Assembly (NCBI GenBank): GCA_035489815.1
Contig: DATHJH010000005.1
Location: 20,406 to 84,405, forward strand
DNA length: 64,000 nucleotides
DNA from: Candidatus Limnocylindria bacterium
Lineage (GTDB): Bacteria; Patescibacteriota; Saccharimonadia; Saccharimonadales; JAGQNK01
Direction of reading: 5' to 3'
Part shown: positions 1 through 64,000 of the stretch, in pieces
Position numbering within the stretch: position 1 is the stretch's first letter
How the letters are laid out: every line of letters begins with the position of its first letter
Translations under genes and position numbers: made by a program
Notes under the pieces: model-generated
Told to the model about the DNA's origin: nothing
The model's input: only the letters and a program-made list of their open reading frames with translations
The model's database searches: none

Positions 1-1
1 G

Positions 2-985
2 ACTAATAACCCCGTTACCCCCATCACGCTTCCCGCAAACCTTGTCAACACAACCGCCGGCTCTGATGCCTGGGAACTGGTGGAATGGTCCACAGATAAT
101 CGCCATGTTCTCATCAGGCACACCTTCAAGGGTGGTTCAGAGTTTGTCATGTTGGACCGTGAGCGTCCTGCCGAAAGCCTCAACCTGAATAAACACTTTA
201 CTATGACCTTGTATAAGGCAGCATTGCGGGACAAAAAGTTCGACAAACTGCACCTCCTGGATAAAAATGGCGGCACTTTACGCTTTGGTGACAGCAAATC
301 AAAGCAACTATCCGTGGTAGCTTCCAAGGTATCCGCCTTTAAGTCCTATGGCGATGAAGTTGTGTTCTACGTGGGTAGCGAAGGAGCAAAAAAGGGCACC
401 GTGCACGTCAATATACGCAAAGGCAGGGACACCTTTAAAGTGCGTGACCTCCCGGCGGGCAAGCAGTACTCCCTGGATATTACCCGGTACGATGATGAAT
501 GGTTTATGGCCGTAGGCACGGATACAGACAAAAGAGCCTACGTCTATCATGAAGTTTTTGGTGATCTGGAACAGGACAACCCCAAGGTGCCCGCACCGAT
601 TGCGGTGTTTAGAATGCAGCAGCCCCTGGACGCCATATCCGTGTCCGCCAATACACGCTTTATAAGTATCCAGAGCGGTAGCGAGTTTGGCGTGTATGAC
701 GCCGAACACGACCGCCGCTACCAATATGACACAAAGCTCAAGCTGGCTGCCAGCCAAAAGGCTGAATGGATGGACGGTCATCGCCTGGCCGTCGTTACCA
801 AGGGTACGGTGAACGTCTGGGACTACGACGGAATCAACATACAGAGTCTGGTCGCCGCTCACCCCGCCTTTGTTCCATTCTTTGACCGCGATTACGACAA
901 CCTCTATACCTTGTCTCCCTCCGCAAACGCCAAAGGCAAGACGAGCCTGCTTAAAACACCTATGCGTATCCCGTCCGACCTGTAG
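2..985 (+). CDS. hypothetical protein, C-terminal part (frame open to left window edge)
   Basis: Frame of listed ORF 80..985 has no stop back to nt 2. Strand-rich sequence (YVYHEVFG, VNVWDYDG) hints at a beta-propeller-like fold, but I recognise no motif. Confidence 0.5.
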   Translation, partial: TNNPVTPITLPANLVNTTAGSDAWELVEWSTDNRHVLIRHTFKGGSEFVMLDRERPAESLNLNKHFTMTLYKAALRDKKFDKLHLLDKNGGTLRFGDSKSKQLSVVASKVSAFKSYGDEVVFYVGSEGAKKGTVHVNIRKGRDTFKVRDLPAGKQYSLDITRYDDEWFMAVGTDTDKRAYVYHEVFGDLEQDNPKVPAPIAVFRMQQPLDAISVSANTRFISIQSGSEFGVYDAEHDRRYQYDTKLKLAASQKAEWMDGHRLAVVTKGTVNVWDYDGINIQSLVAAHPAFVPFFDRDYDNLYTLSPSANAKGKTSLLKTPMRIPSDL

Positions 986-1019
986 AATTTCGACCTCTGT
1001 TGTGGGATAATGCCATACT

Positions 1020-2465
1020 ATGACAAAGGTCCGAACACGTTTTGCGCCAAGCCCCACTGGTTTTTTGCATGTCGGCGGTATTCGTACCGCATTGTTTGCC
1101 TGGCTGGTCGCCAAGCAAGCCAATGGCCATTTTATCTTGCGCCTGGAAGACACCGACCAAAAAAGGGAAGTAGAAGGTTCTGCAGAGCATCTGATAAAAA
1201 GCCTCAAAGCGCTCGGACTCGAATACGACGAAGGCCCGGACAAACCCGGTCCAAACGCACCGTACCGCCAAAGCGAACGCCTGGACAGCTATAAAAAATG
1301 GGGTCAAAAACTCATAGATGCCGGTAGAGCATATGCCGACCCGTACACCGCAGAAGAAGTCCAGGGTTTTCGCGAACAAGCCAAACAGAATAAAAAACCA
1401 TTTCTGTATCGCAACCACCGTCCTTCGCAAACGCTTCGGACGGCAGGCCCAGATGACTGGTATGGCAAAGTACCTCTTAGATTCAAGTCTGATCCAAAAG
1501 ACTACACCTGGCAGGACGCCGTTATGGGAGACCTGCATACCGGGCCGGAAGTTATTGATGACCTCATCCTCATCAAGTCCGATGGCTTTCCTACCTATAA
1601 CTTTGCCCATATTGTGGATGATGCAGAAATGGACATTAGCCACGTTATCCGCGGCCAGGAATTTATTGCAAGTACGCCAAACTATCTCAACTTGTATGAG
1701 GCACTAGGCCTTGAGCCGCCAGTCCTGGCCACCCTGCCGCATATCCTAAACGAACAAGGCAACAAGAAGCTATCCAAGCGTGATGGCGCCAAAGACATTC
1801 TGGACTATGTGCGGGAAGGCTACCTGCCGGAGGCCCTGCGGAGCTTCATCGCCACCCTTGGGTGGAATGACGGTACTGAACAAGAGGTCTTTACTACAGA
1901 TGAGCTCATTCAAAAATTCAGCCTGGACAAAGTTGGGAAGAGCGGCGCCCATTTTGACGAACGGCGGCTAAACTGGGTCAATGGCCACTTCATTCGCAGT
2001 ATGCCCCTGGAAGACCTGTATCAAAAGGTTGCGGACTACTGGCCGCCAGAGGCAGAGAAGTACGATGATGCCTACAAAAAACAGGTGCTGGGGCTTGTCC
2101 AGGAACGGCTGAAGTACTTTGCCGAACTGCCGGAACTGACCATTTTCTTTTTCAAAGACCTGCCGGTAAACCCGGAACTTATTTCCAATCATAAACAACT
2201 GAAAAAACTGGCGCCGGAAGCTAGCAAAGCATTGCTGGAAACAGCGCGGCCAGAACTAGAGCAAAGCAACTTCACCCCAGAAGACCTTACGAACCGTCTA
2301 AATGCGCTGCTGACAATCACTCATACCAAACCAGCTGTTCTGTTCAGCCTTATACGCATTGCGACCACCCAAGCTCAAGCCAGTCCTGGCCTGGCAGATA
2401 CGCTGGCTGTGTTGGGCAAAGAGGTCGCTCTCAAACGACTCAACCAACAAATTTCTATCCTTTAG
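1020..2465 (+). CDS. gltX: glutamate--tRNA ligase
   Basis: 481 aa. N-terminal class-I signature FAPSPTGFLHVGG and a KLSKRDG (KMSKS-type) motif. Confidence 0.95.
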   Translation: MTKVRTRFAPSPTGFLHVGGIRTALFAWLVAKQANGHFILRLEDTDQKREVEGSAEHLIKSLKALGLEYDEGPDKPGPNAPYRQSERLDSYKKWGQKLIDAGRAYADPYTAEEVQGFREQAKQNKKPFLYRNHRPSQTLRTAGPDDWYGKVPLRFKSDPKDYTWQDAVMGDLHTGPEVIDDLILIKSDGFPTYNFAHIVDDAEMDISHVIRGQEFIASTPNYLNLYEALGLEPPVLATLPHILNEQGNKKLSKRDGAKDILDYVREGYLPEALRSFIATLGWNDGTEQEVFTTDELIQKFSLDKVGKSGAHFDERRLNWVNGHFIRSMPLEDLYQKVADYWPPEAEKYDDAYKKQVLGLVQERLKYFAELPELTIFFFKDLPVNPELISNHKQLKKLAPEASKALLETARPELEQSNFTPEDLTNRLNALLTITHTKPAVLFSLIRIATTQAQASPGLADTLAVLGKEVALKRLNQQISIL

Positions 2466-2759
2466 CTAGCTCGGACAATCAACAATATCGCTAAACTCAG
2501 AAAGATTCAGGCGCTTTCCAACTGAGACCTCATTGGGGTTTGCCACCTGCGGCTTGAGGCCTTCGTACACTATCATAAGCTCCGGAGTAGTGTCAGTGCA
2601 CTTGTCAGCAATGCCCCACAAATTATCTCCAGGTTGAGATTCATAGATGAGGGCTGGGTCGGTTTCGCCACTTTCACTTTGTACACCGCCGCCGCTACCT
2701 GCAAATGCCATGGCCGCCCCAATTCCTAAACCAACTGCTAGTGCACGTCCATATGTCAT
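2466..2759 (-). CDS. small membrane-anchored/secreted LysM-like protein
   Basis: 97 aa. Gly/Ala-rich hydrophobic N-terminus, then GDNLWGIADK...VGKRLNL resembling a LysM repeat. Convergent with gltX, and the stops abut. Confidence 0.5.
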   Translation of the reverse strand: MTYGRALAVGLGIGAAMAFAGSGGGVQSESGETDPALIYESQPGDNLWGIADKCTDTTPELMIVYEGLKPQVANPNEVSVGKRLNLSEFSDIVDCPS

Positions 2760-2800
2760 AAGCTACTTATACCACTTCCAGGTAAAAAATACCCGTCACG

Positions 2801-3403
2801 TTAGAGAATTTTATCCGGGGATTCACGATATTCGTTCGGCACACCTTCGTCTGTGCCTATATACCATGCATATGGCGGCAAACCAGAAATTTTAAGCGTC
2901 GGGTCATGCCTTCGATAAGTGCGCTGGCCCTTCCAGACATGAGCATAAGGAGCAATCTTTTCTTCGCCGCTTCCTGGTCGAGGGTTTCTAAGGGCTTTTA
3001 GAAATCTGGAAGCGCTCGGTGACGCACTCTCCCGCTTTACGCCGCCCAAAACAAACAGCTCCGCAACGCGGACGCCACTGACCGCTACACCATTTTCCAC
3101 CAGGTTACCAGCTACAAACCGACGAGCCTCTGACATATCCTCAATACCTTTCACAGAATCGCCTACTTGTATCTGTTCAAAGGTGCCGAAACGTAGCAGC
3201 AGATCCCCCAGCTTTGCCGCTGACAAGCCCTCACGCAGCCTTGAAAGAGCATCCGCTACGGCATCTGCCGCAGAGAGTATGTTTGCCCGCTCCTCAACTG
3301 TAGGGATGGATACATCCCCTTCCAGGCCGTTGGCCAGCTTATGCAAGCCCCCGGCCCATCTGTTCAAGTTCTGTTCCGCAGCTATAAATGAGCTTTCTTC
3401 CAT
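2801..3403 (-). CDS. hypothetical protein
   Basis: 200-aa ORF with no overlapping better ORF. No motif recognised. Confidence 0.45.
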   Translation of the reverse strand: MEESSFIAAEQNLNRWAGGLHKLANGLEGDVSIPTVEERANILSAADAVADALSRLREGLSAAKLGDLLLRFGTFEQIQVGDSVKGIEDMSEARRFVAGNLVENGVAVSGVRVAELFVLGGVKRESASPSASRFLKALRNPRPGSGEEKIAPYAHVWKGQRTYRRHDPTLKISGLPPYAWYIGTDEGVPNEYRESPDKIL

Positions 3404-3458
3404 ACATGTACTAAAAACCTTTTTTGGTATACTTGCAAGCCTCGCCTCCTACTTGACG

Positions 3459-3554
3459 CTCAAAACTTCCCCTCTGCCAGCACCCCAATCAAGTTGAGGG
3501 CAGGCTATCCAGCTTGACTGGGGGGAATGACGGTGGAGGGGTTGGGGTTTTGAG
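3459..3554. repeat. nested palindromic intergenic repeat, copy 1
   Basis: Left arm ctcaaaacttcccctc...ccccaatcaag pairs with right arm cttgactgggg..ggaatgacggtggaggggttggggttttgag. The same arms recur at 6473, 23254 and 43588. Confidence 0.8.
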
Positions 3555-3606
3555 AATCAGGTTCGTCTCACGATCTCACTAGAGCAGTGGTACAATAGCA
3601 GGAGTT

Positions 3607-4866
3607 ATGAAAGATGATTTCACGCCTGCTCGCAGGGCAGGGCAATCTTTTTTGCCAGTCCAAAGCGAGCCAGAAACCAAAACCCTCCCAAATATAAACG
3701 ACGATCCGGCGGCGGCTACTCAAGTCCATCAGGCCCCGGGCAGTGAACTGCCGCCGCCCCGACCGCACCTGCCGGCAGAAAAGCCCCGGCCCAAAGGACG
3801 GGGCCCCAAAGCCTGGTGGCGCAAATTCCGGGGCCTGAGCCGAAATAAAAAGATTATAGTACTTAGTGCGCTGGCAGGAATACTCATCGCTATCGGCGGC
3901 CTGGTATGGTATTTCGTCCTGCGCTCAGAACCGGCACCCCCGCCTCCGCCGCCAATCGTAAAAAAGGAAGAACCCAAACCCACTACCGTACCTTCACCCC
4001 TGACAGGAGTACAAGTCAAGCCGGAACTCGCGGCACTACCCACCACAGGGGTTATGCTAGAAAACAGCCCCGATGCCCGGCCGCAGTCCGGTCTGTATAA
4101 CGCCGGGGTAGTCTTTGAGGCTATTGCCGAGGGCGGCATAACCCGGTTTTTGGTTCTCTACCAGGAGGCCAAGCCAGAATATATTGGTCCCGTGCGCTCC
4201 GTACGACCCTACTACCTCGACTTCCTGGCGCCATTTGACGCACCCATTGCCCACGCCGGCGGCAGCGGGCAGGCACTGTCTGAACTACGGTCCCAGGGCC
4301 TCAAAGACCTGGAAGCCTTCCAAAGTCCCAACTATTATCAGCGCATCAGCAACCGGTACGCCCCGCACAATCTGTATACTGGCCGCTCCAAGTTGCTGGA
4401 ACTGCAAAAGGCCAAGGGCTGGACTAAAAGCACTTTCACCGGCTTTGCCAGAAAAGAGGAAAAGAAAGTCACCAGGACAAAGATCGGCAAAATCGACTTT
4501 TCCATATCCGGATTCTTATACAACGCACATTTTGACTATGACCTGAAAACCAACAGTTACAAACGCAGCTTGGCCGGCAAACCCCATACAGACGAAAAGG
4601 CCCGCCGGCAGATCAACCCCAAAACCGTCGTGGGGCTGGTCATGTCCCACCGTTACGCGGGCGTGTATTCAGTATATGGTGCCAGAGGCAAGGGAAGCGC
4701 TTTCTTTTTCCAGGACGGCACACTCGCTAAAGGCACCTGGGAGAAAAAGAATCGCACCAGCCAGTTTAAGTTCCTGGACAGCAAGGGCGAAACAGTGAAG
4801 CTTAACCCCGGCCAGACGTGGGTTACCATCGTCGGCAGCGCGGGCGCCGTGTCATACAAACCCTAA
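3607..4866 (+). CDS. DUF3048-family (YerB-like) secreted/membrane-anchored protein
   Basis: 419 aa. TM segment, proline-rich linker, then ARPQSGL...EGGITRF...GPVRSVRPYY...HAGGS, which I recognise as the DUF3048 core. Confidence 0.75.
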   Translation: MKDDFTPARRAGQSFLPVQSEPETKTLPNINDDPAAATQVHQAPGSELPPPRPHLPAEKPRPKGRGPKAWWRKFRGLSRNKKIIVLSALAGILIAIGGLVWYFVLRSEPAPPPPPPIVKKEEPKPTTVPSPLTGVQVKPELAALPTTGVMLENSPDARPQSGLYNAGVVFEAIAEGGITRFLVLYQEAKPEYIGPVRSVRPYYLDFLAPFDAPIAHAGGSGQALSELRSQGLKDLEAFQSPNYYQRISNRYAPHNLYTGRSKLLELQKAKGWTKSTFTGFARKEEKKVTRTKIGKIDFSISGFLYNAHFDYDLKTNSYKRSLAGKPHTDEKARRQINPKTVVGLVMSHRYAGVYSVYGARGKGSAFFFQDGTLAKGTWEKKNRTSQFKFLDSKGETVKLNPGQTWVTIVGSAGAVSYKP

Positions 4867-4888
4867 AACTGATTAGAAAGGACGGAGG

Positions 4889-6421
4889 GTGGACGACTTT
4901 CAGAGACTCAGGCGCAAGGCTTACATCTACCTGATGTGTGTGCACGGGATTTTGATCCTGTTCGCACTTGGCTTCTTTCTGATTGCGACCGAAATGGGCT
5001 ATGACTTTCTGCCAGTAGCGTTTACCGACGGCCTCCTAACCCTAGTACTCGCTCACTTTGCAGCCAAAATATCCAGCCAGTTTGTTATGCAGCCTTTTCA
5101 CTTGCTGTGGCAGGCTATTTTGCACGTTGCGCCGGACAGCAATGCCGTGCCGCCGCCGAATATGCAAAAGTTGCTCTTTGGCCGGGAACTGGTAACCTCG
5201 TTAGCTAATCGGGTATACCAGTTTGCCAGCCAGCAGGACGGTACAGAACTGGCCAACCACCGCAAAGCCATTTCTCAGGCCGCGAACATTGTCAGCCACT
5301 TCCCGCTGCCGCTGTTTGTCTTTAACAAAGAGCAGGTAGTGACCAATGCCAGCAACTCGGCACTGGAATACTTGAATATTAAGAGCCCCCAGCTTTTTGG
5401 CCAGAAAATTTTTGATAGTGTTAACCTGGAATTCCAGGGCGAACACACCTTGGAGGCCTGGATAAAAGATTGTCAGGAAAACAAAGCCACAGACTACGGC
5501 GAATGGCACCGGGTGCATGTCGTACTGCGGGATGGCAAAACCGTCAAACAGTGCGACATCGCCGCCTACTACAATCGGGACAATGAAAGCGGGACAGAGT
5601 TTATCGTCACCTTTTTTGATCACACCGACGTATACAGCCAGGACGAACAAAGCCTCAGCTTTGTGGCTTTGGCGGTACACGAGCTGCGCACGCCCCTGAC
5701 CATGCTCCGGGGCTACATAGAGGTCTTTGAGGAAGAGCTGGAAGGCAAGCTGGACAAAGAGCTCGCCGACTACATGCATAAACTGCGCATCTCAACCGAC
5801 CAACTCACTGCCTTTGTATCCAACATCCTGAACGTCGTGCGGATAGAAGAAAACCAGTTGTCACTGACACTCGTTGAAAGCAAATGGGATCAACTGCTCA
5901 AGCAAGCTGCTGCCGGGCAACTCCTTCGTGCCCAAGTACTGGGCAAATCTATTACCTTTGTCGTAGAGGGCAAGCTGCCGACGGTGGCAGTCGATCCCGT
6001 TAGTATATCCGAGGTCGTCAACAACCTACTGGACAACGCCCTCAAATACAGTCCTACTAGTAAAGAGGTTATTGTCAAAGCCAGCATAAACCAGGAGGGC
6101 ATGATAGAAACCACCGTCCAGGACTTTGGAGTAGGCATCCCGGATAGTGTTATCCAAAACTTGTTTGAAAAGTTTTACCGTAACCACCGCACCCGTTCGC
6201 AAATTGGCGGCACGGGCCTGGGACTTTACCTAAGCAAGGCCATTGTCAACGCCCATGGCGGCAACATCTGGGTGCGGTCCAAGGTAGGGAAGGGCAGCAG
6301 CTTTAGCTTTACACTCCAGCCTTATGCTCAACTGGCTGACGAGCTTAAAAACAGCGACACCAGCGGCATTACCCGCCACGCCCATGGGTGGATTAAAAAC
6401 CACTCTATGTACAGAAGATAG
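4889..6421 (+). CDS. sensor histidine kinase
   Basis: 510 aa. N-terminal TM helices, H-box LAVHELRTPLTML, and HATPase G-boxes DFGVGIP and GGTGLGLYLSKAIV. GTG start in the track. Confidence 0.9.
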   Translation: MDDFQRLRRKAYIYLMCVHGILILFALGFFLIATEMGYDFLPVAFTDGLLTLVLAHFAAKISSQFVMQPFHLLWQAILHVAPDSNAVPPPNMQKLLFGRELVTSLANRVYQFASQQDGTELANHRKAISQAANIVSHFPLPLFVFNKEQVVTNASNSALEYLNIKSPQLFGQKIFDSVNLEFQGEHTLEAWIKDCQENKATDYGEWHRVHVVLRDGKTVKQCDIAAYYNRDNESGTEFIVTFFDHTDVYSQDEQSLSFVALAVHELRTPLTMLRGYIEVFEEELEGKLDKELADYMHKLRISTDQLTAFVSNILNVVRIEENQLSLTLVESKWDQLLKQAAAGQLLRAQVLGKSITFVVEGKLPTVAVDPVSISEVVNNLLDNALKYSPTSKEVIVKASINQEGMIETTVQDFGVGIPDSVIQNLFEKFYRNHRTRSQIGGTGLGLYLSKAIVNAHGGNIWVRSKVGKGSSFSFTLQPYAQLADELKNSDTSGITRHAHGWIKNHSMYRR

Positions 6422-6472
6422 CCATAGCCACGCACCACAAAAGCTCTATACGCAAGCATAGCTTGCCTGAGT

Positions 6473-6540
6473 CTCAAAACCCCCAATCCTGTCATACCGG
6501 ATCAAGCTGGGGATAACAGAGGAGGGGTTGGGGTTCTGAG
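6473..6540. repeat. nested palindromic intergenic repeat, copy 2 (short)
   Basis: ctcaaaacccccaatcctgtcatacc...ggataacagaggaggggttggggttctgag. Lies about 25 nt upstream of the receiver gene. Confidence 0.8.
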
Positions 6541-6565
6541 GGATCATGGTAGTATTTAAGTAACC

Positions 6566-6964
6566 ATGGACGAACCAACCACACCCACCGCCACTACAGC
6601 CAAAAAAGTCCTCTGTATAGAGGACGAGCATTTCATAAACGAACTCTACGCCCGGGCCCTTACCAAAGCCGGCTACCAAGTAAAGGTAGTCATAGATGGC
6701 GAAGAGGGCCTGCGCGAGGCACTGACCAACGCCTATGACATCATCTTGCTCGACATTATGCTGCCCAATCTCATAGGTACAGAGGTACTCAAGCGGCTAC
6801 GGGCCCAGCTCCCGGATCTCAGAGCCAAAATCATCATCACCACCAACCTGGAGTTAGGGGAAGAAGACCGGGCCGCCATAGAAGCCCAAGCCGATGGCTA
6901 TATAGTAAAAGCCGACCTCACCCCCCGCCAAATGGCCGAATTCCTCCAGCAGCTTGAGGTCTAA
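6566..6964 (+). CDS. single-domain response regulator (receiver only)
   Basis: 132 aa. CheY-like pattern (VLCIEDE, ILLDIMLP, TTN, K near the C-terminus). Its stop codon TAA lies inside the left inverted repeat of the IS. Confidence 0.9.
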   Translation: MDEPTTPTATTAKKVLCIEDEHFINELYARALTKAGYQVKVVIDGEEGLREALTNAYDIILLDIMLPNLIGTEVLKRLRAQLPDLRAKIIITTNLELGEEDRAAIEAQADGYIVKADLTPRQMAEFLQQLEV

Positions 6965-7022
6965 GAACCCATCCAAAATCTCCCACAATAATTAATCCAA
7001 CCTGACAAGTAAGCTAGAAAAA

Positions 7023-7049
7023 CAGTATGGCGTCAGCCATACTGTTTTT
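7023..7049 (+). terminator. rho-independent terminator inside the IS left end
   Basis: cagtatggc-gtca-gccatactg followed by ttttt, with an A-run upstream so it could act in both directions. Confidence 0.6.
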
Positions 7050-7076
7050 GGTCTGGTAAAAAGGAGAAACAAACAC

Positions 7077-7368
7077 GTGAATCGTAAAACCTACCCCAGT
7101 GATGTGACTCGGAAACAATTTGACAGCATACAGCCAATCCTTGAGTCGGGCCCGCAGGAAAACTAAACCACGTGAGCTTGACCTCTACGACGTGTTCTGT
7201 GCCGTGTTGTATCTACTGAAGAGCGGCTGCCAGTGGGATATGCTGCCGAGTGACCTCCCGAAGAAAAGCTCGGTTCATGCCTACTTCACTATCTGGAAAG
7301 AGCAGCGTGTGGATGAAGGCGGAAACTCGCAGCCGAGTGTACTTGAGGAAGTCTTAAAAAAAAATTAG
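7077..7368 (+). pseudogene. IS5-family transposase N-terminal part (OrfA), internally frameshifted
   Basis: The GTG frame reads NRKTYPSDVTRKQFDSIQPILESGP, then stops at 7161-7163. The homologous continuation RRKTKPRELDLYDVFCAVLYLLKSGCQWDMLP is in the +1 frame (ORF 7120..7368). Confidence 0.65.
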
Positions 7369-7886
7369 TTGGCGAGGTTCGTATGTCCAATGGTCGGAAC
7401 AAGAGCACCACTTTTCTGATCATTGACGCCCAGTCCGTCAAGAACACCGACACTGCGAAAGAAAAAGGCTATGATGCCGGCAAGAAGGTCTCTGGCATAA
7501 AGCGGCACATTGCCGTTGACACCAATGGCTTACCTCACGCCATCCATGCGACCACAGCCAACGTCAGTGACAAGGCTGGCGCACGGGCTATGGTGGCAGC
7601 CTACCAGGAAGACTTGCAGCAAGTGGAGAAAGTACTGGTAGATGGGGGCTACCGAGGCCGACCGTTTGCTGACGCCATACAAACTGCGCTCAAGGCCGAG
7701 GTTGAGGTCGTCAAGCGCAATGAACTTCATACCTTCAAAGTGCTGCCGAAACGCTGGGTGGTGGAACGCTCACTATCCTGGCTTGAGAAGTGTCGAAGAC
7801 TCTGGAAGAACTGTGAACACTACTTAGCAACCAGCCTGCAGATGGTGGTGTTGGCCTTTGTTGCGCTTTTACTTAAAAGGTTTTAG
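7353..7886 (+). CDS. IS5-family DDE transposase catalytic part (OrfB)
   Basis: IIDAQSVKNTD...VDTNG...LVDGGYRG...VVERSLSWLEKCRRL is typical of DDE_Tnp_1. The frame opens at the A9 run (7356-7364), consistent with a -1 slip from OrfA. The listed ATG ORF is 7383..7886. Confidence 0.8.
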   Translation, partial: LKKKLVGEVRMSNGRNKSTTFLIIDAQSVKNTDTAKEKGYDAGKKVSGIKRHIAVDTNGLPHAIHATTANVSDKAGARAMVAAYQEDLQQVEKVLVDGGYRGRPFADAIQTALKAEVEVVKRNELHTFKVLPKRWVVERSLSWLEKCRRLWKNCEHYLATSLQMVVLAFVALLLKRF

Positions 7887-7955
7887 GAGATTTTGGATGG
7901 GTTCTTAGAACTATCCAAGGTCTCTCTTCCAGGGAGAGGAGGTTTGGGATGGGCT

Positions 7956-8525
7956 CTAAGGATCGGGCACTCCTTCAGTAAGCGCATCCAACACCGTAGT
8001 CGCCACTGCACCGGCCAGCCGGGCAAGTCTTTCCACGTCAGTATCAAAGCCCATGACCAACTCCTGCATTGTCCAGCTTTGAGGAGAAGAAGGGTCACTA
8101 TGGTCAAAGATATAGCCTGTTTCCATGGGACGAAAGGCACGTTCGTTAAAGGGCAACCCGGCCGAGAGCCTGTAATCATTCGAGCCAGGCGGACCAGCAA
8201 AAACTTGAACTATTACGTGGCCTCTTTGTGGCCAGATCCTTACAAACTCATCTCCTGCAGTTCTGTCCATACGCCTATTTGGCACCCGCGTTTGGTCTTC
8301 AAAGATCGCATCAATATCTCTGCCGTATACATCCGCGTGAGGCCAGATAGCCCCCACAATAGTCGGCCCTAGAGAGACCGGGAGTCCCAGCTTTTCGTAT
8401 ACCTCAAGCCCGTAGGTGCTGATGGTTTGCAGCTTTGCCTGTGCTTTACGCGCATCACCGGCCGTTACCCCTCTTGGAAATTCGCCTTTTGGTATACGAT
8501 GCCAGAAAGGGAAGTCTTCACTCAT
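7956..8525 (-). CDS. hypothetical protein
   Basis: 189-aa ORF. No motif recognised. Confidence 0.5.
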   Translation of the reverse strand: MSEDFPFWHRIPKGEFPRGVTAGDARKAQAKLQTISTYGLEVYEKLGLPVSLGPTIVGAIWPHADVYGRDIDAIFEDQTRVPNRRMDRTAGDEFVRIWPQRGHVIVQVFAGPPGSNDYRLSAGLPFNERAFRPMETGYIFDHSDPSSPQSWTMQELVMGFDTDVERLARLAGAVATTVLDALTEGVPDP

Positions 8526-8710
8526 ACTGACATTTTAGTATAAAATATCTTTAGCTGTGTGAGTATTTTTGCCCAAGAAGGCGAATCTCTACCCACAAGC
8601 TTATCTAACTACCTGGTCTTTGCTCAAGGTGAGTAATGGCTCCCAGCCAACAGCCACGCTGATTGGCTCAATCAGTTTCTGTTTTAGTCTTTTTTGAAAG
8701 GTAGTTAGAT

Positions 8711-9049
8711 ATGTATTACGAAAATCCCCAGGGCGTCTCTGTGCACGGTGGGTTTCCCAACCCAGCCACAGACGCCAGCCTCCAAGGCATTGATCTCAAC
8801 AAGTTATTAGTCCAAAACAGCGTCAGCACCTATCTGATGCGCATTGCCGGTAATGAATGGCAGGCGCTGGGCATTTTTGCTGGCGACATTATCATTGTGG
8901 ACCGAGCACTCGGGGCACACAAAACCGACCTGGTTATATGGGTCCAGGGCAGTGACCTGGCTATTTCGACCCGTCATACCGTACCCAAGGACGCACAGGT
9001 ATGGGGCGTAGTCACCAGTGTCATCCACCAGTACAGGAGGCAATCATGA
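8711..9049 (+). CDS. UmuD'-like protein (S24-peptidase fold, catalytic dyad apparently absent)
   Basis: GGFPNPATD...IDLNKLLVQN..TYLMRIAGNEW..GIFAGDIIIVD aligns by eye with E. coli UmuD CGFPSPAADY..IDLNQLLIQH..TYFVKASGDSM..GISDGDLLIVD. The Ser of GDSM is Glu here, and the Lys position reads STR. Confidence 0.7.
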   Translation: MYYENPQGVSVHGGFPNPATDASLQGIDLNKLLVQNSVSTYLMRIAGNEWQALGIFAGDIIIVDRALGAHKTDLVIWVQGSDLAISTRHTVPKDAQVWGVVTSVIHQYRRQS

Positions 9050-9068
9050 GCCGTATTGCCTCCACACC

Positions 9069-9098
9069 TGTCATTCCCGACTTGATCGGGAATCCGGT
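9069..9098. repeat. short hairpin related to the palindromic repeat core
   Basis: tgtcattcccgacttgatcgggaatccgg shares the gtcat.cc core motif. Lies between the umuD-like and umuC-like genes. Confidence 0.5.
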
Positions 9099-9161
9099 CA
9101 AAAACAAAGTCATTATAAATCCTTCGGTCAGGCCAAGCACAGCAGAAAGCGGGGGCAAGCA

Positions 9162-10445
9162 ATGAAAAATCCCGTCTTTGCCCTGATTGACTGCAATAAC
9201 TTCTTTGTCAGCTGCGAACGTGTTTTTCGCCCCGACCTCGCCACCAAACCAGTTGCCGTACTTTCCAGCAATGACGGCTGCGTCGTGGCCCGGAGTAACG
9301 AAGTCAAGGCGCTTGGCATCCCTATGGCGGCCCCGGCATTCAAGTACCGGGAAATCTTTGACCGCCACGGCATAGTGAAGTTCAGCGCCAACTTTGAACT
9401 CTACGGCAATATGTCGCGGCGCATTACCGAGCTGCTGACCACCATCACCCCGCGCATAGAAGTCTATTCCGTGGATGAATCGTTCCTGGACCTCAGCCAG
9501 CTGGATATCCGGGACCACACAGCGTGGGGGCATAAGGTCCGGGAATCCATCCTCCAGTGGACTGGCCTCCCCGTATCTATAGGGATCGCACCCAGCAAGT
9601 CCCTGGCCAAACTGGCCAGTGACCGCGGCAAGAAAGTACCAGCTCTTGATGGTGTACTAAGTTTGATGGGCAACCCAGAAACAGACTGGCATTTGAGCCA
9701 AGTACCCGTGGGCGACGTCTGGGGCATTGGCTGGCGGCTAGCGCCTAAAATGAGGGCAGAGGGGGCGGGCACGGCCCTGCACCTGGCTCAACTCAGCCCC
9801 CAGCGGGCCCAGCAGCTCATGGGCATCCGCGGCCGGCAGTTGGTGGCGGAACTAAACGGCATCAGTTGCTTTCCGCTAGATCTAGAGCACCAAAAACCCA
9901 AAAGCATCCTACGCAGCCGAACGTTCGGAGAAGACACCTCTCTAGCCAGCGTGATAGAAGCCGCCCTAGCATCGTTTGCTACCACGGCTGCTTTTCGTTT
10001 ACGACGCAGCAGCCAACTGGCCCGCAGGGCAGGAATATTCCTAGATACCAACAAACACAAACCCGGTTTCCGCCGCTGGAGCAGGGAAGTCATCTATCAG
10101 GTACCAACCGCAGACACGGGACAACTCATTAGCGACACCATAAACCTATTCAGCCAAATCTACAGCCCCAGAATGTCCTACCACAGAGCAGGGGTGTGGC
10201 TAGGTGATTTCAGGCCGGCAGACTATCTGCAAACAGACCTGCTGGGCGCCATAGATCCGGCCAAGCATGATCGAGCCCAAGCCCGCATGCAAGCCGTAGA
10301 CGTCCTAAATGAAAGATTCGGAAAACGCACCATCCGCTACGCCACCGAGGACCTTGCCCAAAAATGGCAACCCCGGCACCACACCCGCAGCCCCCGCTAC
10401 ACCACCCGCCCGGACGAACTGCCCACGGCAAAAATAGTGCCATGA
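9162..10445 (+). CDS. umuC: Y-family DNA polymerase, UmuC-like
   Basis: From the internal Met: MKNPVFALIDCNNFFVSCERVFRPDL..PVAVLSSNDGCVVARS..YSVDESFLDL closely parallels the UmuC N-terminus. The upstream part of ORF 9018.. overlaps a repeat and looks non-coding. Confidence 0.85.
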   Translation: MKNPVFALIDCNNFFVSCERVFRPDLATKPVAVLSSNDGCVVARSNEVKALGIPMAAPAFKYREIFDRHGIVKFSANFELYGNMSRRITELLTTITPRIEVYSVDESFLDLSQLDIRDHTAWGHKVRESILQWTGLPVSIGIAPSKSLAKLASDRGKKVPALDGVLSLMGNPETDWHLSQVPVGDVWGIGWRLAPKMRAEGAGTALHLAQLSPQRAQQLMGIRGRQLVAELNGISCFPLDLEHQKPKSILRSRTFGEDTSLASVIEAALASFATTAAFRLRRSSQLARRAGIFLDTNKHKPGFRRWSREVIYQVPTADTGQLISDTINLFSQIYSPRMSYHRAGVWLGDFRPADYLQTDLLGAIDPAKHDRAQARMQAVDVLNERFGKRTIRYATEDLAQKWQPRHHTRSPRYTTRPDELPTAKIVP

Positions 10446-10511
10446 TGCCTGGAGCCTGGACGTTTCCCCTCTGTTATGGTAGTATTTACGGGTCAATTTT
10501 GCTCAAAATTC

Positions 10512-10590
10512 GGCCTCACCGTCTAACGCTTCGGGTAATCATGAGGTACCGGGTAATCTGGTGTCGTGACCGCTGGACAAGGTAGTTACT
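10512..10590 (+). repeat. tRNA-Glu-derived sequence, copy A1 (mini-helix-like)
   Basis: The 30-nt ggcctcaccgtctaacgcttcgggtaatca mimics the tRNA 5' acceptor and D arm. It is followed directly by tgaggtacc, which resembles the 3' acceptor strand. Confidence 0.6.
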
Positions 10591-10609
10591 TAAAAATTCA
10601 AAAACACAT

Positions 10610-10688
10610 GGCCTCACCGTCTAACGCTTCGGGTAATCAATAGACACCAGGAAACCTGGTGGCATAACCGTTAGACAGTGGCTACCCT
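10610..10688 (+). repeat. tRNA-Glu-derived sequence, copy A2 (pseudo-tRNA-like)
   Basis: Identical 30-nt 5' block, then gacaccagg-aaa-cctggtg: the tRNA anticodon stem with a collapsed loop. Then ccgttagac, which pairs with gtctaacg. Confidence 0.6.
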
Positions 10689-10707
10689 TACAATAGAAAC
10701 ATTACGC

Positions 10708-10782
10708 GGCCTCATCGTCTAACGGTTAGGACACCAGGTTCTCATCCTGGCAATCGGGGTTCGATTCCCCGTGAGGTCACCA
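10708..10782 (+). tRNA. tRNA-Glu (anticodon CUC), CCA encoded
   Basis: Hand-folded cloverleaf: acceptor GGCCTCA/TGAGGTC, D arm GTCT-AACGGTTA-GGAC, anticodon arm CCAGG-TTCTCAT-CCTGG, T arm CGGGG-TTCGATT-CCCCG, then ACCA. Confidence 0.85.
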
Positions 10783-10916
10783 TACGGAACAATCAATTTT
10801 CAGAGAAGAAGGAAGTTTCCAGAAATATTCCTTCTTTTCTTCTTATGACCAATGCGCTAACCCCACCTCTGTTAGTCTGAGTTTCGGTTCCTTTAGGGCG
10901 GTAGCTATGCTTTTGT

Positions 10917-10925
10917 TGGTATAAT
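10917..10925 (+). promoter_or_regulatory. extended -10 element TGGTATAAT
   Basis: Ends 8 nt before the ATG at 10934 with no room for an SD, implying a leaderless or near-leaderless mRNA. Confidence 0.45.
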
Positions 10926-10933
10926 GGCTCCTG

Positions 10934-11365
10934 ATGTATATTGCAAATAAAGGTGCCTACCAGAAGCTTGCACATATCCGGTTGGATGAGGCCAAGCTGC
11001 TATTTGCGCAAGGACACTACTGCGGCGCTTTCTACCTTACGGGTTACTCTATTGAATGTGCACTGAAAGCAAAGATTGCAAAAAATTTACGAAAGATTGA
11101 TATCCCCGACCACAAAGTAGTAGAAAAGCACTTCACCCATAATTTACAGGATCTGCTTAGTCAGTCTGAGTTAAATGCAAAGCTTGGTAGGGCCTCCAAG
11201 CGAAACTCTCAACTTAGCGTAAACTGGGATATTATTGCAGGGTTGAATGGGTGGAGTGAAGAAAGTCGCTATAATGAGAGTGTGACAGAAGCAGAAGCCC
11301 AAAAGCTCCTAAATGCTGTTGATGATCCTAAAAATGGAATACTACAATGGATAGAAAAGAACTAA
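10934..11365 (+). CDS. HEPN-domain protein
   Basis: 143 aa. YSIECALKAKIA ... THNLQDLL ... EESRYNE matches the E..LKA / H.L..L / R.Y pattern of classical HEPN domains. Confidence 0.65.
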   Translation: MYIANKGAYQKLAHIRLDEAKLLFAQGHYCGAFYLTGYSIECALKAKIAKNLRKIDIPDHKVVEKHFTHNLQDLLSQSELNAKLGRASKRNSQLSVNWDIIAGLNGWSEESRYNESVTEAEAQKLLNAVDDPKNGILQWIEKN

Positions 11366-11730
11366 GAGAAGATTATATTGAATTGGGCAAAAAAGTCTTA
11401 GAAGGGCTTAATTCTGATTTTGCCGTCACTTCGGCATTTTGGTTCTTACTACCTGATTCTGGCTGGCGTTTTGTAGTTGCAACTCCCGTCTTAGACAGGG
11501 ATGGTCCCGCTAAGGCCTACGAGACGCTTCAAACTAAATTATCCGCAATACTAGGAACAGACAACTCATTCATTAATAATGTGTCGGTTGTTAGCCCAAG
11601 TAATTCTCTAATTAAATTGTTAAAGTCTGCTATAAATACAGGGCCTGATTCTATATCAGGGATTAGATTCACTGGGAACGTTATCAACAGCCAGTATATA
11701 GAGGGTGCCTACATATATCGCATTTCTTAA
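11347..11730 (+). CDS. hypothetical protein, translationally coupled partner of the HEPN gene
   Basis: 127 aa. Overlaps the HEPN gene by 19 nt. No nucleotidyltransferase GS..D.D motif seen. Confidence 0.5.
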   Translation: MDRKELREDYIELGKKVLEGLNSDFAVTSAFWFLLPDSGWRFVVATPVLDRDGPAKAYETLQTKLSAILGTDNSFINNVSVVSPSNSLIKLLKSAINTGPDSISGIRFTGNVINSQYIEGAYIYRIS

Positions 11731-11792
11731 GCTTCGGTTCTAAAGGTCGTCACCCTAAGCGAATTTAAATTCTAGAGACAACTCCGGCAAGG

Positions 11793-12350
11793 CTAACTTT
11801 GCTTGAGGTAGTGATTAAGAATAATAGGGAGCAGCTTCAGGGACAATTCTCTGCTATAACTCAATATCCAAGCCAAAGATTTGCTTATTTTACTCCAATC
11901 GGCGTGTGGCTTTTCAATCTCGGTTTTTATCTCTTTTAGCTTTTCTTTTTCTTCTTTTGTTTGGGCGCTTTCAATGAGATTATCGATCGAAAAGTTAATT
12001 TTAATGTCAATGTTACTGGTATTTTGATTGTTAACGATTATCGCAGCTTGCGATTGCTGTTGGTTTGGGTCAAACTCAAATTCTGCATTAAGCTGATTCA
12101 CAATTCCACTCAGCTTCATCTTGACGAGAGATCCATCGAATCCGTATTCGTTAAATGTATATTCGCTACGCTCAACTTTGAAATGTGAGTAGTCGTTTCT
12201 GGCTACTGTGGATAGCTCGTCGCATATCTTATCCAATCTTTCGGCAATGTGGGTGGGAGCGTTAAAGCCGCTGGGTTCGGGGATAGTGTCGAGATAGCCC
12301 CTTAGCTCAGCGTAGAATCGTTTAACTTTTGCTCTATCTATGTCTGCCAT
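11793..12350 (-). CDS. hypothetical protein (third gene of Shedu-like operon)
   Basis: 185 aa. Its start overlaps the upstream gene's end by 13 nt. Asn/Gln-rich middle and a Lys/Glu-rich helix. Confidence 0.5.
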   Translation of the reverse strand: MADIDRAKVKRFYAELRGYLDTIPEPSGFNAPTHIAERLDKICDELSTVARNDYSHFKVERSEYTFNEYGFDGSLVKMKLSGIVNQLNAEFEFDPNQQQSQAAIIVNNQNTSNIDIKINFSIDNLIESAQTKEEKEKLKEIKTEIEKPHADWSKISKSLAWILSYSRELSLKLLPIILNHYLKQS

Positions 12351-12637
12351 CGCTTCAAAAGCTCCTCTGTGTGTTTAAGTTTTTCAATAAGGCGTTTTCT
12401 TTCAGCTTCAAGGTTGGACCAAAGCTGTTGCTCTGGATGTCTTTGATTCAGCAGATCGTGAAACTCGTTCAAGGCTATGCCAGCCTTAGTCCGCCATTTA
12501 GAGTATTCGAGCAGCTCCTTTTCGGTAGTAATCTTGCCTAGTTTGCCTTGCTCAACCCAATGGGCGAGACTCAATCGGCGAGCTTTTTGCTGAAGTTCTC
12601 GAAATTCTGCCAGCTTCCTTTTAATATCTTCTTCCAT
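12338..12637 (-). CDS. hypothetical helical protein (second gene of Shedu-like operon)
   Basis: 99 aa, charged coiled-coil-like. Starts 4 nt after the upstream stop. Confidence 0.5.
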   Translation of the reverse strand: MEEDIKRKLAEFRELQQKARRLSLAHWVEQGKLGKITTEKELLEYSKWRTKAGIALNEFHDLLNQRHPEQQLWSNLEAERKRLIEKLKHTEELLKRWQT

Positions 12638-12640
12638 CGA

Positions 12641-13909
12641 TCACCCCTTCGCTTTATCGCCCATAATAATTTGGCGAAGTCCTTTCAGCTTGTGCAACAC
12701 CTCGTCGAAGGTAACTATCTCTACGTCCTTGCTGTTACTGCGAAGAAGTTCAAACGACTTGCGCTGTTTGGCGGACATTCCTTTGAGCATCCCAGCTACG
12801 ACGACGCATTTTGGATTGTAGGCTTCAAAGGCCTCCTCAGAGTTGCTACGTAGGTTGTAGAATTCTTTTTGTAGATTATCTCTTTGATCAAGAACCTGGT
12901 TGGTCGCGCCGCTCAACTCTTTATCTGCAGCAAATACATCATTTCCACGATATATTTGTTTTTTGAGCAAGGGAGTTCGATGGGTCTTGATCTCAATGAT
13001 GGCGACATTGTCTGTAAATTTGTTTTTATAGATAAAGTCGGTGACCTTGCCTTTCTTGTTGTCTATGCCCTTACCCCCTACGTAAGCCTTGTCCTGAAAG
13101 AATAAAACTGCAGATGTGAATAGTTGCGAAAAAATCCAGTTATACTTTTTGAAAAACTTTTGCCACTTTTCTTCCAGGCCATCAGTCTCAGTCTTTTGTT
13201 TTAGGAGTTCCTCAAATTCTTCTATAACGGCCTCGATATAAAACTCTTCAATTCTTTCTCGTGTCCTGAGAACAGCGCCCTCGTTATCAAGCAGATTGTC
13301 CTGAGCAGTCTTTTGTGCCAACCCAAGAATCGCATCTACGTCACCCGCTGACAACATTTCTGGTGTGATTTTACTGCGGTGTATATAGGCTCCAAGCCCA
13401 CCACCCACATATTTCACTTTTGGTGGTTTAAAGTCGGCAGGAAAAAGCGATGACAAGGAGACGGCTGCCTGAATATTTAACTCTTTTGAATGTCTGTCAA
13501 AAAGGGCGGATAGCTTCGGAAACTCTTGATCGAGTCTTTTGGCGTTGATGACTATCCTTGTGGGCCCTATGACACTGGGAAGATTCGGACTAATGACTAG
13601 CTCCTCAAGCTGACGGTCCTCAAACAGCACATTAGCCAATCGAGATAGGATTCGAGTGAATCCGTATCCACGACCCGGTGCTGTACTGAAACCCCGTTGA
13701 AGCTCGTCGGGCATATCTTTGAATACGAAACGCTTCACAGGATATTTCGGCTGACCGTCTCTGCGGAAGGGGTAGTGGATTACTTGTTCTCTGGTCTTGA
13801 AGACTTCTCGCGACTTAACTCGGATGTTATTGCGCTCGTCAATATATTCGTAGACCGTTTTCGTCTTCAGGTCTTTAGCGATTGTCTCGTATGGTTTTCT
13901 TGGTTTCAT
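12641..13909 (-). CDS. Shedu-like nuclease (SduA/DUF4263-type C-terminal domain)
   Basis: 422 aa. The C-terminal half carries a PD-(D/E)xK-like core GKVTDFIY...VAIIEIKTHRTPLL, then NQVLDQRDNL and VVVAGM...VEIVTFDEV, as I recall for DUF4263. Confidence 0.6.
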   Translation of the reverse strand: MKPRKPYETIAKDLKTKTVYEYIDERNNIRVKSREVFKTREQVIHYPFRRDGQPKYPVKRFVFKDMPDELQRGFSTAPGRGYGFTRILSRLANVLFEDRQLEELVISPNLPSVIGPTRIVINAKRLDQEFPKLSALFDRHSKELNIQAAVSLSSLFPADFKPPKVKYVGGGLGAYIHRSKITPEMLSAGDVDAILGLAQKTAQDNLLDNEGAVLRTRERIEEFYIEAVIEEFEELLKQKTETDGLEEKWQKFFKKYNWIFSQLFTSAVLFFQDKAYVGGKGIDNKKGKVTDFIYKNKFTDNVAIIEIKTHRTPLLKKQIYRGNDVFAADKELSGATNQVLDQRDNLQKEFYNLRSNSEEAFEAYNPKCVVVAGMLKGMSAKQRKSFELLRSNSKDVEIVTFDEVLHKLKGLRQIIMGDKAKG

Positions 13910-14097
13910 CCTACCTTTATTTTACGCCTACAGAATATGCCTTAGCAACGTTATTGACTCGAAAGCAAAAAGCATAAGCAGTATGACACTCCAAGGGTAG
14001 CGAATCTCTGAGTCGTTTCTCCAGGCTTAGAATGCGAGGACATATGGTATTCCAGTTTTTGGCCCTGTGGGGCACTTTTCTTGGTTATTTCTTGAGC

Positions 14098-14259
14098 ATC
14101 GAACCCCGATTGCCCAATCGGGCGAGAACAGCCGGTGCTGTTCGCAAGGAAGCCTTCCGAGGGCAACTGGTTGCCATACGCGCAAGTTTCGGGCTCGCTG
14201 AAGGTGAGTCGATCCCCCGTGAGGTCACCAGTATTTTTCGACAACTACTTAATCTTGGC
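14098..14259 (+). repeat. structured repeat R1, carrying two tRNA-Glu fragments
   Basis: 14098-14114 is the reverse complement of tRNA ggcaatcggggttcgat (17/17). 14208-14230 matches the tRNA 3' end ttcgattccccgtgaggtcacca at 21/23. The remainder aligns with R2 at 15001. Confidence 0.7.
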
Positions 14260-14293
14260 ATAATTGCCAGGCTCTTGTATATGTAATACACTG

Positions 14294-14302
14294 TGTTACA
14301 AT
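14294..14302 (+). promoter_or_regulatory. extended -10 element TGTTACAAT
   Basis: Ends 6 nt before the brnT ATG, implying a leaderless transcript. Confidence 0.4.
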
Positions 14303-14308
14303 CGACAT

Positions 14309-14590
14309 ATGGTGCAATACGACTGGAACGATGCCAAAAGCCGCCAGCTCAAACAGCGTCATGGCGTTAGCTTTCAGGATATCAAGGCTGCTATAGGCTC
14401 CGGCCACCTACTCGATGACATAGAGCACCACAACCCCCACACCTACCCTCATCAGCGGATTCTAGTTGTCGCCGTCAATAACTATGTATATGTCGTTCCC
14501 TACGTCCGTAACGGCACTATCACATTTCTCAAGACAATTTATCCTAGCCGTAAATTAAACAAAAGGTATCAAAGGAGTAAGTCACCATGA
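14309..14590 (+). CDS. brnT: BrnT-family toxin (DUF497)
   Basis: From the internal Met: MVQYDWNDAKSRQLKQRHGVSFQDIKAA...RILVVAVNNYVYVVPY is typical of BrnT. Overlaps the antitoxin gene by 4 nt. Confidence 0.8.
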   Translation: MVQYDWNDAKSRQLKQRHGVSFQDIKAAIGSGHLLDDIEHHNPHTYPHQRILVVAVNNYVYVVPYVRNGTITFLKTIYPSRKLNKRYQRSKSP

Positions 14591-14856
14591 CCCAAAGCGA
14601 CCTCACTAAAGAAGAGCAAGAAGACCTTCGGGTTATAGAAGATGCTATAGAAAAAGGAGAGTATCGCTCTGTCCTTACACCGGAGCGCCGCCGCGAATTA
14701 GAGCAAGCCGCGAGCAAGCCGCGCGAGCGCAAACAATTGGTGACACTTAGGGTAGCACCGGCCGACCTAGCTAAGCTCAAGCGCAAGGCCGAACATGAAG
14801 GCTTGGCCCCCACTACTTACATGGCCTCAGTGTTGCACAAGACAGCTGTGCAGTAG
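14587..14856 (+). CDS. brnA: BrnA-type antitoxin (RHH/CopG-like C-terminus)
   Basis: 89 aa. VTLRVAPADLAKLKRKAEHEGLAPTTYMASVLHK resembles a ribbon-helix-helix, and the gene is paired with brnT. Confidence 0.75.
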   Translation: MTQSDLTKEEQEDLRVIEDAIEKGEYRSVLTPERRRELEQAASKPRERKQLVTLRVAPADLAKLKRKAEHEGLAPTTYMASVLHKTAVQ

Positions 14857-14956
14857 CGCGTCGTTAATTCTAAGCTCTCCAGCTCCTTCTGCAAAAGATA
14901 TAGACCAGGCAGCAGAGAGTTCCACCTTTTATCCAGGTGGGTCACCAAATCAAGAG

Positions 14957-14979
14957 CCGGTCTGCAAAGACGGGTTTTT
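14957..14979 (+). terminator. rho-independent terminator after brnTA
   Basis: ccggtct-gcaa-agacggg followed by ttttt. Confidence 0.55.
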
Positions 14980-15000
14980 GATTGGTGTTTTCTGGAAATG

Positions 15001-15142
15001 ACCCCGATTGCCCAATCGGGTGAGACATGCCACAGGCATGTCTCAAGGAAACCTTCTGGGGCAAGCTGTGCTTGCCGCCGTGAAGTTTTCGGGCCTGTTG
15101 CATTGTGCCGCTACAATTTTTTACCTACTACTTAGCTCTTGC
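15001..15142 (+). repeat. structured repeat R2
   Basis: Shares accccgattgcccaatcggg.gaga, caagga.ccttc..gggcaa, aagttt(t)cgggc and ctacttaRctcttg blocks with R1. The intervening hairpins differ in sequence but stay perfectly paired. Confidence 0.7.
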
Positions 15143-15292
15143 GAAAGGGGCAAATCCGGATAGTTTTCGACTGGAAGACCCTCGCTTTGCTCGTGCCGAA
15201 AAGTATATGAAATTGTAGACAGAAAGTACTGTATAAAAATATACAGATGTTATTGACTACTGTATAGTTTTAGATGTAGACTATACAGTACT

Positions 15293-16399
15293 ATGGTTGA
15301 TCCAAAAAAACCGTTCAATAACCTTCCTACTCTTCCCCCAAAGAGCTTTCTGTTTGATGACTCGGCCATTCTCAAGGCTTCCATGAGTGCTTCCCAGGCC
15401 ATAGCATCACTAAATGCCACAATTCGGGCGGACGTGAGCAACGTTAATCATAGTCTGAATATGATGTCTCCGCTCTACGTGCCCGAAGCCGTTACAAGTT
15501 CCGGGGTTGAGAATATCATTACGACCAATGAACGAGTATACGAAGCCCGTTTGCTCGACGAAAACGATGTTAAACCCCAAGACAAAGAAGTCATGAGGTA
15601 TGTTGAGGCATTGGCTATGGGTATAGCCGAACTCGACAAGAGAGACTTCCTGGCCACAAACCAGTATATTGCTATTCAAAAAACCCTTGAGCCCTCAAAG
15701 ACAGGAATTCGCAAGATACCAGGAACGCAACTCTCAAATCCTAAAACCGGGCAAATTTACTACACGCCGCCAGATAATGAGCAGGATATTCGACGTTTGC
15801 TCAAAAACTTTGAAGAATATTTTAACGAAGAAGCGCCAAAGCACGAGATCTTTGCACGGGCTGCACTGCTACACTATCAGTTTGAAGCGATTCATCCTTT
15901 TCATGATGGCAATGGGCGTACGGGACGTATGCTTATACCTCTATACCTAACTAAGCAGAATGTCTTAGATGCGCCACTTTTATTTGTAAGTAAATTTATT
16001 CTTGAAAACAGAGACAACTACTACAAACTACTTCGAAATGTAACGTTTAAGGAAGACTGGAAGAGTTGGGTGCTCTATATGCTCGAAGCTTTTGAGCGGC
16101 AGGCCGAATACACGCTGGCCGTTCTCGGCAAGATAGATTTCTTCAAGAAGAAGCTTGAGAAAAAGCTCAATGAGGTAATGGGGCATGCTTACGCTCATGA
16201 TATTACCCAATTCCTCTATAAGCATCCTTTCTTTACTCAGGCAGAGTTCGAGGGTGCTGTAGATGTGTCGTACGTAACCGCGAGAAAATACCTCAAGCTG
16301 CTTGAAACCGAAAGGATAGTAGCTAAAAAGAGACAGGCTAAGCGTAATCGTTACATCTACACTTGCCCCGAATATATTGTGCTTTTGAAAAAGTCATAA
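15293..16399 (+). CDS. Fic-family protein with C-terminal winged-helix-like region
   Basis: 368 aa with the canonical Fic motif HPFHDGNGRTGR. Confidence 0.9.
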   Translation: MVDPKKPFNNLPTLPPKSFLFDDSAILKASMSASQAIASLNATIRADVSNVNHSLNMMSPLYVPEAVTSSGVENIITTNERVYEARLLDENDVKPQDKEVMRYVEALAMGIAELDKRDFLATNQYIAIQKTLEPSKTGIRKIPGTQLSNPKTGQIYYTPPDNEQDIRRLLKNFEEYFNEEAPKHEIFARAALLHYQFEAIHPFHDGNGRTGRMLIPLYLTKQNVLDAPLLFVSKFILENRDNYYKLLRNVTFKEDWKSWVLYMLEAFERQAEYTLAVLGKIDFFKKKLEKKLNEVMGHAYAHDITQFLYKHPFFTQAEFEGAVDVSYVTARKYLKLLETERIVAKKRQAKRNRYIYTCPEYIVLLKKS

Positions 16400-16554
16400 C
16401 CCCAGTTCTTTAAGTCGTTCACTCACCCGTATCAGGCCAGACCATAAAGTGTTCCAGTTTTGGGTCAGATGGTTCACCATAGTATGAGCATAGTAAAGTA
16501 CACGGTATATCTGTGTACTTTTATTTTTGAAGCGAAAGTGGGTTAATTAAACTC

Positions 16555-17211
16555 ATGGGAGAACGAGCGGTTTTAATTGCCGGCCCAGGCCAGCACTTTG
16601 CATATGAACTAGCGAGTGAGTTTGCGTATCATGGATATGACGTAGCTTTAGCTGGTCGAAATACTGACCAGCTAGATGCTCTCGCCTCCAGGCTTAGCGA
16701 GGATGGCGTTCCTTCGTTTTTGGTTAAAGCAGATTTCAGTGACTTGGCATCAGTCGAGGTAGCTCTTGAGAGGTGTTCCCAAGAACTGCCGCCTTGGAGT
16801 TCTCTTATTTACAACGTCAAGCATAGCCCAACGGGAGACGCCCTTACGACGGAGCTTCATGAACTTGAACATAGTTTGGGATCGAACGTTTTAGGCGCTT
16901 TGTATCTTTCGCGTATAGCGCTCCAGGCATGGGAGCGGGACAAAGAAGCCAGTATTTTGCTGTCTGGCGGCGGGTATAAAGATGCCCCGGATCCAAACAA
17001 GCTGGGACTCTCTGTCTCCAAAGGCGCCCTGCATTCTATGGCCCTCGCCATGGAGCCAGTATTCCGCGATCAGGGAGTTGCGGTAAAAGAAGTAGTGATC
17101 GATGGAGTCGTACGTCCCGAAGGCCCAATTTATCCCGAAGAACTAGCGAAACTCTACTGGTATGCTCATAGTAATAACTCGTCCGAAACCGTATTTACGA
17201 TCTCTGCCTGA
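16555..17211 (+). CDS. atypical short-chain dehydrogenase/reductase-like protein
   Basis: 218 aa. Rossmann-like N-terminus VLIAGPGQHFAYELA and an SVSKGALHSM segment in place of YxxxK. The motifs are degenerate. Confidence 0.5.
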   Translation: MGERAVLIAGPGQHFAYELASEFAYHGYDVALAGRNTDQLDALASRLSEDGVPSFLVKADFSDLASVEVALERCSQELPPWSSLIYNVKHSPTGDALTTELHELEHSLGSNVLGALYLSRIALQAWERDKEASILLSGGGYKDAPDPNKLGLSVSKGALHSMALAMEPVFRDQGVAVKEVVIDGVVRPEGPIYPEELAKLYWYAHSNNSSETVFTISA

Positions 17212-17406
17212 ATTTCAAGCTTCTGGTCCAGAAGGTACACGCTAGAAGTAAACTATAGCACTAAGGAGGGCGGGTAATTTCTCCTCTGCGAAAACACTTG
17301 CTCCTCAAGAATGCTGATCAGTTCAAAAGGTGTTGGACAATCTAAACTGCTCAAGCCCTGAACCGGATCTGATCGTTCGCCCGCCGGGCAAGTACGGCCT
17401 TTACGA

Positions 17407-18789
17407 TTACGCCTGAGTTGGCCCCGAGGTTACAGGGAGCGAGATAGTAAAGGTGGTTTGTCGACCGAAACTTGTTGCCTCGATCCGGCCACCAAAATTA
17501 CCCTCTATAAACCGGCGGGTCAGGTAGAGGCCCATGCCCATCCCGCCCTGTTTGGTGGTATAAAACGGCTCAAAGACCCGATCCAGGGCGACCGGTTCTA
17601 TGCCTTTGCCCCAGTCGGTAACCGTAAGCAGCGGGGACTTACCCTTGGTTCGCAGGATTATTTGTACCCGCCGTTTTTCACTGTCCTGACCGATGAGTGG
17701 TCCGTAACTTTCTATAGCGTTGTTGATAATATTTGTCAGGACCTGTTGGAACAAAACCTTTTCTCCTAGGCAACTAAGCTCGCCAGGGGACGAAGACTCC
17801 GGCTTTATCCACTCCAGTGTTACGCGGGCCTTTTTAGCAGCAGTCTCCATAAGCCCGACAACATGGGTTATCTCTTTGGTCAGGTCAAAGACTTTTGGGT
17901 CATACTGGCCCTTCAGCTGCTGGCGGGTGCGGCCCAGGACGTCATTTATCTGTTTAAGCTGCTTTTTCGCCCGGCGGACAGAGGGACTGCTTTCTTTGGT
18001 CTCAATACCATCAATCTCCAGCGCCAGCGATGTTAAATTATTGGCCAGGTCATGCATAAGGGCCGTACTGACTTCGCCCACCTCCGCCAGCCGATAAAGC
18101 TGCTGCATCTTTTCCGATTCTGCCGATCGCAGCTTTTGACTTTGACGCTTCAGTTTGTTGGTCAGAATACCTTTTTGGCGGGCAAAGGCGGCCTCGACCT
18201 CGCGCAACTGACGCCGCGTTTCTTCAAGCCGGTACAAAGAGCCGCTGATGGCGGCCAGAACATGGAAGAGCAGCGCAAAAAGAAGGGCAGTACTAAAGTC
18301 GGAGGGTTTTTGGCTCATGACATAGACAGGATGAACCAGCTCCTGCAACTCCGCCGCCCGGAACGCCAGCAGAAAGACCGTACTAATGCTGGCCGCAAGC
18401 AGGGAACATTTATAGCCGCAAAGGCTTCCCGCCAGAATAATTACGATGCAGCAAAGCACCATGGATCCAACACCAATACCGACGCTCCAAATAATCCCGA
18501 ATGACAAAAACAGGTAAAGACACATACTGTACAGACACGTAGACCCCACCACGCCTTTGGCGGCAAGCACTAACAGGATTACGGCCATGAGGCTGGCAAT
18601 CACAAAGTATGGCAGCGTCCGTATAGCGTAGGGACTATCCGCCACCAATCGGGCAACAAATAAAGCCAACGTAATAAGTGACAGACCAAGCGCTGTGACA
18701 AGCATATAGGTTCGAGCCAATCTTCGTTGCCAGGGATGCTGATGATGGTTGTTCATAAAACAGAGAACTTTATGGATAGATTGAAACAT
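17407..18789 (-). CDS. membrane sensor histidine kinase
   Basis: 460 aa. About 6 TM helices, H-box ALMHDLANNL, HATPase boxes NNAIES, DWGKGI and GGMGMGLYLTRRFI. Confidence 0.85.
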   Translation of the reverse strand: MFQSIHKVLCFMNNHHQHPWQRRLARTYMLVTALGLSLITLALFVARLVADSPYAIRTLPYFVIASLMAVILLVLAAKGVVGSTCLYSMCLYLFLSFGIIWSVGIGVGSMVLCCIVIILAGSLCGYKCSLLAASISTVFLLAFRAAELQELVHPVYVMSQKPSDFSTALLFALLFHVLAAISGSLYRLEETRRQLREVEAAFARQKGILTNKLKRQSQKLRSAESEKMQQLYRLAEVGEVSTALMHDLANNLTSLALEIDGIETKESSPSVRRAKKQLKQINDVLGRTRQQLKGQYDPKVFDLTKEITHVVGLMETAAKKARVTLEWIKPESSSPGELSCLGEKVLFQQVLTNIINNAIESYGPLIGQDSEKRRVQIILRTKGKSPLLTVTDWGKGIEPVALDRVFEPFYTTKQGGMGMGLYLTRRFIEGNFGGRIEATSFGRQTTFTISLPVTSGPTQA

Positions 18790-18798
18790 GTGATCTCT

Positions 18799-19767
18799 TT
18801 AGGGTTGCAAGCTGCTGTTTATGAGTTCGTGCTCTTTACCCATTCTTTCGGTGATATCCTGCGTGGTGCCAAATAACCGCATCGGCTTCCCGGCCGTATC
18901 CAGCATGACCTCGCCCAGGCTATGCACCCACACCAAAGAACCATCAGGCCGTTCCAGGCGATGAATGAGCGAGTATGGCTGATGATCGCTCAGTGCGTCC
19001 TGGACGGTTTCCTCGGTGAGCTGGCGGTCATCGGAGTACACACGCTGGAGGTAAGATTCATAGGTAACTTTTTTATGGGGATCCATACCAAAGGTGCGAT
19101 AGAGCTGGTCTGACCATTCCACGATGTCAGACCTGACATCCCAGGTCCAACTGCCAACGCCAGCCAGTTCCTCGGCCCTTTTCAATGACCTGATCTGTAG
19201 TTTCTGAACATCAAAAATGATCCGCTGGGCCTGTAAAAACAGGAGGCTCAGGGCAAAGGTAATGCCTCCCACAAAGTAAAAGTGCAGCATGACGTCCTCC
19301 GGGTAAGGCAGCGGCACGACTCCTTGTAGTTGCAGCAGCAGCAGGAAAAACGAGACAGCATAGGTGCATATCACCCAAAAACTACCGCCTCTGCCCGGAA
19401 CAAAAAACATCGCAAAGACCACATACGCCGGGAACCACATGAGGCCGGTATTCGCCAGTCCGCCGCTGACCTGCCATGGCAGCAGCACTACCGGGCCAAG
19501 TGCGGCAAAGACATTGGCGGCTATCACCAGCCTGTTATGAAACCGGATCGCCCACCAATTGGCGGCGATAATGCCCGCTGTACCAGCATACAAAGCAGCA
19601 AGTCCCAAAACGCCAGCCCTGGCTTGCAATACCGCATAAACCAGCAAAAAAGTCAGCGCCACCGGTGTAAAGGCCTGAAAAAGATATCTTTGCAGTTCCT
19701 CGTTCTGAGACAGCAGCCCAATAAGCTCCCGGTCCCCGGACTGACTCTGTAGTTTCTGTGCAGCCAT
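18799..19767 (-). CDS. polytopic membrane protein with C-terminal PAS domain (no kinase core)
   Basis: 322 aa. Multiple TM helices, then GVGSWTWDVRSDIVEWSDQLYRTFGMDP...RLERPDGSLVWVHSLGE, typical of PAS. Ends 9 nt before the kinase gene. Confidence 0.75.
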   Translation of the reverse strand: MAAQKLQSQSGDRELIGLLSQNEELQRYLFQAFTPVALTFLLVYAVLQARAGVLGLAALYAGTAGIIAANWWAIRFHNRLVIAANVFAALGPVVLLPWQVSGGLANTGLMWFPAYVVFAMFFVPGRGGSFWVICTYAVSFFLLLLQLQGVVPLPYPEDVMLHFYFVGGITFALSLLFLQAQRIIFDVQKLQIRSLKRAEELAGVGSWTWDVRSDIVEWSDQLYRTFGMDPHKKVTYESYLQRVYSDDRQLTEETVQDALSDHQPYSLIHRLERPDGSLVWVHSLGEVMLDTAGKPMRLFGTTQDITERMGKEHELINSSLQP

Positions 19768-19912
19768 AGTTCAAAACCTACCCCTAATTACATCTTTCAG
19801 CATAGCAGTTTTACAGGGAAGACGAAATAGAGGTGGATGGGTTCATGGTATGCGCTCGCCTAATGGCTTATACTTACATCCAAAGCATAAACAGTATGTT
19901 TGAAGCCCAAAG

Positions 19913-21751
19913 ATGAAACATGTACCCTTGTCCTGGCTCCGTCGTTTTCAGTTTGCACTGCTCGCTCTTGATGCAGTTGTGCTGGGGTTTTACCTGTACG
20001 GCGTTTTGGCCGGCGACCCAGCGTCGCAGCATGCCGTCGAAGGCTTGCATAGCCACAACCAGGCAGGCACAACTGCTCCGCTCTTTGGTGTTTCTGTACT
20101 GATAGCAAGCCTGGCCGGTTTTCATGCGCTCTACACGTTAGGAATTACCTGGTGGCTTGACAAGCGCCGTACCTGGTTAGTGCATGCCGTCGGCGTACTG
20201 ACGTCAGGCAGTATATTAGTCCTGCTCGCCAACAGTGATAGCCCCATCCACCTTGTCCATCATGTGATGCTGATGTGTTTTGTGTTCCTGGCAACCATGG
20301 CCGGTACCCTGGTGGCGGGAGTAACTGTGGCACTGGCTTTTATATTTCTGATTATTACTTCAGTCGGGGCAAGCCACCTGACAGCCGACCCGGCCGGACA
20401 CATCGTAGAAATGATCCTCGTCAACCTTTCTGCCATTAGCGCCGTAGGCGGCTGGTTTATTTTTAATAAATACTACGTCCAGAAGACCGATCCAAAGGTA
20501 GTAGAATCTTTAACCAGACTTGTAGACAGAGAGCGCACTACGGTGAGTCTTATCCTGGAGTCTATCACCGACGGGGTCATGATCATCGACACGGACGGCA
20601 TAGTACGCATACTCAACGCCAGTTCCGCGAAGATGCTTGGATGGACCAAGGAAGAAGCCCGAAACCTTCAATACACCTCACTGCTCTTAGCTGCCGGTGC
20701 ACCTGGTAAGTCCCCGATGCCTGCAACGCAACCATCCGAAAGTCTGGCCATTGCCAAAACATTTGAAAGCAGTAAACCCGAACAGCAGGTCAGCCTGTTC
20801 AAAACGCGTGATGGCCGGCAGATTTACCTGGATATAACCGCTTCTCCACTTATACAAGGCGGGGAGGCGGCTGATGCAGGGCAAAAAGTTGTGGGCGTCA
20901 TAGCCGTGCTCCGTGACGTGGACAAACAAAAGCGCGAGGAAGAGCAGCGCAGTGAGTTTATCTCAACTGCCAGCCACGAAATGCGCACGCCGGTAGCAGC
21001 CATTGAAGGCTATCTGGCTCTGGCACTCAACAACAAAGTCAGTACCATAGACGCAAAGGCCCGGTCATACATAGAAAAAGCCCATTCCAGCACCCAGCAT
21101 CTCGGCAAACTGTTTCAGGACCTGCTGACCAGTGCCAGGGCAGAGGACGGCCGGCTCGTCAGCCATCCGCAGGTTATAGAGATGGGCCACTATTTAGAAC
21201 AGCTGGTCGAGACCCTGCGCTTTAGCGCAGAGAAAAAGGGCTTGTTGATGGACTTCACCGTGGGCGCCAGTACAACAGAGCAAAACACGGCCGTAACCGG
21301 CAAAATCATTAAGCCCCTCTACTATACCCATGCCGATCCGGACCGCATGCGCGAGGTCATCACGAACCTGTTTGACAACGCCGTCAAGTACACAGAGACA
21401 GGCAAAATATCCCTGGGGCTCACCGGCAATACAGAAATCGTACAGATGTTTGTTAAAGACACAGGCCCCGGTATCCCTGCAGCCGACATTAGCCACCTCT
21501 TCCAAAAGTTTTACCGGGTAGACAATTCCGCTACCCGCACTATTGGGGGGACTGGCCTTGGGCTATTCATTTCGCGCAAGATCGTAGAACTATATAAGGG
21601 CCGTGTATGGGTAGAAAGCGAGTTCGGTAAAGGCAGCACATTTTACATAAACCTGCCCCGGCTCGCCAACCAGAAAGCCGACGAATTACTCAGGTCCGAA
21701 CAAGCCACCGCCCAAAGCGCAAGCCCGCTTGACAGGCCCGCCGCTTCATAA
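19913..21751 (+). CDS. membrane PAS sensor histidine kinase
   Basis: 612 aa. TM region, PAS (ESITDGVMIIDTDG), H-box ASHEMRTPVAAIEGY, and HATPase boxes (DTGPGIP, GGTGLGLFISRKIV). Confidence 0.9.
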   Translation: MKHVPLSWLRRFQFALLALDAVVLGFYLYGVLAGDPASQHAVEGLHSHNQAGTTAPLFGVSVLIASLAGFHALYTLGITWWLDKRRTWLVHAVGVLTSGSILVLLANSDSPIHLVHHVMLMCFVFLATMAGTLVAGVTVALAFIFLIITSVGASHLTADPAGHIVEMILVNLSAISAVGGWFIFNKYYVQKTDPKVVESLTRLVDRERTTVSLILESITDGVMIIDTDGIVRILNASSAKMLGWTKEEARNLQYTSLLLAAGAPGKSPMPATQPSESLAIAKTFESSKPEQQVSLFKTRDGRQIYLDITASPLIQGGEAADAGQKVVGVIAVLRDVDKQKREEEQRSEFISTASHEMRTPVAAIEGYLALALNNKVSTIDAKARSYIEKAHSSTQHLGKLFQDLLTSARAEDGRLVSHPQVIEMGHYLEQLVETLRFSAEKKGLLMDFTVGASTTEQNTAVTGKIIKPLYYTHADPDRMREVITNLFDNAVKYTETGKISLGLTGNTEIVQMFVKDTGPGIPAADISHLFQKFYRVDNSATRTIGGTGLGLFISRKIVELYKGRVWVESEFGKGSTFYINLPRLANQKADELLRSEQATAQSASPLDRPAAS

Positions 21752-21879
21752 AGTTATACTTACGTTAGTAGTTACTTTACTCGTCGTATGACAATCAGAA
21801 GGGATGGATCACGAACGAAGCGAGTGGTACAATAATCTTAAAACATAAGCACCAAGCTAACGAACAGAGGAACCCATCC

Positions 21880-23187
21880 ATGGCAAAAATCATGCTCGTC
21901 GAAGACGACAACAACCTGCGCGAAATCTACGAGGCGCGTTTGCTGGCAGAAGGGTATGAGATAGTCTCCGCAGAAGATGGCGAACAAGCGCTTGCGCTTG
22001 CCGTAAAGGAAAAGCCTGACCTTATCATCAGCGATGTCATGATGCCAAAGATCAGCGGCTTTGACATGCTGGACATTCTGCGCAGCACACCAGAGACCAG
22101 GAACACCAAGGTTATTATGATGACCGCTTTGTCCCAGGCCGAAGACAAGGCCCGGGCCGACAAGCTGGGCGCAGACAGGTATCTGGTCAAATCCCAGGTT
22201 ACCCTGGAAGATGTAGCCAAGGTGGCACGTGAAGTCCTCCAGGACGAAGATACCGTACCCGCAGCAGCCGCAGTGGGGGCTCAGTCAACAGCACCAGTAC
22301 CCGGGCCAGCAAGCACGCCTCCAGCCGTTACACCGACACCCGTAGCGGCAGAACCTCCTGTACAGACACAGACACCTGTCGTCCCAGCCCCGCCTGTCAT
22401 ACCTCCCGTTCAACCACCTGCAGAGCCTCCAGCCAGTCCGGCTCCGCCGCCCGCAGCACCAGATCCGGGCCAGCAAACCGTAACCCCCGCAGGCGATCCA
22501 GGAGGTTCTTCGCAAGTTGAACCCCCAAAAGTCCCACCGACGACCCCCCAGCCGACAGTTAGCCTGCCGGCAGTAGACCCTGCCCAGATGCAGACGACGG
22601 CTGCTGAAACAGCTAACATAGAAAAACAAATTACTGATTTTGTTCAAAACATGCCCAGGCCTAATCCGGCAGCGCCTGCTCTCCCGGCACCAGTGTCGTC
22701 ACCGCCCTCCACACCCAGGCCTCCGGTCATGCCGATAACACCTGAACCTCCGGCTTCTTCTACAGATTCAACGAACGTGGCGGCCGGATCAGCCGCAACT
22801 ATGGCAAATACCGTGAATAACCTTCTGCAAAAATCTGCTCAGGCCGCCGCCCCAGCGGCAGACTCAACTCCAGATACCCCTCGGCTGGCAGTTCCGCACT
22901 CCAATCAGATATCGGGCAAGAAGGTGATAACGCCCCTCAATGACCTGTCTGCAAAGAGCGGCCCGGACCTCAACGAGCTCCTGGCCAAAGAAATGGCTGG
23001 CACCACGGCCCCGTCGCCACAACTCCAACCAGTCAGTCAAATCCCGCTACCGACGCAGCCGATGCCCGCACCCATGCCTTCTCCTGTTACCCCACAAGCC
23101 CCCGGCACTGATGAAGAAGTCGACATAAAGCCCCCTGGCAACGTCGTCCAGCCAGGCGGCCAAGACCCCAACTCCATAGCCCTGTAG
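21880..23187 (+). CDS. response-regulator receiver fused to a ~300-aa proline-rich tail
   Basis: 435 aa. The N-terminal 120 aa are CheY-like (MLVEDD, DLIISDVMMPK, TAL, K). The rest is low-complexity P/T/A/Q with no recognisable output domain. Confidence 0.85.
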   Translation: MAKIMLVEDDNNLREIYEARLLAEGYEIVSAEDGEQALALAVKEKPDLIISDVMMPKISGFDMLDILRSTPETRNTKVIMMTALSQAEDKARADKLGADRYLVKSQVTLEDVAKVAREVLQDEDTVPAAAAVGAQSTAPVPGPASTPPAVTPTPVAAEPPVQTQTPVVPAPPVIPPVQPPAEPPASPAPPPAAPDPGQQTVTPAGDPGGSSQVEPPKVPPTTPQPTVSLPAVDPAQMQTTAAETANIEKQITDFVQNMPRPNPAAPALPAPVSSPPSTPRPPVMPITPEPPASSTDSTNVAAGSAATMANTVNNLLQKSAQAAAPAADSTPDTPRLAVPHSNQISGKKVITPLNDLSAKSGPDLNELLAKEMAGTTAPSPQLQPVSQIPLPTQPMPAPMPSPVTPQAPGTDEEVDIKPPGNVVQPGGQDPNSIAL

Positions 23188-23253
23188 GAGTAGGGAAACC
23201 CTAAACACGAAGCCCTAAATCCTAAACAAATTCAAATATCTAATACCTATAGT

Positions 23254-23380
23254 CTCAAAACCTCCAATCCCGTCATACCGGGCCTGACCCGGTATCCTCA
23301 AATAAAGAAAATTAACTATTGTATCTACTACTGGATTCCCGGGTCTAGTTGGGAATGACGGTGGAGGTTGGGGTTTTGAG
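23254..23380. repeat. nested palindromic intergenic repeat, copy 3
   Basis: ctcaaaacctccaatcccgtcataccggg ... gggaatgacggtggaggttggggttttgag. Sits inside a second, imperfect outer inverted repeat. Confidence 0.8.
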
Positions 23381-23499
23381 GGTCAGGTTCTGATGATCAA
23401 AATATAAAACAGGCTGCCCTTGAAGCTGTTTGGAACATTTGGATTTTGAAATTATTTAGAGTTTAGGTATTAGGATTTAGGATTTCTAGTCGTTAGACT

Positions 23500-24168
23500 A
23501 TGGATGTGCGTCTAAACAAATACCTCGCCCTCGCAACCGGCATGTCCCGCCGGTCGGCTGACAATGTCATTGCCAAAGGGCAGGTGTTCATCAACAACAC
23601 CCCCGCACAACTCGGACAACAAATAGAACCAGACAAAGACGCCGTACTACTAAACGGGAAACTAGTAGCTCCACCAGAAAAACCTATAACCATCATGCTC
23701 AACAAGCCCAGTGGGTACGTCTGCTCACGGGACGGGCAGGGCAGTAAAACGGTCTACGACCTGCTGCCGGGCCAATACCGCCAGCTCAAGCCAGTGGGAC
23801 GCCTTGACAAAGAGTCCTCTGGGCTTCTGCTGCTCACCACTGACGGAACACTCGCCTACGAACTAACTCACCCTAGTTTCCAAAAAGAAAAACGCTACGA
23901 AATACAGCTAGACCACGACCTGAGCAAAAAAGATTTTGAACTAATCACTAAAACAGGTGTGCAGTTAGAAGATGGTCCCAGTAAATTGAAGCTCAACTTC
24001 ATAAACGACGGCAATACCGCATGGAAGGTCACCATGGCAGAGGGTCGCAACCGCCAAATCCGCCGCACCTTCGAAGCCCTTGGCTACCAGGTAACAAAAC
24101 TCCACCGCACTCACTTTGGCCCATATACCCTAAAAGTACTTAAAAGCGGTGAATGCACAGTGGTGTAA
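23500..24168 (+). CDS. pseudouridine synthase, RsuA/RluB family
   Basis: 222 aa. S4-like N-terminus (RLNKYLA..G.SRR.AD..I..G.V.IN) and the catalytic GRLDKESSGLLLLTTDG motif. Confidence 0.9.
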   Translation: MDVRLNKYLALATGMSRRSADNVIAKGQVFINNTPAQLGQQIEPDKDAVLLNGKLVAPPEKPITIMLNKPSGYVCSRDGQGSKTVYDLLPGQYRQLKPVGRLDKESSGLLLLTTDGTLAYELTHPSFQKEKRYEIQLDHDLSKKDFELITKTGVQLEDGPSKLKLNFINDGNTAWKVTMAEGRNRQIRRTFEALGYQVTKLHRTHFGPYTLKVLKSGECTVV

Positions 24169-24189
24169 GGTGTTATACTTTACTAAAGC

Positions 24190-25575
24190 ATGAGTAAAAA
24201 GCTACCCATCATTGCAATCGTAGGGCGGGCCAATGTTGGCAAGTCCAGTCTGTTTAACGCCATCTTGGATAGGCGGGAGGCGATAGTTGCGCGTGAACCG
24301 GGCACTACCCGCGACAGCATTATGGCCAAGGCGTCCTACAATGGCCAGGATTTCTGGCTGGTAGATACCGCTGGCATGAAGGATGCGGAGGACGATTTTG
24401 AGTTCACGATCCAGGAACAGATCACCCAGGCCGCAGACAGTGCCGACCTCATCTGGGTGGTCATAGAGGCCAGCACCATCGTGACAGAGGACGATCGCCG
24501 GGTCGCCAAGCTGGCGCTCAAAACCCGCAAACCGGTGTTCCTGGTCGTCAACAAAATGGACAAAAAACCCAAGGCCGATCCCACAGACTTCCAGCGCCTC
24601 GGCATCAAACCGATCCTCCTGACCAGCACTACGCAGCACCGGGGCATAGAAGCACTGCTGGAAACCCTTGTGGCAAACATTCCCAAAGCAACGTTAGCAG
24701 AGGACGAGGATCGGCTGCATGTCGCCCTGCTGGGCAGACCAAACGTTGGTAAGTCCGCGCTCTTTAATACCCTGGCCAAGAAACAGCAGGCCATAGTCGC
24801 TGACCGGGCCGGCACTACCCGGGACGTAAACCGGGCTGTTATACGCTACCAGGGCAGAGAAATCGAACTGATGGACACTGCCGGTATTCGCCGGGCCGGC
24901 AAGATCGGGCAAGGCATAGAACGCTTCAGCGTAGTCCGGTCCCTGGCAGCGATAGAACAGGCCGATGTCTGCCTGCTGTTGATGGACGCCAATGAACTGA
25001 ACGTCCAACTGGACCAAAAAATAGCCGGCATCGTCAAAGAGGCAGGCAAAGGACTGATCCTGGTGGTCAGCAAATGGGATGCCGCGGACAAGGACGCCTA
25101 CACCCGCGACCATATGGCGCCGCAAATCGCTGCCAAGTATGACTTTGTGCCGTGGGCACCCCTCATATTTACCAGCGCTGTCACCGGACAGAACGTGACA
25201 AAGATTTTTGACCTGGTCCTGGACATAGACCAAAAGCGCAATAAACATATTAGGACTCGTGATCTGAATAAGTGGCTCCGCCAGATCGTCGAGGAACACC
25301 CGCCGGCCGGGCTCAAAAACCGCTCACCCAAGCTTAACTACATCGTCCAGGAGGACGAGGACCCCACTAATTTCAAAGTCTACGGCGCCCACACCAAACT
25401 CTTACACTGGAGCTACAAGCGCTTCATGGACCGCCGCCTGCGCGAAGAGTTCGGCTTTGAAGGCACCCCAGTCAGATTCTGGTTCTTTGAGAAACACGAA
25501 ACCCACAAACACGGCGTCAGCCCCACGAAAGAACGCAACAAAGAAAACCGCCGCCGGGCCAACTCCAAATCCTAG
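24190..25575 (+). CDS. der: ribosome-associated GTPase Der (EngA)
   Basis: 461 aa. Two tandem GTPase domains (GRANVGKSSLFN and GRPNVGKSALFN, with DTAG twice) plus a KH-like C-terminus. Confidence 0.95.
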   Translation: MSKKLPIIAIVGRANVGKSSLFNAILDRREAIVAREPGTTRDSIMAKASYNGQDFWLVDTAGMKDAEDDFEFTIQEQITQAADSADLIWVVIEASTIVTEDDRRVAKLALKTRKPVFLVVNKMDKKPKADPTDFQRLGIKPILLTSTTQHRGIEALLETLVANIPKATLAEDEDRLHVALLGRPNVGKSALFNTLAKKQQAIVADRAGTTRDVNRAVIRYQGREIELMDTAGIRRAGKIGQGIERFSVVRSLAAIEQADVCLLLMDANELNVQLDQKIAGIVKEAGKGLILVVSKWDAADKDAYTRDHMAPQIAAKYDFVPWAPLIFTSAVTGQNVTKIFDLVLDIDQKRNKHIRTRDLNKWLRQIVEEHPPAGLKNRSPKLNYIVQEDEDPTNFKVYGAHTKLLHWSYKRFMDRRLREEFGFEGTPVRFWFFEKHETHKHGVSPTKERNKENRRRANSKS

Positions 25576-25689
25576 CCCGCCTTGACGTCTATAGATTCTG
25601 CCCTCTAACTTCTATATGCTATCCATATGGCATTATTTCAACGCAACCCGCACAGCGACCGGCAGCACCAGCCACTCTTTAGCATTGGG

Positions 25690-26268
25690 ATGAATAAAAC
25701 CGTCCTTATTGTTGGGCTGGGCAACATCGGCAAGGAGTTCAAAGGTACCCGGCATAACATCGGCTTTACCTGCCTTGATGCCTTTGCCGCTGCCCATGAA
25801 TTTGATACCTGGGCAGATAAGAAAGATCTGAAGTGTCTTATGACCAGCAAAACCCTAAGCGACACCCGCGTTATCCTGTGCAAGCCCACGACTATGATGA
25901 ACCTCAGCGGGGAAGCAGTGCAGAAAATCGTCCATTTTTATAAAATCCACCATCAGCAAATCATAGCGGTCCACGATGAACTAGCCATTCCATTTGGCCA
26001 AATCCGCACCCGGGTAGGCGGCTCAGACGCCGGCAACAACGGTGTAAAATCACTTATTACGCACATCGGTCCGGACTTTGGCCGGGTACGCATCGGCATT
26101 GACGGCGAAAAGTCCACAAAGATGGACAGCGCCGACTACGTGCTGGCAAAATTTACCCAAGAAGAACAGGAACATCTGCCAGCCCTCACCCGCGAAGTTA
26201 CCTCCGTCCTGACGGAATACATCTTCAGCAGCCAGCTCCCCCACGACACCCGCAGTTTCATGGCCTAA
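25690..26268 (+). CDS. pth: peptidyl-tRNA hydrolase
   Basis: LIVGLGNIGKEF.GTRHNIGF...HDELAIPFG..R...GGS.AGNNG. Start placed at the internal Met (MNKT). The ORF is also open from 25627. Confidence 0.9.
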   Translation: MNKTVLIVGLGNIGKEFKGTRHNIGFTCLDAFAAAHEFDTWADKKDLKCLMTSKTLSDTRVILCKPTTMMNLSGEAVQKIVHFYKIHHQQIIAVHDELAIPFGQIRTRVGGSDAGNNGVKSLITHIGPDFGRVRIGIDGEKSTKMDSADYVLAKFTQEEQEHLPALTREVTSVLTEYIFSSQLPHDTRSFMA

Positions 26269-26310
26269 AGAGTTTGCTATTATTTTAACTACCACCATAA
26301 GGAGATTACG

Positions 26311-26829
26311 ATGCAAGGGGCTTCATCCGATGATAAATCTTTTTTTACACTGAAAGCTGAGCGTACCCACCTGCCTGGTGTACCTGGCGTAGATACCAGC
26401 AACCCCCCTTATGATTGCCTTGTGTACCTTGATATTTACGGAGGTCAATTACAAGCTATACCCGGCGAAGACGAAACAGCCACCCTTGAATACGATGGGC
26501 CTTTACATCGTGTTCTAGCCACCCTTGTCTTAGCCGACGAAACAAATCCAAAAACTCTCCAAATATTCGATCGCATAGAAAGAGAGAAGCCCGGGACACA
26601 AGCGAGGGTACACCTTAAGGCTGATCATGCGTACGACTCGCTGGTGAGCGCCCTCTATAATACTCATCCTAATAATCCCAGAATGGTCGATGTGGCAGGC
26701 TTGGCGGTAGCCGAAACGCTTGATACATTACGGACCTTCACTTTCGAACACTACGAGAACACAGTCGCGACTCTCATCGATCGGGCACTCACTCCTCTTA
26801 CAGAAAGAGCGGAACCTTTGAACCCCTGA
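26311..26829 (+). CDS. hypothetical protein
   Basis: 172-aa ORF. No motif recognised. Confidence 0.45.
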   Translation: MQGASSDDKSFFTLKAERTHLPGVPGVDTSNPPYDCLVYLDIYGGQLQAIPGEDETATLEYDGPLHRVLATLVLADETNPKTLQIFDRIEREKPGTQARVHLKADHAYDSLVSALYNTHPNNPRMVDVAGLAVAETLDTLRTFTFEHYENTVATLIDRALTPLTERAEPLNP

Positions 26830-27213
26830 AGTCGAGGCTAGCAGGTGATTGGGCACAGATATGAAAACAGGCCTCCGAGAGGGTGAGAACAGCCTGTGGC
26901 CGTTCGCAAGGCCGGAAGCCCGGATGGCAAAGCCACCGAGCTGAGGTGGGGCCGACCGCATTTTCAAAGAAAATGACGGGTGGCTGGGCACGCACACTAA
27001 AAAGAGCCTGTAGAGGGGGTGGGCACCGCTACAGGCTCATTTCAGGAGTCAACCCTAAAGTTGACTCCATACCCTTCAACCCACCCCGGTGTAAGCGTCG
27101 ATGTCCAAAACTCTATAAAGACTCGCGCCGTTCCGACAGACGGAACGTACTTGCATACTCACCTTGAATGGGGACCAACTCAGCCAAAGCTAAGAAGGGC
27201 TAGTTAAAGGGAA
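26830..27213 (+). other. densely structured non-coding segment (candidate ncRNA, identity unresolved)
   Basis: No credible ORF. Perfect hairpins at 26933-26949, 26959-26975, 27004-27038, 27045-27068 and 27129-27147. Segment 26885-26911 matches repeat R1 (14124-14149) at 23 of 27 positions. Confidence 0.4.
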
Positions 27214-27374
27214 TAGACTTCTCCCCGGATAAATCTTGGAGTCAAATACGATGATTGCTGATGCAGTGACCGGACTGGCGAGTAATGCGTAACCATAGTT
27301 ACTCAGCATGAGTCAGGGCGGTCAGTGCGCAGCAAGGGCGTATTTGAACCAGGACTTATCTGGGGAGGAGTCTA
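27214..27374 (+). ncRNA. 161-nt long imperfect hairpin (candidate sRNA, or a MITE-like palindrome)
   Basis: The outer 26-nt arms pair with 22 Watson-Crick, 3 G-U (valid on the + strand only) and 1 mismatch. Apex hairpin gtaac-cata-gttac at about 27295. Confidence 0.35.
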
Positions 27375-27668
27375 CTAGTTTGTTTTAGAACGCCGTCTCC
27401 TTCCTTTGCAGGTGAGACAACGCTAAAAATAAGTGGAGGGTAACAACTCATAGTCAGCACGTTCTAAAACAATCTAACAAAATTAAGATGACTATAAGTC
27501 ATCTCTGTTAGAATAGGGGGTATAAGGTGCGTAAACCCCTTATGTGGGATTCACAGTTTGCTATTCTAGCAGAATTATATTCTTTGTCAACACCTTTTTG
27601 TGTTAAGTTCAAATAAATTTACTTGTAAACATAAGCTTTACCCCTTATAGATCCTTTTTTGACGTCGT

Positions 27669-28526
27669 ATGAAAATATATAAGATTTCATATAACTCGGA
27701 TGACTTTCCGTCAACCCTCAGGCATATACCAAGCCCGCCGAAAGAGCTGTATATTTTAGGCGACCTGGGACCGCTCCTGGAAAAACCACTTCTGGCCGTC
27801 GTAGGCAGCCGCAAGGTCACCCCTTATGGCAGGAGCATTACGCTGGACCTGGTACGGGCGGTCGCCTCGCAACGGGTTGTCATCATCAGCGGCATGGCGC
27901 TGGGTGTCGACGCACTCGCTCACCAGGCAGCGCTGGAAGTAGGCGGCAAGACAATTGCCGTATTGCCCTGCGGCCTGGACAAACCCTATCCCGCCACCAA
28001 CCGTCAGCTTGCCCGGAAGATCCTGGAACAGGGCGGGGTACTTATGAGCGAGTACCCCGAAGGGACACCCCCGCTTATCCAGAACTTCATAGCCCGTAAT
28101 CGTCTGGAGTCGGGGATGAGTGACGGCGTATTAATTACCGAGGCAGCCATAAAAAGCGGCACTGTACATACTGCCAGGTTTGCACTTGAACAGGGCAAAA
28201 CCGTCATGGCCGTGCCGGGAAACATCACGAGTGAACTATCCAAAGGCACAAACAACCTCATTCGCAGCGGTGCCGTGCCGGTGACCAGGCCAGAAGATAT
28301 ATTTGAAGTGCTAGACATCATGGGTACACCAGAGGACCATGAAGTTGTAGCAGCCAATGCAGAAGAAGCCGCCATCCTGCAGCTTCTCAAACAAGGTATT
28401 ACCGACAGCAGTATCCTGCAAACTTCCAGCCAGCTGGAAGTAGTCGTATTTAATCAGACCCTCACCATGCTGGAGCTAACTGGCAAGATTCGTCCTTTGG
28501 GTGCGGGCCACTGGTCGCTGGCTTAA
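27669..28526 (+). CDS. dprA: DNA-processing protein DprA (Smf)
   Basis: 285 aa. LAVVGSRKVTPYG...IISGMALGVDALAHQAAL...VLPCGLD...FIARNR are typical DprA Rossmann-fold motifs. Confidence 0.9.
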   Translation: MKIYKISYNSDDFPSTLRHIPSPPKELYILGDLGPLLEKPLLAVVGSRKVTPYGRSITLDLVRAVASQRVVIISGMALGVDALAHQAALEVGGKTIAVLPCGLDKPYPATNRQLARKILEQGGVLMSEYPEGTPPLIQNFIARNRLESGMSDGVLITEAAIKSGTVHTARFALEQGKTVMAVPGNITSELSKGTNNLIRSGAVPVTRPEDIFEVLDIMGTPEDHEVVAANAEEAAILQLLKQGITDSSILQTSSQLEVVVFNQTLTMLELTGKIRPLGAGHWSLA

Positions 28527-28606
28527 AACTTGCATTAATGCAGAAGAACGTAGTAGTCTAGCTTGCTGTAACTAAAATAACCGCTACACTAGTCACTACA
28601 CCACAT

Positions 28607-30940
28607 ATGACAAAAAACCTGGTAATCGTAGAAAGTCCGGCAAAGGCAAAGACCATAGAGAAATACCTCGGGTCCGGCTTTACCGTGCTTTCCAGCATCG
28701 GCCATATCCGCTCTATCGCCAAAAAGACCAAGGACGGGACAGAGCCCATTGATATTAAAGCCGGCTTTAAAACAGTCTACGAAATAGATCCAGAAAAGAA
28801 AAAAGTTATTGCCGAACTCAAAAAAGCCGTCAAAACAACTGACGCCGTCTGGCTGGCTACTGACGAAGACCGCGAAGGGGAAGCCATTGCCTGGCACCTG
28901 TGCGAAGTATTAGGACTCGACCCGGCTACCACCAAACGCATTGTTTTTCATGAAATCACCAAAAGCGCTATTGAGGCAGCCGTCAAAAAACCCCGCACCG
29001 TAGACATGAGCCTTGTCCGGGCTCAGCAGGCCCGCCAAATCCTGGACCGCATCGTAGGGTTTGAATTATCACCCGTGGTCTGGCAAAAAGTCCCGGGGGG
29101 CAAGTCTGCCGGCCGGGTACAGTCACCGGCTGTACGCCTTTTGGTAGAACGCGAAAGGGAAATAGACGCTTTCGAAGGCAAGGCTACGTTTAAAGTAACT
29201 GCCGAATTCAAAGCCAAGGGGGGAATACTCAAGGCAGAGTTGCCAGAGCGCTTTGACACCGAAGAAAAAGCCCAAAAGTTCCTGGAAAGCCTGGCTGGAG
29301 CCACCTTCACCGTCAGCGACGTTACGATGAGTCCCGGTACCCGCAACCCCAGCGCCCCATTCACTACCAGCACCTTGCAGCAGGATGCCAACAGCCGGCT
29401 GGGCTTTAGCGCAAAGGCGACTATGGCAAGCGCCCAAAAGCTCTACCAGGAAGGCAAAATCACCTACATGCGTACTGATTCAGTCAATCTCAGCGGCCAG
29501 GCCCTGACCCAAATGACTGATTACATCAAACAGGCATTCGGTGACAAGTACCATCAGGTCCGCACCTTCAAGACCAAATCCAGCGGTGCCCAGGAAGCCC
29601 ACGAAGCCATCCGTCCGACTGATGTCCGGGTAGAAAATGCCAGCACTGACACTTACAACCAGAAGCTGTACGACCTCATCCGCCGCCGCACACTGGCCAG
29701 CCAAATGGCCCCGGCTCAACTGGAAAAAACAGTCGTGACCATAGACATATCAGGCAGCACAACCGACACCAATACCAGAGTATTCGAGGCCAAAGGCGAA
29801 GTTATTATCTTTGACGGTTTCTTCAAAATCTACGGCGCAAACCAGAAAGAGGACGACATCCTGCCGCCAGTGTCAGCCAAAGATATATTGACTCTCTCTG
29901 CCGCCCAGGCAAAGCAGGTATTTGCCCGGCCGCCGGCCCGTTACACCGAGGGCAGTCTGGTCAAAAAGCTGGAAGATCTTGGCATCGGCCGTCCCTCTAC
30001 CTACGCCACTATTATTAACACCGTACAGGTGCGCGGCTATGCCGTAAGGGGCGAAAACGAAGGTACCCCCCGCGACGTCATTGTCCTCAGCCTTCAGAAA
30101 GGTCATGTGCAGCGGGAAGTCATTCAGGAAAAGACTGGTTCAGACCGGGGTAAGCTTGTACCGACGGCCAGCGGGCAGGTGCTGAGTGACTTTCTGACGG
30201 GTCATTTTGACCAGATCGTAGACTACGGCTTTACCGCTGATGTAGAGGAAGAGTTCGATCAGATTGCCACCGGCAAGCTGGAACGCAACCAAATGCTGCA
30301 GCAATTTTACACACCGTTCCACGGCCTGATAGAAAAATCCGATCGCATAGAACGCAGCGAAGTAGCCCAGGCCCGGGAAATCGGTACAGATCCCAACACC
30401 GGCAAACCCGTTCTGGCGCGGTTTGGTCGCTTTGGCCCCATGCTGCAACTGGGGGCGACAGAGGATAAGGCCGATAAACCGCGGTTTGCCCCTCTCCCCA
30501 CAGGTGCCAAAATTGAAACTGTCACACTCGACCAAGCACTGGAAATGTTTAAACTCCCCAAGCTCATCGGTAACACGGACGACGGACAAGAAATAAAGGC
30601 TAACATTGGTAGATTTGGGCCGTATATCCAGGTAGGCAAACTATTTGTCAGCATCAAACCGCTGGACCCTCACACCATTACCCTGCATGAGGCTCAGGAA
30701 CTTTACGCTGCCAAGCTCAAGGCAGAGGCAGAAAAAAACATCGCCGACTTTGGCGATGGCCTAAAAGTCCTCAAGGGGCGGTTTGGTCCCTATATCACCA
30801 ACGGCACCAAAAACGCCAAGATCCCCAAAGACACCGACCCCAAATCTGTTACGCATGACCAGGCCAAGAAGCTCATTTCCGAGGCCCCGGCTGCTAAAAA
30901 GCGCTTTACCCGCAGACAGAGCACCAAGCCAAAAGAATAA
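28607..30940 (+). CDS. topA: DNA topoisomerase I
   Basis: 777 aa. TOPRIM LVIVESPAKAKTIEKYLG, ATDEDREGEAIAWH, active-site region YMRTDS, and C-terminal GRFGPY repeats. Confidence 0.95.
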   Translation: MTKNLVIVESPAKAKTIEKYLGSGFTVLSSIGHIRSIAKKTKDGTEPIDIKAGFKTVYEIDPEKKKVIAELKKAVKTTDAVWLATDEDREGEAIAWHLCEVLGLDPATTKRIVFHEITKSAIEAAVKKPRTVDMSLVRAQQARQILDRIVGFELSPVVWQKVPGGKSAGRVQSPAVRLLVEREREIDAFEGKATFKVTAEFKAKGGILKAELPERFDTEEKAQKFLESLAGATFTVSDVTMSPGTRNPSAPFTTSTLQQDANSRLGFSAKATMASAQKLYQEGKITYMRTDSVNLSGQALTQMTDYIKQAFGDKYHQVRTFKTKSSGAQEAHEAIRPTDVRVENASTDTYNQKLYDLIRRRTLASQMAPAQLEKTVVTIDISGSTTDTNTRVFEAKGEVIIFDGFFKIYGANQKEDDILPPVSAKDILTLSAAQAKQVFARPPARYTEGSLVKKLEDLGIGRPSTYATIINTVQVRGYAVRGENEGTPRDVIVLSLQKGHVQREVIQEKTGSDRGKLVPTASGQVLSDFLTGHFDQIVDYGFTADVEEEFDQIATGKLERNQMLQQFYTPFHGLIEKSDRIERSEVAQAREIGTDPNTGKPVLARFGRFGPMLQLGATEDKADKPRFAPLPTGAKIETVTLDQALEMFKLPKLIGNTDDGQEIKANIGRFGPYIQVGKLFVSIKPLDPHTITLHEAQELYAAKLKAEAEKNIADFGDGLKVLKGRFGPYITNGTKNAKIPKDTDPKSVTHDQAKKLISEAPAAKKRFTRRQSTKPKE

Positions 30941-31144
30941 GCCAACTTAACTATATTTATCCACAACTTTACAGAGAAGCAACATATCTTCTCGTAACTT
31001 TCTATGCAATAGTTTACGTACAGCCGTCCATTACGTGCTACAATATAGCCACAAGCTCAATGACAGAGGGGAAGATCTGAGTTATTGGGGCTACACAGAC
31101 AACTGCCTGCTCATAGGCATTTTGAAATTATATAAAAACATATA

Positions 31145-31173
31145 TTGACTAGATTAATAAGATGTTATACAAT
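31145..31173 (+). promoter_or_regulatory. sigma70-type promoter (TTGACT - 17 nt - TACAAT)
   Basis: -35 at 31145-31150 and -10 at 31168-31173, about 42 nt upstream of the ATG at 31216, with aaggaac as a possible SD. Confidence 0.55.
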
Positions 31174-31215
31174 AAACATATTAACTGGACCCACTAGACG
31201 TAAGGAACCGAAACA

Positions 31216-32253
31216 ATGACTGAGGAACGGCCAAGCAAACTACAGATCGAAAGCATTATTACCGATATCCTCGCTACGATCGAGCGTGAGCGTGAGCGTG
31301 AAATAATTGCACGTCGCTATGGCCTGTTTGACCGCAAGGAGACTCTGGAGCAAATCGGTGAGCTGCTTGGCATCACCCGTGAGCGCGTACGACAGCTGGA
31401 AAAAGCTGTCATGGCCCGCCTTAAGGCACTGGCCGACGCCGGTCAGCTGCCGCACGTTCAGGAAACCCAAGCCGTATTGCTGGACGCTATCCATGCCATG
31501 GGCAAAGCCGCCCGGGTATCTGACCTAAGCGCCCAGCTGACCACAGAAAACACCCGGATTGACCAGGCCCGCATCTCCTTCCTGGCAGCCCTCAGCCCCA
31601 AAGTCGCCGTAGTGGATGAAAATGACCATTTCTACCATGCCGTTGGCGTAGCCGACGCTCACGACGAAAAGACAATCAAAGAGCTGGCTACCAAGGCTAT
31701 CGAGGCCATCAAGAAGATAGGCGAACCAACACCTATAGACAAAGTAGCCGAACACGTCAAAATAGACGACCCCAGGCACGCAGCAGCCTTGGCGCGTACT
31801 TCCAAGCACCTGGCAACATTAAACGGTCGCTGGGGCCTGGTAAAATGGCCTACCGTTAATCCCAAGAATATTCGGGACAAAATCTACGTCATCCTGCAGG
31901 AAGCAGGGAAGCACATGCACTTCAACGAAATCGCCGACGCCATAAAAGACAGCGACTTCAAGCGCAAAGACGTCACCACCCAGGCCATCCATAACGAACT
32001 CATCAAAGACAAGCGGTTCGTGCTTATTGGCCGCGGCATCTACGCCCTGAAAGAATGGGGCTACGAAAAGGGAACAGTGGCTGACATCATCACCGAAGTC
32101 CTGCGCAAAAAGGGCGAACCAATGCACCGCGACGAAATCGTCAAAGAGGTGCTGAAGAGCCGCCACGTCAAAGAAACGACAATCCTGTTGAACCTCCAGG
32201 GCAAACAACAGTTCAAACGCGTCGCCAAAGCCACCTACGCCCTTGCGGAATAG
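31216..32253 (+). CDS. sigma-70 region-4-like HTH protein with two HARE-HTH-like C-terminal repeats
   Basis: 345 aa. EIIARRYGL...TLEQIGELLGITRERVRQLE resembles sigma r4. Two later segments (KIYVILQEAGKHMHFNEIADAI; VADIITEVLRKKGEPMHRDEIVKEV) look like HARE-HTH. Confidence 0.6.
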   Translation: MTEERPSKLQIESIITDILATIEREREREIIARRYGLFDRKETLEQIGELLGITRERVRQLEKAVMARLKALADAGQLPHVQETQAVLLDAIHAMGKAARVSDLSAQLTTENTRIDQARISFLAALSPKVAVVDENDHFYHAVGVADAHDEKTIKELATKAIEAIKKIGEPTPIDKVAEHVKIDDPRHAAALARTSKHLATLNGRWGLVKWPTVNPKNIRDKIYVILQEAGKHMHFNEIADAIKDSDFKRKDVTTQAIHNELIKDKRFVLIGRGIYALKEWGYEKGTVADIITEVLRKKGEPMHRDEIVKEVLKSRHVKETTILLNLQGKQQFKRVAKATYALAE

Positions 32254-32318
32254 TAAGTACCTAAGTTCCCCCGCTAACGTTCGCTCTTGCAAAGTAGCAT
32301 AATTTATTATAAGGTTTT

Positions 32319-32627
32319 ATGATCATGGACAGATTCAAGCCAACTGATAAGCTCACGTATGGAATTGTTCCCCTGGTCGTAGCCTCGTGGATTTTGAGCG
32401 CTTGCGGCTCTGAGGATGATCCTTCCGCGGGAGCCGATACTTCACCGGTTGATGCCATCGAAGACATAGCCTATGAGAGCAAGGTAGTGGCAAGTGACGA
32501 AGGTGACGGAGTAACTGTGTATGTTTACCGCAACGGCTATGAGCCGACAGAAATGGTTACTGCTAGCTTGGCGATAGAATATGCTTGCGTTGAGGGCTCT
32601 GTTGCCCAACAGGGAGAACCAGACTAG
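32319..32627 (+). CDS. small lipoprotein
   Basis: 102 aa with a lipobox-like VASWILSAC-GSEDD after a hydrophobic signal. Confidence 0.6.
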   Translation: MIMDRFKPTDKLTYGIVPLVVASWILSACGSEDDPSAGADTSPVDAIEDIAYESKVVASDEGDGVTVYVYRNGYEPTEMVTASLAIEYACVEGSVAQQGEPD

Positions 32628-32778
32628 ACTGGCTGAGAGGATGGCCGCAAATGGATCCAGAAGTTTTTGAGGCCATTTCCGCAGCCGTTAACGCAGACCC
32701 TACGGTTTGCGCTGACGGCAAAATCGAACCAAACGAAATACAACCTCCAGCTCCGTATTCATAAATCACAGTTCTCAT

Positions 32779-32903
32779 GTCATGCCGGACTTGAGGAGCT
32801 TGCCCCGTGCTTGATACGGGGGCATCCAGGCCATAGCAAGGAGAACTGGATTCTGAACCCGTCCGGCCCGTCCGAATGGATAGCCGGTCAAGTTCAGATT
32901 GAC
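32779..32903. repeat. core-only relative of the palindromic repeat family
   Basis: gtcatgccggacttgag...cttgatacgggggcatccagg...actggattc...ccggtcaagttc shares the gtcat.cc / atcc.gg / actggatt / gtcaag blocks with the inner parts of copies 3 and 4. Confidence 0.5.
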
Positions 32904-32966
32904 AAAGTGTATGTGGGTCAGCTTGCGTATTGAAATTGATCGTACTAGTATATACTCTATACTTTT

Positions 32967-33383
32967 ATGACAGAATCAAATGAACCGGAAAGCTACCTCA
33001 GACCAGTCGACTCTCCTCTCTACGTGGAACATGGGAGCGGAAGGCGTGGCATACGAGCCCTGAGGCAAGAAGATATGTTAGCGGCCATAGCCTTATCTAG
33101 CGAACCCCCCAGCATAACCAGGCTCGAAGAGCTAACAGGGTTTTCGAATCCTACCGTTATTTCTGTGGTTCAAGCGCTAAGGGAGAGCTCACTTATCGAG
33201 AGTACCGACATAGCAGTTTACCGAGGGTACCGTTCGGGAGAGGGCAGAGTACCTCATGTCGGCTATGTGCTTACAGAACCAACCACAGAAGCGTTCCCAG
33301 CACACCTGGAAATAAGAATTCCGCTGCTTTATAAAGCCTACAAGACATTACATCAAAATAAACAAAACCCGAACAACACCTAA
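32967..33383 (+). CDS. hypothetical protein with wHTH-like segment
   Basis: 138 aa. ITRLEELTGFSNPTVISVVQALRESSLIE resembles a MarR/ROK-type HTH. Confidence 0.45.
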   Translation: MTESNEPESYLRPVDSPLYVEHGSGRRGIRALRQEDMLAAIALSSEPPSITRLEELTGFSNPTVISVVQALRESSLIESTDIAVYRGYRSGEGRVPHVGYVLTEPTTEAFPAHLEIRIPLLYKAYKTLHQNKQNPNNT

Positions 33384-34161
33384 TCAACTACATAAGCCTA
33401 TGCAAACATGCGGTTTGAGCCGGAAAATTCGGACGGACGGAAAGCCCAAAGAACCGATCTCAAACTACTGGAAGAGTACGAAGACTAAACAAAATACGAA
33501 CACGATTATTTTTGAGTATCCATCATACGGATACGACAAAAAGCGAACAGAGCTACTTTTATAGCTAAGATCAAAAAAAGCAAGAAACTGGAAAGAACCG
33601 GCAAATTTCGAAGGCCGCAAAGTAGGGAGCATAGAAAAGTCTAACAACAAAATAAAATGGGGGGTCGAAAGCCGGGCGGGGACAGCCACACGAAATGTAA
33701 GTTAAGTCATAGACACATGACGTCGTACAATGTATATTTTGCGACTCTAATATGAGGCTGTGGGACGAACTGATACACCTTCCGTAGGGGAAGTTGGACG
33801 AACCTTTTAACTATGAAGCCCTGTACCGCAGCTAACTAGTACCGATCAAATGCACTATGCCCAGGTGTTATAGTGTCTGCTGGCTGACCCTCCAGCTTCA
33901 CTGGCTTGTCGCATGTAGCGGCGCAATTTGACTTTTCCACAGAATCCTCATGTGCCTTGTGAAAATTTGCTTTTTCACGATTTAATTAGTTTTATATATT
34001 TATTCCCTGCTTCACCTTCTTTATGAATTTTTGACTTTTGCCCTACTTTATATATTTGTATATATTTTGCCCTGGGCGGCCATGATTCGTTTACTGAACG
34101 TTTTACGAACACCCGGGGCAGAGCGGAATAGGGACCCTTTCCTTGAGCTGCCTGGCGTAAC

Positions 34162-35073
34162 TTATTTGTAGAAGACTTTTCCTGGCACCCTTACGTCTAT
34201 ATAGTGCCGTGGAGTTATATGGTCCGCCTCTAACCTCCCTTTTGTAGCAATGAGGGTTCCCGCCTGAATCCTCCCGTCACCGCGGAGGTTAAACTTGATG
34301 TAATATGGCCTGTTCCGCAGACGAATATGCATTTCATTGGCGACTGCCGGCAGTACGATGGATTGTATCTCAAGCTTTTTTTCCTGGAGCTGCGCCGCTA
34401 CTGTCATCACAAAGCTCACCGTCTCTTTTGGCAACGCATAGCTGCCGCGCTCCAGGGACAGGCTGCTTTCGTCCTGCAGGGTTGGCAGTTTATCAAGGAT
34501 AGAACTCTCTACATCGCCTGCATCGGCAATTGTCCGTCCGTGCTCATCAATGACCAGCGCACCCTGTAATGTGCCAAGGACAAGCGCAGGCTCTGCCGGT
34601 CGGATTTGCACAACCGGACGGCGGCCCACTAACGGCAACACAATCGCTATGTCACCCAGCTCCGGGAACCTTTCCTGGAGCTTTTTGGCCAACTGGTCGG
34701 TATTTATAAGCAACTTGCTGCGGTTGGATAGCGATTCGCTAAAAACCGCCCGGACATCCGCCTCATAACCCTTCACGCCAGTAAAAAGGCCTTGGGCCTG
34801 AGGAGGGTTACCTACGACTTGTAGCTTTGGGTTGTCGCTGAGAGTAGATACATAGATCATACACAGCAGGAGCGCTATGCCAGCCACCAACGAAGGAAGG
34901 TAGCTCATCCACTGACTGGCTCTGAGGTTGGGAGCTTTTCGTTTAACTGGCGGCGGTTGACGGGACTGACCATCGCCAGACGAACGGCTGGCATAATAGG
35001 AAAACACGTTCGCAGCAGGTTGCTGGCGGACATTTCGGCCTTGTTTGGTTGGTGTTTGTTTTTTACGGAACAT
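34162..35073 (-). CDS. ftsQ: cell-division protein FtsQ/DivIB-like
   Basis: 303 aa. Basic cytoplasmic N-terminus, one TM, then a POTRA-like extracytoplasmic region. Last gene of the dcw cluster. Confidence 0.65.
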   Translation of the reverse strand: MFRKKQTPTKQGRNVRQQPAANVFSYYASRSSGDGQSRQPPPVKRKAPNLRASQWMSYLPSLVAGIALLLCMIYVSTLSDNPKLQVVGNPPQAQGLFTGVKGYEADVRAVFSESLSNRSKLLINTDQLAKKLQERFPELGDIAIVLPLVGRRPVVQIRPAEPALVLGTLQGALVIDEHGRTIADAGDVESSILDKLPTLQDESSLSLERGSYALPKETVSFVMTVAAQLQEKKLEIQSIVLPAVANEMHIRLRNRPYYIKFNLRGDGRIQAGTLIATKGRLEADHITPRHYIDVRVPGKVFYK

Positions 35074-35109
35074 ACTATGTCAATTCTACGCCCAAGGTCC
35101 AAGGAGTGG

Positions 35110-36249
35110 CTAGTTCTTTTGGGCAACCCCCAGCACTACCTTAGCAAGTTGATGAGTAGCATCCAGTACTGTGACGGCCTGTAGACGGCTTCCAAGCTTG
35201 TGGCGAACCCCGGCGTCATCTAACAGGCGACGGATTGCCCCGTCAAGTTCACTGCCTAACGTTGTTTCATTGACAACTACCACTGCTCCCTGCTCTTCCA
35301 GATTCCGGGCGTTTGTCAGCTGGTGGCCCCCGGTAAGAAGTGGATTGGGCACCACTATGCCTGCCCTGCCCTGAACCCCCAGTTCAGCTAAGGTGTTTGC
35401 CCCTGCCCTTGTAATAGTTATATCGCTTGCTCCGGTGTATTTATACATAGAATCAAGCAGTTCATATACCCGCAAGCGGGGATGTTTATAGCCCCTGTAC
35501 ACGCCGGCTTTTCCCTTGCCCACCTGATGAACAACGTACAGATCGTCGTAATCTTCGAACAGCTTCGACAGGAGCTGTTTCACTGCCGTGTTTATTCGTG
35601 CAGCTCCACCACTGCCTCCTGTCACCAGTACCAGTCTACTTTTTGGCGGGATGTCCAAGTCCCGCTTAAATGCCGCCTGCTGGGATGAAGTTACCGGTTT
35701 ATGGCTGTCGCTCACTAACACACCAACATATTTGACGCTTTGGCTGGGGTAGTGATAGAACCCGGCCGGCATGCCTGTTGCATGGTAGGTGGCCCATCGT
35801 GCTACCAGACGATTGGCCAGGCCTGGGAGTGTGTCAGAGTCATGCGTCACAAACGGAATCTTCCAGAAAGCCGCGGCCAGGCCGGCCGGTACCCCCACAA
35901 AACCTCCTTTCAGCAAAATTGCATCAGGTTTTAATCGCCTCATAAGTATCAGTGCCTGGAGCGTCCCCAGCAGAAAATAAAAGAAATCACGCAGGTTCAA
36001 TACATTTGTCTTCACATCCAGCAGGCGCTTGAACCATGACTCACCGTGGTACCGGCGAAACTTGCCCGCCCGGATGGTCCGGATTTCGTCTATGTCCGGA
36101 TTGTCTGCCACCATATGAGCAAACTTGCCGCTATGTTCGCCCATGTATATCACACGAACCTCGGGTTGGAGTCGCTTTAGTTCATGGGCGAGGGCTACTA
36201 TCGGCGTAATGTGGCCGCCGGTTCCGCCGCCAGTCAGCAGTATGGTCAT
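35110..36249 (-). CDS. murG: UDP-N-acetylglucosamine--lipid I transferase MurG
   Basis: MTILLTGGGTGGHITP start preceded by gaaagggg, and a C-terminal TRAGANTLAEL motif. The ORF is open to 36339, but that part overlaps ftsW. Confidence 0.9.
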   Translation of the reverse strand: MTILLTGGGTGGHITPIVALAHELKRLQPEVRVIYMGEHSGKFAHMVADNPDIDEIRTIRAGKFRRYHGESWFKRLLDVKTNVLNLRDFFYFLLGTLQALILMRRLKPDAILLKGGFVGVPAGLAAAFWKIPFVTHDSDTLPGLANRLVARWATYHATGMPAGFYHYPSQSVKYVGVLVSDSHKPVTSSQQAAFKRDLDIPPKSRLVLVTGGSGGAARINTAVKQLLSKLFEDYDDLYVVHQVGKGKAGVYRGYKHPRLRVYELLDSMYKYTGASDITITRAGANTLAELGVQGRAGIVVPNPLLTGGHQLTNARNLEEQGAVVVVNETTLGSELDGAIRRLLDDAGVRHKLGSRLQAVTVLDATHQLAKVVLGVAQKN

Positions 36250-37480
36250 TGGTACCCCTTTCCGGGAGAGTTCTGTCGTCATCCCCCCTGTTAACCGCAT
36301 AAGAAGTATACCGGGAAATATTGAACACCAGGCCGACACCTGCCATCAAAAAGACTACGCTCGTACCGCCAGTACTAATGAACGGCAAGGTGATGCCCTT
36401 GAGGGGCAGTAGGCCAATCATAGCACCAATATTAATAAAGGTCTGCGTACTAAACCAGGCCAGCACCCCTGCCACAATCAGCCGCGAAAAATTGTCAGGA
36501 GCGCGCTCCATAATATTTTTTATCCTCGCAAAAAATACCGCAAACAGACAGACTAAAAATGTAGCGCCTACAAACCCGAACTTTTCTGAGACAATAGCAA
36601 AAATAGAGTCGTTTGCCGCCTCCGGCAAGTATCCGAAAGCCTGGCCGCTATTTTGCAACCCAATCCCAAATAAGCCACCCGAACCCACTGCTATGAGGGC
36701 CTGGCAGGCCTGATATCCGGCACTCTGGCAGTCCTTCTCTGGATTCAGAAAAGTAGTAATACGGTCGCGTCGATACCCAAACGGCAAAATCAGCACCAAA
36801 AGTGCCAGTACCACCACAACACCTACCTGAGCCACGCGTACCAGCGGCAGACCCGCCACAAAGGCCATTGCGGCCATCATGCCAGTTATAACAGCCGTGG
36901 AGCCAAAGTCCCGCTGCAGGATAGCTACCGCTAAGCCCACGGCACCCAGCACTATAATGAGCGGCTTGAGAGTTTTTTGTGTACTGATTGCCTCCCGGAG
37001 CTGTATGCGCCTTTCCAGAAAAGCCGCCAGACAAATAATAAGCGCGATCTTTACAAGCTCGACAGACTGCAAGGATAAGCCGGCAAAGCGTATCCACCGG
37101 TGAGCCGGATAATCCGGACTAACCGGTGTTACAAGCGCTACCAGCGTAGCGACAACTGCCAGCACAAGCAGCGGACGCTGCCAGGAATACCACTTGCGAA
37201 ATGGTACAAAGGCCACCACCAGAAAAGCAATAATCCCTAAACTGATAGCAGTCAGCTGCTTGGTCACAAAATAATTTTCACCAACCCGGCGTTGCGCACT
37301 CAGGCCCGGGCTAATGGCGTACACCACAATCAGGCCGACAGCCAGCAACAAAATGCTTATCAGGATCAGTATGTAGTCCGGCTTGTGCTTCCGCTGGACC
37401 GCTCCGCGGCTGGACAGCAGTGGACGCCTGGAGCTCACCTCAAAATCCCCTTGGTTTACAAAAAATACCCTGCCGGGCAA
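36182..37480 (-). CDS. ftsW: FtsW/RodA (SEDS) family protein
   Basis: 432 aa, about 10 TM. Conserved LQ.SE..K region and PLKGITLPFISTGGTS near the C-terminus. The tail overlaps the murG start by 68 nt. Confidence 0.85.
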   Translation of the reverse strand: MPGRVFFVNQGDFEVSSRRPLLSSRGAVQRKHKPDYILILISILLLAVGLIVVYAISPGLSAQRRVGENYFVTKQLTAISLGIIAFLVVAFVPFRKWYSWQRPLLVLAVVATLVALVTPVSPDYPAHRWIRFAGLSLQSVELVKIALIICLAAFLERRIQLREAISTQKTLKPLIIVLGAVGLAVAILQRDFGSTAVITGMMAAMAFVAGLPLVRVAQVGVVVVLALLVLILPFGYRRDRITTFLNPEKDCQSAGYQACQALIAVGSGGLFGIGLQNSGQAFGYLPEAANDSIFAIVSEKFGFVGATFLVCLFAVFFARIKNIMERAPDNFSRLIVAGVLAWFSTQTFINIGAMIGLLPLKGITLPFISTGGTSVVFLMAGVGLVFNISRYTSYAVNRGDDDRTLPERGTNDHTADWRRNRRPHYADSSPRP

Positions 37481-37507
37481 TCATCGCGCTACACATCGGC
37501 CAAATCA

Positions 37508-38542
37508 CTATTTTCTCCCTAAGAGATAGAGAATCAGTCCCAGTACACCGGCTACCTGACCCAAAATCCAAAAACGCATAGTCACTTTGGTTTCCGGCCA
37601 GCCAAGTGCCTCGAAGTGGTGGTGAATAGGCGAGGACAAAAATACTTTCTTGCCGTGCCGTAACTTGCGTGAAGTACGGTTAATAATAACCGACCCGGTT
37701 TCCGCCACGTAGACAGCGCCGATGATCGGCAAAATATAGATAGTATCGGTTTGCAACGCAATAATCCCTAGAGCCGTGCCCATCGCCAGCGACCCGGTGT
37801 CTCCCATAAAAAATCTCGCCGGGTAGATGTTGAACCAAGTATAGCTAAGTAACGCGCCTACGATGGATAGGCAGAACCCTGCCAGGTAATATTGCCCTTG
37901 CACTATCGAGATGATGGTATAGACGCCAAACGATGAGGCCAACAACCCCCCGGCCAGACCATCCAAGCCGTCTGTGATGTTGACGGCGTTAGTGGTTGCG
38001 ATAACTACAAACCAAAACAGCAGTATCACAAATGCACCCAACATTACTTCACCAAAGCCGAAATTCAAGCTGGTAACATCCAGCTTGGCATAAAACCACC
38101 ACCCTCCAGCGAGCCCCACGATGCTGTGCAACCCAAGCTTGGCCTTGGCCCGCATACCGGCTATGCTGCTGCTACCCCTGATATTCATCCAATCATCGAT
38201 GAATCCCACCATGCCAGCGCCAAGCATACCCGCCAGAGGCAGCCAGGTCTCACGCCGATCTAGATTGGCTGCCAGCGTCACTGCAGCAACAGCCAATATG
38301 AACACCGTGCCAGCCATATTTGGAATATTGCGCTTGTGTTTGGCGGCATGCAGCCTGGCGTAGACAGGCGCTGCAGTTCCGCCCATGGCCTCGGTTCGTT
38401 GCTTTTTCCACCACTCATACTTGTAGGCAATAGTGGTATAGAAAGGCGTCAAAGCCATACTCGCGGCAAAACCAAAAAAGCCAAATAACAGGATCTCGAT
38501 GAGAGTGCTGGTCTGCAGCGATAGATTGATGATTTCTGTCAT
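37508..38542 (-). CDS. mraY: phospho-N-acetylmuramoyl-pentapeptide transferase MraY
   Basis: 344 aa. NAVNITDGLDGLA, MGDTGSLALG and PIHHHFE motifs. Confidence 0.95.
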   Translation of the reverse strand: MTEIINLSLQTSTLIEILLFGFFGFAASMALTPFYTTIAYKYEWWKKQRTEAMGGTAAPVYARLHAAKHKRNIPNMAGTVFILAVAAVTLAANLDRRETWLPLAGMLGAGMVGFIDDWMNIRGSSSIAGMRAKAKLGLHSIVGLAGGWWFYAKLDVTSLNFGFGEVMLGAFVILLFWFVVIATTNAVNITDGLDGLAGGLLASSFGVYTIISIVQGQYYLAGFCLSIVGALLSYTWFNIYPARFFMGDTGSLAMGTALGIIALQTDTIYILPIIGAVYVAETGSVIINRTSRKLRHGKKVFLSSPIHHHFEALGWPETKVTMRFWILGQVAGVLGLILYLLGRK

Positions 38543-38592
38543 AGTGTTTGCCTGTATTATACCCCTTATTTACTAAATGAAGTTATACCTTA

Positions 38593-40299
38593 TTAAGTCC
38601 GGGGCACTACATTAAAATTATTAATGAGCATCCTGGTCAGGTCAGCAAAAAGGGGCGCAGCCGCCTGGGAACCGGCATAACCGGGAATCTTTGGCCGATT
38701 TACCCGCACCACAATAACATACTGCGGTTCATCGCCACCCACGAAACCCATAAACATCCCATTAAATACATTGGTATAGTACCCCCCTTCAGGCCGGGCC
38801 ACCTCGGCAGTGCCGGTCTTGCCGCCAATGCTGTAGGCAGGATATGCTTGCTTGAATCCGTAGAGAAATTTGTTTTTCTCTACGGTGTATTCCATAATCT
38901 CCCGGATAGTCTTGCTGACCTCTTTGCTTACTACTTTTTCCCGAACGACTTTTGGATTGTCCTTTTGTTCCCTGCCGGCTGTATCTATGGTTTTTTCTAC
39001 CAAATACGGCTTGTAATAGGTACCGCCGTTGACCACACCGGCCAACGCCGCAGCCATTTGCAAAGGCGTGGCACTCATACCCTGTCCAAAGGCTGTGTTA
39101 GCGTAGCGGATGTTCAGCCCAAACCCGTCGTTAGGGTCCGGAATAACACCGCCTGATTCATATCCCTGTTCTATGCCAGTTACCCGCCCCAGCCTGAAGT
39201 GGTCAGTCATATAGCCATGCCAGCGCTCACGCGCCTGCTGGTTTATTTCACCGCCGCCCATTTGCATAAGCAACCACGTCGCACCGGTATTAAGCGATAA
39301 CTGAAGGATATCCCGGACGCTTCGCGTCCCTGGACCGCCGTCTTCTTCAATATTGCTTACAACGGCGTCGCCTATTTTGTAGCGGCTTGGGTCATGATAG
39401 GTCTGGTCCTTACCCACCACCCCAAGATCCAGAGCCGCCGCAGCCGTCAGCGGCTTCATGATTGACCCTACTTCCAGAGGCGCTGTCACGGCCGCATTGC
39501 TAAAGACTTCTCCATTTTCGACCTTATAAAACTCGGACGGATTGAAAGTTGGATAGTTTGCCATTGCCTTAACGGCACCGGTCTTGGCCTCCAGTATTAA
39601 CGCGCTGCCAGAATCTGACCGCGCCCGCTTCAGGCCAGCCCTCAGCGTGTCCTCCAGCTGCTGTTGCATACCTATGTCAACGGTCAATACCACCCGTTTG
39701 CCGGATTGCGGCTCACTATTCACGTTGTCTTCATTGGCGGCCAGAGGCACCCCGGCAGCATCCGTAATCGCCTTCAGCTGGCCCGGTACACCCGTTAGTT
39801 CACCATTCAGAGCCTGCTCCAGGCCATACTTGCCCTGGCCTTCATCATTTACAAACCCCAGCAGTTGCGCTGCAAGAGAACCCTGCGGATAGGTGCGGTA
39901 TGGGACTTCGCGGGTCCCGATTCCCTTTAGCTTGAGCACGTTCACTTTATCGCTCTGCTCTTTGGAAAGCTTTTTGCCCAGTATCACATAGCGGGTATCC
40001 TGGGTGCTTAATAAACCCTCGTAAGCACCAGCGCTGCCCCCAACGGCCCGAGCCAATTCATCCGCCGCATGGCGTGAATCCTTGACGTATACAGGATCTG
40101 CGTAGAGAGTATACAGCTTCTCATTTAAGACGATAGGGACTGTTGATCCGCCGCTACGAGCCTCTATAATCCCCCGTTCAGCTGGAATCTCATACTCTTT
40201 CAGCTGAACAGTGAGTGCCGCCTTTTGGTAGTGATCATAGCGGATCACCTGCAGGTAAAACAGCCGGATCACAAAAACCGCGCTCACCAACAATACCAA
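38593..40299 (-). CDS. ftsI: penicillin-binding protein 2/FtsI-type transpeptidase
   Basis: 568 aa. PBP dimerisation region plus transpeptidase motifs GSIMKP (SxxK), SNI-type SxN and GKTGTA (KTG). The true start may lie upstream at a non-ATG codon after aaaggag (about 40360). Confidence 0.85.
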   Translation of the reverse strand: MVLLVSAVFVIRLFYLQVIRYDHYQKAALTVQLKEYEIPAERGIIEARSGGSTVPIVLNEKLYTLYADPVYVKDSRHAADELARAVGGSAGAYEGLLSTQDTRYVILGKKLSKEQSDKVNVLKLKGIGTREVPYRTYPQGSLAAQLLGFVNDEGQGKYGLEQALNGELTGVPGQLKAITDAAGVPLAANEDNVNSEPQSGKRVVLTVDIGMQQQLEDTLRAGLKRARSDSGSALILEAKTGAVKAMANYPTFNPSEFYKVENGEVFSNAAVTAPLEVGSIMKPLTAAAALDLGVVGKDQTYHDPSRYKIGDAVVSNIEEDGGPGTRSVRDILQLSLNTGATWLLMQMGGGEINQQARERWHGYMTDHFRLGRVTGIEQGYESGGVIPDPNDGFGLNIRYANTAFGQGMSATPLQMAAALAGVVNGGTYYKPYLVEKTIDTAGREQKDNPKVVREKVVSKEVSKTIREIMEYTVEKNKFLYGFKQAYPAYSIGGKTGTAEVARPEGGYYTNVFNGMFMGFVGGDEPQYVIVVRVNRPKIPGYAGSQAAAPLFADLTRMLINNFNVVPRT

Positions 40300-40377
40300 G
40301 GCGTACCATACACGGATACGTTGAATCGGGTTCAGAAAAGCGCTGGTCTGCTGAATGATCCGGCTCCTTTAATAGTA

Positions 40378-40773
40378 TTAGTTCTGCACTACGCCTGCCG
40401 GCGCAGCACTGACGAGTTTCCTGGCTACAGCACTATTCTTAACCCGCTCCTGAGCCTGAAGACGGGCAGAGTTAATGGCCAGCTGATCGTGTTCTGCCTT
40501 GAGGCTCACCTGTTGATCTTTGAGATCATTTATACGGTAACTGTAGGCATTGGTTTTTGTCACCTGGGTCAGATATAAAAGGCCGACCAGACAGGCTAAC
40601 ACGATAAGAATGATCGTGTTGCTAATCGGGCCCACGGCCTTGCCGCGTTCACGAAAGCTGGTGGTGTTCTGATTTTTGCCCCAGGCTTTTGCGCCAAACG
40701 CCTGGGAGCCCTGGGTGCTACGCGCGACAGCGTAGCGTTGCCGGCCCACGGCCAGCGATGATGAGTATGTCAT
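40378..40773 (-). CDS. ftsL: FtsL/septum-formation-initiator-like protein
   Basis: From the internal Met (MTYSSS): basic N-terminus, one TM (IILIVLACLVGLLYL), then a coiled coil. Position between rsmH and ftsI. The ORF is open to 40893. Confidence 0.6.
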   Translation of the reverse strand: MTYSSSLAVGRQRYAVARSTQGSQAFGAKAWGKNQNTTSFRERGKAVGPISNTIILIVLACLVGLLYLTQVTKTNAYSYRINDLKDQQVSLKAEHDQLAINSARLQAQERVKNSAVARKLVSAAPAGVVQN

Positions 40774-41004
40774 AATTTTTGTTTTTGCCTGTCCTTCGAA
40801 GCTATAGCAAAGAAGGATTTTTGTTATGTTTGTGTGAGGCTTCCTTGTTCCCCCAGCGCTGTTTCCAGCGCCGGGGGAGACACCTTTGTACAAAGAGGTC
40901 TAGGTTATGAAACAACCCGGACTTTTACTTTGTACGCTCGGGAGAGGTTTTTTACCGTGATTGGCATTCCTCTTCCTTTCTTGTTTTTGCTTCCACCCCT
41001 ATTT

Positions 41005-41922
41005 TTAGAGTGGTCGCTGTTTTTGTTTCGCTGCGGCCCGAAGTTTAGCACTTCGTGCACGCGGATTGGAAACGATTTCATCGTCGTCGGCCATGACAGG
41101 CTGCTTAGTCAGCAGCGTCAGGACGGCGTCGTAGCGGTTACCAGCCAGTTCTTTGAACTGCTGTTTCACAATTCTGTCTTCCAGACTGTGAAAACTGATA
41201 ACCACTATTCGCCCTCCCGGGGCCAGCAGATCTACCCACAGAGGTATGGCTTGCTTGATTTGGTCAAGCTCGCTATTGACCGCAATACGAAGCGCTTGAA
41301 ACGTTCGCGTTGCTGGGTGTACCTTACTATGCCCCGGCCAAGCTTGGGCAACGACTTTTGCAAGGCTTGTTGTCGTAGTAATCGGACGATGTTCCACTAT
41401 CAGACGAGCAATTTTGCGTGCTCGCGGCTCTTCGCCATACTCATGGATTAGATAGCTTAACTCCGCTTCATCATAGTCGTTGACTATGACTTCCGCCGTC
41501 AGGCTTTGTGTCTGGTCCATGCGCATATCCAGCGGTCCTTCTGTCCGAAGGCTAAAACCCCTGCCTGCATTGTCAAGGTGCGGTGACGAAACCCCAAGAT
41601 CAGCCAAAATCAAATCGAATTGTTTATTTGCCTGTATAAGTTCTTGGCTTGCGCCCAAAAAATCCTGGTGGATTATCTGGATGCCACTGCCCGCAAACTT
41701 GTCATGCAAATATGCAATTGCGTGGTGATCGCGATCTACAAGAGTAGATGTGCCTGGTTGTAAGGTGCGTTCCAGTAGAGCTTCCGCGTGCCCTCCGTAT
41801 CCGGCCGTGAGGTCCAGATACGATTCCCCTTTTTTTGGTTGGAGATAGTGAAGGACTGCATCAGGCAGCACTGGAAAATGTTGATTAGTTTGATTTTGGT
41901 TGTTTGTTTTGGTGTTTTTCAT
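41005..41922 (-). CDS. rsmH: 16S rRNA (cytosine1402-N4)-methyltransferase
   Basis: 305 aa. HFPVL..., DLTAGYGGHAEALL, ADLGVSSPHLD, and SFHSLEDRIVK. Confidence 0.95.
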   Translation of the reverse strand: MKNTKTNNQNQTNQHFPVLPDAVLHYLQPKKGESYLDLTAGYGGHAEALLERTLQPGTSTLVDRDHHAIAYLHDKFAGSGIQIIHQDFLGASQELIQANKQFDLILADLGVSSPHLDNAGRGFSLRTEGPLDMRMDQTQSLTAEVIVNDYDEAELSYLIHEYGEEPRARKIARLIVEHRPITTTTSLAKVVAQAWPGHSKVHPATRTFQALRIAVNSELDQIKQAIPLWVDLLAPGGRIVVISFHSLEDRIVKQQFKELAGNRYDAVLTLLTKQPVMADDDEIVSNPRARSAKLRAAAKQKQRPL

Positions 41923-42490
41923 GCATTTTTGTTTTTGATTTTATCTTCTTGTTTCAAAAAGATTTTACCAGATTGTTGATTCTTGCGCATTTTTTTGCGT
42001 TCGAATCATGCAAGGTCACCTATCCAGCAGTCCGCTTTTTGTTTTTTGAAAAGTTTTTGTTTTTGTGCGAAGCCCTATAAAACGGGTTTTATGGGGACCC
42101 CGAGTGTTGATTTGTTTTCTTGGAACCATATTTTGTGGGTTTTTGAAAAACCTACGAAGTTCTAAGTACGAATCAACTTTTTGAGAGACTTATGTGTGAG
42201 GTGGAGTTTTGGGAGGTGTTTTGATGTAAGGTACAAAGGTTTTTTGTATGGTTGGTACCTTCATCCATATGCGTGACTGCCAGATAGCTAACCTCGGTAA
42301 TGAGACACCCATTCTGGGTTTCTCATCGCGCCAGGAACGAAATAAATTTGTTCTTGGGCTGCTCTTTCCAATCGGTGGTTATGTTCCGTCTAGTTTGGAA
42401 TTTTCCATCCGAAAGCGTAAAGAAGTGCCGGAGTCCGAGACGTGCTATCTGAGACTAAACTGCCAAATTTTTAAGGGGCTGCCTGGGAAT

Positions 42491-42850
42491 TTACTGGGTG
42501 GCTGTGAGGCGCCAGTATTTTCCTGCTCTTACTGCGGTGACGTCGTGGTCGATGACAGCGTAATCCAGTAAATGCTGCTCTATGACGATGCGACCCTGCT
42601 TTTGGTCCAGTGCCGCTTCTGTCTTGCCTGCTCTGAACTTGACGTTCAGGTCCGCCGTTCGTTGGTCCAGGATGTTGCCTTGGAGCTCTGGCTCCATGAG
42701 CTTATCCCAGACGTCCTTGGGGTACAGGTGCAAATAGTTTTGGAATCCGCGTGTCAGCACTACTCCAGAGGCAAACTCGGATCGAAGCTCGGTTGGAATT
42801 GTCAACCGACGCTTGTCGTCAAGCTTTCTCTCAAAGTAATCTACTGCCAC
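42491..42850 (-). CDS. mraZ: transcriptional regulator MraZ (short form)
   Basis: 119 aa. LDDKRRLTIPTELR and KQGRIVIEQHL are the two SpoVT/AbrB-type half-motifs of MraZ. First gene of the dcw cluster. Confidence 0.8.
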   Translation of the reverse strand: MAVDYFERKLDDKRRLTIPTELRSEFASGVVLTRGFQNYLHLYPKDVWDKLMEPELQGNILDQRTADLNVKFRAGKTEAALDQKQGRIVIEQHLLDYAVIDHDVTAVRAGKYWRLTATQ

Positions 42851-42944
42851 TCAGTCCGTCCCGTTTAAATTGCTAGTGGTTTTTTATTTTTGCGCCCAGT
42901 AGTACAGCTACTGGGTTGCTACGTGAGGTAGTCGATTTTGGGCT

Positions 42945-42991
42945 ACCCACGTTTACCCACTGACATGAGTGTACAACCCACTCCTACCCAC
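42945..42991 (-). promoter_or_regulatory. four GTGGGT boxes, candidate MraZ operator
   Basis: acccac (+ strand) at 42945, 42955, 42976 and 42986, spaced 10/21/10 nt, 95-140 nt upstream of mraZ. MraZ operators in other bacteria are direct repeats containing TGGG at about 10-nt phasing. Confidence 0.45.
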
Positions 42992-43010
42992 GCGCAAGCT
43001 TTTTACACAG

Positions 43011-43037
43011 AAAAACAGCCGTTCTTACGGCTGTTTT
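43011..43037 (-). terminator. rho-independent terminator between the 145-aa gene and the dcw promoter
   Basis: acagccgt-tctt-acggctgt. On the minus strand it is followed by ttttt. Confidence 0.55.
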
Positions 43038-43106
43038 CCACAGGTTTACTAAAGTTAGTCACTTATCCACAACATGTAGCGGTACCGTGATCTTTACACA
43101 CGCTAG

Positions 43107-43544
43107 CTACGTTTGGGGGTACTGCCTTCGAGACTGATCTTCGGGCGTACCGGGCTGCCGTCCCGGGTCTTCTACGGCAATGATGAGGTCAGCTGGATTT
43201 TCGGGGAGTTTTAGCGAAGCCCCTTCCTGCTGAACTTGATTTCCGCGCTCTAGCGCTTCTGCCCCGGGGTGCATTCGTACGAGGTCGTCTGGAACTCCGG
43301 AATCATCAGGGTGCGTAGCATCGTGAATACGTTCGACTAGCCCTTCCGCCACAGGCAACTGTTTGCCCACTTCGTAAGGAAGCGTATCTTCCGGCATTGC
43401 ACCGGCCCCTATTACAAGCCCGGCTCCGACGCCAACTACCGTTGTAGCTTTCCTGGCGACCTTGGCAACCCGTTGGCGTCTGTTTATTTGTTGTGTTTCT
43501 GCTGTGTCTATGTCGGCTAAAGTATCAGCTTTTGTCATAGTCAT
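43107..43544 (-). CDS. hypothetical membrane-anchored protein
   Basis: 145 aa with one Gly/Ala/Val-rich hydrophobic segment and an acidic C-terminal part. Confidence 0.45.
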   Translation of the reverse strand: MTMTKADTLADIDTAETQQINRRQRVAKVARKATTVVGVGAGLVIGAGAMPEDTLPYEVGKQLPVAEGLVERIHDATHPDDSGVPDDLVRMHPGAEALERGNQVQQEGASLKLPENPADLIIAVEDPGRQPGTPEDQSRRQYPQT

Positions 43545-43587
43545 ACTATACTACCAAATTGTTCAACTGTCAATAGCCCCATCCAAC

Positions 43588-43708
43588 CTCAAAACCCACC
43601 CCTGTCATCCCCCAATCAAGCCCAGGGTCAAGCCGGAGGATCTGGTAGTAAAAAAACTGGATTGTCTGGTCAAGCCAGACAATGACAGTGGAGCAGTGGG
43701 GTTTTGAG
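43588..43708. repeat. nested palindromic intergenic repeat, copy 4
   Basis: ctcaaaacccacccctgtcatcccccaatcaagcc ... caatgacagtggagcagtggggttttgag. Confidence 0.8.
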
Positions 43709-43745
43709 ATTCAGGTACTTTCCTTCTTGGACTTGTTTGCGCGAC

Positions 43746-46091
43746 TTAGTTGTTGTAAAGGTTGATCTCGTTCATTGACCACCAGGCCGCCGGGTTATCT
43801 TCACTAAGTTCAGTGAGGCGGATGTAGCGTCCCACAATCCGTTGGTTAAATGGAATAGCGTAAAGGTCCGCAGGAGGGACGTAGTTATTCACCACGGTCG
43901 TGAAGTTCAGCCCATCATCAGAAACCTCGATCTTGAGCTTGTGTGGGCGATCACCAAGTTGTGAATATGCCCCCAAGCTGCTCATAGAAGTAAGTTTGCC
44001 GAGGTCAATGGTCAGCCAGTGGCCATAGGTCATCGGGAAGCCCGTTGTCCAGCGCGTGGCATTGTTACTATCCAGGATGTTTGCCGGCACATCCGTCCCG
44101 CCGGCAAATACGCCGTAGGCTTTCCAGGCGGCTTTGCCAGCCACAGGTTCACCGCTGGCAGGTGTCTGGGCAAACTTGAACCAGTTGAGTTCTATCAACT
44201 CCCCGCTTCCTGCCCCTTTAGCTACGACATAGAGCGTGTGCGTTCCTGCTGTTGGTGGTACGGTGCCTGTAGCCACGGGTGACGTCACGGAGTCACTTGG
44301 GGAAAAAGGCACGCTGCCCAGGAGTGGTCCGGTGGCGCTATCCTGCCGGAATTCTATAGTGCCGCTGCCCAGCGTACGATAACGAATTTGAAAGCTCATT
44401 GGTACTGCCTGCAGTGGAACGTTCGTAAAACGCAATTCTTCATTGTTGGCCAGATACACTGCTTTGCCGGATTTGCCCCCGTCGACAATAGGAACAATTT
44501 GCTGCCCTGCCGGCAATGAAGACGCGTAGTTTTCAGCTTCGATTCGGCCTGTATCTACGTCCTCTTTAGTATTGTCAGCCCCTTCCCAGGTAAAAGTCGC
44601 TGCCGCCCCAGCCGGCAAAGTATACCGAAAGGCCTTGTTGCCTTCACGTATAGTAAAGGTTCTTGCCTGGCCGCCAGAATTTAAGGCAATCAGGGCTTTC
44701 TTACCACTTGGGTTTTTGAAAGCGACCGTCTCAATAGAACCTTCACCGTAGGTTGTAGAGTCAATGCGTTGTGCGCCCGGATCTATAAACTTGCCGTAGT
44801 GCGCCAGAATGTAGTACTCAGTATTGAACGCCACTCCCCCGGCGTTAGTAACAGTCATGACACCACGACAATTTTGGCAACCGGCATTCGTATATGTCTT
44901 TGGCCCGGCATTCTCATCAAGCGCAAGGTTCCAGTACAGAGATGACCTGGCATAATTGCGGGTCGGGTTGATGATCATATTGCGCAGACCCCACCGGAAG
45001 TCATCGTCCCAACTTTCTGGCGGCGTGTTACTCCCTGTGCACTCTGTTACGTAGATATTTTTGGTCGGATGAGCTTTTTGTACAAGGAGCTGCCTGGTCG
45101 ATTCGCCGTGATAGCAGTGATAGGCCACGCCATCAATGTACTGTGCAGCATTTGGGTCAGACAGGACGCTGGGGGCATACATCGGGTTGGCGGTATCCCG
45201 CTCATCCTGCCAATCATCATCATGGGCCAGCAGCTGCGGCTTAACAGAGTTAGCGGCAACTTTGGGGCCAACGTTATCCCGAATCAGCTGCTGGTGAGCA
45301 GCCGGGGAAAAGAACATAGAAGGGTTGAAGGTAGGAGTAAACGGCTCATTCTGCGTGCTAAAAGCATGCGGTGTCAGGTTGTTTGCTGCGTAGCCATTGA
45401 TCGCTTTGACAAGATACGCTCCATACGAATCAAAGTACTCGGGCTTGAGCGGACCGATTGCATAGGGACGATCAGGAATCGGCATTGATTTCATCCACAG
45501 CGGTGCCGACCATGGCGCCATGATCGTTTTAAGGTTAGGATTTACACTCTTGGCATCCTGTAATCGCGGGATGAGGTATTGCAAATCATGATTGATGGAA
45601 AACTGACTTTGGGGCTCGTCAGTACCGCCCCCGGGGTTGTCATTATAGGTATATTCGCCGAGCGAAAAGTCAGTCAGACCCCAAGGCACGCGAACCACGT
45701 CTATACCTGCGCCATTTTGCTTGCCAAATAAAGCATGAGACACCAGCCCGCGCTGCGCTGCAGATAGCTTGGTAGAAAATAGGTACGCAGACGACTCAGT
45801 CATGGTAGCCCCTACCCCATCCATGGTCTGGAAGGTCTTCTGCGGATCTACCCGCACATTCAGATCCTGGGCCCCGGGTGCCAGATTATTGGTAAAAGGA
45901 ATGTCAGCCTGCCGTTCCACCAGCTTGGACTGGTCGGGCAACGTCAGATATACCCGGGCAGCCGCTCCGGCTGCCTGAACCGGGGTAGAAACGATAGTTG
46001 TTGCCAGGAGGTTTGCAACGACCACCAGTAACGTGAGGCCCATATATACTAAACGGCCGGCGAGCCTGCTGATCATACCTAACCCCCTCAA
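43746..46091 (-). CDS. secreted GH30-family glycosidase with CBM6/35-like and F5/8-type-C (discoidin) modules
   Basis: 781 aa. N-terminal TM/signal, GH30-like core (DGVGATMTESS, STQNEPF acid/base, YVTECTG nucleophile), IEAENYAS (CBM6/35-like), and NATRWTTG...WLTIDLG (discoidin-like). Confidence 0.75.
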   Translation of the reverse strand: MRGLGMISRLAGRLVYMGLTLLVVVANLLATTIVSTPVQAAGAAARVYLTLPDQSKLVERQADIPFTNNLAPGAQDLNVRVDPQKTFQTMDGVGATMTESSAYLFSTKLSAAQRGLVSHALFGKQNGAGIDVVRVPWGLTDFSLGEYTYNDNPGGGTDEPQSQFSINHDLQYLIPRLQDAKSVNPNLKTIMAPWSAPLWMKSMPIPDRPYAIGPLKPEYFDSYGAYLVKAINGYAANNLTPHAFSTQNEPFTPTFNPSMFFSPAAHQQLIRDNVGPKVAANSVKPQLLAHDDDWQDERDTANPMYAPSVLSDPNAAQYIDGVAYHCYHGESTRQLLVQKAHPTKNIYVTECTGSNTPPESWDDDFRWGLRNMIINPTRNYARSSLYWNLALDENAGPKTYTNAGCQNCRGVMTVTNAGGVAFNTEYYILAHYGKFIDPGAQRIDSTTYGEGSIETVAFKNPSGKKALIALNSGGQARTFTIREGNKAFRYTLPAGAAATFTWEGADNTKEDVDTGRIEAENYASSLPAGQQIVPIVDGGKSGKAVYLANNEELRFTNVPLQAVPMSFQIRYRTLGSGTIEFRQDSATGPLLGSVPFSPSDSVTSPVATGTVPPTAGTHTLYVVAKGAGSGELIELNWFKFAQTPASGEPVAGKAAWKAYGVFAGGTDVPANILDSNNATRWTTGFPMTYGHWLTIDLGKLTSMSSLGAYSQLGDRPHKLKIEVSDDGLNFTTVVNNYVPPADLYAIPFNQRIVGRYIRLTELSEDNPAAWWSMNEINLYNN

Positions 46092-46336
46092 TTTATATGG
46101 TCAAAGTATAAGTAGTCGGTTTGACATAGAATGTGAGAATTCTTACTCCAGAACCTGTTCTAAGAACCTGTCCACAATCTCCAATCCCGTCCCAAAATCA
46201 CCCATTCTGACGTCAATACACCCCAGCTCCCCAGCCGTACCTATAGGTAGGATAGGAAACCTGGAACGAATTGCTATTGATTTTCTAAAAGAAAATGGAG
46301 CAATTTTGGGCTCGGGAGCGAGATTGTGAACAGGCT

Positions 46337-47608
46337 CTAACTTTCTGTAATGTTTTTGATCCTGGCAGCAAACCATTTGGCACTGGGACGAATAGTCCGT
46401 TTCATGTTGCGTTTACGGTCTACCTCTACCAACCCAAACCTGGGCCACCAGCCGTATTTCCATTCAAAATTGTCCAGCAGGCTCCAGTGGAAATAGCCGC
46501 GCAGGTCAACCCCTTCACTCAGGGCCCGTTCCATGGCTATTATTGTTTCCTCCAGCCACCATCGGCGATAGTCGTCGGTGTCATCAGCCACCCCGTTTTC
46601 TGTGACGTAAATCGGTTTTTTGTAGCGGGCCCAGGTGCGGAGTAGTAACGGGTACAGTCCTTCCGGCTCCATATACCAGCCCAGGTCATTCAGAGGTACA
46701 TGGGGGTTAATCTTTTTCATGAGGCCCGTGTAGTAGTCGGTAAAGTAATAGTTGAACCCTACAAAATCCTGATAGTTTCTGACGCGGGCCAAAAACCACC
46801 AGTTCCAGGCAGTACGCATAATCTTGGTCGAAAGCTGGTCAAAAAAGTTATGCGGCCGCTTTGCCTGGATATTTGCCAGCTGTTGGGCTATACCTATTTG
46901 CAGCATGGGTTTGCGTTTTTTGAGTATTTTGTATGCCCGCTTGTGCGCCGTAACCAGGTTAAAGTACACCCGCATGGAACTGAGGAGATTCTTTTCCTCT
47001 GGCGGCCATTCACCGGTTGTGTACCCAAAGACCGTAAAGACATTGGGTTCATTCAGCGTAATAATGTAGCCGACGTCATCCACCAGCTCCTCGGCTACCC
47101 TCTCTATAAACCGTTCAAAGTACTTGATATTTGCCCGCTTTTTGAACCCACCTTTTGCGTCAAACCAGATGGGTACTGTCCAGTGCCATAAGTTAACAAA
47201 CGGCTCTATATGCCGGGCACGCAGCTCCCGAATGTATTCACGGTAGTGCTCAATGGCTTCCTCATCCCACTTGCCTTCTTCTGGTTCCAGGCGCGACCAC
47301 TCTATGCCGAACCGGAAGGCGTTCATGTGCAGCTGCTGGACAATATCAAAGTCTTCCTTGTACCGCTTGTAGTGCTCTACGCCTTTGCCGGACACGTAAT
47401 TGTCAGGGTCCTCGGCTTCCTCCTTAATGTCGTTCCAGCTTGGCAGCCAGCCCAAACGTTGGTGTGCGGTTTGGGCCAGCTCCTTGGCGTGGGCCAGCTC
47501 CCAGACCGTCCACTGGTTCTCCAGTCCGCCCTCTACCTGATGCGCTGCCGTACTTGCCCCCCAGAAAAAGTGTTTTGGGAAAATCTTATCGTTACTGTTT
47601 TCGTTCAT
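46337..47608 (-). CDS. GH1-family beta-glucosidase
   Basis: 423 aa. FFWGASTAAHQVEG, ITLNEPNVF (acid/base) and YVTENGVAD (nucleophile). Confidence 0.9.
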   Translation of the reverse strand: MNENSNDKIFPKHFFWGASTAAHQVEGGLENQWTVWELAHAKELAQTAHQRLGWLPSWNDIKEEAEDPDNYVSGKGVEHYKRYKEDFDIVQQLHMNAFRFGIEWSRLEPEEGKWDEEAIEHYREYIRELRARHIEPFVNLWHWTVPIWFDAKGGFKKRANIKYFERFIERVAEELVDDVGYIITLNEPNVFTVFGYTTGEWPPEEKNLLSSMRVYFNLVTAHKRAYKILKKRKPMLQIGIAQQLANIQAKRPHNFFDQLSTKIMRTAWNWWFLARVRNYQDFVGFNYYFTDYYTGLMKKINPHVPLNDLGWYMEPEGLYPLLLRTWARYKKPIYVTENGVADDTDDYRRWWLEETIIAMERALSEGVDLRGYFHWSLLDNFEWKYGWWPRFGLVEVDRKRNMKRTIRPSAKWFAARIKNITES

Positions 47609-47638
47609 TTACTGAGCATTATAACAGCTCAGTGGTGA

Positions 47639-48115
47639 CTACTCGTTTACTGGCACTGCCGTGAACATGTCTGCCTCGTGAAAAGTACAGTGGATCATGC
47701 TGCCCGCCACGGCCTCAAAACGAAGTGTGATCGTGTCGCCTGTTTTTATAGTTTGGGGCTCTTCCTCCACTGCTCCATCATGATCATGATGGCCGCCCAT
47801 ATACAGCGCATTATGTGGGACCTGCCCCCTGTTTGTAAGGTGAGCAACTACCTCTTGGCCCGGCTCAAACTCTGTGCCATCCGGCCAGGTAAACCTGTTG
47901 TCCGTCACGCTTATCTCAACCACCGCAGCATCATCTGCCGCCCCCGGAGCAGGCTCCCCCCAAGGTGAGGCACATCCAGACGCCAGCCCCAGAAGAGTGG
48001 CTGCTGCAACTCGTCTTGCCCGTCCCGTAAGTACCTGCGGGCCTTTTTCAAACCATCCCATGCGGTGACTCCTATTAGTTGAGTATATTATATCACTTAT
48101 ATAGCATACCGGCAA
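47639..48115 (-). CDS. cupredoxin-like (type-1 copper) lipoprotein
   Basis: 158 aa. Lipobox LGLASGC, then ligand pattern H (VPHNAL) and C-x2-H-x4-M (HCTFHEADM). Confidence 0.65.
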   Translation of the reverse strand: MPVCYISDIIYSTNRSHRMGWFEKGPQVLTGRARRVAAATLLGLASGCASPWGEPAPGAADDAAVVEISVTDNRFTWPDGTEFEPGQEVVAHLTNRGQVPHNALYMGGHHDHDGAVEEEPQTIKTGDTITLRFEAVAGSMIHCTFHEADMFTAVPVNE

Positions 48116-48189
48116 AACTATCGTCTGGCCCGCACTTTAAGGCCAGCAATTACGAAGTGAGGGTGATTCAGAACTACCGTTCGGAGTTC

Positions 48190-48969
48190 TTATCTATACT
48201 CCGGGTTTTCAAAATCAAAATGAGTACCCGCGTCCCATTTGGATCGCTGATTGCCGTAAGCTGGGATGCCGCCAGCATTTTTGATCATTTGGGCCATATG
48301 CATGAGGTTCCAGGTCATGAAGGTCGTGTTGCGGTTGGTAAAATCGTTGTCCACCCCTACCCTTTTGCCATCCTTTAGCTTGTCACCGTAGCTGGGGCCC
48401 GGGCCGGCTTCGCCGATCCAGCCGGCATCTGCCTGCGGCGGAATGGCATAGCCAATGTGCTGCAGGCTGTAGAGAACGTTCATAGCACAGTGCTTTATGC
48501 CGTCCTCGTTGCCGGTTATAAGCGCGCCGCCGACCTTGCCATAAAAGGCGTACTGCCCTGCCTTGTTCAGCTCCCCGGAATTACTGTAGAGCCGCTCAAT
48601 AATCTTTTTAGTCTGGGAACTGTTGTCGCCCAGCCATATGGGCCCGGCTATGACCAGGATGTCAGCTGCCTGTACCTTTTTGTAAATCTCTGGCCACTCG
48701 TCCGTTTCCCAGCCGTATTCACGCATATCCGGGTAGACTCCGGTGGCAATATCGTAATCTATCGGCCGTATGACCTCAGCCTGCACACCATGCTTTTGCA
48801 TAATCTGCCGGCTGACTTCAATAAGTAATTCTGTATGGCTCTTTTCCGGCGATTTCTTCAACGTGCAGTTGAAAAATACTGCTCTCAAACCTGAAAAGTC
48901 CCATTTTTGAGCGTTGCTTCCCACTTTTCCCTCGCTTTGATTAGTCTGTGACTTCATTCTAGCAGCCAA
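48190..48969 (-). CDS. flavodoxin-like NAD(P)H-dependent FMN reductase family protein
   Basis: 259 aa. FNCTLKKSP...ADILVIAGPIWLG...GGALITGNEDG is the pattern of flavodoxin-fold reductases. Confidence 0.7.
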   Translation of the reverse strand: MAARMKSQTNQSEGKVGSNAQKWDFSGLRAVFFNCTLKKSPEKSHTELLIEVSRQIMQKHGVQAEVIRPIDYDIATGVYPDMREYGWETDEWPEIYKKVQAADILVIAGPIWLGDNSSQTKKIIERLYSNSGELNKAGQYAFYGKVGGALITGNEDGIKHCAMNVLYSLQHIGYAIPPQADAGWIGEAGPGPSYGDKLKDGKRVGVDNDFTNRNTTFMTWNLMHMAQMIKNAGGIPAYGNQRSKWDAGTHFDFENPEYR

Positions 48970-49035
48970 AAATCTACGGTCAAAATGAGAGAATTCTCAT
49001 ATAACAGTTCATGAACAAATGTAAATGTATACTGT

Positions 49036-49626
49036 ATGTCACAACCAACTCCCTATCCAGGTGCCTCACCACAACGACAGCCAGTTATTTTTCCGCACGA
49101 ACTGTATACGGTTGATGTCGCCTTTGGTCCCGAACGCCAGTTAGCAGTGGCAACCTTCTGGAACACAGGAGGGGCAGCACTCCGAGGCTCATTAGACACT
49201 GTCCAGGCCGATTGTACGGCCCAACTGCAACGATCGCTCGGCGAAAGAGCTCTGATCACTACCAGGGACGTTCCATCCATTGGCAACACAAAACTGACGG
49301 TTGCGCAGACGGAAGTGTCAGACTATAACCACTATTTAACTTTGTCCCAGGAGTGGATCAAGCAACCAGTTAACGATATGGGAAATAACATGGCTGTAAC
49401 CGATTGGGAAGTACCGGATGACGAACCTTCTGCGGCCGAGATTGATCTACGGGATGGTGCGCTAGACAGTGGACCCGAAGTAGTAATTGATACCCCCACC
49501 GCCCAAGAGATTCTGCGAAGTTACTGTACCCCCGCCATAGAAGCGTTTCGGGGCATCGCCTACCAGCGAGATGAGCTGAATATTGCCGAAGTTCGCTCGT
49601 CCCCGGGATACCCTTGGAACGTTTAG
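49036..49626 (+). CDS. hypothetical protein
   Basis: 196-aa ORF. No motif recognised. Confidence 0.45.
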   Translation: MSQPTPYPGASPQRQPVIFPHELYTVDVAFGPERQLAVATFWNTGGAALRGSLDTVQADCTAQLQRSLGERALITTRDVPSIGNTKLTVAQTEVSDYNHYLTLSQEWIKQPVNDMGNNMAVTDWEVPDDEPSAAEIDLRDGALDSGPEVVIDTPTAQEILRSYCTPAIEAFRGIAYQRDELNIAEVRSSPGYPWNV

Positions 49627-49655
49627 TAGAAACTAAACCCCAGTAGATCATTTTA

Positions 49656-49681
49656 AGCACAGGTAATACGTGCTGGTTTTT
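49656..49681 (+). terminator. weak rho-independent terminator
   Basis: agcac-aggtaatac-gtgct followed by ggttttt. Confidence 0.35.
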
Positions 49682-49773
49682 GGCGGCAACCTGTCTATAG
49701 CGTAGCGCAAGGCTGTGCGGGTATATCGTGAGGTGTGTTTGCCCAGAAAGTCCGGCAGACCTGTCGCGTCACG

Positions 49774-50334
49774 TCATTTTTTGGGGCCGGGTTTTCGCTT
49801 TTTGCGGTCATAGTAGGCGAGTTCGCGCCGGTGCTGGTCAATGCGATCAACGTATTTGTCGTAGGCATTGTACAGGCCGGAATAGTGCCCGCTTGGGGCA
49901 AGGATTTTCAGAAGCTTTTTTTGTTCCTCCAGGTATTCGACCAGTGCGTAGAAGTCACCGTCTCCGGATACGATGATTGCCTTATCATAATTCTGAATCT
50001 CCTTCATGGCCCACAACACCAGGTCGGCGTCTATGTTGCCTTTGGTTTGCTTTTTATCCTCTTCTTTTTCCGGGGCTTCCGGGCGTGGCCGGGTCATATC
50101 GAAGGTGGGCTTGAGCACCACGGCGTAGCCGGTCTCGTGCAGCTGTACGTACATGTCCTCAAACTCCGGCACATAGCCAATGAACATGAGGGCTTTTGTA
50201 ACACCGTATTTTTCGGCTAAAAACAGCCGGAACTTGTGCCAATCCATTTTCCAACCCAATTTTTGCGTGCTGACATTTAAGTTCTGGCTATCAATAAACG
50301 CATATACACTGGGCTTTCTTCTACGTCGCCTCAT
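49774..50334 (-). CDS. NYN-domain (LabA/PIN-like) protein
   Basis: AFIDSQNLN...GNIDADLVLWAM...IIVSGDGDFYALVEYL matches the NYN acidic-residue pattern. Start placed at MRRRRRK. The ORF is open to 50364. Confidence 0.7.
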   Translation of the reverse strand: MRRRRRKPSVYAFIDSQNLNVSTQKLGWKMDWHKFRLFLAEKYGVTKALMFIGYVPEFEDMYVQLHETGYAVVLKPTFDMTRPRPEAPEKEEDKKQTKGNIDADLVLWAMKEIQNYDKAIIVSGDGDFYALVEYLEEQKKLLKILAPSGHYSGLYNAYDKYVDRIDQHRRELAYYDRKKRKPGPKK

Positions 50335-50563
50335 CCCGTTAAACTCCAAGAAACTACCGTGCATTTGGATAACGATTGAAGCCGGCGCAAGCAGCCACTC
50401 ACCAGAAAAATATATAGAGTTAAGTGGAGTTTAACGGGACTCATACCCCCAGTCTACCACCTTATTGCCACCTGAAGCTTATAATCATATCCTGGATTTT
50501 TTATGATTTATTCATAAAAAATCCAGTCATTTGGAGGGGGAGGATCACGAGCGAAGCGAGTCT

Positions 50564-50611
50564 AAGGAGGAGGAACCCTTGGGAAGCCCTGTTTCCGGGT
50601 TCCCCCTCCTT
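50564..50611. other. long hairpin abutting the 3' end of the VOC gene
   Basis: aaggaggaggaaccc / gggttccccctcctt pair at 14 of 15 positions. There is no T-run, so this is not a classical terminator. Confidence 0.4.
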
Positions 50612-50613
50612 AC

Positions 50614-50988
50614 TTAAAGGTGGTGCGTAATGCAAATAAGGTTGCCTGAAGGATCCTTAAACCACGCCGCGTCGTACCGGGCAAAGTGGTGTATGTATCC
50701 CCGACGACGAGCCCCCGGCAGCGTATATTTTTCAAACTGCACACCCCGGGCCTGGAGGGACCTGACGGTACTTCTGGGGTCACCTACCTCCCAAATAGCA
50801 GCAGTGCCTCCATTCGTACCAGCAAACTCCGAATAGTAAAGGACTATACGGCTTGTCCCGGTCTGGTACCACACGCCGTTTTCGTTTTGGTCCACAATCG
50901 TAAGTCCCAGGGTCTTTCCATAAAAATCCATGGCCTGGGCTATATCAAGGACCGGTAACGCGGCATACATAGTATTGTTGGCAAGCAT
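50614..50988 (-). CDS. VOC/glyoxalase-family protein
   Basis: 124 aa. LPVLDIAQAMDFYGKTLGL and the C-terminal FKDPSGNLI pattern. Confidence 0.7.
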   Translation of the reverse strand: MLANNTMYAALPVLDIAQAMDFYGKTLGLTIVDQNENGVWYQTGTSRIVLYYSEFAGTNGGTAAIWEVGDPRSTVRSLQARGVQFEKYTLPGARRRGYIHHFARYDAAWFKDPSGNLICITHHL

Positions 50989-51018
50989 GTTGTGACCTCT
51001 AGTAAGTATACCTTAGGG

Positions 51019-52596
51019 TTACTTATTTTTGCTCTTGTTGCGTAGTGTTACTACAGCGTCTTCACCAAAGTGTTTTTTCAACCGGGCCCGGATGGAGCCC
51101 GGGTGCCTGCCAAAGGTGTCCGTCAGCGACTTGAGGGTGACCTCATGACCCTCCTGAAAAAGCTCCATAAGCCTTTGATCGTCAGCCTTGCCCCATGGTC
51201 TGTAGGCATTAGGATATTTTTCACGCATTTTCTCCAGCCTTTCATTCCAGCTTCCAGGCTGATGAGGTGCGGTCTTCTCTTCCGGAGCCTCTTGGGCCCG
51301 CTGCTTGGCAAGCTCCCGTAAATGTTCAAAACGCCGGGCATCAGACTGAGCCCGGCTTCTGAGTTGCTGGTCAATCTCAAGCGCAATAGGGCTCACCCTA
51401 AGGGCCATTTGATTAATACCGGCCAGGCTGAGGGTTTCCAGGCTGCGCACCCGGGACAATGCCACATATCCCATACCCTCTACAAAAGCCTTGCTAAGGT
51501 CTACCCGGGCACCGTCCAGTGTCATGCCCTGACTTTTGTGCACGGTAATTGCCCAGGCCAGGCGCAGCGGAATTTGCGTCAGGCTGGCCCGCTTTTTGTC
51601 ACCGTCACGCAGTTCCCATGTCTCTGGCGTAATAGTAAGTTTGCGGCCATTCTTGAGTTCTACAATCGGATAGTCGGTATTTTCCTCAAAATCCAGTACC
51701 ATCCCAAGTGAACCGTTGACGTACCTTTTTTCCGGATTGTTCCGGACGCACATTACCAGAGCACCTTTCTTTAGCACCAGGGCCGGGAGGGCCAAACAGG
51801 ACCTTCCCAGGGTCTCGACGTAGTGAGCCTTGCCTGTGGTGTCCATGCGGTAGACATGCTCATCGCCCTCCAGCTGCGCCAGCCGGGCCTGGTTAATAGC
51901 ATCTACGTCTGCATTTGTGGTGTAAAGTTCGGTGACTTCGTTAAACGGATCGTAGGCACCGCGCCGGCCAAGCAGTGCCTCGGCGTGGCGGCGACGGATG
52001 TCGCCAGCACGCATAGCATTAAGAATCTCCAGGTAAGCGTCATCGTCCTGCCGATGCTGTTCGCTGAGATAGCACACAACAGGTTCCAGCTCTTGCCAGA
52101 CCTGCGAATTCACGACAAAGCCACCAGGACGGCTGTCATGCCGTGTAACGGGCGGCAACTGGAAAAAGTCACCGCACAGGATCACCTGAATACCCCCAAA
52201 GGGCTCGTCCTTTGCACGGACCTTGCGGGCAATCTGGTCCACCATATCCAGACGGTAATCATGCAGCATAGATATTTCATCGATGATCAGAACATCGGTC
52301 TTGGCAATTGTTTCCTGCCTGCCCTTTGCCAGCCCCTCGTGAAACCGGGCGGGCAGTTCGTCATGTATACCAATGCCGCTCCAGGAATGAATGGTGTTAC
52401 CGTTCAGGTGCGTTGCCGCCAAGCCGGTTGTGGCAGTCACCGACACGTGTTTACCGGCACGTTTGGCCCGGCGAATAAACTCATTTAACACATAGGTTTT
52501 GCCAGAGCCAGCCGGCCCGGTCAGCAGTATGCTCTCCCCTGCCCCCATAATCTCTAATGCTAAAAGCTGATCCATCAGACCTTTAAGTATACGCAT
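51019..52596 (-). CDS. Pif1/RecD-like SF1 helicase with basic C-terminal HTH-like tail
   Basis: 525 aa. Walker A GPAGSGKTY, LIIDEISM (Walker B), GDFFQLPPV, and TVHKSQGMT. The last ~90 aa look like a small helical DNA-binding module. Confidence 0.8.
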   Translation of the reverse strand: MRILKGLMDQLLALEIMGAGESILLTGPAGSGKTYVLNEFIRRAKRAGKHVSVTATTGLAATHLNGNTIHSWSGIGIHDELPARFHEGLAKGRQETIAKTDVLIIDEISMLHDYRLDMVDQIARKVRAKDEPFGGIQVILCGDFFQLPPVTRHDSRPGGFVVNSQVWQELEPVVCYLSEQHRQDDDAYLEILNAMRAGDIRRRHAEALLGRRGAYDPFNEVTELYTTNADVDAINQARLAQLEGDEHVYRMDTTGKAHYVETLGRSCLALPALVLKKGALVMCVRNNPEKRYVNGSLGMVLDFEENTDYPIVELKNGRKLTITPETWELRDGDKKRASLTQIPLRLAWAITVHKSQGMTLDGARVDLSKAFVEGMGYVALSRVRSLETLSLAGINQMALRVSPIALEIDQQLRSRAQSDARRFEHLRELAKQRAQEAPEEKTAPHQPGSWNERLEKMREKYPNAYRPWGKADDQRLMELFQEGHEVTLKSLTDTFGRHPGSIRARLKKHFGEDAVVTLRNKSKNK

Positions 52597-52626
52597 ATTT
52601 TAGCCGTACGGCATCACAAGAACGCG

Positions 52627-54429
52627 TCACTCTTCGACAGGACGTGGCACAAATCTCCTAAGCCCCGCGCCTGGATCAAATTGTGGCACGCTCTGGACCT
52701 CCTCACCGCCATGAGCCCTAACACGCTGGGTTACTCTTTTCACACTCTCGGCAACCACCCTGAACAAGGGATCACTTTCTGGCACCTCATCTGTGACTTC
52801 CTGGAAGGCATTGGCTACGTACTCATAGTTGGAAATTAGTGGAAGACCATTATTGACCGTCAGCTCTGACACGCCTTTTTCCTGAGCTGCTTCATGAAGC
52901 GCAGTAAGGAGTACGGGTGCAGCCTGTGGCCAATCAATGCGATAACTTGGAATTTGGGTTGCGTCCAGGTGCCACGCCTGAGTCCTCCCTTCTTTATCAT
53001 CAGCATAGAGGAGATATATGCCGCCGACGTGCTCGCCATCTTCATCCTTAACCTTGATGTTATACAGCCGGGTCTCTGGATCCAGAAAAGGTAGTGGCAG
53101 TCCATCTGTACAGTCACCGCTTACTTCTCCCGGATTCGCGTCCAGCACAGGATCAACGTCGGACACGAGGCTAAGTGTCACTGAAGCAGTGTTTGAAGTT
53201 AAAAGATACTTCTGGAGTCCATCAAAGGCGTGGTTAAAGTAGTCGGCCAGCACTCGCGGCTTATCTAGAATATCTGCCACACCGTTTGCAAGCGTGGCGA
53301 CTTCTTTTTGTGTTTTTTTGGCAAGTTTGAGCTGACTTTCAGCCTCGTCTATACCTTGTCCTGATTGTCGCGCCTCTCTGAGTTGAGTCTGGGCGGTCTT
53401 TCGCGCCGCACTGCGCTGAGCCAGTACCTCTGCCATGCGCGTAGCCATCACCTGCTGCGCCGCCTCCATATCCCCGCAAGCTCCCAGCTCTACAGCACAG
53501 TCAAGCTCCGGCAGCCGACTGTGAAGCAGTCTGCCAAGGCCGTAGAGCCCCACCTGGGCTGGGGTCGCTATACCCTGTGCGCTCAATCCAGCCAGCATAT
53601 CAGCCGCTTCCTGCACTGACCGCTCAGCCTGCTCACCAGAATCAGCAGTCTGCCGAATGGTGAACTCCACCTCATCAAAGTCGCCCGATGCAGAGAGATC
53701 CCTTGTATCAAAATCCCGTGCCCCGTTATTCTCCTGGCGCAAGCTGGATAAGTCCGCCCAGAAAGCACGCTGAGCCTCCACCTCCCTGCTTACTTCTGCC
53801 ACAGCGCCGCCAGGCAGCGTAATACCATCTTCTGTGTAAGGCGTCAGAACAGACTCCCCTCTGTATTCGCCGCTAGCCCGGTGGGGGTATCCCCCACTTT
53901 CACCTTCACCAGGTATCGATATAAACTGAGCCATCGGCGACGTAAAGCTGTGCACAACAGTAGACTCAACCACTGGCCAATCCTCTGGAAGGGCGTCTTC
54001 AGAACTAAACCATCGAGCGACTTGCCTGGTACGCTCAGGAAAGACCGAGTCATCTTCGGAAACGCTCGGAGCAAGGAGAATCATCCTGGATATTTTCTGC
54101 TCAGCAGCCAGGAACCCTCGTACCAGATTAGGACTCATACTCGTGCGCACACCGCTTGCTGGCAACTCTACATGCAGTGGCTCTTCAAAAGGCTTGTCGG
54201 CCTGTTTGTCCGCAAGCGTAGCCTCGCGGCTCTCCCGCACAAGGTCTGCCGGCGCCAAAGTACCATCTGAATGCCGAACATAGCCGATCTCGGCCAGGCG
54301 ATCCTCTGGCACATTGTCGGCGCCAAACTCGCGCGCTAGATCGGCCACCAAGAAAGTATTAACACGGCGCTGTTGGGCCTCATCATAAGATAGTCCACCT
54401 GCCTCTGGTCCTATGGCTTCGTCACTCAT
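52627..54429 (-). CDS. hypothetical acidic protein, 600 aa (C-terminal GNAT-like topology, unproven)
   Basis: Long ORF, 30 nt upstream of the helicase gene. The C-terminal GGIYLLYADDKEG..WHLDATQIPSYRIDW...LLTALHEAAQEKGVSELTV is reminiscent of an acetyltransferase fold but lacks the Q/RxxGxG/A motif. Confidence 0.5.
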   Translation of the reverse strand: MSDEAIGPEAGGLSYDEAQQRRVNTFLVADLAREFGADNVPEDRLAEIGYVRHSDGTLAPADLVRESREATLADKQADKPFEEPLHVELPASGVRTSMSPNLVRGFLAAEQKISRMILLAPSVSEDDSVFPERTRQVARWFSSEDALPEDWPVVESTVVHSFTSPMAQFISIPGEGESGGYPHRASGEYRGESVLTPYTEDGITLPGGAVAEVSREVEAQRAFWADLSSLRQENNGARDFDTRDLSASGDFDEVEFTIRQTADSGEQAERSVQEAADMLAGLSAQGIATPAQVGLYGLGRLLHSRLPELDCAVELGACGDMEAAQQVMATRMAEVLAQRSAARKTAQTQLREARQSGQGIDEAESQLKLAKKTQKEVATLANGVADILDKPRVLADYFNHAFDGLQKYLLTSNTASVTLSLVSDVDPVLDANPGEVSGDCTDGLPLPFLDPETRLYNIKVKDEDGEHVGGIYLLYADDKEGRTQAWHLDATQIPSYRIDWPQAAPVLLTALHEAAQEKGVSELTVNNGLPLISNYEYVANAFQEVTDEVPESDPLFRVVAESVKRVTQRVRAHGGEEVQSVPQFDPGAGLRRFVPRPVEE

Positions 54430-54478
54430 GCATCCTACTTAGGGTTATAAATAAACTACCGCGTAATGTAGCATCCTC

Positions 54479-55477
54479 TCAGAGTTGCTTCAAGCTCTCC
54501 GCTTCATCAGGATCTTTGATCAGTTTCTTGCTTTTGATTTCATAGCGCAGACCAGTTAGCGGCGACTCCATGTAGTCGTCGTTCAGCAGATTCACAAATT
54601 TGTTCAAATCTTTGTCGTCCATGAGGATTATCGCCCCTGTATCATCCAGCATGAGCTCAATTCCGAGGTCGTCGGCGTGTTCAAGCAGCTTCTCTTGATT
54701 AGTGACCGTAGGGTCAAGCTTTTGCAGTTTGTTGACCAGGGATTTCTTGCCTTTGACCATTTCCTCTAACGAAGATTCCGTGTAGCTGAGCTTGAAGCTT
54801 TCGCCAATCATCTGCATCTTTGCCACGGCAATGCCGTACTTTTTGGCGTTATAGCCAAACAGGCTTTCCAGCTTGGCCTGGTTAAAGACATAGATATCCT
54901 GGTCCAGCACCAGCAATTGGTTATCCCCCGGAATTTGCAGTGAGCCGTCGGCATCAAAGGGCACAAACTTGCCTGCCCGCAGCATCCATGCGGTACTGCC
55001 TTTCATGGTCATGTTAGCCGGCAGTGATTTGATGATATAAAAAGGCTTTTTTAGGTCCGGGTGGCTGCAGCGGACCAGCACGCCTTTGATGCGTTTAAAG
55101 TCATGCTCTTCTTCTACAAACGTCTCTATTTCATGTTCCTGGGTCTTCAGCCAGCCCAACACCACCCGGGCACTATCCACATTTTTCAGGCGGGTACGTT
55201 GCAGGACCTTACCCTCTGCCTCACCCTCTTCAAACTCCCGCACCACCAGCCCTTCCTCTGCTCCGGCCAGGACAAATTCCAGCAGACTGTCTATCAGTAG
55301 CGGCTCCAACGTTTTGCGCAGGTCCTTACTAACAGTGGTTTTGTACACCACATAATTTTTATTGAACAGAAACACTTCTATACGCAGTTCTTCTTTGACC
55401 TGCACCAGGTTATTTGCCCACAGAAAAACGTCTGATGCTTCGTAGGCTTCTTCTTTGGGCTCCAGAATATCTTCCAA
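54479..55477 (-). CDS. hypothetical protein, 332 aa (possible DUF4868/KwaB-like; weak recollection only)
   Basis: Size and the segment DNQLLVLDQDIYVFNQAKLESLFGYN remind me of DUF4868 proteins. No catalytic motif. Lies 49 nt upstream of the 600-aa gene. Confidence 0.45.
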   Translation of the reverse strand: MEDILEPKEEAYEASDVFLWANNLVQVKEELRIEVFLFNKNYVVYKTTVSKDLRKTLEPLLIDSLLEFVLAGAEEGLVVREFEEGEAEGKVLQRTRLKNVDSARVVLGWLKTQEHEIETFVEEEHDFKRIKGVLVRCSHPDLKKPFYIIKSLPANMTMKGSTAWMLRAGKFVPFDADGSLQIPGDNQLLVLDQDIYVFNQAKLESLFGYNAKKYGIAVAKMQMIGESFKLSYTESSLEEMVKGKKSLVNKLQKLDPTVTNQEKLLEHADDLGIELMLDDTGAIILMDDKDLNKFVNLLNDDYMESPLTGLRYEIKSKKLIKDPDEAESLKQL

Positions 55478-55564
55478 AAGGTGGACTCCTCGTTTACATT
55501 GCTGCGGTACTTCTTATGATTAGCCTCATTCTAGCGCAAGTCGCAGCAGACAAACGATGTAAAA

Positions 55565-55840
55565 TTAATTAGTCGTTTCTCTATCAATATAAGTATTCAT
55601 TATATGGGTGGTGGCGATCGGCAAAACCTTAATAAGCCCATGTCCTAAAAGATGGGGAAGCCTAAAGTCCTTGGGGCGGGCTGTTTTTGCATACTCATGT
55701 AAAACCGGAACGTTCACAACATGCGCCATTGGATCAAAACTCGCGGCAAGGTCTGGCGTATGAAACACAAACTTCTCACCCACCAAGTCCACTACTTGGC
55801 CTATAGTATGAGCAACGAGGCCCTGCGGCGGCCGATCCAT
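55565..55840 (-). CDS. hypothetical small protein (91 aa)
   Basis: ATG preceded by gaagagg. Overlaps the upstream 101-aa ORF by 65 nt in another frame. Confidence 0.4.
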   Translation of the reverse strand: MDRPPQGLVAHTIGQVVDLVGEKFVFHTPDLAASFDPMAHVVNVPVLHEYAKTARPKDFRLPHLLGHGLIKVLPIATTHIMNTYIDRETTN

Positions 55841-56081
55841 CAGATACCTCTTCCCTCAGCGCATACCCGTTCAATTCGTCTCGCATTGCGTACATAGCCG
55901 CCACGCTTGCCCTGAACAAGCGACCAGTCGTTGATGGTGCAATGACCGGCTTGCCCTCGTTATCCTCAGTACGACCAAGCACCCAGAAGTGCTCAGCACC
56001 TGCATTGGGTTGGTCCGGGGTCGGTTGATGTTCCTGCACGTAGGCTAGCAATTCTGCGGCTTGTTCACGAGATCCTGACAT
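55776..56081 (-). CDS. hypothetical small protein (101 aa)
   Basis: ORF with a plausible N-terminal two-thirds. The last ~20 aa (SDGSAAAGPRCSYYRPSSGLGG) overlap the next gene and look low-quality. Confidence 0.4.
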   Translation of the reverse strand: MSGSREQAAELLAYVQEHQPTPDQPNAGAEHFWVLGRTEDNEGKPVIAPSTTGRLFRASVAAMYAMRDELNGYALREEVSDGSAAAGPRCSYYRPSSGLGG

Positions 56082-56439
56082 GTGTCATAGCCTACTAGAA
56101 TAACCATTTAAATGCTACATAGCGTGGTGTTTTCTACAGCATAGTATACTTTATGTAGTAATAAAACCAGATCAGGACACAGACAGAGATTTTATGGAAC
56201 GTGAAACAGCAGGTGATCCAATAGGTTCGCCCCGCCAGGACCTATAACAGTCACACCCACCTGGCATCTGCCTACAGTAGGCTTCTTTTTTTAGACTGGA
56301 GAATTCATCTGGCTGTTGTTCTGTGTCTTCCATGGGTCAAGCCCCCCCAAAAAAACTACAGGCGTATTACCTGTTCTATAAATATGAACCTATTCTACCT
56401 GAACCAGTCAGCAACAGGTGCTGTAAAAATGTCGTAGGC

Positions 56440-57750
56440 TTAGGTTTTTCTTTCAAACTCCACCGGCGAAGCAAACACACCGTCAATCTTGACCGTCGCG
56501 ATATCTAAGCCTGCATTCGTAATGTCAGAGTCACTGGTATCCGTATCGAAGTATAGTGGTACACCGGGCCTAAGCCGCGGCTCCAAGGTGGCCCCACCTG
56601 GTTTAATAACCCTTCGACCCACAGAGACCACCGTACCTAGCTCTATCGCATCATTCTGCTCCCAAGGTGACTCTGAATCATGCAGGCTGTCGTCAGTTAC
56701 CTCAAAACTACCTTCACCGAGCCCCACCAAGGAAATTCGTCTTCCGTACACCACCCCTGTCTGCTCTACCCTATGCATACCACTATAGCCATCAGTTCGT
56801 GGAATCTCGCGCTGTTCGCTTGCTATCTCTCCTAGGTACACCGTCACTACCGTCTCTTCACCAATGGCAGTTGTGTCGATTCCCCGGCGCTCAAACGCCT
56901 TACCCAGCTTAGTGGCTTCTACTTCGCGTCTAGCTTTTTCCTCCATTTGGGCTGCCCGCTCAGCCAGAATTGCGGCTAACCTATCGCTTTGTACTGTTTC
57001 CTGTATTTCCTCATCAGAGGCTCGCTCCCATTTATACCTAAGGTTCCTTTCGGTATCATGCGCAAACTCCCGACCAGTCCGAGAATCCAGCCACTCCCGC
57101 TTATAGCTTTCCTTGAAGCCTGCCTCACCAGCCTCAAGCTCAGCCAGCTTCCCTGCTTTGACCTCTGCAACTATTTCTGGACGCCATTGATCATAAAATT
57201 CTGACTTTTTGTCCCGCGTAAATCGAGCAATCTCATCTGATTCCTCGACCTCCACCCGGACTTCCGCCAGAAGGCTTTCGTGAGCTGGACCCGTGCTTAT
57301 CTCTTCAGTGACAGTAAGCTGACGCGCTTCAATAAGTCCTTGCCTAATTTCGGCACGCCAAGCATCCCTTGCAGCTTGCTCAGCATCAGTGTAGGTCCCA
57401 TCTTCTTCATATACTTCATCTAGCTCACGCTTGAGCGTAGGTGCCTCATTCGCCCAATACTGTTCCTTGAACTCCTCACCTCTTCTCGCTAGCAGATCAT
57501 CCCTAAGACTAGCCTCCAAAAGTGGCCGCTGTTCGTTCATAACTGCAACAATGACCTGACCACGTGCGACGTCCTCCGCGACACCAGTTGCTAAGGCCCT
57601 GTCTAGTTCTGTCCTTATTATTTCGGCCAGCGGATCTACGGAAAGCTCTACTGCGAGCGCACCCCTCAGCCGATGCACCTCGCTATGCGCAGTACCCAGC
57701 TCACCTTCAAGTTCCTCAATCCTTGCTTGTTTTTCTCCAAAAAATGCCAT
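56440..57750 (-). CDS. hypothetical acidic coiled-coil protein, 436 aa
   Basis: Long ORF. Glu/Arg-rich helical N-terminal ~300 aa, then a strand-rich C-terminal ~120 aa. No motif recognised. Confidence 0.5.
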   Translation of the reverse strand: MAFFGEKQARIEELEGELGTAHSEVHRLRGALAVELSVDPLAEIIRTELDRALATGVAEDVARGQVIVAVMNEQRPLLEASLRDDLLARRGEEFKEQYWANEAPTLKRELDEVYEEDGTYTDAEQAARDAWRAEIRQGLIEARQLTVTEEISTGPAHESLLAEVRVEVEESDEIARFTRDKKSEFYDQWRPEIVAEVKAGKLAELEAGEAGFKESYKREWLDSRTGREFAHDTERNLRYKWERASDEEIQETVQSDRLAAILAERAAQMEEKARREVEATKLGKAFERRGIDTTAIGEETVVTVYLGEIASEQREIPRTDGYSGMHRVEQTGVVYGRRISLVGLGEGSFEVTDDSLHDSESPWEQNDAIELGTVVSVGRRVIKPGGATLEPRLRPGVPLYFDTDTSDSDITNAGLDIATVKIDGVFASPVEFERKT

Positions 57751-57887
57751 AATGCAGAAATTATATTGAATCTTATTACAATTGTAAATTATGTGGCATT
57801 AATTCTCTCGGTTCGATCTGGGCGTTGCCCCATTCCATATGAGCGAGAAACCGCTTTAGTATACCCCAGGTTCTCCGTACCACTTTC

Positions 57888-58082
57888 CTTAGAACCCATC
57901 CAAAATCTTTTCCTCTGACTCCGACCCTTCTCCGTATAGAAGTTCACATGCAACCCAACTGCCTTCTTATTGACTATAGCTCCGAAGGGTACCTACCCGG
58001 GTACCTTTCAGACCAAAAAACAGCCGGCTCACATCCGAAAGGTGGTCTCGGCAAGGAGAAAAGATCCTGGATGGGTTCTTAG
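57888..58082. mobile_element. 195-bp MITE-like derivative of the IS5-family element
   Basis: Ends cttagaacccatccaaaatct and agatcctggatgggttcttag match the IS terminal repeats (6961/7886). No coding capacity between them. Confidence 0.65.
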
Positions 58083-58717
58083 CAAAGTAAGCAGACTGCG
58101 CCCAAGGCCTGTATTTCTACGCTATCCTCCAGACGCAGATTGGTTTCCTCGCCCCGTTTCTCTTTTGCTACTAGTGCTGGTAAGTCAAAGCCACTAAACT
58201 CTCGGCCTTCTTCATACGGCGGCTTGACTCCCTGGTTTCGTGTCAGAGCCCGTGACACAAACAGCATGCTTGCTGGTCCGTCGTAGGCATCCCCCTGAGT
58301 AAGACTCGGATAAAGCACATGAGCCGCTATGGCGGCCTCAGGACCTACCCCGGAGACAACTATCATGCGGGCCCTCCCTGCGTGGAACCGAGCCGCCCGT
58401 GCAACAACATTATGCTTGTCCCCCACAAACTCCTGTAGCGGGCCCACCAGGGCATCAAAAGCTTTGGCATACTGAGTGGTCGTTTTATGTTCTGGCGCAG
58501 CTAGCCGGGTAGAGCTTTCCGATCCTGCAAAGCTCAAGGCAGTAGCAGCGCCCAAGCCCAAGACCTTGCCTTCCAGATTTGGCTTACCCTGGCTGCCAAC
58601 CAGCAAATAATCTCTTTGCAGATCTGGTGATTTAAAGAAAGTATGGTCCTTAGGCTCCCCGCTCACTAGAGACGAGGTCGTCCAGCCGCTTGGTCCTTCG
58701 TGCATGTCTCCTTGCAT
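58079..58717 (-). CDS. hypothetical protein
   Basis: 212-aa ORF. Its stop codon (TAA at 58079-58081) lies within the MITE terminal repeat. Confidence 0.45.
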   Translation of the reverse strand: MQGDMHEGPSGWTTSSLVSGEPKDHTFFKSPDLQRDYLLVGSQGKPNLEGKVLGLGAATALSFAGSESSTRLAAPEHKTTTQYAKAFDALVGPLQEFVGDKHNVVARAARFHAGRARMIVVSGVGPEAAIAAHVLYPSLTQGDAYDGPASMLFVSRALTRNQGVKPPYEEGREFSGFDLPALVAKEKRGEETNLRLEDSVEIQALGAVCLLC

Positions 58718-58729
58718 GCATCCATCATA

Positions 58730-59403
58730 TCAGAACCCTTCTTCTTCTGGTCCACGGGTGAGCCGAGGACGATAAATGAGCAGTACTTCAACCATATTTA
58801 CCACTGCCAGGTATAGCGGGAACAACAATACCCCGTAGTCATAGGTAGTAGCTGCCAAGATGCTAAAAAGTGGCGCTATGGCACCAACTATAAAAAACGT
58901 CGCCGTTTCGCTATCTGGTTGGCGCCACGTTTTGATAAGGGTGGGTAGGAACGCAATCACATCGGCCAACACCGTCAAATGGAGTGCCAAAAAAGCGCTG
59001 CGGGTCGTCAGCCACACCACCATGTCGATGCCAAGCAAGGCATAACACAGTACATCCAGCCGAGTCAGCCCGCCTATGCCTTTTCGGAGCGACAGCCAGA
59101 GAATAGACACCGATCCCACAGCCTCGCCTACGGTTACAGCCAGTGCCCAGCCGCTCCCAGTGCCCTTTGCTGGAATAAAGCAACCAGCAGCAATACAGTA
59201 AACATAATTCGGGTTGACCGGGCCGGCCGCACCTTCCCCCTCAGAATGTCCCGGATATACGGAACATAGGCGCCAAAAGCAATAGCTACCGAAATCACAG
59301 ACAGAATTGCCGCCGTCATGCCATAGTCTCCTCTCACCTGGCAGTCTGCTATTTTACTGATCACAAATTGCTTTTGCAAGAAGTTGTCTGGAAAACCAGA
59401 CAT
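58730..59403 (-). pseudogene. polytopic membrane protein split into two ORFs (89 aa + 129 aa)
   Basis: ORFs 59134..59403 and 58730..59119 are both TM-rich, co-linear, 14 nt apart and in different frames. This is consistent with a frameshift or a sequencing error. Confidence 0.4.
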
Positions 59404-59423
59404 TCTTATGCTAGGATGTACTC

Positions 59424-60203
59424 ATGCATGAGGATAAGTCACAGCATAAAAAAGTTGTCGCCTACTTGGAACATTTGGGCCTGAGCGCTGAACGGACTCA
59501 GGTGTACCTCTTCTTACTTCAGCATGGTCCCAGCACCGTACTGGCCATTAGCCGGGGCATTAAGTCCGGTCGCACCAAACTCTACCCCTTGCTGGAAGAA
59601 CTAGCAGAAAAGCAGCTCTTAACCATTCATGAGCGCCACTACGGCACCAGCTACGAGGCCCAGCCGCCCGCTTCGCTGGAGTTTTTAGTAACGGAGTATG
59701 AGCGAAAGTCAGAAAACCTGCGAAGCAACCTGCCAGCCGCGCTGCATTTTCTGCAAGACATGCAACAGCAAGCCCCTACCACTTCCCGCATTGCCGAATA
59801 CCGGGGAGTGGACGGCCTAAAACAAATGAATTTTAACCTGACCCGCGCAGACAAAGAGTTCCGGGTATTTGAACTGGCTGGAATGGACAAGCACCTTGGC
59901 AAGCACTTTGCCGGGAAACAACGGGAGGCTTTTCGAACAAGAGACCTCTCTACCTACGACCTTACCAATAATCCAAAGAGGCTGGCCGAGCCAGGTGTAG
60001 ACCTGCCTCGCTCACAAGCACGATATATAGACCCTCAAACCTTCAGCATTCAGTTCGAAACCTATATCTACAACAACTGTACGGCCCTACTGAGCTATGA
60101 CCGCGACGATATTTTTGGCGTAGAAATCTATAATGACAAACTAGCCGCCCAGCAAAAACAAATCTTTGACCTGCTGTGGTCCCAAGCCAAACCCCTAAAA
60201 TAA
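59424..60203 (+). CDS. TrmB-family transcriptional regulator
   Basis: 259 aa. N-terminal wHTH LGLSAERTQVYLFLLQHGPSTVLAISRGIKSGRTKLYPLLEELAEKQLL. Confidence 0.75.
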   Translation: MHEDKSQHKKVVAYLEHLGLSAERTQVYLFLLQHGPSTVLAISRGIKSGRTKLYPLLEELAEKQLLTIHERHYGTSYEAQPPASLEFLVTEYERKSENLRSNLPAALHFLQDMQQQAPTTSRIAEYRGVDGLKQMNFNLTRADKEFRVFELAGMDKHLGKHFAGKQREAFRTRDLSTYDLTNNPKRLAEPGVDLPRSQARYIDPQTFSIQFETYIYNNCTALLSYDRDDIFGVEIYNDKLAAQQKQIFDLLWSQAKPLK

Positions 60204-60294
60204 CCTGGCCGGCAAACTTGCAAAATCCCCATCTGTTAAAGGTCCGACCTTTTTGATATCCAGTTCTGGTTACCCGTTGTGAGATACTGGTGGT

Positions 60295-60465
60295 ATGGAA
60301 AAGTTGGTTATGTACCTCGTGATTGGCATATTCATGTCCGCCGGCGGTTACCTTCCAGTACTGTTTGGGCAGAGTGCGTTTGGCGGCTGGAGTATCCTGG
60401 GCACATTGCTGGGAGGTATCGCCGGAATTTATATCTACTTCAAGCTGCGGCAAAGCGGGTACTAG
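60295..60465 (+). CDS. small two-TM membrane protein (56 aa, below the ORF-track cutoff)
   Basis: Hand translation: MEKLVMYLVIGIFMSAGGYLPVLFGQSAFGGWSILGTLLGGIAGIYIYFKLRQSGY. It fills an otherwise empty gap. Confidence 0.5.
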   Translation: MEKLVMYLVIGIFMSAGGYLPVLFGQSAFGGWSILGTLLGGIAGIYIYFKLRQSGY

Positions 60466-60475
60466 GGTGACCGCT

Positions 60476-60931
60476 CTATTTGTTCCTGTGTTTTTGGCGC
60501 GCCTTGTTGGCCCACTCATCGGCAAGCTCATTGCCAGGGTCATTATTGTGGCCACGCACCCAGATCAGCTTAGCTTGCGAACTCCGGTACAGGGGGCAGA
60601 CCTCCCGGACAATGTCCAGATTTTTGATTTCCCCGCCCTTTTTACGCCAGCCATTGGCTTGCCAGGTCAGTGACCATTTGGTTATGACATTTATCCAAAA
60701 TTCGCTGTCAGTATGTATGAGACAAGGCTCGCCGCCTGCGTCTTTAAGCGCAGCAATGATTGCCATGCCCTCCATACGAATGTTGGTAGTCTCTGCCCCG
60801 CCGGGCTCGCCGCCCAAAACCGCCGGCTTCATATCCCGGATAACCGCATATCCGCCCGGCCCCGGATTAGGGCTGGCACTTCCATCCGTATAGTAGACGA
60901 TCATTTTTTTATTTTCCTCACTTCCCTGCAA
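60476..60931 (-). CDS. rnhA: ribonuclease HI
   Basis: IVYYTDGSASPNPGPGGYAVI...HTDSEF...WVRGHNNDPGNELADEWA. The real start may be the second Met (60904). Confidence 0.9.
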   Translation of the reverse strand: MQGSEENKKMIVYYTDGSASPNPGPGGYAVIRDMKPAVLGGEPGGAETTNIRMEGMAIIAALKDAGGEPCLIHTDSEFWINVITKWSLTWQANGWRKKGGEIKNLDIVREVCPLYRSSQAKLIWVRGHNNDPGNELADEWANKARQKHRNK

Positions 60932-60968
60932 TCATAGCAGCTATTTTTGGTTCCAGTGCTATGGCAGC

Positions 60969-61352
60969 TCAGACCTTTTGCGATTGAGCCTTCAGCCAAT
61001 CGGCAATCTTTGGGATATCCAAGTGCTCCACTGCTACCCGCACCGCAAAATCTTCCAAGCCTTTGGGCGATGCCGTCAGCTTGAAGCCATTTCGCATCAG
61101 AAAGATACCGCCGCAAGTTATGCCACTTCTTTTGTTGCCATCAACAAACGGATGATCGGCAATGATATTGCGAATATACACTGCTGCTTTTTCGTGGACT
61201 TCAGGATACTGCTCTTCACCAAAGACTTCTTGAGCTGGTGCCACCACAACGGACTGTAGCCGGCCTTCATCCCGGACTCCATGACGACCACCAAAATCTT
61301 CCACAATCAGATAGTGCAGCCGTAGTATGTCTTCCAGGCTTAGATAGTTCAT
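60969..61352 (-). CDS. doc: Doc (death-on-curing) toxin, Fic fold
   Basis: 127 aa with the Doc-type motif HPFVDGNKRSG. Confidence 0.9.
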   Translation of the reverse strand: MNYLSLEDILRLHYLIVEDFGGRHGVRDEGRLQSVVVAPAQEVFGEEQYPEVHEKAAVYIRNIIADHPFVDGNKRSGITCGGIFLMRNGFKLTASPKGLEDFAVRVAVEHLDIPKIADWLKAQSQKV

Positions 61353-61567
61353 CTGTCTTTAAGGTTTTTGAGCGTTTGACCGTATTGTTTTTTAAACGCA
61401 GCGTAATCCTGCATGAGCCTATCTCCATCAGCAGGCTTCAAGGGTTCGATAGTTATCTTAACTTCATCACCCACCTCAATACCCAGCCGCTTTAGCTCCT
61501 TAGCGGGCAGTGTAGCACCCTTGCTGGTACCTATTTGGATGATCTTTTGCGTAGTAGTGATGCTCAT
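61349..61567 (-). CDS. AbrB/MazE/SpoVT-type antitoxin
   Basis: 72 aa. IQIGTSKGATLPAKELKRLGIEVGDEV is a swapped-hairpin barrel motif. Overlaps doc by 4 nt. Confidence 0.8.
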   Translation of the reverse strand: MSITTTQKIIQIGTSKGATLPAKELKRLGIEVGDEVKITIEPLKPADGDRLMQDYAAFKKQYGQTLKNLKDR

Positions 61568-61619
61568 GCTTTTAACTTAGCACAACTATCCATTCATTAC
61601 AATAATATTGTAATATTAA

Positions 61620-62210
61620 TTACAATTCCTGGACAATACCCTTTACGTAGGCTTGGTCTTTAAAGGAATGGGGCGCTCCGGGCACTTCCACTAACTTGGC
61701 ATCTAGCGCCTTTGCCGTATCATGCGCCCGGGCAACAAGCTTGGGGAGCTTTTCCACTTCCTGTTCTCCGTACATAACAATCTTTTTTATTGGAAGCCTC
61801 TTTACGCTGGCAGCAAGCTGAGCCACCGAATACCTGGAAATATCTTCAAGCCGCCGCTTGCCAAGCCGCCCGAGATGCCTTTTTGTTGGCCATTCCTTGG
61901 CTGTATCTTCTGCAAAAAACGGTGACAATGAGCAAAGGATGATCTCATCAGGTCGAGCCTGAGCGGCCGTTATCAACGCAACTACCGCGCCAAACGAATT
62001 GCCAAGCACGATATTGTAGTCGCCTTTTTGTTTTAGATAAAATTCCAGGAGTTCACCAGCAAACTGTGAGGGCGTCTTTCGCCGCCATGAAACATCAATT
62101 GGAACTACCCTATAGCCTTTGGCGGCTATAGCATTTCTAAGAACCTCAAAGGGTTCATCTGCCGCGGTGTGGTGAATATTCATTCCGTTGATAACAAATA
62201 CCGTCTTCAC
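61620..62210 (-). CDS. alpha/beta hydrolase
   Basis: 196 aa. Nucleophile elbow GNSFG and a C-terminal His (PGAPHSF). Confidence 0.7.
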   Translation of the reverse strand: MKTVFVINGMNIHHTAADEPFEVLRNAIAAKGYRVVPIDVSWRRKTPSQFAGELLEFYLKQKGDYNIVLGNSFGAVVALITAAQARPDEIILCSLSPFFAEDTAKEWPTKRHLGRLGKRRLEDISRYSVAQLAASVKRLPIKKIVMYGEQEVEKLPKLVARAHDTAKALDAKLVEVPGAPHSFKDQAYVKGIVQEL

Positions 62211-62222
62211 CGTACGCCCCTA

Positions 62223-63593
62223 CTACACTTTCAAGTTCGCTGTCAGTTCTTCTATTTTGACACGGCTTTGTTCGGTTGTGTCGCGGTTGCGAACGGTTAC
62301 GGTGCCGTTTTCCAGTGTGTCAAAGTCTATGGTTACGCAGTATGGGGTGCCGATTTCGTCCTGGCGGCGGTAGCGCTTACCAATGTTGCCGTTGTCGTCG
62401 AACTCTACCATCATGTGCTGAGCTAGTATGGCGTAAACTTCACGCGCCTTGGCAACCAATTCCGGCTTGTTACGCAGCAACGGAAAGACAGCTGCCTTGA
62501 TGGGTGCGATGGATGGGTGCAGTTTTAGCACCGTGCGCTTTTCACCGTTGATTTCTTCTTCTGTGTAAGCATCGGTCAGAACAGCAAACAGCATACGGCC
62601 TACGCCGACAGAACTTTCTATGATGTGCGGGATATAGCGTTGGTTATTGGCCTGGTCAAAGTAGCTGAGGTCCTTGCCGCTACCCTTTTGGTGCTGGGTC
62701 AGGTCGTAGTCGCCGCGGGCGTGAACGCCTTCCAGTTCCTTGAACCCAAATGGATATTTGTATTCTATGTCGTAGGCTTCTTTGGCATAGAAGACCAGAT
62801 TTTCGTGTTTGTGCCACTGCAGGTTTTCCTCGCGGATGCCGATGGTTTTATAGAAATCCCAGCGATACTGTCGAAGCTTTTCATACTCTTCCATTTCTGC
62901 ATCTGGCGGCACGAAGTACTGCATTTCCATTTGCTCCAGTTCACGCGTACGGAAGATGAACTGCCGGGGGCTGATTTCGTTACGGAAGGCCTTACCAATC
63001 TGGGCAATACCAAACGGTACTTTGACGCGTGTGCTGTCTACGACGTTTGGAAAATTCACATAAATACCCTGACAGGTTTCACCGCGCAGGTATGATGGGT
63101 CCTGGTTGAAATCGTCGCTAAAGTTTCCTAGATTTGCTTTGACCAGCAGGTTAAAGTTCTTTACCTTGTCAAAGTCCTTTTTACCGCAGTTGGGACATTT
63201 GATTTCGCTGCGATGTTTGTTAAAAAGTTCGTTGATTTGTTCTTCAGACATCTTTTCGTCGGCCTGTTCGCCCAGTTCTTCCAGGGCGTGGTCGGCACGG
63301 ATGCGGAAATGGCAGTTTTTGCACTCTGCCAGCGGGTCGCTAAAGCCGCTGACGTGCCCGCTTGCCTTCCAGATATCCGGATGCATAAAAATACCACTGT
63401 CCAGGCCCACGATGTCTGGCCGCATTTGTACCATGTACTTCCACCAGGCAGCTTTTAGATTATTTGCCAGCTCTACGCCATAGGGGCCGTAGTCATAGAC
63501 CCCCCCGTAGCCGCCGTAGATTTCGCTGCTGGGAAATACAAACCCGCGGCGTTTTGCCAAAGAAACGATGTCATCCATTTTGATATCACTCAT
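62223..63593 (-). CDS. glyQS: glycine--tRNA ligase (alpha2 type)
   Basis: 456 aa. RRGFVFPSSEIYGG, class-II motifs (FRNEISPR, GVGRMLFA) and an anticodon-binding C-terminus. Confidence 0.95.
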   Translation of the reverse strand: MSDIKMDDIVSLAKRRGFVFPSSEIYGGYGGVYDYGPYGVELANNLKAAWWKYMVQMRPDIVGLDSGIFMHPDIWKASGHVSGFSDPLAECKNCHFRIRADHALEELGEQADEKMSEEQINELFNKHRSEIKCPNCGKKDFDKVKNFNLLVKANLGNFSDDFNQDPSYLRGETCQGIYVNFPNVVDSTRVKVPFGIAQIGKAFRNEISPRQFIFRTRELEQMEMQYFVPPDAEMEEYEKLRQYRWDFYKTIGIREENLQWHKHENLVFYAKEAYDIEYKYPFGFKELEGVHARGDYDLTQHQKGSGKDLSYFDQANNQRYIPHIIESSVGVGRMLFAVLTDAYTEEEINGEKRTVLKLHPSIAPIKAAVFPLLRNKPELVAKAREVYAILAQHMMVEFDDNGNIGKRYRRQDEIGTPYCVTIDFDTLENGTVTVRNRDTTEQSRVKIEELTANLKV

Positions 63594-63776
63594 ATATACC
63601 TTTCAGAAACTTACTAGCTATTAGATCAAAGAAAAGAGACAGGCCCAGGGCCACCATTTCGTATCGATCCAAAAACAGTCTGGGAAATAAGTGTCCTCAT
63701 TTGGGTTTTAGTATACCTTTTCATGGGTACAATTAACAGAGGAGCGTAGAACCCGTGCCAAACTTCCTGCCAATTC

Positions 63777-63807
63777 CTAAGAACCCATCCAGGAGAAAGG
63801 GTCTTAG
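63777..63807. repeat. collapsed IS-end remnant (both terminal repeats, no interior)
   Basis: ctaagaacccatcca (15/15 identical to the IS left end) followed 7 nt later by gggtcttag, which resembles the right end. Confidence 0.5.
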
Positions 63808-63830
63808 AAAGTCAGTCCGGGTCTCGCTCT

Positions 63831-64000
63831 TTAGTCTTTAGATTTGAAGGGTTCAATTTGAGGCGGCAGTTCGTTCTGGCCTGTCAGGTCTGAAGGCAGT
63901 TCAGGATCCTGGGGTAATTCTTTGATAGTGGGGAGGCCTAAGACACCCGGTCTCAAGCCCCGTAGCCTGGTTAGTTGCTCGGGCAGTAATGCCTCTGACA
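63831..64000 (-). CDS. C-terminal 55 codons of a gene continuing beyond the right edge
   Basis: Hand translation of the minus strand: ...SEALLPEQLTRLRGLRPGVLGLPTIKELPQDPELPSDLTGQNELPPQIEPFKSKD, stop at 63831-63833. Identity unknown. Confidence 0.3.
   Translation of the reverse strand, partial: SEALLPEQLTRLRGLRPGVLGLPTIKELPQDPELPSDLTGQNELPPQIEPFKSKD

Follow-up and report, generated by a model that had tools for sequence, protein, structure and literature searches.

The window, by which we mean the whole 64,000-nt stretch of DNA analysed, has an integration hot spot at a tRNA gene, occupied by a defence island. An intact tRNA-Glu(ctc) gene lies on the + strand at 10708–10782 (ARAGORN, Rfam and sequence). 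It is followed at 10783–13992 by low-GC cargo, recognised by composition, Pfam and PADLOC, with a HEPN gene (10934–11365), an open reading frame at 11347–11730, two minus-strand frames (11793–12350 and 12338–12637) and, also on the minus strand, the Shedu gene sduA (12641–13909; PADLOC SduA, E 4e-77). Neither Pfam nor PADLOC detected a recombinase gene in this cargo, and none is present in 10.8–17.2 kb. Further to the right is the + strand toxin–antitoxin pair brnTA (14309–14856; Pfam BrnT), with brnT at 14309–14590, brnA at 14587–14856 and a promoter-like site at 14264–14292 found by promoter scan. Exact-protein look-ups with BrnA and SduA returned the source genome only.

As originally predicted, brnTA is flanked by direct repeats on the + strand. 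These two structured repeats, R1 and R2, are homologous. The 19-mer CCCCGATTGCCCAATCGGG is found at 14104 and 15002 and nowhere else, against an expectation of 0 from shuffles. The other blocks said to be shared are present in the sequence as stated, and so are two hairpins that differ in sequence between R1 and R2 yet stay paired. The 27-nt echo of R1 at 26885–26911 is real and falls in R3, a diverged relative. Gene calling put frames of 84 aa and 53 aa over R1 and R2.

Preceding R1 are a terminator-like hairpin with a T-run (14061–14084, +) and a spacer, TTATTTCTTGAGC (14085–14097, +). From the 3' arm of that hairpin through the spacer, the sequence hardly differs from that of the tRNA-Glu(ctc) unit in locus L261. 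Left of the terminator, at 13993–14023 (+), we tentatively read by eye a possible decayed tRNA 3' fragment, AAGGGTAGCGAATCTCTGAGTCGTTTCTCCA, in a position equivalent to that of decayed fragments in L261 and L289. The R1 leader hairpin, P1 (14098–14123, +), is made of exact copies of the tRNA-Glu sequence (Hamming scan, 0 mismatches): 14098–14113 is the reverse complement of GCAATCGGGGTTCGAT, and 14115–14122 is a direct copy of CAATCGGG, the variable loop and 5' strand of the T-stem. The core (14120–14219, +), defined by covariance model and family structure, has a closing stem GGG...CCC around P2, a long P3 hairpin and P4. The 3' end of tRNA-Glu, C56 of the T-loop through to CCA, is copied at 14210–14230 (+) as CGATCCCCCGTGAGGTCACCA, and with 10762–10782 this copy makes a direct repeat of the tRNA 3' end with 1 mismatch in 21, a layout found in at least 19 loci. 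Then comes flank F1, ATTTTTCGACAACTACTTAATCTTGGC (14233–14271, +), which is common to R2, with a terminator-like hairpin at 14254–14271 (+).

R2 (15002–15111, +; covariance model and fold z) consists of a leader hairpin P1 at 15002–15020 and a core at 15018–15111. To its left are a decayed tRNA-Glu 3' half (…CCAGG…GTGGGTCACCA; 14905–14947, +) with GGTCACCA at 14940–14947 (+), a terminator hairpin starting at the CCA (14945–14985, +) and a spacer (14986–15001, +). The decayed half was aligned to the tRNA-Glu(ttc) locus L264, and the terminator and spacer are ~95% identical to the tRNA-Glu(ttc) unit there. R2 lacks P4, the T-loop and the acceptor end, all three of which R1 has; its P2 and P3 tip are unlike R1 in sequence, with the pairing kept. 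Flank F2 (15116–15142, +) is a homologue of F1. Judged by these alignments, R1 is the unit of tRNA-Glu(ctc) and a homologue of the L261 Glu(ctc) unit, and R2 is the unit of a now-decayed tRNA-Glu(ttc), its former partner, and a homologue of the L264 Glu(ttc) unit. The tRNA-Glu(ctc) at 10708–10782 is the source of the sequences flanking both the R1 and R2 cores, and the hairpin is identical in the two repeats because tRNA-Glu(ctc) and tRNA-Glu(ttc) have the same T-arm. The shared 7-bp hairpin originally counted as part of the element is not a conserved part of it; it consists of the T-arm of the neighbouring tRNA-Glu copied twice, once inverted and once direct. That origin, the tRNA 3' end copy at 14210–14230 and the presence of two different tRNA-Glu units had escaped the earlier reading.

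R1, R2 and R3 are members of a family of structured non-coding modules, ~95–100 nt long, that is spread across the Saccharibacteria. A covariance model built from 26 Saccharibacteria loci, with the window sequence excluded, matches the R1 core at 14120–14219 (63.4 bits, E 6e-11), the R2 core at 15018–15111 (58.5 bits, E 5.5e-10) and R3 at 26881–26923 (29 bits, E 5e-4, covering the P2 part only); it has no other significant match anywhere in the 64-kb window. Searching related genomes with this model found at least 100 copies in Saccharibacteria contigs (101 matches in 557 kb of loci), and 652 kb of control loci carrying the bare sequence pattern gave no significant match. About three quarters of the matches listed in the genome pattern scan were chance occurrences in coding genes; they were sorted out by a hairpin test and reused as negative controls. 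A loose pattern in viral contigs gave chance matches among those listed, and a tighter one in IMG/VR gave 4 matches, all in phage coding genes, with the element not seen.

Three hairpins, P2, the long P3 and P4, meet in a junction to form the module. The module starts with GAGA directly after ...GGGT and stops just before T-loop C56, so that the T-stem GGG/CCC closes it; in effect, the module takes the place of the T-loop in a partial tRNA copy. Folding of single sequences gives a weak signal for R1 (z −1.1) and a moderate one for R2 (z −3.3), and therefore the structural evidence was taken from covariation instead. Compensatory changes occur at 18 of the 37 base pairs, with 97% of cells paired. 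Double-change cells number 102. Shuffled alignments give 23 ± 4, none of the 500 being as high as the real one, and slid controls never exceed 13. On the + strand, G-U pairs are kept, as at pair 81–89 (23 of 26). It is clear that selection acts on single-strand structure, as had been proposed from R1 and R2 alone. The local hairpin AAGG-AAR-CCTT, also proposed then, does not share in this: its pairing is always possible and never covaries, whereas a long-range helix sharing its bases does.

No known RNA family accounts for the module, in agreement with the original prediction. A gathering-threshold Rfam scan of the window found tRNA-Glu only, an Rfam 15 scan of 13900–15300 and 26700–27750 at E up to 10 gave chance-level matches only, and 19 related loci returned only tRNA, rRNA and RNase P. 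Known ribozymes and riboswitches were rejected, since Rfam had no match at E up to 10. A tmRNA, a tRNA with an intron and an rRNA insertion were likewise rejected, since intact tRNAs stand beside the units, and ARAGORN and Rfam detected no tmRNA or LSU rRNA. We found no account of this element in the literature; a paper on tRNA introns in Patescibacteria describes group I introns found via the anticodon loop and nowhere mentions the T-loop.

A typical unit runs from an intact tRNA through a terminator and a spacer of ~20 nt to an inverted T-arm copy, then through the variable loop and the 5' strand of the T-stem, copied in direct orientation, to the module, and ends in a C56-to-CCA copy that is often accompanied by a copied terminator. 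T54 and C56 are the fixed junction points. A core lies 65–83 nt 3' of a co-oriented tRNA in 19 of 31 genome loci among the matches listed and in ~25 of 46 metagenome loci (48 cores); the gap at R1 is 3337 nt. A census of 79 tRNAs, biased because the loci were chosen for having a core, placed a core downstream of 45 and upstream of 11, with ~20 isoacceptors having one downstream. The promoter scan showed none evident in the short spacer and none convincing for the units, which as transcribed RNAs are putative and unproven. Units that different species carry at one tRNA are more alike (identity 0.76) than units at different tRNAs (0.67), and clearly orthologous units are found in L156, L190 and L210 and in L125 and L133. 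This resemblance fits long vertical residence, possibly with a host function, and counts against mobility.

Modules also behave like insertions. They occur nested, in tandem and in several non-tRNA hosts, with tandem units in L292, L182 and L253. R3 (26862–26995, +; covariance model 29 bits, and sequence) is a diverged module inserted into an incomplete hairpin copy, whose left arm is at 26862–26884; the module begins with GAGAAC at 26885 directly after GGGT (26881–26884), and a right remnant, TGGGCACGCAC, is at 26985–26995. The intact target hairpin (AAAAAGAGCCTGTAG AGGGGGTGGGCACCG CTACAGGCTCATTT) follows at 26999–27042 (+), at the start of a conserved RNA-like region. This site is filled in the window, in the orthologous L252 and in L267. 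In L247 and L248, which are closer relatives, it stands empty and reads GAGAGGGGGT joined to GGGCACC. The tRNA-Glu(ctc) genes of L247 and L248 are also without a unit.

Integrative elements are bounded by direct repeats of tRNA 3' ends (attL/attR) and accrete in tandem, including cis-mobilisable elements without an integrase. As with their att repeats, an intact tRNA is followed here by a second T-loop-to-CCA copy; islands stack at one tRNA, and the crossover position is in the T-loop, where phage Ms6 also integrates (PMC1762012). In contrast to them, the DNA between the repeats here is usually only ~150 nt and encodes no protein, the units combine a covarying junction of three hairpins with an inverted copy of the T-arm, and the terminator is often duplicated too. 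True integrase islands, those of large serine recombinases in L289 and L245, are separate insertions beside the unit and not around it. No integrase lies within tRNA repeats in the window, and none recurs near units; in an all-against-all BLAST of neighbouring ORFs, no protein gene recurs beside the cores. The Shedu/HEPN cargo and brnTA are islands lodged at the tRNA hot spot, outside the element.

It is hardly credible that the repeats are a cis-acting RNA, or antitoxin-like repeats, of the brnTA module, a role also offered in the original prediction, for which only the local bracketing speaks. The closest brnT homologues (80% and 56% identity; loci L296–L300) have no covariance-model match at E up to 1 and no tRNA nearby, and more than 100 units adjoin tRNAs with no toxin gene present. 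The element tracks tRNA genes, and brnTA is its neighbour, linked by position only. An attC-like folded recombination site is also improbable. Here, a unit folded as a single strand would mimic the T-arm and be paired with tRNA T-loops by a site-specific recombinase, and units would delimit cassettes such as brnTA, aiding capture and stacking. Like integron attC sites, these are structured repeats with strand-specific folding, which is supported, they bracket a promoter-bearing cassette, and the junctions fall exactly in the T-loop at G^TT. Both the window and L261 have cargo between repeated unit parts, in L261 a ParE/RHH pair and a dehydrogenase between repeats of terminator-spacer-ATCGAAC, and the same tRNA genes are used by large serine recombinase islands. 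However, the branched three-hairpin junction is unlike the single bulged hairpin of attC and has no R''/L''–L'/R' layout, and ATCGAAC and GTTCGAT, although they agree with the R-box consensus RYYYAAC...GTTRRRY at 6 of 7 positions, are T-loop copies. There is no IntI, no integrase is linked to units, the copies are tied to tRNA genes, and most carry no cassette. As for brnTA, it occurs elsewhere without flanking units, and it has its own promoter-like site, whereas integron arrays hold promoterless cassettes. In L289 and L261, the island sits between the tRNA and a pre-existing unit and is bounded by its own decayed tRNA fragment, so the unit is not the end of the island. Membership in the attC class, another of the roles originally guessed at, fails.

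Possible, though we doubt it, is a host-serving RNA, each unit being a small RNA that partners its own tRNA. It would combine a mimic of the T-arm and acceptor-CCA with a T-arm antisense segment and a three-hairpin domain as a protein-binding platform, would be made by read-through or from duplicated promoters, and might have a part in the processing or quality control of tRNAs, or draw away tRNA-targeting nucleases or integrases as a decoy. Units stand at most tRNA genes in some contigs (3 of 4 in L228 and in L145), orthologous units are conserved between species with compensatory changes, and sense-strand G-U pairs are conserved. In the window, L261 and L289, displaced tRNA fragments have decayed but the acceptor copy 3' of the core is still almost perfect, a sign of selection on the unit that also speaks for the reading favoured below. 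A terminator stands at the unit end, and upstream-type (5') units have a duplicated −10 box. On the other hand, the tRNA-Glu of close relatives has no unit, the acceptor part is decayed or missing in many copies (including R2, L156 and L147), modules are nested, in tandem and in unrelated RNA contexts, downstream-type (3') units have no promoter that we could find, and the acceptor stem has no pairing partner. Among tRNA-like RNAs are the viral tRNA-like structures and the bacterial Y-RNA-like YrlA. The units share with these a T-stem, part of a T-loop, an acceptor 3' strand and a CCA, but they have no acceptor 5' strand, D-arm or Rfam match, and a 95-nt junction stands in place of the T-loop.

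The reading we favour, with about even confidence, is that the module is a structured, non-autonomous insertion element of RNA genes that moves or once moved. It would land after GGGU in a hairpin loop, usually the T-loop, and persist only where the insertion brings a partial target duplication that leaves an intact gene copy. The fold would be read in the sense strand, more probably as RNA than as single-stranded DNA, and be recognised by trans-acting machinery. Of the three roles originally guessed at, a small mobile structured element thus came closest, although in the loci examined, no mobilising enzyme was identified and no excised form or recent identical copies were seen. Structured and palindromic insertion elements, such as the Rickettsia palindromic elements and rRNA intervening sequences, are self-contained folding domains within genes. 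Like them, the module is compact, self-folding, placed at the tip of an RNA-gene hairpin, capable of nesting and present in many copies per small genome. It differs in always lying in a redundant partial copy beside an intact gene, with a sequence-specific junction (after GGGT) and flanks that match the neighbouring tRNA. Compared with the terminal inverted repeats of MITEs, the inverted T-arm copy left of the module is target-derived and variable in length, and compared with their short, fixed-length target-site duplications, the duplication here (20–110 nt) contains the insertion and does not flank it. That inverted copy and the ending of the duplication at a terminator appear to count against mobility, the mechanism behind them being hypothetical. 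The retention of units at many tRNA genes in small streamlined genomes also argues for function and against the mobile reading.

A more specific and rather unlikely version of mobility is a guide-bearing element, namely a structured RNA, or a single strand that folds, whose flanks are sense and antisense copies of the target around T54/C56. Those flanks would steer a recombinase or a reverse transcriptase, acting in trans, to place the module in GGGU hairpin loops, such as tRNA T-loops, by a process that copies part of the target transcript as far as the terminator. Element-encoded guide RNAs include the bridge/seek RNA of IS110 and the omega RNA of IS200/605. The units resemble these in having a structured non-coding scaffold at the element end, with flanks that match the target, or its complement, to either side of where insertion occurs. 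They differ in having no recombinase or TnpB gene and no sequence or Rfam similarity, and the matching segments, of 8–25 nt, lie outside the scaffold. If the flanks do guide insertion, T-loops would be targeted by a system both compact and programmable.

Saccharibacteria are a candidate-phylum lineage with genomes of ~1 Mb in which little non-coding DNA is expected. For annotation, it matters that gene callers currently treat the units as protein-coding. The units form long direct and inverted repeats around tRNA genes and probably shape the accretion of islands and the rearrangements at these hot spots. The family would give Saccharibacteria a large, well-supported and uncatalogued class of structured RNA.

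Two + strand repeats of about 150 nt, R1 and R2, flank brnT (14309-14590) and brnA (14587-14856), as the original prediction had it, and the sequence blocks that it listed as shared are present in both. The 19-mer CCCCGATTGCCCAATCGGG occurs exactly twice in the window, with zero occurrences expected from shuffles. A motif search of the window with GGGYGAGA, a hairpin, TCNCAAGG and GGCAA yields three + strand copies, at 14121, 15019 and 26882, the last being R3, a diverged relative. The impression that the repeats belong to no known RNA family holds: Rfam finds only tRNA-Glu (10708-10782) in the window, and at E up to 10 it gives chance-level matches only, around R1/R2 and around R3. None of the papers searched describes the element. 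Folding of single sequences is weak (z of -1.1 for R1 and -3.3 for R2).

The repeats belong to a family with a common, covarying fold. A three-block pattern, run in a single pass against 185,579 species genomes, matched at least 118 stretches. Among the matches listed, about 30 are true, with the first gap forming a hairpin, and nearly all of these are in Saccharibacteria MAGs; the remainder are chance matches inside coding genes. A stricter pattern gave 46 loci in metagenome contigs, essentially all true. A calibrated covariance model built from 26 copies, none from the window, recovers R1 (63.4 bits), R2 (58.5 bits) and R3 (29 bits, P2 part only), with no further significant match in the rest of the window; its E-values are rough. 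Elsewhere, Saccharibacteria loci totalling 557 kb contain 101 copies by this model, and 652 kb of control loci carrying the bare pattern contain no significant match. Comparison loci were viewed over 8-20 kb each.

The fold was obtained with RNAalifold from an alignment of 26 genome copies from which the window sequences were left out. Statistics were taken on MAFFT alignment A2, and A3 was not used, since it had been fitted to the model. The consensus has 37 pairs, 18 of which change on both sides. Paired cells make up 97.1% versus 84.5% in shuffles, and there are 102 double-change cells versus 22.9±3.6, a value reached by 0 of 500 shuffles; slid structures, as a control, give at most 13. In the family consensus, a closing stem (GGG with CCC) is accompanied by P2 (UG-A-GA NNNNCC, loop NGU), P3 (a long hairpin that ends GGCAAC...UUGCC) and P4 (GUCGCG-GAA-CGUGAC). 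G-U pairs are kept on the + strand, in 23 of 26 copies at pair 81-89, which makes the fold strand-specific. A local AAGG/CCUU hairpin is formable in every copy and has zero double changes; a long-range helix competing with it has double changes in 11, 3 and 2 sequences at three pairs. The public gene calls over R1 (84 aa, 14032-14286, +) and R2 (53 aa, 14942-15103, -) are not genes, because the indels are not multiples of three and the stems covary across homologues.

The family is tied to tRNA genes, from which its flanks are derived. The core starts 65-83 nt past an intact co-oriented tRNA in 19 of 31 genome loci, among the matches listed, and the 46 metagenome loci, which hold 48 cores, show the same spacing in about 25 cases. 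A census of 79 tRNAs, biased in that the loci were picked for carrying a core, counts 45 tRNAs with a core downstream, 11 with one just upstream and 26 with neither; about 20 isoacceptors have a downstream core. The left flank of the core copies the tRNA variable loop and T-stem 5' strand, ending at T54 in the T-loop. The right flank resumes at C56 and runs through the T-stem 3' strand and acceptor strand to CCA, often extending about 40 nt further across the tRNA terminator. Outermost on the left is an inverted copy of the segment from variable loop to T-loop, and inverted and direct copies pair as a leader hairpin in 64 of 99 units. The 7-bp hairpin originally described as shared is therefore target-specific. 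In a second arrangement (L250, L251, L263, L278, L285), the core lies about 130 nt upstream of an intact tRNA, whose 5' part and -10 box are copied ahead of the core. Modules are nested or in tandem at L260, L293, L266, L216, L230, L270 and L267, and occur in other conserved RNA-like contexts in the L262 group and at L180 and L223.

R1 and R2 are tRNA-Glu units. The R1 leader has an inverted part (14098-14113), an exact reverse complement of tRNA-Glu GCAATCGGGGTTCGAT, and a direct part (14115-14122) that repeats CAATCGGG; its acceptor copy (14210-14230) is the last 21 nt of tRNA-Glu with 1 mismatch. From the 3' arm of its terminator through spacer and leader to the core, R1 can be aligned with the L261 unit of tRNA-Glu(ctc); in L261, 1.9 kb of cargo (ParE/RelE-like toxin, RHH antitoxin and dehydrogenase) separates tRNA and unit. 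P4 and the acceptor copy have been lost from R2. In front of R2 stand the decayed 3' half of a tRNA-Glu (14905-47), a terminator and a spacer, which match the L264 unit of tRNA-Glu(ttc) at about 95% identity. The two leaders are the same because both tRNA-Glu genes share a T-arm. The two Glu cores of the L264 metagenome are 97% identical. The window's two diverge throughout P2 and the P3 tip and both remain paired; this is the compensatory pattern originally reported.

R3 lies at a locus orthologous to L252, in the order Der-Pth-core-DprA-TopA. The module sits after GGGT within a partial hairpin copy, with an intact copy behind it (26999-27042); in L267 the intact copy comes after two interrupted ones. 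In L247 and L248, the closer relatives by UmuC (78% and 75%) with Pth upstream in each, the hairpin runs without interruption at the corresponding position (...CCTCCGAGAGGGGGT|GGGCACCGCTCG...). One site is seen both filled and empty, and what the insertions have in common is a position after GGGT in a hairpin loop, next to a surviving intact copy.

The 840-nt gap between pth and dprA (26830-27668) also holds conserved non-coding blocks (26999-27540), common to the window, L247, L248, L252 and L267. They open with a hairpin; its loop GGGGGUGGG is able to pair with CCCACCCC, which lies about 60 nt further downstream, and this suggests a pseudoknot. Later blocks include GTTAAAGGG. Since this conserved region has no Rfam match, it may be an undescribed RNA. 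A long inverted repeat (27369-27483, GTTTGTTTTAGAACG ... CGTTCTAAAACAA) draws spurious mir-927 matches on both strands.

Islands and units are separate things. Directly 3' of tRNA-Glu(ctc) is a low-GC island (10.9-17.2 kb) with HEPN, three unannotated ORFs, Shedu SduA, BrnT/BrnA, SoFic and a short-chain dehydrogenase, and with no recombinase or integrase gene. In the window's closest relative (83% UmuC), tRNA-Glu lacks a unit and bears a different island, with a serine recombinase; the 78% and 75% relatives have tRNA-Glu with neither island nor unit. At L289, a 13.5-kb element (large serine recombinase, FtsK-like and AAA_25 proteins) lies between an intact tRNA-Arg(ccg) and, in this order, decayed tRNA 3' fragment, terminator, spacer, leader hairpin, core and near-perfect acceptor copy. 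The acceptor copy next to the core persists, in the window as in L261 and L289, whereas the displaced tRNA fragment decays; we infer either selection on the unit or its renewal by gene conversion.

Several other features of this hot spot were observed. The defence island (HEPN, PDC-M28A-like; Shedu SduA; BrnTA; SoFic) spans 10934-16399, and a 127-aa ORF overlapping the end of the HEPN gene, with no family match, may be its partner. Large serine recombinase genes overlap the tRNA 3' end at L245 (12197-13774, tRNA-Glu) and L289 (12147-13829, tRNA-Arg), which suggests that in such Saccharibacteria islands sequence inside the integrase gene restores the 3' end of the tRNA. Just upstream of tRNA-Glu, two 68-nt direct repeats (10512-10579 and 10610-10677) each start with GGCCTCACCGTCTAACG, which copies the 5' end of that tRNA with 2 mismatches, and go on with further tRNA-like stretches, for example ACACCAGGAAACCTGGTG. 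The relative L245 has a similar fragment ahead of tRNA-Glu, and the repeats resemble decayed copies of the tRNA 5' part left by earlier events at this hot spot. Relative to umuC, tRNA-Glu(ctc) at 10708 is on the opposite strand to that of L247 (12460-12534) and L248 (11774-11848), placing an inversion end point at this tRNA.

The source genome is Saccharibacteria-like. The NCBI label of the contig, considered here at 9018-10445, is 'Candidatus Limnocylindria' (Chloroflexota). UmuC has an exact match under that label, and its labelled relatives are mostly Saccharibacteria/Patescibacteria, with one more Limnocylindrales label. The MAG is probably misclassified and really Saccharibacteria, because gene order, closest labelled homologues and the RNA family all point there. 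The window has two other dispersed repeats. GC-rich GGGAATGACGGTGGAGGGGTTGGGGTTTTGAG (3523-3554, 6470-6540, 23251-23382, 43678-43709) forms close inverted pairs with its reverse complement at gene ends and looks like a REP or terminator element. The 21-nt CTAAGAACCCATCCAAAATCT lies in both orientations at 6961-6981, 7888-7960, 46160-46180, 57888-57908, 58062-58082 and 63777-63797.

An RNA belonging to the toxin module, one of the roles originally proposed, is excluded: neither core nor tRNA lies near BrnT homologues of 80% (L296) and 56% (L298-L300) identity, and no protein family recurs next to the cores. The family is independent of brnTA. An RNA that serves the host as a tRNA partner is a serious rival, since, between species, similarity is higher among units that share a tRNA than among units at different tRNAs (0.76 versus 0.67 identity), some are clearly orthologous between species, and very small genomes carry units at many tRNA genes. 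The reading we prefer is insertion. The feature recognised would be the module's fold, more likely as RNA. A folded attC-like site is a less likely reading. On the preferred one, the module would be a present or former mobile insertion element of RNA genes, without an enzyme of its own, whose insertion may be tolerated because partial duplication of the target leaves an intact gene.

Follow-up and report, generated by a model that had tools for sequence, protein, structure and literature searches.

The segment between positions 26830 and 27668 of the window (the whole 64-kb stretch of DNA analysed here) very probably holds a stand-alone gene, encoded on the minus strand, for a large structured non-coding RNA. 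Taken as a whole, the region is in all likelihood best explained by a new large structured RNA of the Saccharibacteria, one that matches no described RNA family and appears to represent a new class among the large non-coding RNAs of bacteria. The gene is divergent from dprA and convergent with pth; its downstream neighbour on the RNA strand of the window is a convergent 172-aa ORF. The segment is bounded by the stop codon of this ORF (26311-26829) and by the dprA start at 27669. A sequence-only reading of the DNA had described it as gene-free, and gene calls in two other assemblies are likewise empty there. The locus sequence is identical in these two further, independent assemblies, which excludes an assembly artefact. 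Several other long stretches of the window also lack an ORF of at least 120 aa, and 26830-27668 is not the sole long gap. No transposase or integrase was found near the element, which occurs once in the 64-kb window, and ARAGORN reported only a tRNA-Glu in the window.

The segment had also been described as dense in hairpins, and every stem listed at that time could be located in the sequence. Perfect stems are formed by ccacc/ggtgg (26933-26949), cattttc/gaaaatg (26959-26975), gagcctgtag/ctacaggctc (27004-27038), ggagtcaac/gttgactcc (27045-27068) and cgttccg/cggaacg (27129-27147); a hairpin of about 160 nt spans 27213-27375, and the stems gttttagaacg/cgttctaaaac and agatgact-ata-agtcatct are both present. 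Relative to shuffled sequences, the minimum free energy of the segment had a z-score of -12.6 on the plus strand and -14.1 on the minus strand. A proposed homology between 26885-26911 and a repeat of the tRNA island did not hold: the best local alignment scored 17, compared with 15.4 +/- 2.2 for shuffles, 65 of 300 of which equalled it. A second anchor pair for this link, at 9526/9760, is a chance match inside a long ORF that we read as a Y-family polymerase gene.

The family is known from more than 50 Saccharibacteria genomes and at least 120 metagenome contigs, at a syntenic position. With blastn and nhmmer, about 45 Saccharibacteria loci were recovered whose dprA-upstream region is 70-90% identical in nucleotides, and in these loci the identity of DprA itself was just 45-62%. 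The comparison of dprA-upstream regions that the sequence-only reading had called for thus found conservation, the lack of which would have spoken against a functional RNA. In many genomes the gap between pth and dprA measures 400-650 nt. A scan of metagenomes with a pattern for the RNA yielded at least 120 loci; this set was gathered with a 3'-end pattern, so those motifs are invariant in it by construction. Among the metagenome matches listed, pth lies convergently downstream of the RNA in 59 of 61 loci and dprA upstream of it in 57 of 78, while about 20 loci carry the RNA without an adjacent dprA. In the inspected loci without dprA, the upstream ORF has 688-777 aa, the topA of the window having 777 aa; judged from its size, this ORF would be topA. 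The order throughout the Saccharibacteria is pth, the RNA, and then dprA or, presumably, topA. A covariance model of the 3' domain (R1) matched 27211-27068 on the minus strand with 105 bits (E 9e-20), the window being one of its 29 training sequences. The model also matched 52 dprA loci, each on the strand opposite dprA, and among loci L063-L080 it matched no locus of another lineage, only the Saccharibacteria-labelled L066. An HMM of the 5' domain, built without the window, matched 27565-27376 on the minus strand (E 4e-34). Both matches fall within the core transcript described below. The window has the two ends that are conserved in the family, namely a near-consensus promoter and a 10-bp stem followed by UUUUU.

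The promoter of the RNA is of the sigma-70 type and reads TTGACA-16-TGnTAGAAT on the minus strand (27590-27563). Its -35 box TTGACA (27585-27590) and its -10 box TAGAAT (27563-27568), preceded by the TG of an extended -10 element, match the consensus at 11 of 12 positions, and TTGAC[AT]-16..18-TAnnnT stands at a fixed distance in 106 of 106 family members. From the promoter spacing, the RNA would start near 27556. At the other end, a putative intrinsic terminator (27038-26999, minus strand) consists of a 10-bp stem, the invariant loop CGGUGCCCACCCCCU (27014-27028) and UUUUU. Over 109 sequences, the cells of the terminator stem comprise 1018 Watson-Crick pairs, 38 G·U pairs and 6 A·C mismatches; a U-run of at least three follows in all 109, and GGUGCCCACCCC of the terminator is invariant. 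Both transcript ends were placed by promoter and terminator consensus, and the predicted core transcript, from the start to the end of the U-run (27556-26999, minus strand), has a length of about 558 nt. The sequence-only reading gave no strand; the functional strand is minus, as follows from the conserved G·U pairs, among them the 38 G·U to 6 A·C cells of the terminator stem. The long-range helix of the 3' domain has a U·G pair in 106 of 109 sequences, and further wobbles favour the same strand: pair 115/239 is G·U in 14 sequences, 52/150 is U·G in 12, and 103/140 is G·U in 26. On the plus strand, a candidate dprA promoter (TTCACA-17-AATTAT, 27550-27578) is interleaved with the RNA promoter. 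It matches the consensus at only 9 of 12 positions, and a function as promoter is suggested by sequence; the underlying block TTGCAATTTTAGCAAA is kept in relatives.

The RNA folds into a 5' and a 3' domain (all features of both are on the minus strand). The first has two hairpins, H1 and H2, together with a three-way junction that helix H3 closes. H1, the 5' hairpin (GUGAAUCCC...GGGGUUUAC, 27531-27554), occupies the same place in all relatives with variable sequence, and its just 58% paired cells in a MAFFT-based count reflect misaligned loops. It is followed by a C-rich single strand, ACCUUAUACCCCC (27516-27528), which hardly varies in alignments A1 and A2. For this strand no covarying partner could be identified; for a pairing with AAGGGUG, the variants inspected did not covary consistently. 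H2 (UCUAACA...UGUUAGA, 27473-27512, with a tip hairpin at 27486-27504) is paired in 96.9% of cells and showed no compensatory changes. The 3' arm of H2 shares sequence with the 5' arm of the H3 extension, H3ext (GUUAG/CUAAC), so that H2 and H3ext are mutually exclusive. In H3, the 5' strand UUGUUUUAGAACG (27460-27472) pairs with the 3' strand CGUUCUAAAACAA (27380-27392); together with H3ext it is 98.8% paired, with both-sided changes in seven pairs. Within the junction, the arm Hb (27422-27459) presents the invariant apical loop UGUUACCCUCC (27435-27445), which contains an anti-Shine-Dalgarno-like CCUCC. ACCCUCCAC of Hb is invariant in 39 of 39 and 51 of 51 sequences, the stem covaries (AAGU/ACUU, GAGU/ACUC, UAGU/ACUA), and the loop is retained even by the distant homologs L044 and L061. 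The second arm, H3b (GUUGUCUC...GGAGACGGC, 27393-27421), is a hairpin or subdomain of variable length that is there in all members. Over the 5' domain as a whole, pairing holds in 88% of cells and 13 pairs show both-sided changes, a result reached by none of 500 shuffles.

A long-range helix, CCCUUUAAC/GUUGAAGGG, closes the 3' domain around P3, P4, P5, P7 and P8. Its 5' strand CCCUUUAACU (27202-27211) and 3' strand GGUUGAAGGG (27072-27081) are paired in 976 of 981 cells over 109 sequences, and a double compensatory variant, CCUUUAAG/CUUAAAGG, occurs. P3 (27175-27201) is a hairpin of variable sequence, present at this place in the type II members of alignment A3. The 5' strand of P4 (UCCC, 27171-27174) pairs with 27084-27087; here pair 55/147 is CG in 17 sequences and GC in 6, while at pair 52/150 there are 16 sequences with CG and 12 with UG. 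An asymmetric bulge, CAUUCAA (27164-27170), is conserved in the columns of A3 with UCAA invariant, and may resemble a T-loop motif. It leads into the 5' strand of P5 (GGUGA, 27159-27163), the partner of which is 27088-27093, so that the 3' strands of P5 and P4 together make up 27084-27093. P5 pair 65/144 is CG in 14 sequences, UA in 8 and UG in 6; in type I members, UUGAG/CUUCAA takes the place of this pairing. P7 (CGUUCCG-UCUGU-CGGAAC, 27130-27147) forms a perfect stem in which all three aligned pairs show both-sided changes in the family. In P8 (GGCGCGAGUC...GAC.AUCGACGCU, 27094-27129), seven of ten pairs do so and 94.8% of cells are paired. An optional hairpin ahead of the terminator, P9 (GGAGUCAAC...GUUGACUCC, 27045-27068), is found with a covarying stem in about 40% of members. 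A pseudoknot GGUGGG/CCCACC with the terminator loop was considered and set aside: its register is ambiguous, it competes with the covarying P4, and both of its sides are invariant.

For 39 full-length sequences, RNAalifold returned 36 pairs, 19 of them with compensatory changes. The 3' domain has 95.4% paired cells and both-sided changes in 15 pairs, and controls in which the strands were slid reached at most 53%. The 105 compensatory cells of this domain compare with 31.8 +/- 6.5 in shuffles, none of 500 of which reached the observed value; the family sequences are related by descent, and this shuffle control ignores phylogeny.

The window carries a lineage-specific expansion hairpin of 163 nt (27213-27375, minus strand), which splits a junction, ACUA|AYCCCUUUAAC, that is invariant elsewhere. 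Of 117 unique family members just one has this insertion, and it also occurs in L003. The hairpin has inverted ends (UAGACU...AGUCUA) and a minimum free energy of -75.9 kcal/mol (z = -10), and the L003 homolog still folds (z = -8.5) despite a diverged distal half.

Known RNA families were searched for at the element and in its relatives. An Rfam 15 cmscan with all 4227 families, run on the window at the gathering threshold and also at E <= 10 over both strands of 26600-27900, gave no credible match at the element, and none of 16 relatives at the gathering threshold, nor of 7 more at E <= 5, gave a match. The single weak match, ar7 (E 0.026), covers the terminator hairpin only. The sequence-only reading had suggested this search and held that a clean hit would make the locus a known RNA; no family was hit, and its own view that RNase P, tmRNA and SRP are absent agrees with the lack of a match to any of the three. 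Full-text searches of the literature on Saccharibacteria and Patescibacteria turned up no paper about the RNA. A description may exist elsewhere; should it use a name that we missed, the finding would amount to the correct annotation of a known RNA.

A divergent member of a known family unseen by Rfam, such as RNase P, tmRNA, 6S, large SRP, T-box, OLE or raiA, nevertheless appears quite improbable. The size of 350-560 nt, the long-range helices and the phylum-wide conservation would suit a housekeeping RNA, and the 64-kb window has no gene for RNase P, tmRNA, SRP or 6S. The closest likeness is to RNase P RNA, which has a similar size and long-range helices that close domains, and short G-rich and C-rich strings presumably recall regions CR-II and CR-III of E. 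coli M1 (GGGUUGAAGGGUG compared with GGGUGAAAGGGUG, CCCUCCAC compared with ACUCCACC). However, no bacterial (RNaseP_bact_a/b), archaeal or nuclear RNase P model matched the element at E <= 10, and the CR-I (GGAAAGUCC) and CR-V (ACAGAAnCCGGCUUA) motifs of the P4 pseudoknot were absent on reading the sequence, leaving no P4-type core. Inspected by eye on both strands, similar strings followed the wrong order or lay on the wrong strand, and those that the sequence-only reading had singled out turned out to be merely the two arms of the expansion hairpin, which is missing from 116 of 117 members. For tmRNA, neither ARAGORN in the window nor the Rfam tmRNA clan gave a match, and the transcript would end in a terminator hairpin as opposed to a tRNA-like CCA end. 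No covariance model of 6S, small or large SRP or Ms1 matched, and the covarying fold is branched and two-domain, in contrast to the rod of 6S. OLE, GOLLD, ROOL, raiA, HEARO and the other large non-coding RNAs of Rfam gave no covariance-model match either. With T-boxes the RNA shares a G-rich strand containing GGGUGG ahead of an intrinsic terminator, the loop of which is complementary to that strand; it differs in having no Rfam T-box match, specifier or Stem I architecture. Any riboswitch, T-box or attenuator leader is excluded by the convergent downstream gene (pth in 59 of 61 listed loci, the 172-aa ORF in the window), which leaves nothing to regulate by attenuation. Group I and group II introns were rejected, as no Intron_gpI or group II model matched and a promoter and a terminator belong to the element itself; a tRNA gene with a group I intron, an idea taken from PMC13011429, was rejected because there are neither tRNA halves nor an intron match.

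The remaining explanations concern the strand and nature of the conserved element. Were it a 5' leader or other cis-acting regulatory element of dprA, it would act on the plus strand, which folds well too (z = -12.6) and has dprA directly downstream in the 57 of 78 listed metagenome loci and in all loci ascertained through dprA. This is very improbable, given that the minus strand is the one that has the conserved promoter, the terminator and the U-run, that the conserved G·U pairs become A·C mismatches on the plus strand, and that some 20 listed loci keep the RNA with no neighbouring dprA. The candidate dprA promoter (27550-27578) moreover lies past the structured region, and a dprA mRNA made from it would not include the element. 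There is also very little chance that conservation concerns the DNA, for instance a regulatory region of the divergent genes to which proteins bind, and that the RNA is non-functional. Invariant blocks and overlapping divergent promoters could be DNA-binding sites, but such conservation predicts neither compensatory changes of pairs nor strand-asymmetric G·U pairs, nor that a conserved promoter should be followed after 350-560 nt by a conserved terminator and its U-run. That the hairpins are the remains of a mobile element, a MITE or a prophage is likewise very unlikely. The 163-nt hairpin does look like an insertion, interrupting an invariant junction and having inverted ends, yet it is retained, with its fold kept in the diverged L003. 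The element itself is single-copy in the window with no transposase or integrase nearby, occupies the same syntenic slot across the phylum, has helices with compensatory substitutions, and produced zero matches in two pattern scans of 2.9 million viral contigs. Hence, where the sequence-only reading had left the choice between one or more unclassified RNAs and a decayed mobile element, a single unclassified, conserved and covarying RNA gene stands and the mobile element falls away. Finally, one or more small proteins, or a pseudogene, are extremely unlikely, although overlapping ORFs of 94, 89, 65 and 62 aa exist and stop-free stretches of at least 50 codons are common in the GC-richer 3' domain. 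The spacings between invariant blocks have 17-53 distinct lengths, with the three residues modulo 3 about equally frequent; this lack of a bias to multiples of three indicates that no reading frame is preserved and that the region is not coding. Conservation is at the nucleotide level with covariation of helices, and in independent assemblies no gene was called here.

Few large RNAs of bacteria have folds that are both complex and strongly conserved. To our knowledge, nearly all that have been solved are ribozymes or the cores of essential ribonucleoproteins, and the orphans OLE, GOLLD, ROOL and raiA are under active study. The new RNA resembles these orphans in being a stand-alone gene of at least 300 nt with many helices at multi-way junctions, long-range pairing, invariant islands between variable hairpins, restriction to one lineage, optional expansion segments, architectural subtypes and orphan status itself. 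It matches none of them in sequence or structure by Rfam cmscan, and its conserved single strands are strikingly C-rich. The hosts differ as well, being Saccharibacteria of the CPR as against Bacillota, Actinomycetota or phages; OLE adjoins oapA, whereas the new RNA has no adjacent gene for a dedicated partner protein, and GOLLD and ROOL are associated with phages or tRNAs whereas the new RNA is not. Saccharibacteria are ultra-small CPR bacteria that live as obligate epibionts, carry genomes of about 1 Mb and have lost much of standard metabolism. Despite these reduced genomes, the whole lineage retains 350-560 nt of non-coding sequence with a near-consensus promoter. That the RNA is better conserved in nucleotides than the flanking proteins, and kept lineage-wide, argues for an important and possibly lineage-specific function. 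Now that the family counts more than 100 sequences and has been given limits, a strand and a secondary structure backed by covariation, it can be tested directly in cultivated, genetically tractable Saccharibacteria.

As to function, the RNA may act in trans as a folded scaffold. It exposes three invariant C-rich single-stranded elements, the 5' strand ACCUUAUACCCCC, the hairpin loop UGUUACCCUCC and the terminator loop GGUGCCCACCCCC, none of which has a conserved internal partner. They probably serve for docking, either of a protein with affinity for C-rich RNA or of a G-rich, Shine-Dalgarno-like (GGAGG) RNA; complements of 8-9 nt or more to the three elements were found nowhere else in the 64-kb window. 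C-rich-loop sRNAs of Gram-positive bacteria, such as RsaE/RoxS and the hairpins of RNAIII, pair with Shine-Dalgarno sequences. The new RNA shares with them exposed, conserved C-rich loops with a CCUCC complementary to GGAGG, and a promoter and intrinsic terminator of its own, but those RNAs are about 100 nt long or consist of modular hairpins, compared with a covarying two-domain fold of 350-560 nt. A ribonucleoprotein or sponge-type role is put forward as a tentative and rather doubtful suggestion. We lean, with some reserve, towards a broader picture of an undescribed class of ornate non-coding RNAs of about 300-700 nt, found Saccharibacteria-wide, which would be a fourth or fifth 'housekeeping-grade' RNA, kept in genomes that are among the smallest of any bacteria and working as a ribonucleoprotein scaffold, as a sponge for Shine-Dalgarno-like RNAs or possibly as a ribozyme. 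Since the RNA promoter is interleaved with that of dprA or topA, the two promoters may also compete.

The transcript would run for about 560 nt from near 27556 to the terminator at 27038-26999, with an optional extension of about 135 nt to a second terminator-like end at about 26863. This 3' extension module (26998-26863, minus strand) ends in a terminator-like hairpin with a U-run (26863-26896). An alternative-terminator arrangement, in which the end of the extension pairs with the 5' strand of the first terminator, can be drawn in most carriers and was rejected, being just marginally better than for shuffled partners (25 of 500). The extension is homologous in L039, L027, L026, L021, L022, L010, L013 and L002, and in most carriers, at a level just marginally above that of shuffled partners, the closing segment past CACCCU nearly repeats the 3' strand of the first terminator.

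The spacer at 26830-27668, which runs from the stop codon of a 172-aa ORF (26311-26829, plus strand) to the start of dprA (27669, plus strand; Pfam DNA_processg_A, E 6e-71), had been described from the sequence alone as gene-free and dense in hairpins. The only ORFs inside it, on either strand, comprise 62-94 aa, and its 839 bases are found without a single change in two further independent assemblies, where gene callers leave the gap empty too, bearing out the gene-free claim. Every stem listed in that sequence-only reading was found. Compared with dinucleotide shuffles, both strands fold unusually well (plus strand, -324 kcal/mol, z = -12.6; minus strand, -334 kcal/mol, z = -14.1). The homology proposed between 26885-26911 and a repeat near tRNA-Glu does not exceed chance (score 17 versus 15.4 ± 2.2, equalled in 65 of 300 shuffles).

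Lack of conservation in relatives, named earlier as an argument against a functional RNA, was not observed. A DprA scan with one genome per species yielded 80 loci, about 60 of them from Saccharibacteria/Saccharimonadales MAGs, whose DprA is at most 62% identical to that of the window. In about 45 of these loci, however, the non-coding sequence ahead of dprA shares 70-90% nucleotide identity with the window, and some blocks of 25-28 nt show no difference at all. In many genomes the pth-dprA spacer is only 400-650 nt long and is made up of the RNA element. A profile of the 5' half of the RNA matched 56 loci; the Nitrosospira, Levybacteria, Moranbacteria and Yanofskybacteria loci and one locus labelled Saccharibacteria (L061) gave no match. 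A metagenome search by a pattern from the RNA itself, independent of dprA, revealed at least 120 loci; the sequence set was thus gathered in part by means of an RNA motif. The element is single-copy within the window, and pattern scans of 2.9 million viral contigs did not detect it.

In the window, pth lies upstream of the 172-aa ORF and topA downstream of dprA. Among the metagenome matches listed, a convergent pth is located just downstream of the RNA in 59 of the 61 loci with sufficient room, often 19-40 nt away, and a divergent dprA lies upstream in 57 of 78. About 20 metagenome loci lack an adjoining dprA; in those inspected, the upstream neighbor is an ORF of 688-777 aa, whose size and position suggest topA. 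The element therefore occupies a set position on the chromosome and is not bound to dprA itself. In relatives pth directly abuts the RNA terminator, and in the window the 172-aa ORF is wedged between them. Pfam gave no match for this ORF, and tblastn no homolog among the 80 dprA loci or the 120 metagenome loci listed; it is either a lineage-specific gene or spurious.

On the minus strand, a promoter (TTGACA-16-TG-TAGAAT, 27590-27563) matches the consensus at 11 of 12 positions. All 106 unique family members whose sequence reaches far enough upstream carry TTGAC[AT], a spacer of 16-18 nt (17 nt in 95) and TAnnnT (TAAAAT in 70), at a fixed distance of 32-37 nt ahead of the first invariant RNA block. 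At the other end, a 10-bp terminator hairpin is followed by a run of 3-7 U on the minus strand in 109/109 members; on the opposite strand, a run of four or more follows the hairpin in only 17. Wobble pairs point the same way, with 38 G·U versus 6 A·C cells in the terminator stem, a U·G in the long-range helix LR of 106/109 sequences, where the plus strand would have an A·C mismatch, and several further pairs that switch between G-C and G·U. Together, promoter, U-run and wobble pairs indicate that the RNA is read on the minus strand, from a predicted start at ~27556 to a predicted end at ~26999 (roughly 558 nt). As judged from sequence, these strong and conserved predicted signals show a discrete gene.

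From 39 full-length sequences, RNAalifold predicted H3, LR and the terminator as helices, with compensatory changes in 19 of 36 pairs. In a cleaner alignment of 51 5' domains, the helices H1, H3 with its extension, and Hb are 88% paired (H3 plus extension alone, 98.8%), and 13 pairs changed on both sides, a number reached in 0/500 shuffles with kinship ignored. For 29 3' domains RNAalifold returned LR, P4, P5, P7 and P8; 95.4% of cells are paired (85.7% in shuffles, 34-53% with partners slid), 15 pairs changed on both sides (0/500 shuffles) and 105 cells are compensatory (31.8 ± 6.5 in shuffles), these shuffle-based statistics being without phylogeny correction. Compensatory variants that can be seen directly in the alignments include GUUUUAGAGCG/CGCUCUAAAAC versus GUCCAAGA/UCUUGGAC and GCUCAGG/CCUGGGC; GCGAG/CUUCGC, GUGAG/CUUAC (window), GUAAG/UUUUAC and UUGAG/CUUCAA in P5; CCCC/GGGG, CCCG/CGGG and CCUAU/AUAGG in P4; and CCCUUUAAC/GUUGAAGGG versus CCUUUAAG/CUUAAAGG in LR. 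A compact two-domain fold is held by selection. H2 (UCUAAC/GUUAGA) and the H3 extension (GUUAG/CUAAC) share nucleotides and are each more than 96% paired, with informative variation in the H3 extension only. With a covariance model built for the 3' domain, the window reached 105 bits (E 9e-20) and 52 further loci matched, all opposite the dprA strand. Two 3' architectures exist within the family; six loci (L002, L009, L091, L096, L125, L135) carry type I, CCCGCAUUCCCCCUCGUUUU...UGAGUGGG...GGCCUUCAAGGUGG, as opposed to the window type, and the CCUUCAA of type I could also form a local helix with UUGAAGG, which would compete with LR. A distant homolog missed by HMM and CM (minus strand, L044:3554-3996 and L061:3555-3996) retains the promoter, helix H3 and the CACCCUCC loop, as well as an LR that covaries (CCCUUUAAU/AUUAGAGGG); its terminator loop differs.

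A match to a known family would have made the RNA a known one. At the gathering threshold, Rfam 15 (4227 families) returned only tRNA-Glu in the whole window; at E ≤ 10 nothing credible appeared in the region, the best match (ar7, E 0.026) being the terminator hairpin alone. The element likewise matched no family in 16 relatives (gathering threshold) or 7 more (E ≤ 5), and ARAGORN detected no tmRNA. The RNase P-like strings noted earlier are merely the two arms of a 163-nt hairpin. In appearance and proposed working the RNA resembles OLE, GOLLD, ROOL and raiA, large 'ornate' RNAs of bacteria that are likewise orphans; the defining model or core of each of these, and of RNase P, tmRNA, 6S, SRP, T-box and introns, was tested and not found. 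A coding sequence was rejected, as the spacings between five invariant blocks take 17-53 different lengths with residues modulo 3 about equally common, and a leader RNA because the next gene on the RNA strand is convergent. No description was found in Rfam 15 or in the searchable full-text literature. With every candidate family failing on its model or core, we rate this RNA a new class, undescribed as far as these two sources show.

The window copy is the longest seen (others are ~255-485 nt by the same measure). Its 163-nt hairpin (27213-27375) interrupts the otherwise invariant junction ACUA|AYCCCUUUAAC and behaves like an expansion segment. Among 117 unique members the window alone carries it; L003, a relative's locus, has one too, near-identical at the base and diverged in the distal half, and both fold (z = -10 in the window, -8.5 in L003). 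L003 (3380-4010, minus strand) has a second hairpin inside the invariant 5' C-rich element (ACCUUAUA|...|CCCC), which therefore tolerates splitting. An extension of ~135 nt (26998-26863) between terminator and 172-aa ORF is common to about 10 other lineages. Part of the terminator loop is repeated at its start, and its end reads ...UCUCACCCU, then a near copy of the terminator 3' strand and a U-run; it may represent a read-through isoform with a second terminator, although the pairing is only marginally better than with shuffled partners (25/500).

Three C-rich elements are invariant: ACCUUAUACCCCC at the 5' end, UGUUACCCUCC in the Hb loop and CGGUGCCCACCCCCU in the terminator loop. Family alignments revealed no conserved intramolecular partner for them, and the sole G-rich strand, GGGGUGGGUUGAAGGG, is taken up by P4 and LR. 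The CCUCC of the Hb loop is complementary to the Shine-Dalgarno sequence GGAGG. The fold would present these C-rich strands for binding, the partner being either a protein that recognizes C-rich RNA or a G-rich RNA. As the 64-kb window contains no target complementary to these elements, we put forward only tentatively that the RNA might act in trans, either as a scaffold for an RNP or as a sponge. A catalytic role is possible, and tertiary contacts may involve the invariant UCAA of the P4/P5 bulge.

At 27550-27590 the RNA promoter interleaves with the best plus-strand match to a candidate dprA promoter, the -10 box of each sitting between the -10 and -35 boxes of the other. This arrangement suggests mutually exclusive binding, so RNA polymerase may not occupy both simultaneously. 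Such a coupling would not be the RNA's principal role, since loci without dprA keep the RNA.

Elsewhere in the window, the stretch 10512-10782 is the 'tRNA island' of the sequence-only reading. Two tandem repeats of ~68 nt, which share 82% identity and resemble the 5' half of tRNA-Glu, stand ahead of this tRNA (10708-10782), and an arm of 24 nt (10653-10676) shows 92% complementarity to tRNA-Glu positions 10717-10740. Two relatives carry c-di-GMP-II riboswitch matches (L021:1066-1148, 54 bits; L005:1-76, 47.8 bits) ~3 kb away from the RNA locus, and the window has none. Further long stretches without an ORF of at least 120 aa (13909-15293, 33383-34162, 41922-43107 and 55477-56440) gave no Rfam match at the gathering threshold; within the first, a 25-nt repeat is present at both 14103 and 15001. 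One family of long inverted repeats between genes, CUCAAAACCCCCAAUCC...GGUGGAGGGGUUGGGGUUUUGAG, at 3506-3561, 6466-6540, 23251-23382 and 43678-43709, looks like REP elements or terminators. Another repeat family, CTAAGAACCCATCCAAAATCT, is seen at 46157-46182 and 63774-63797 and in inverted pairs, one flanking a segment of ~900 nt (6957-6988/7881-7912) and another a segment of ~150 nt (57882-57912/58058-58088).
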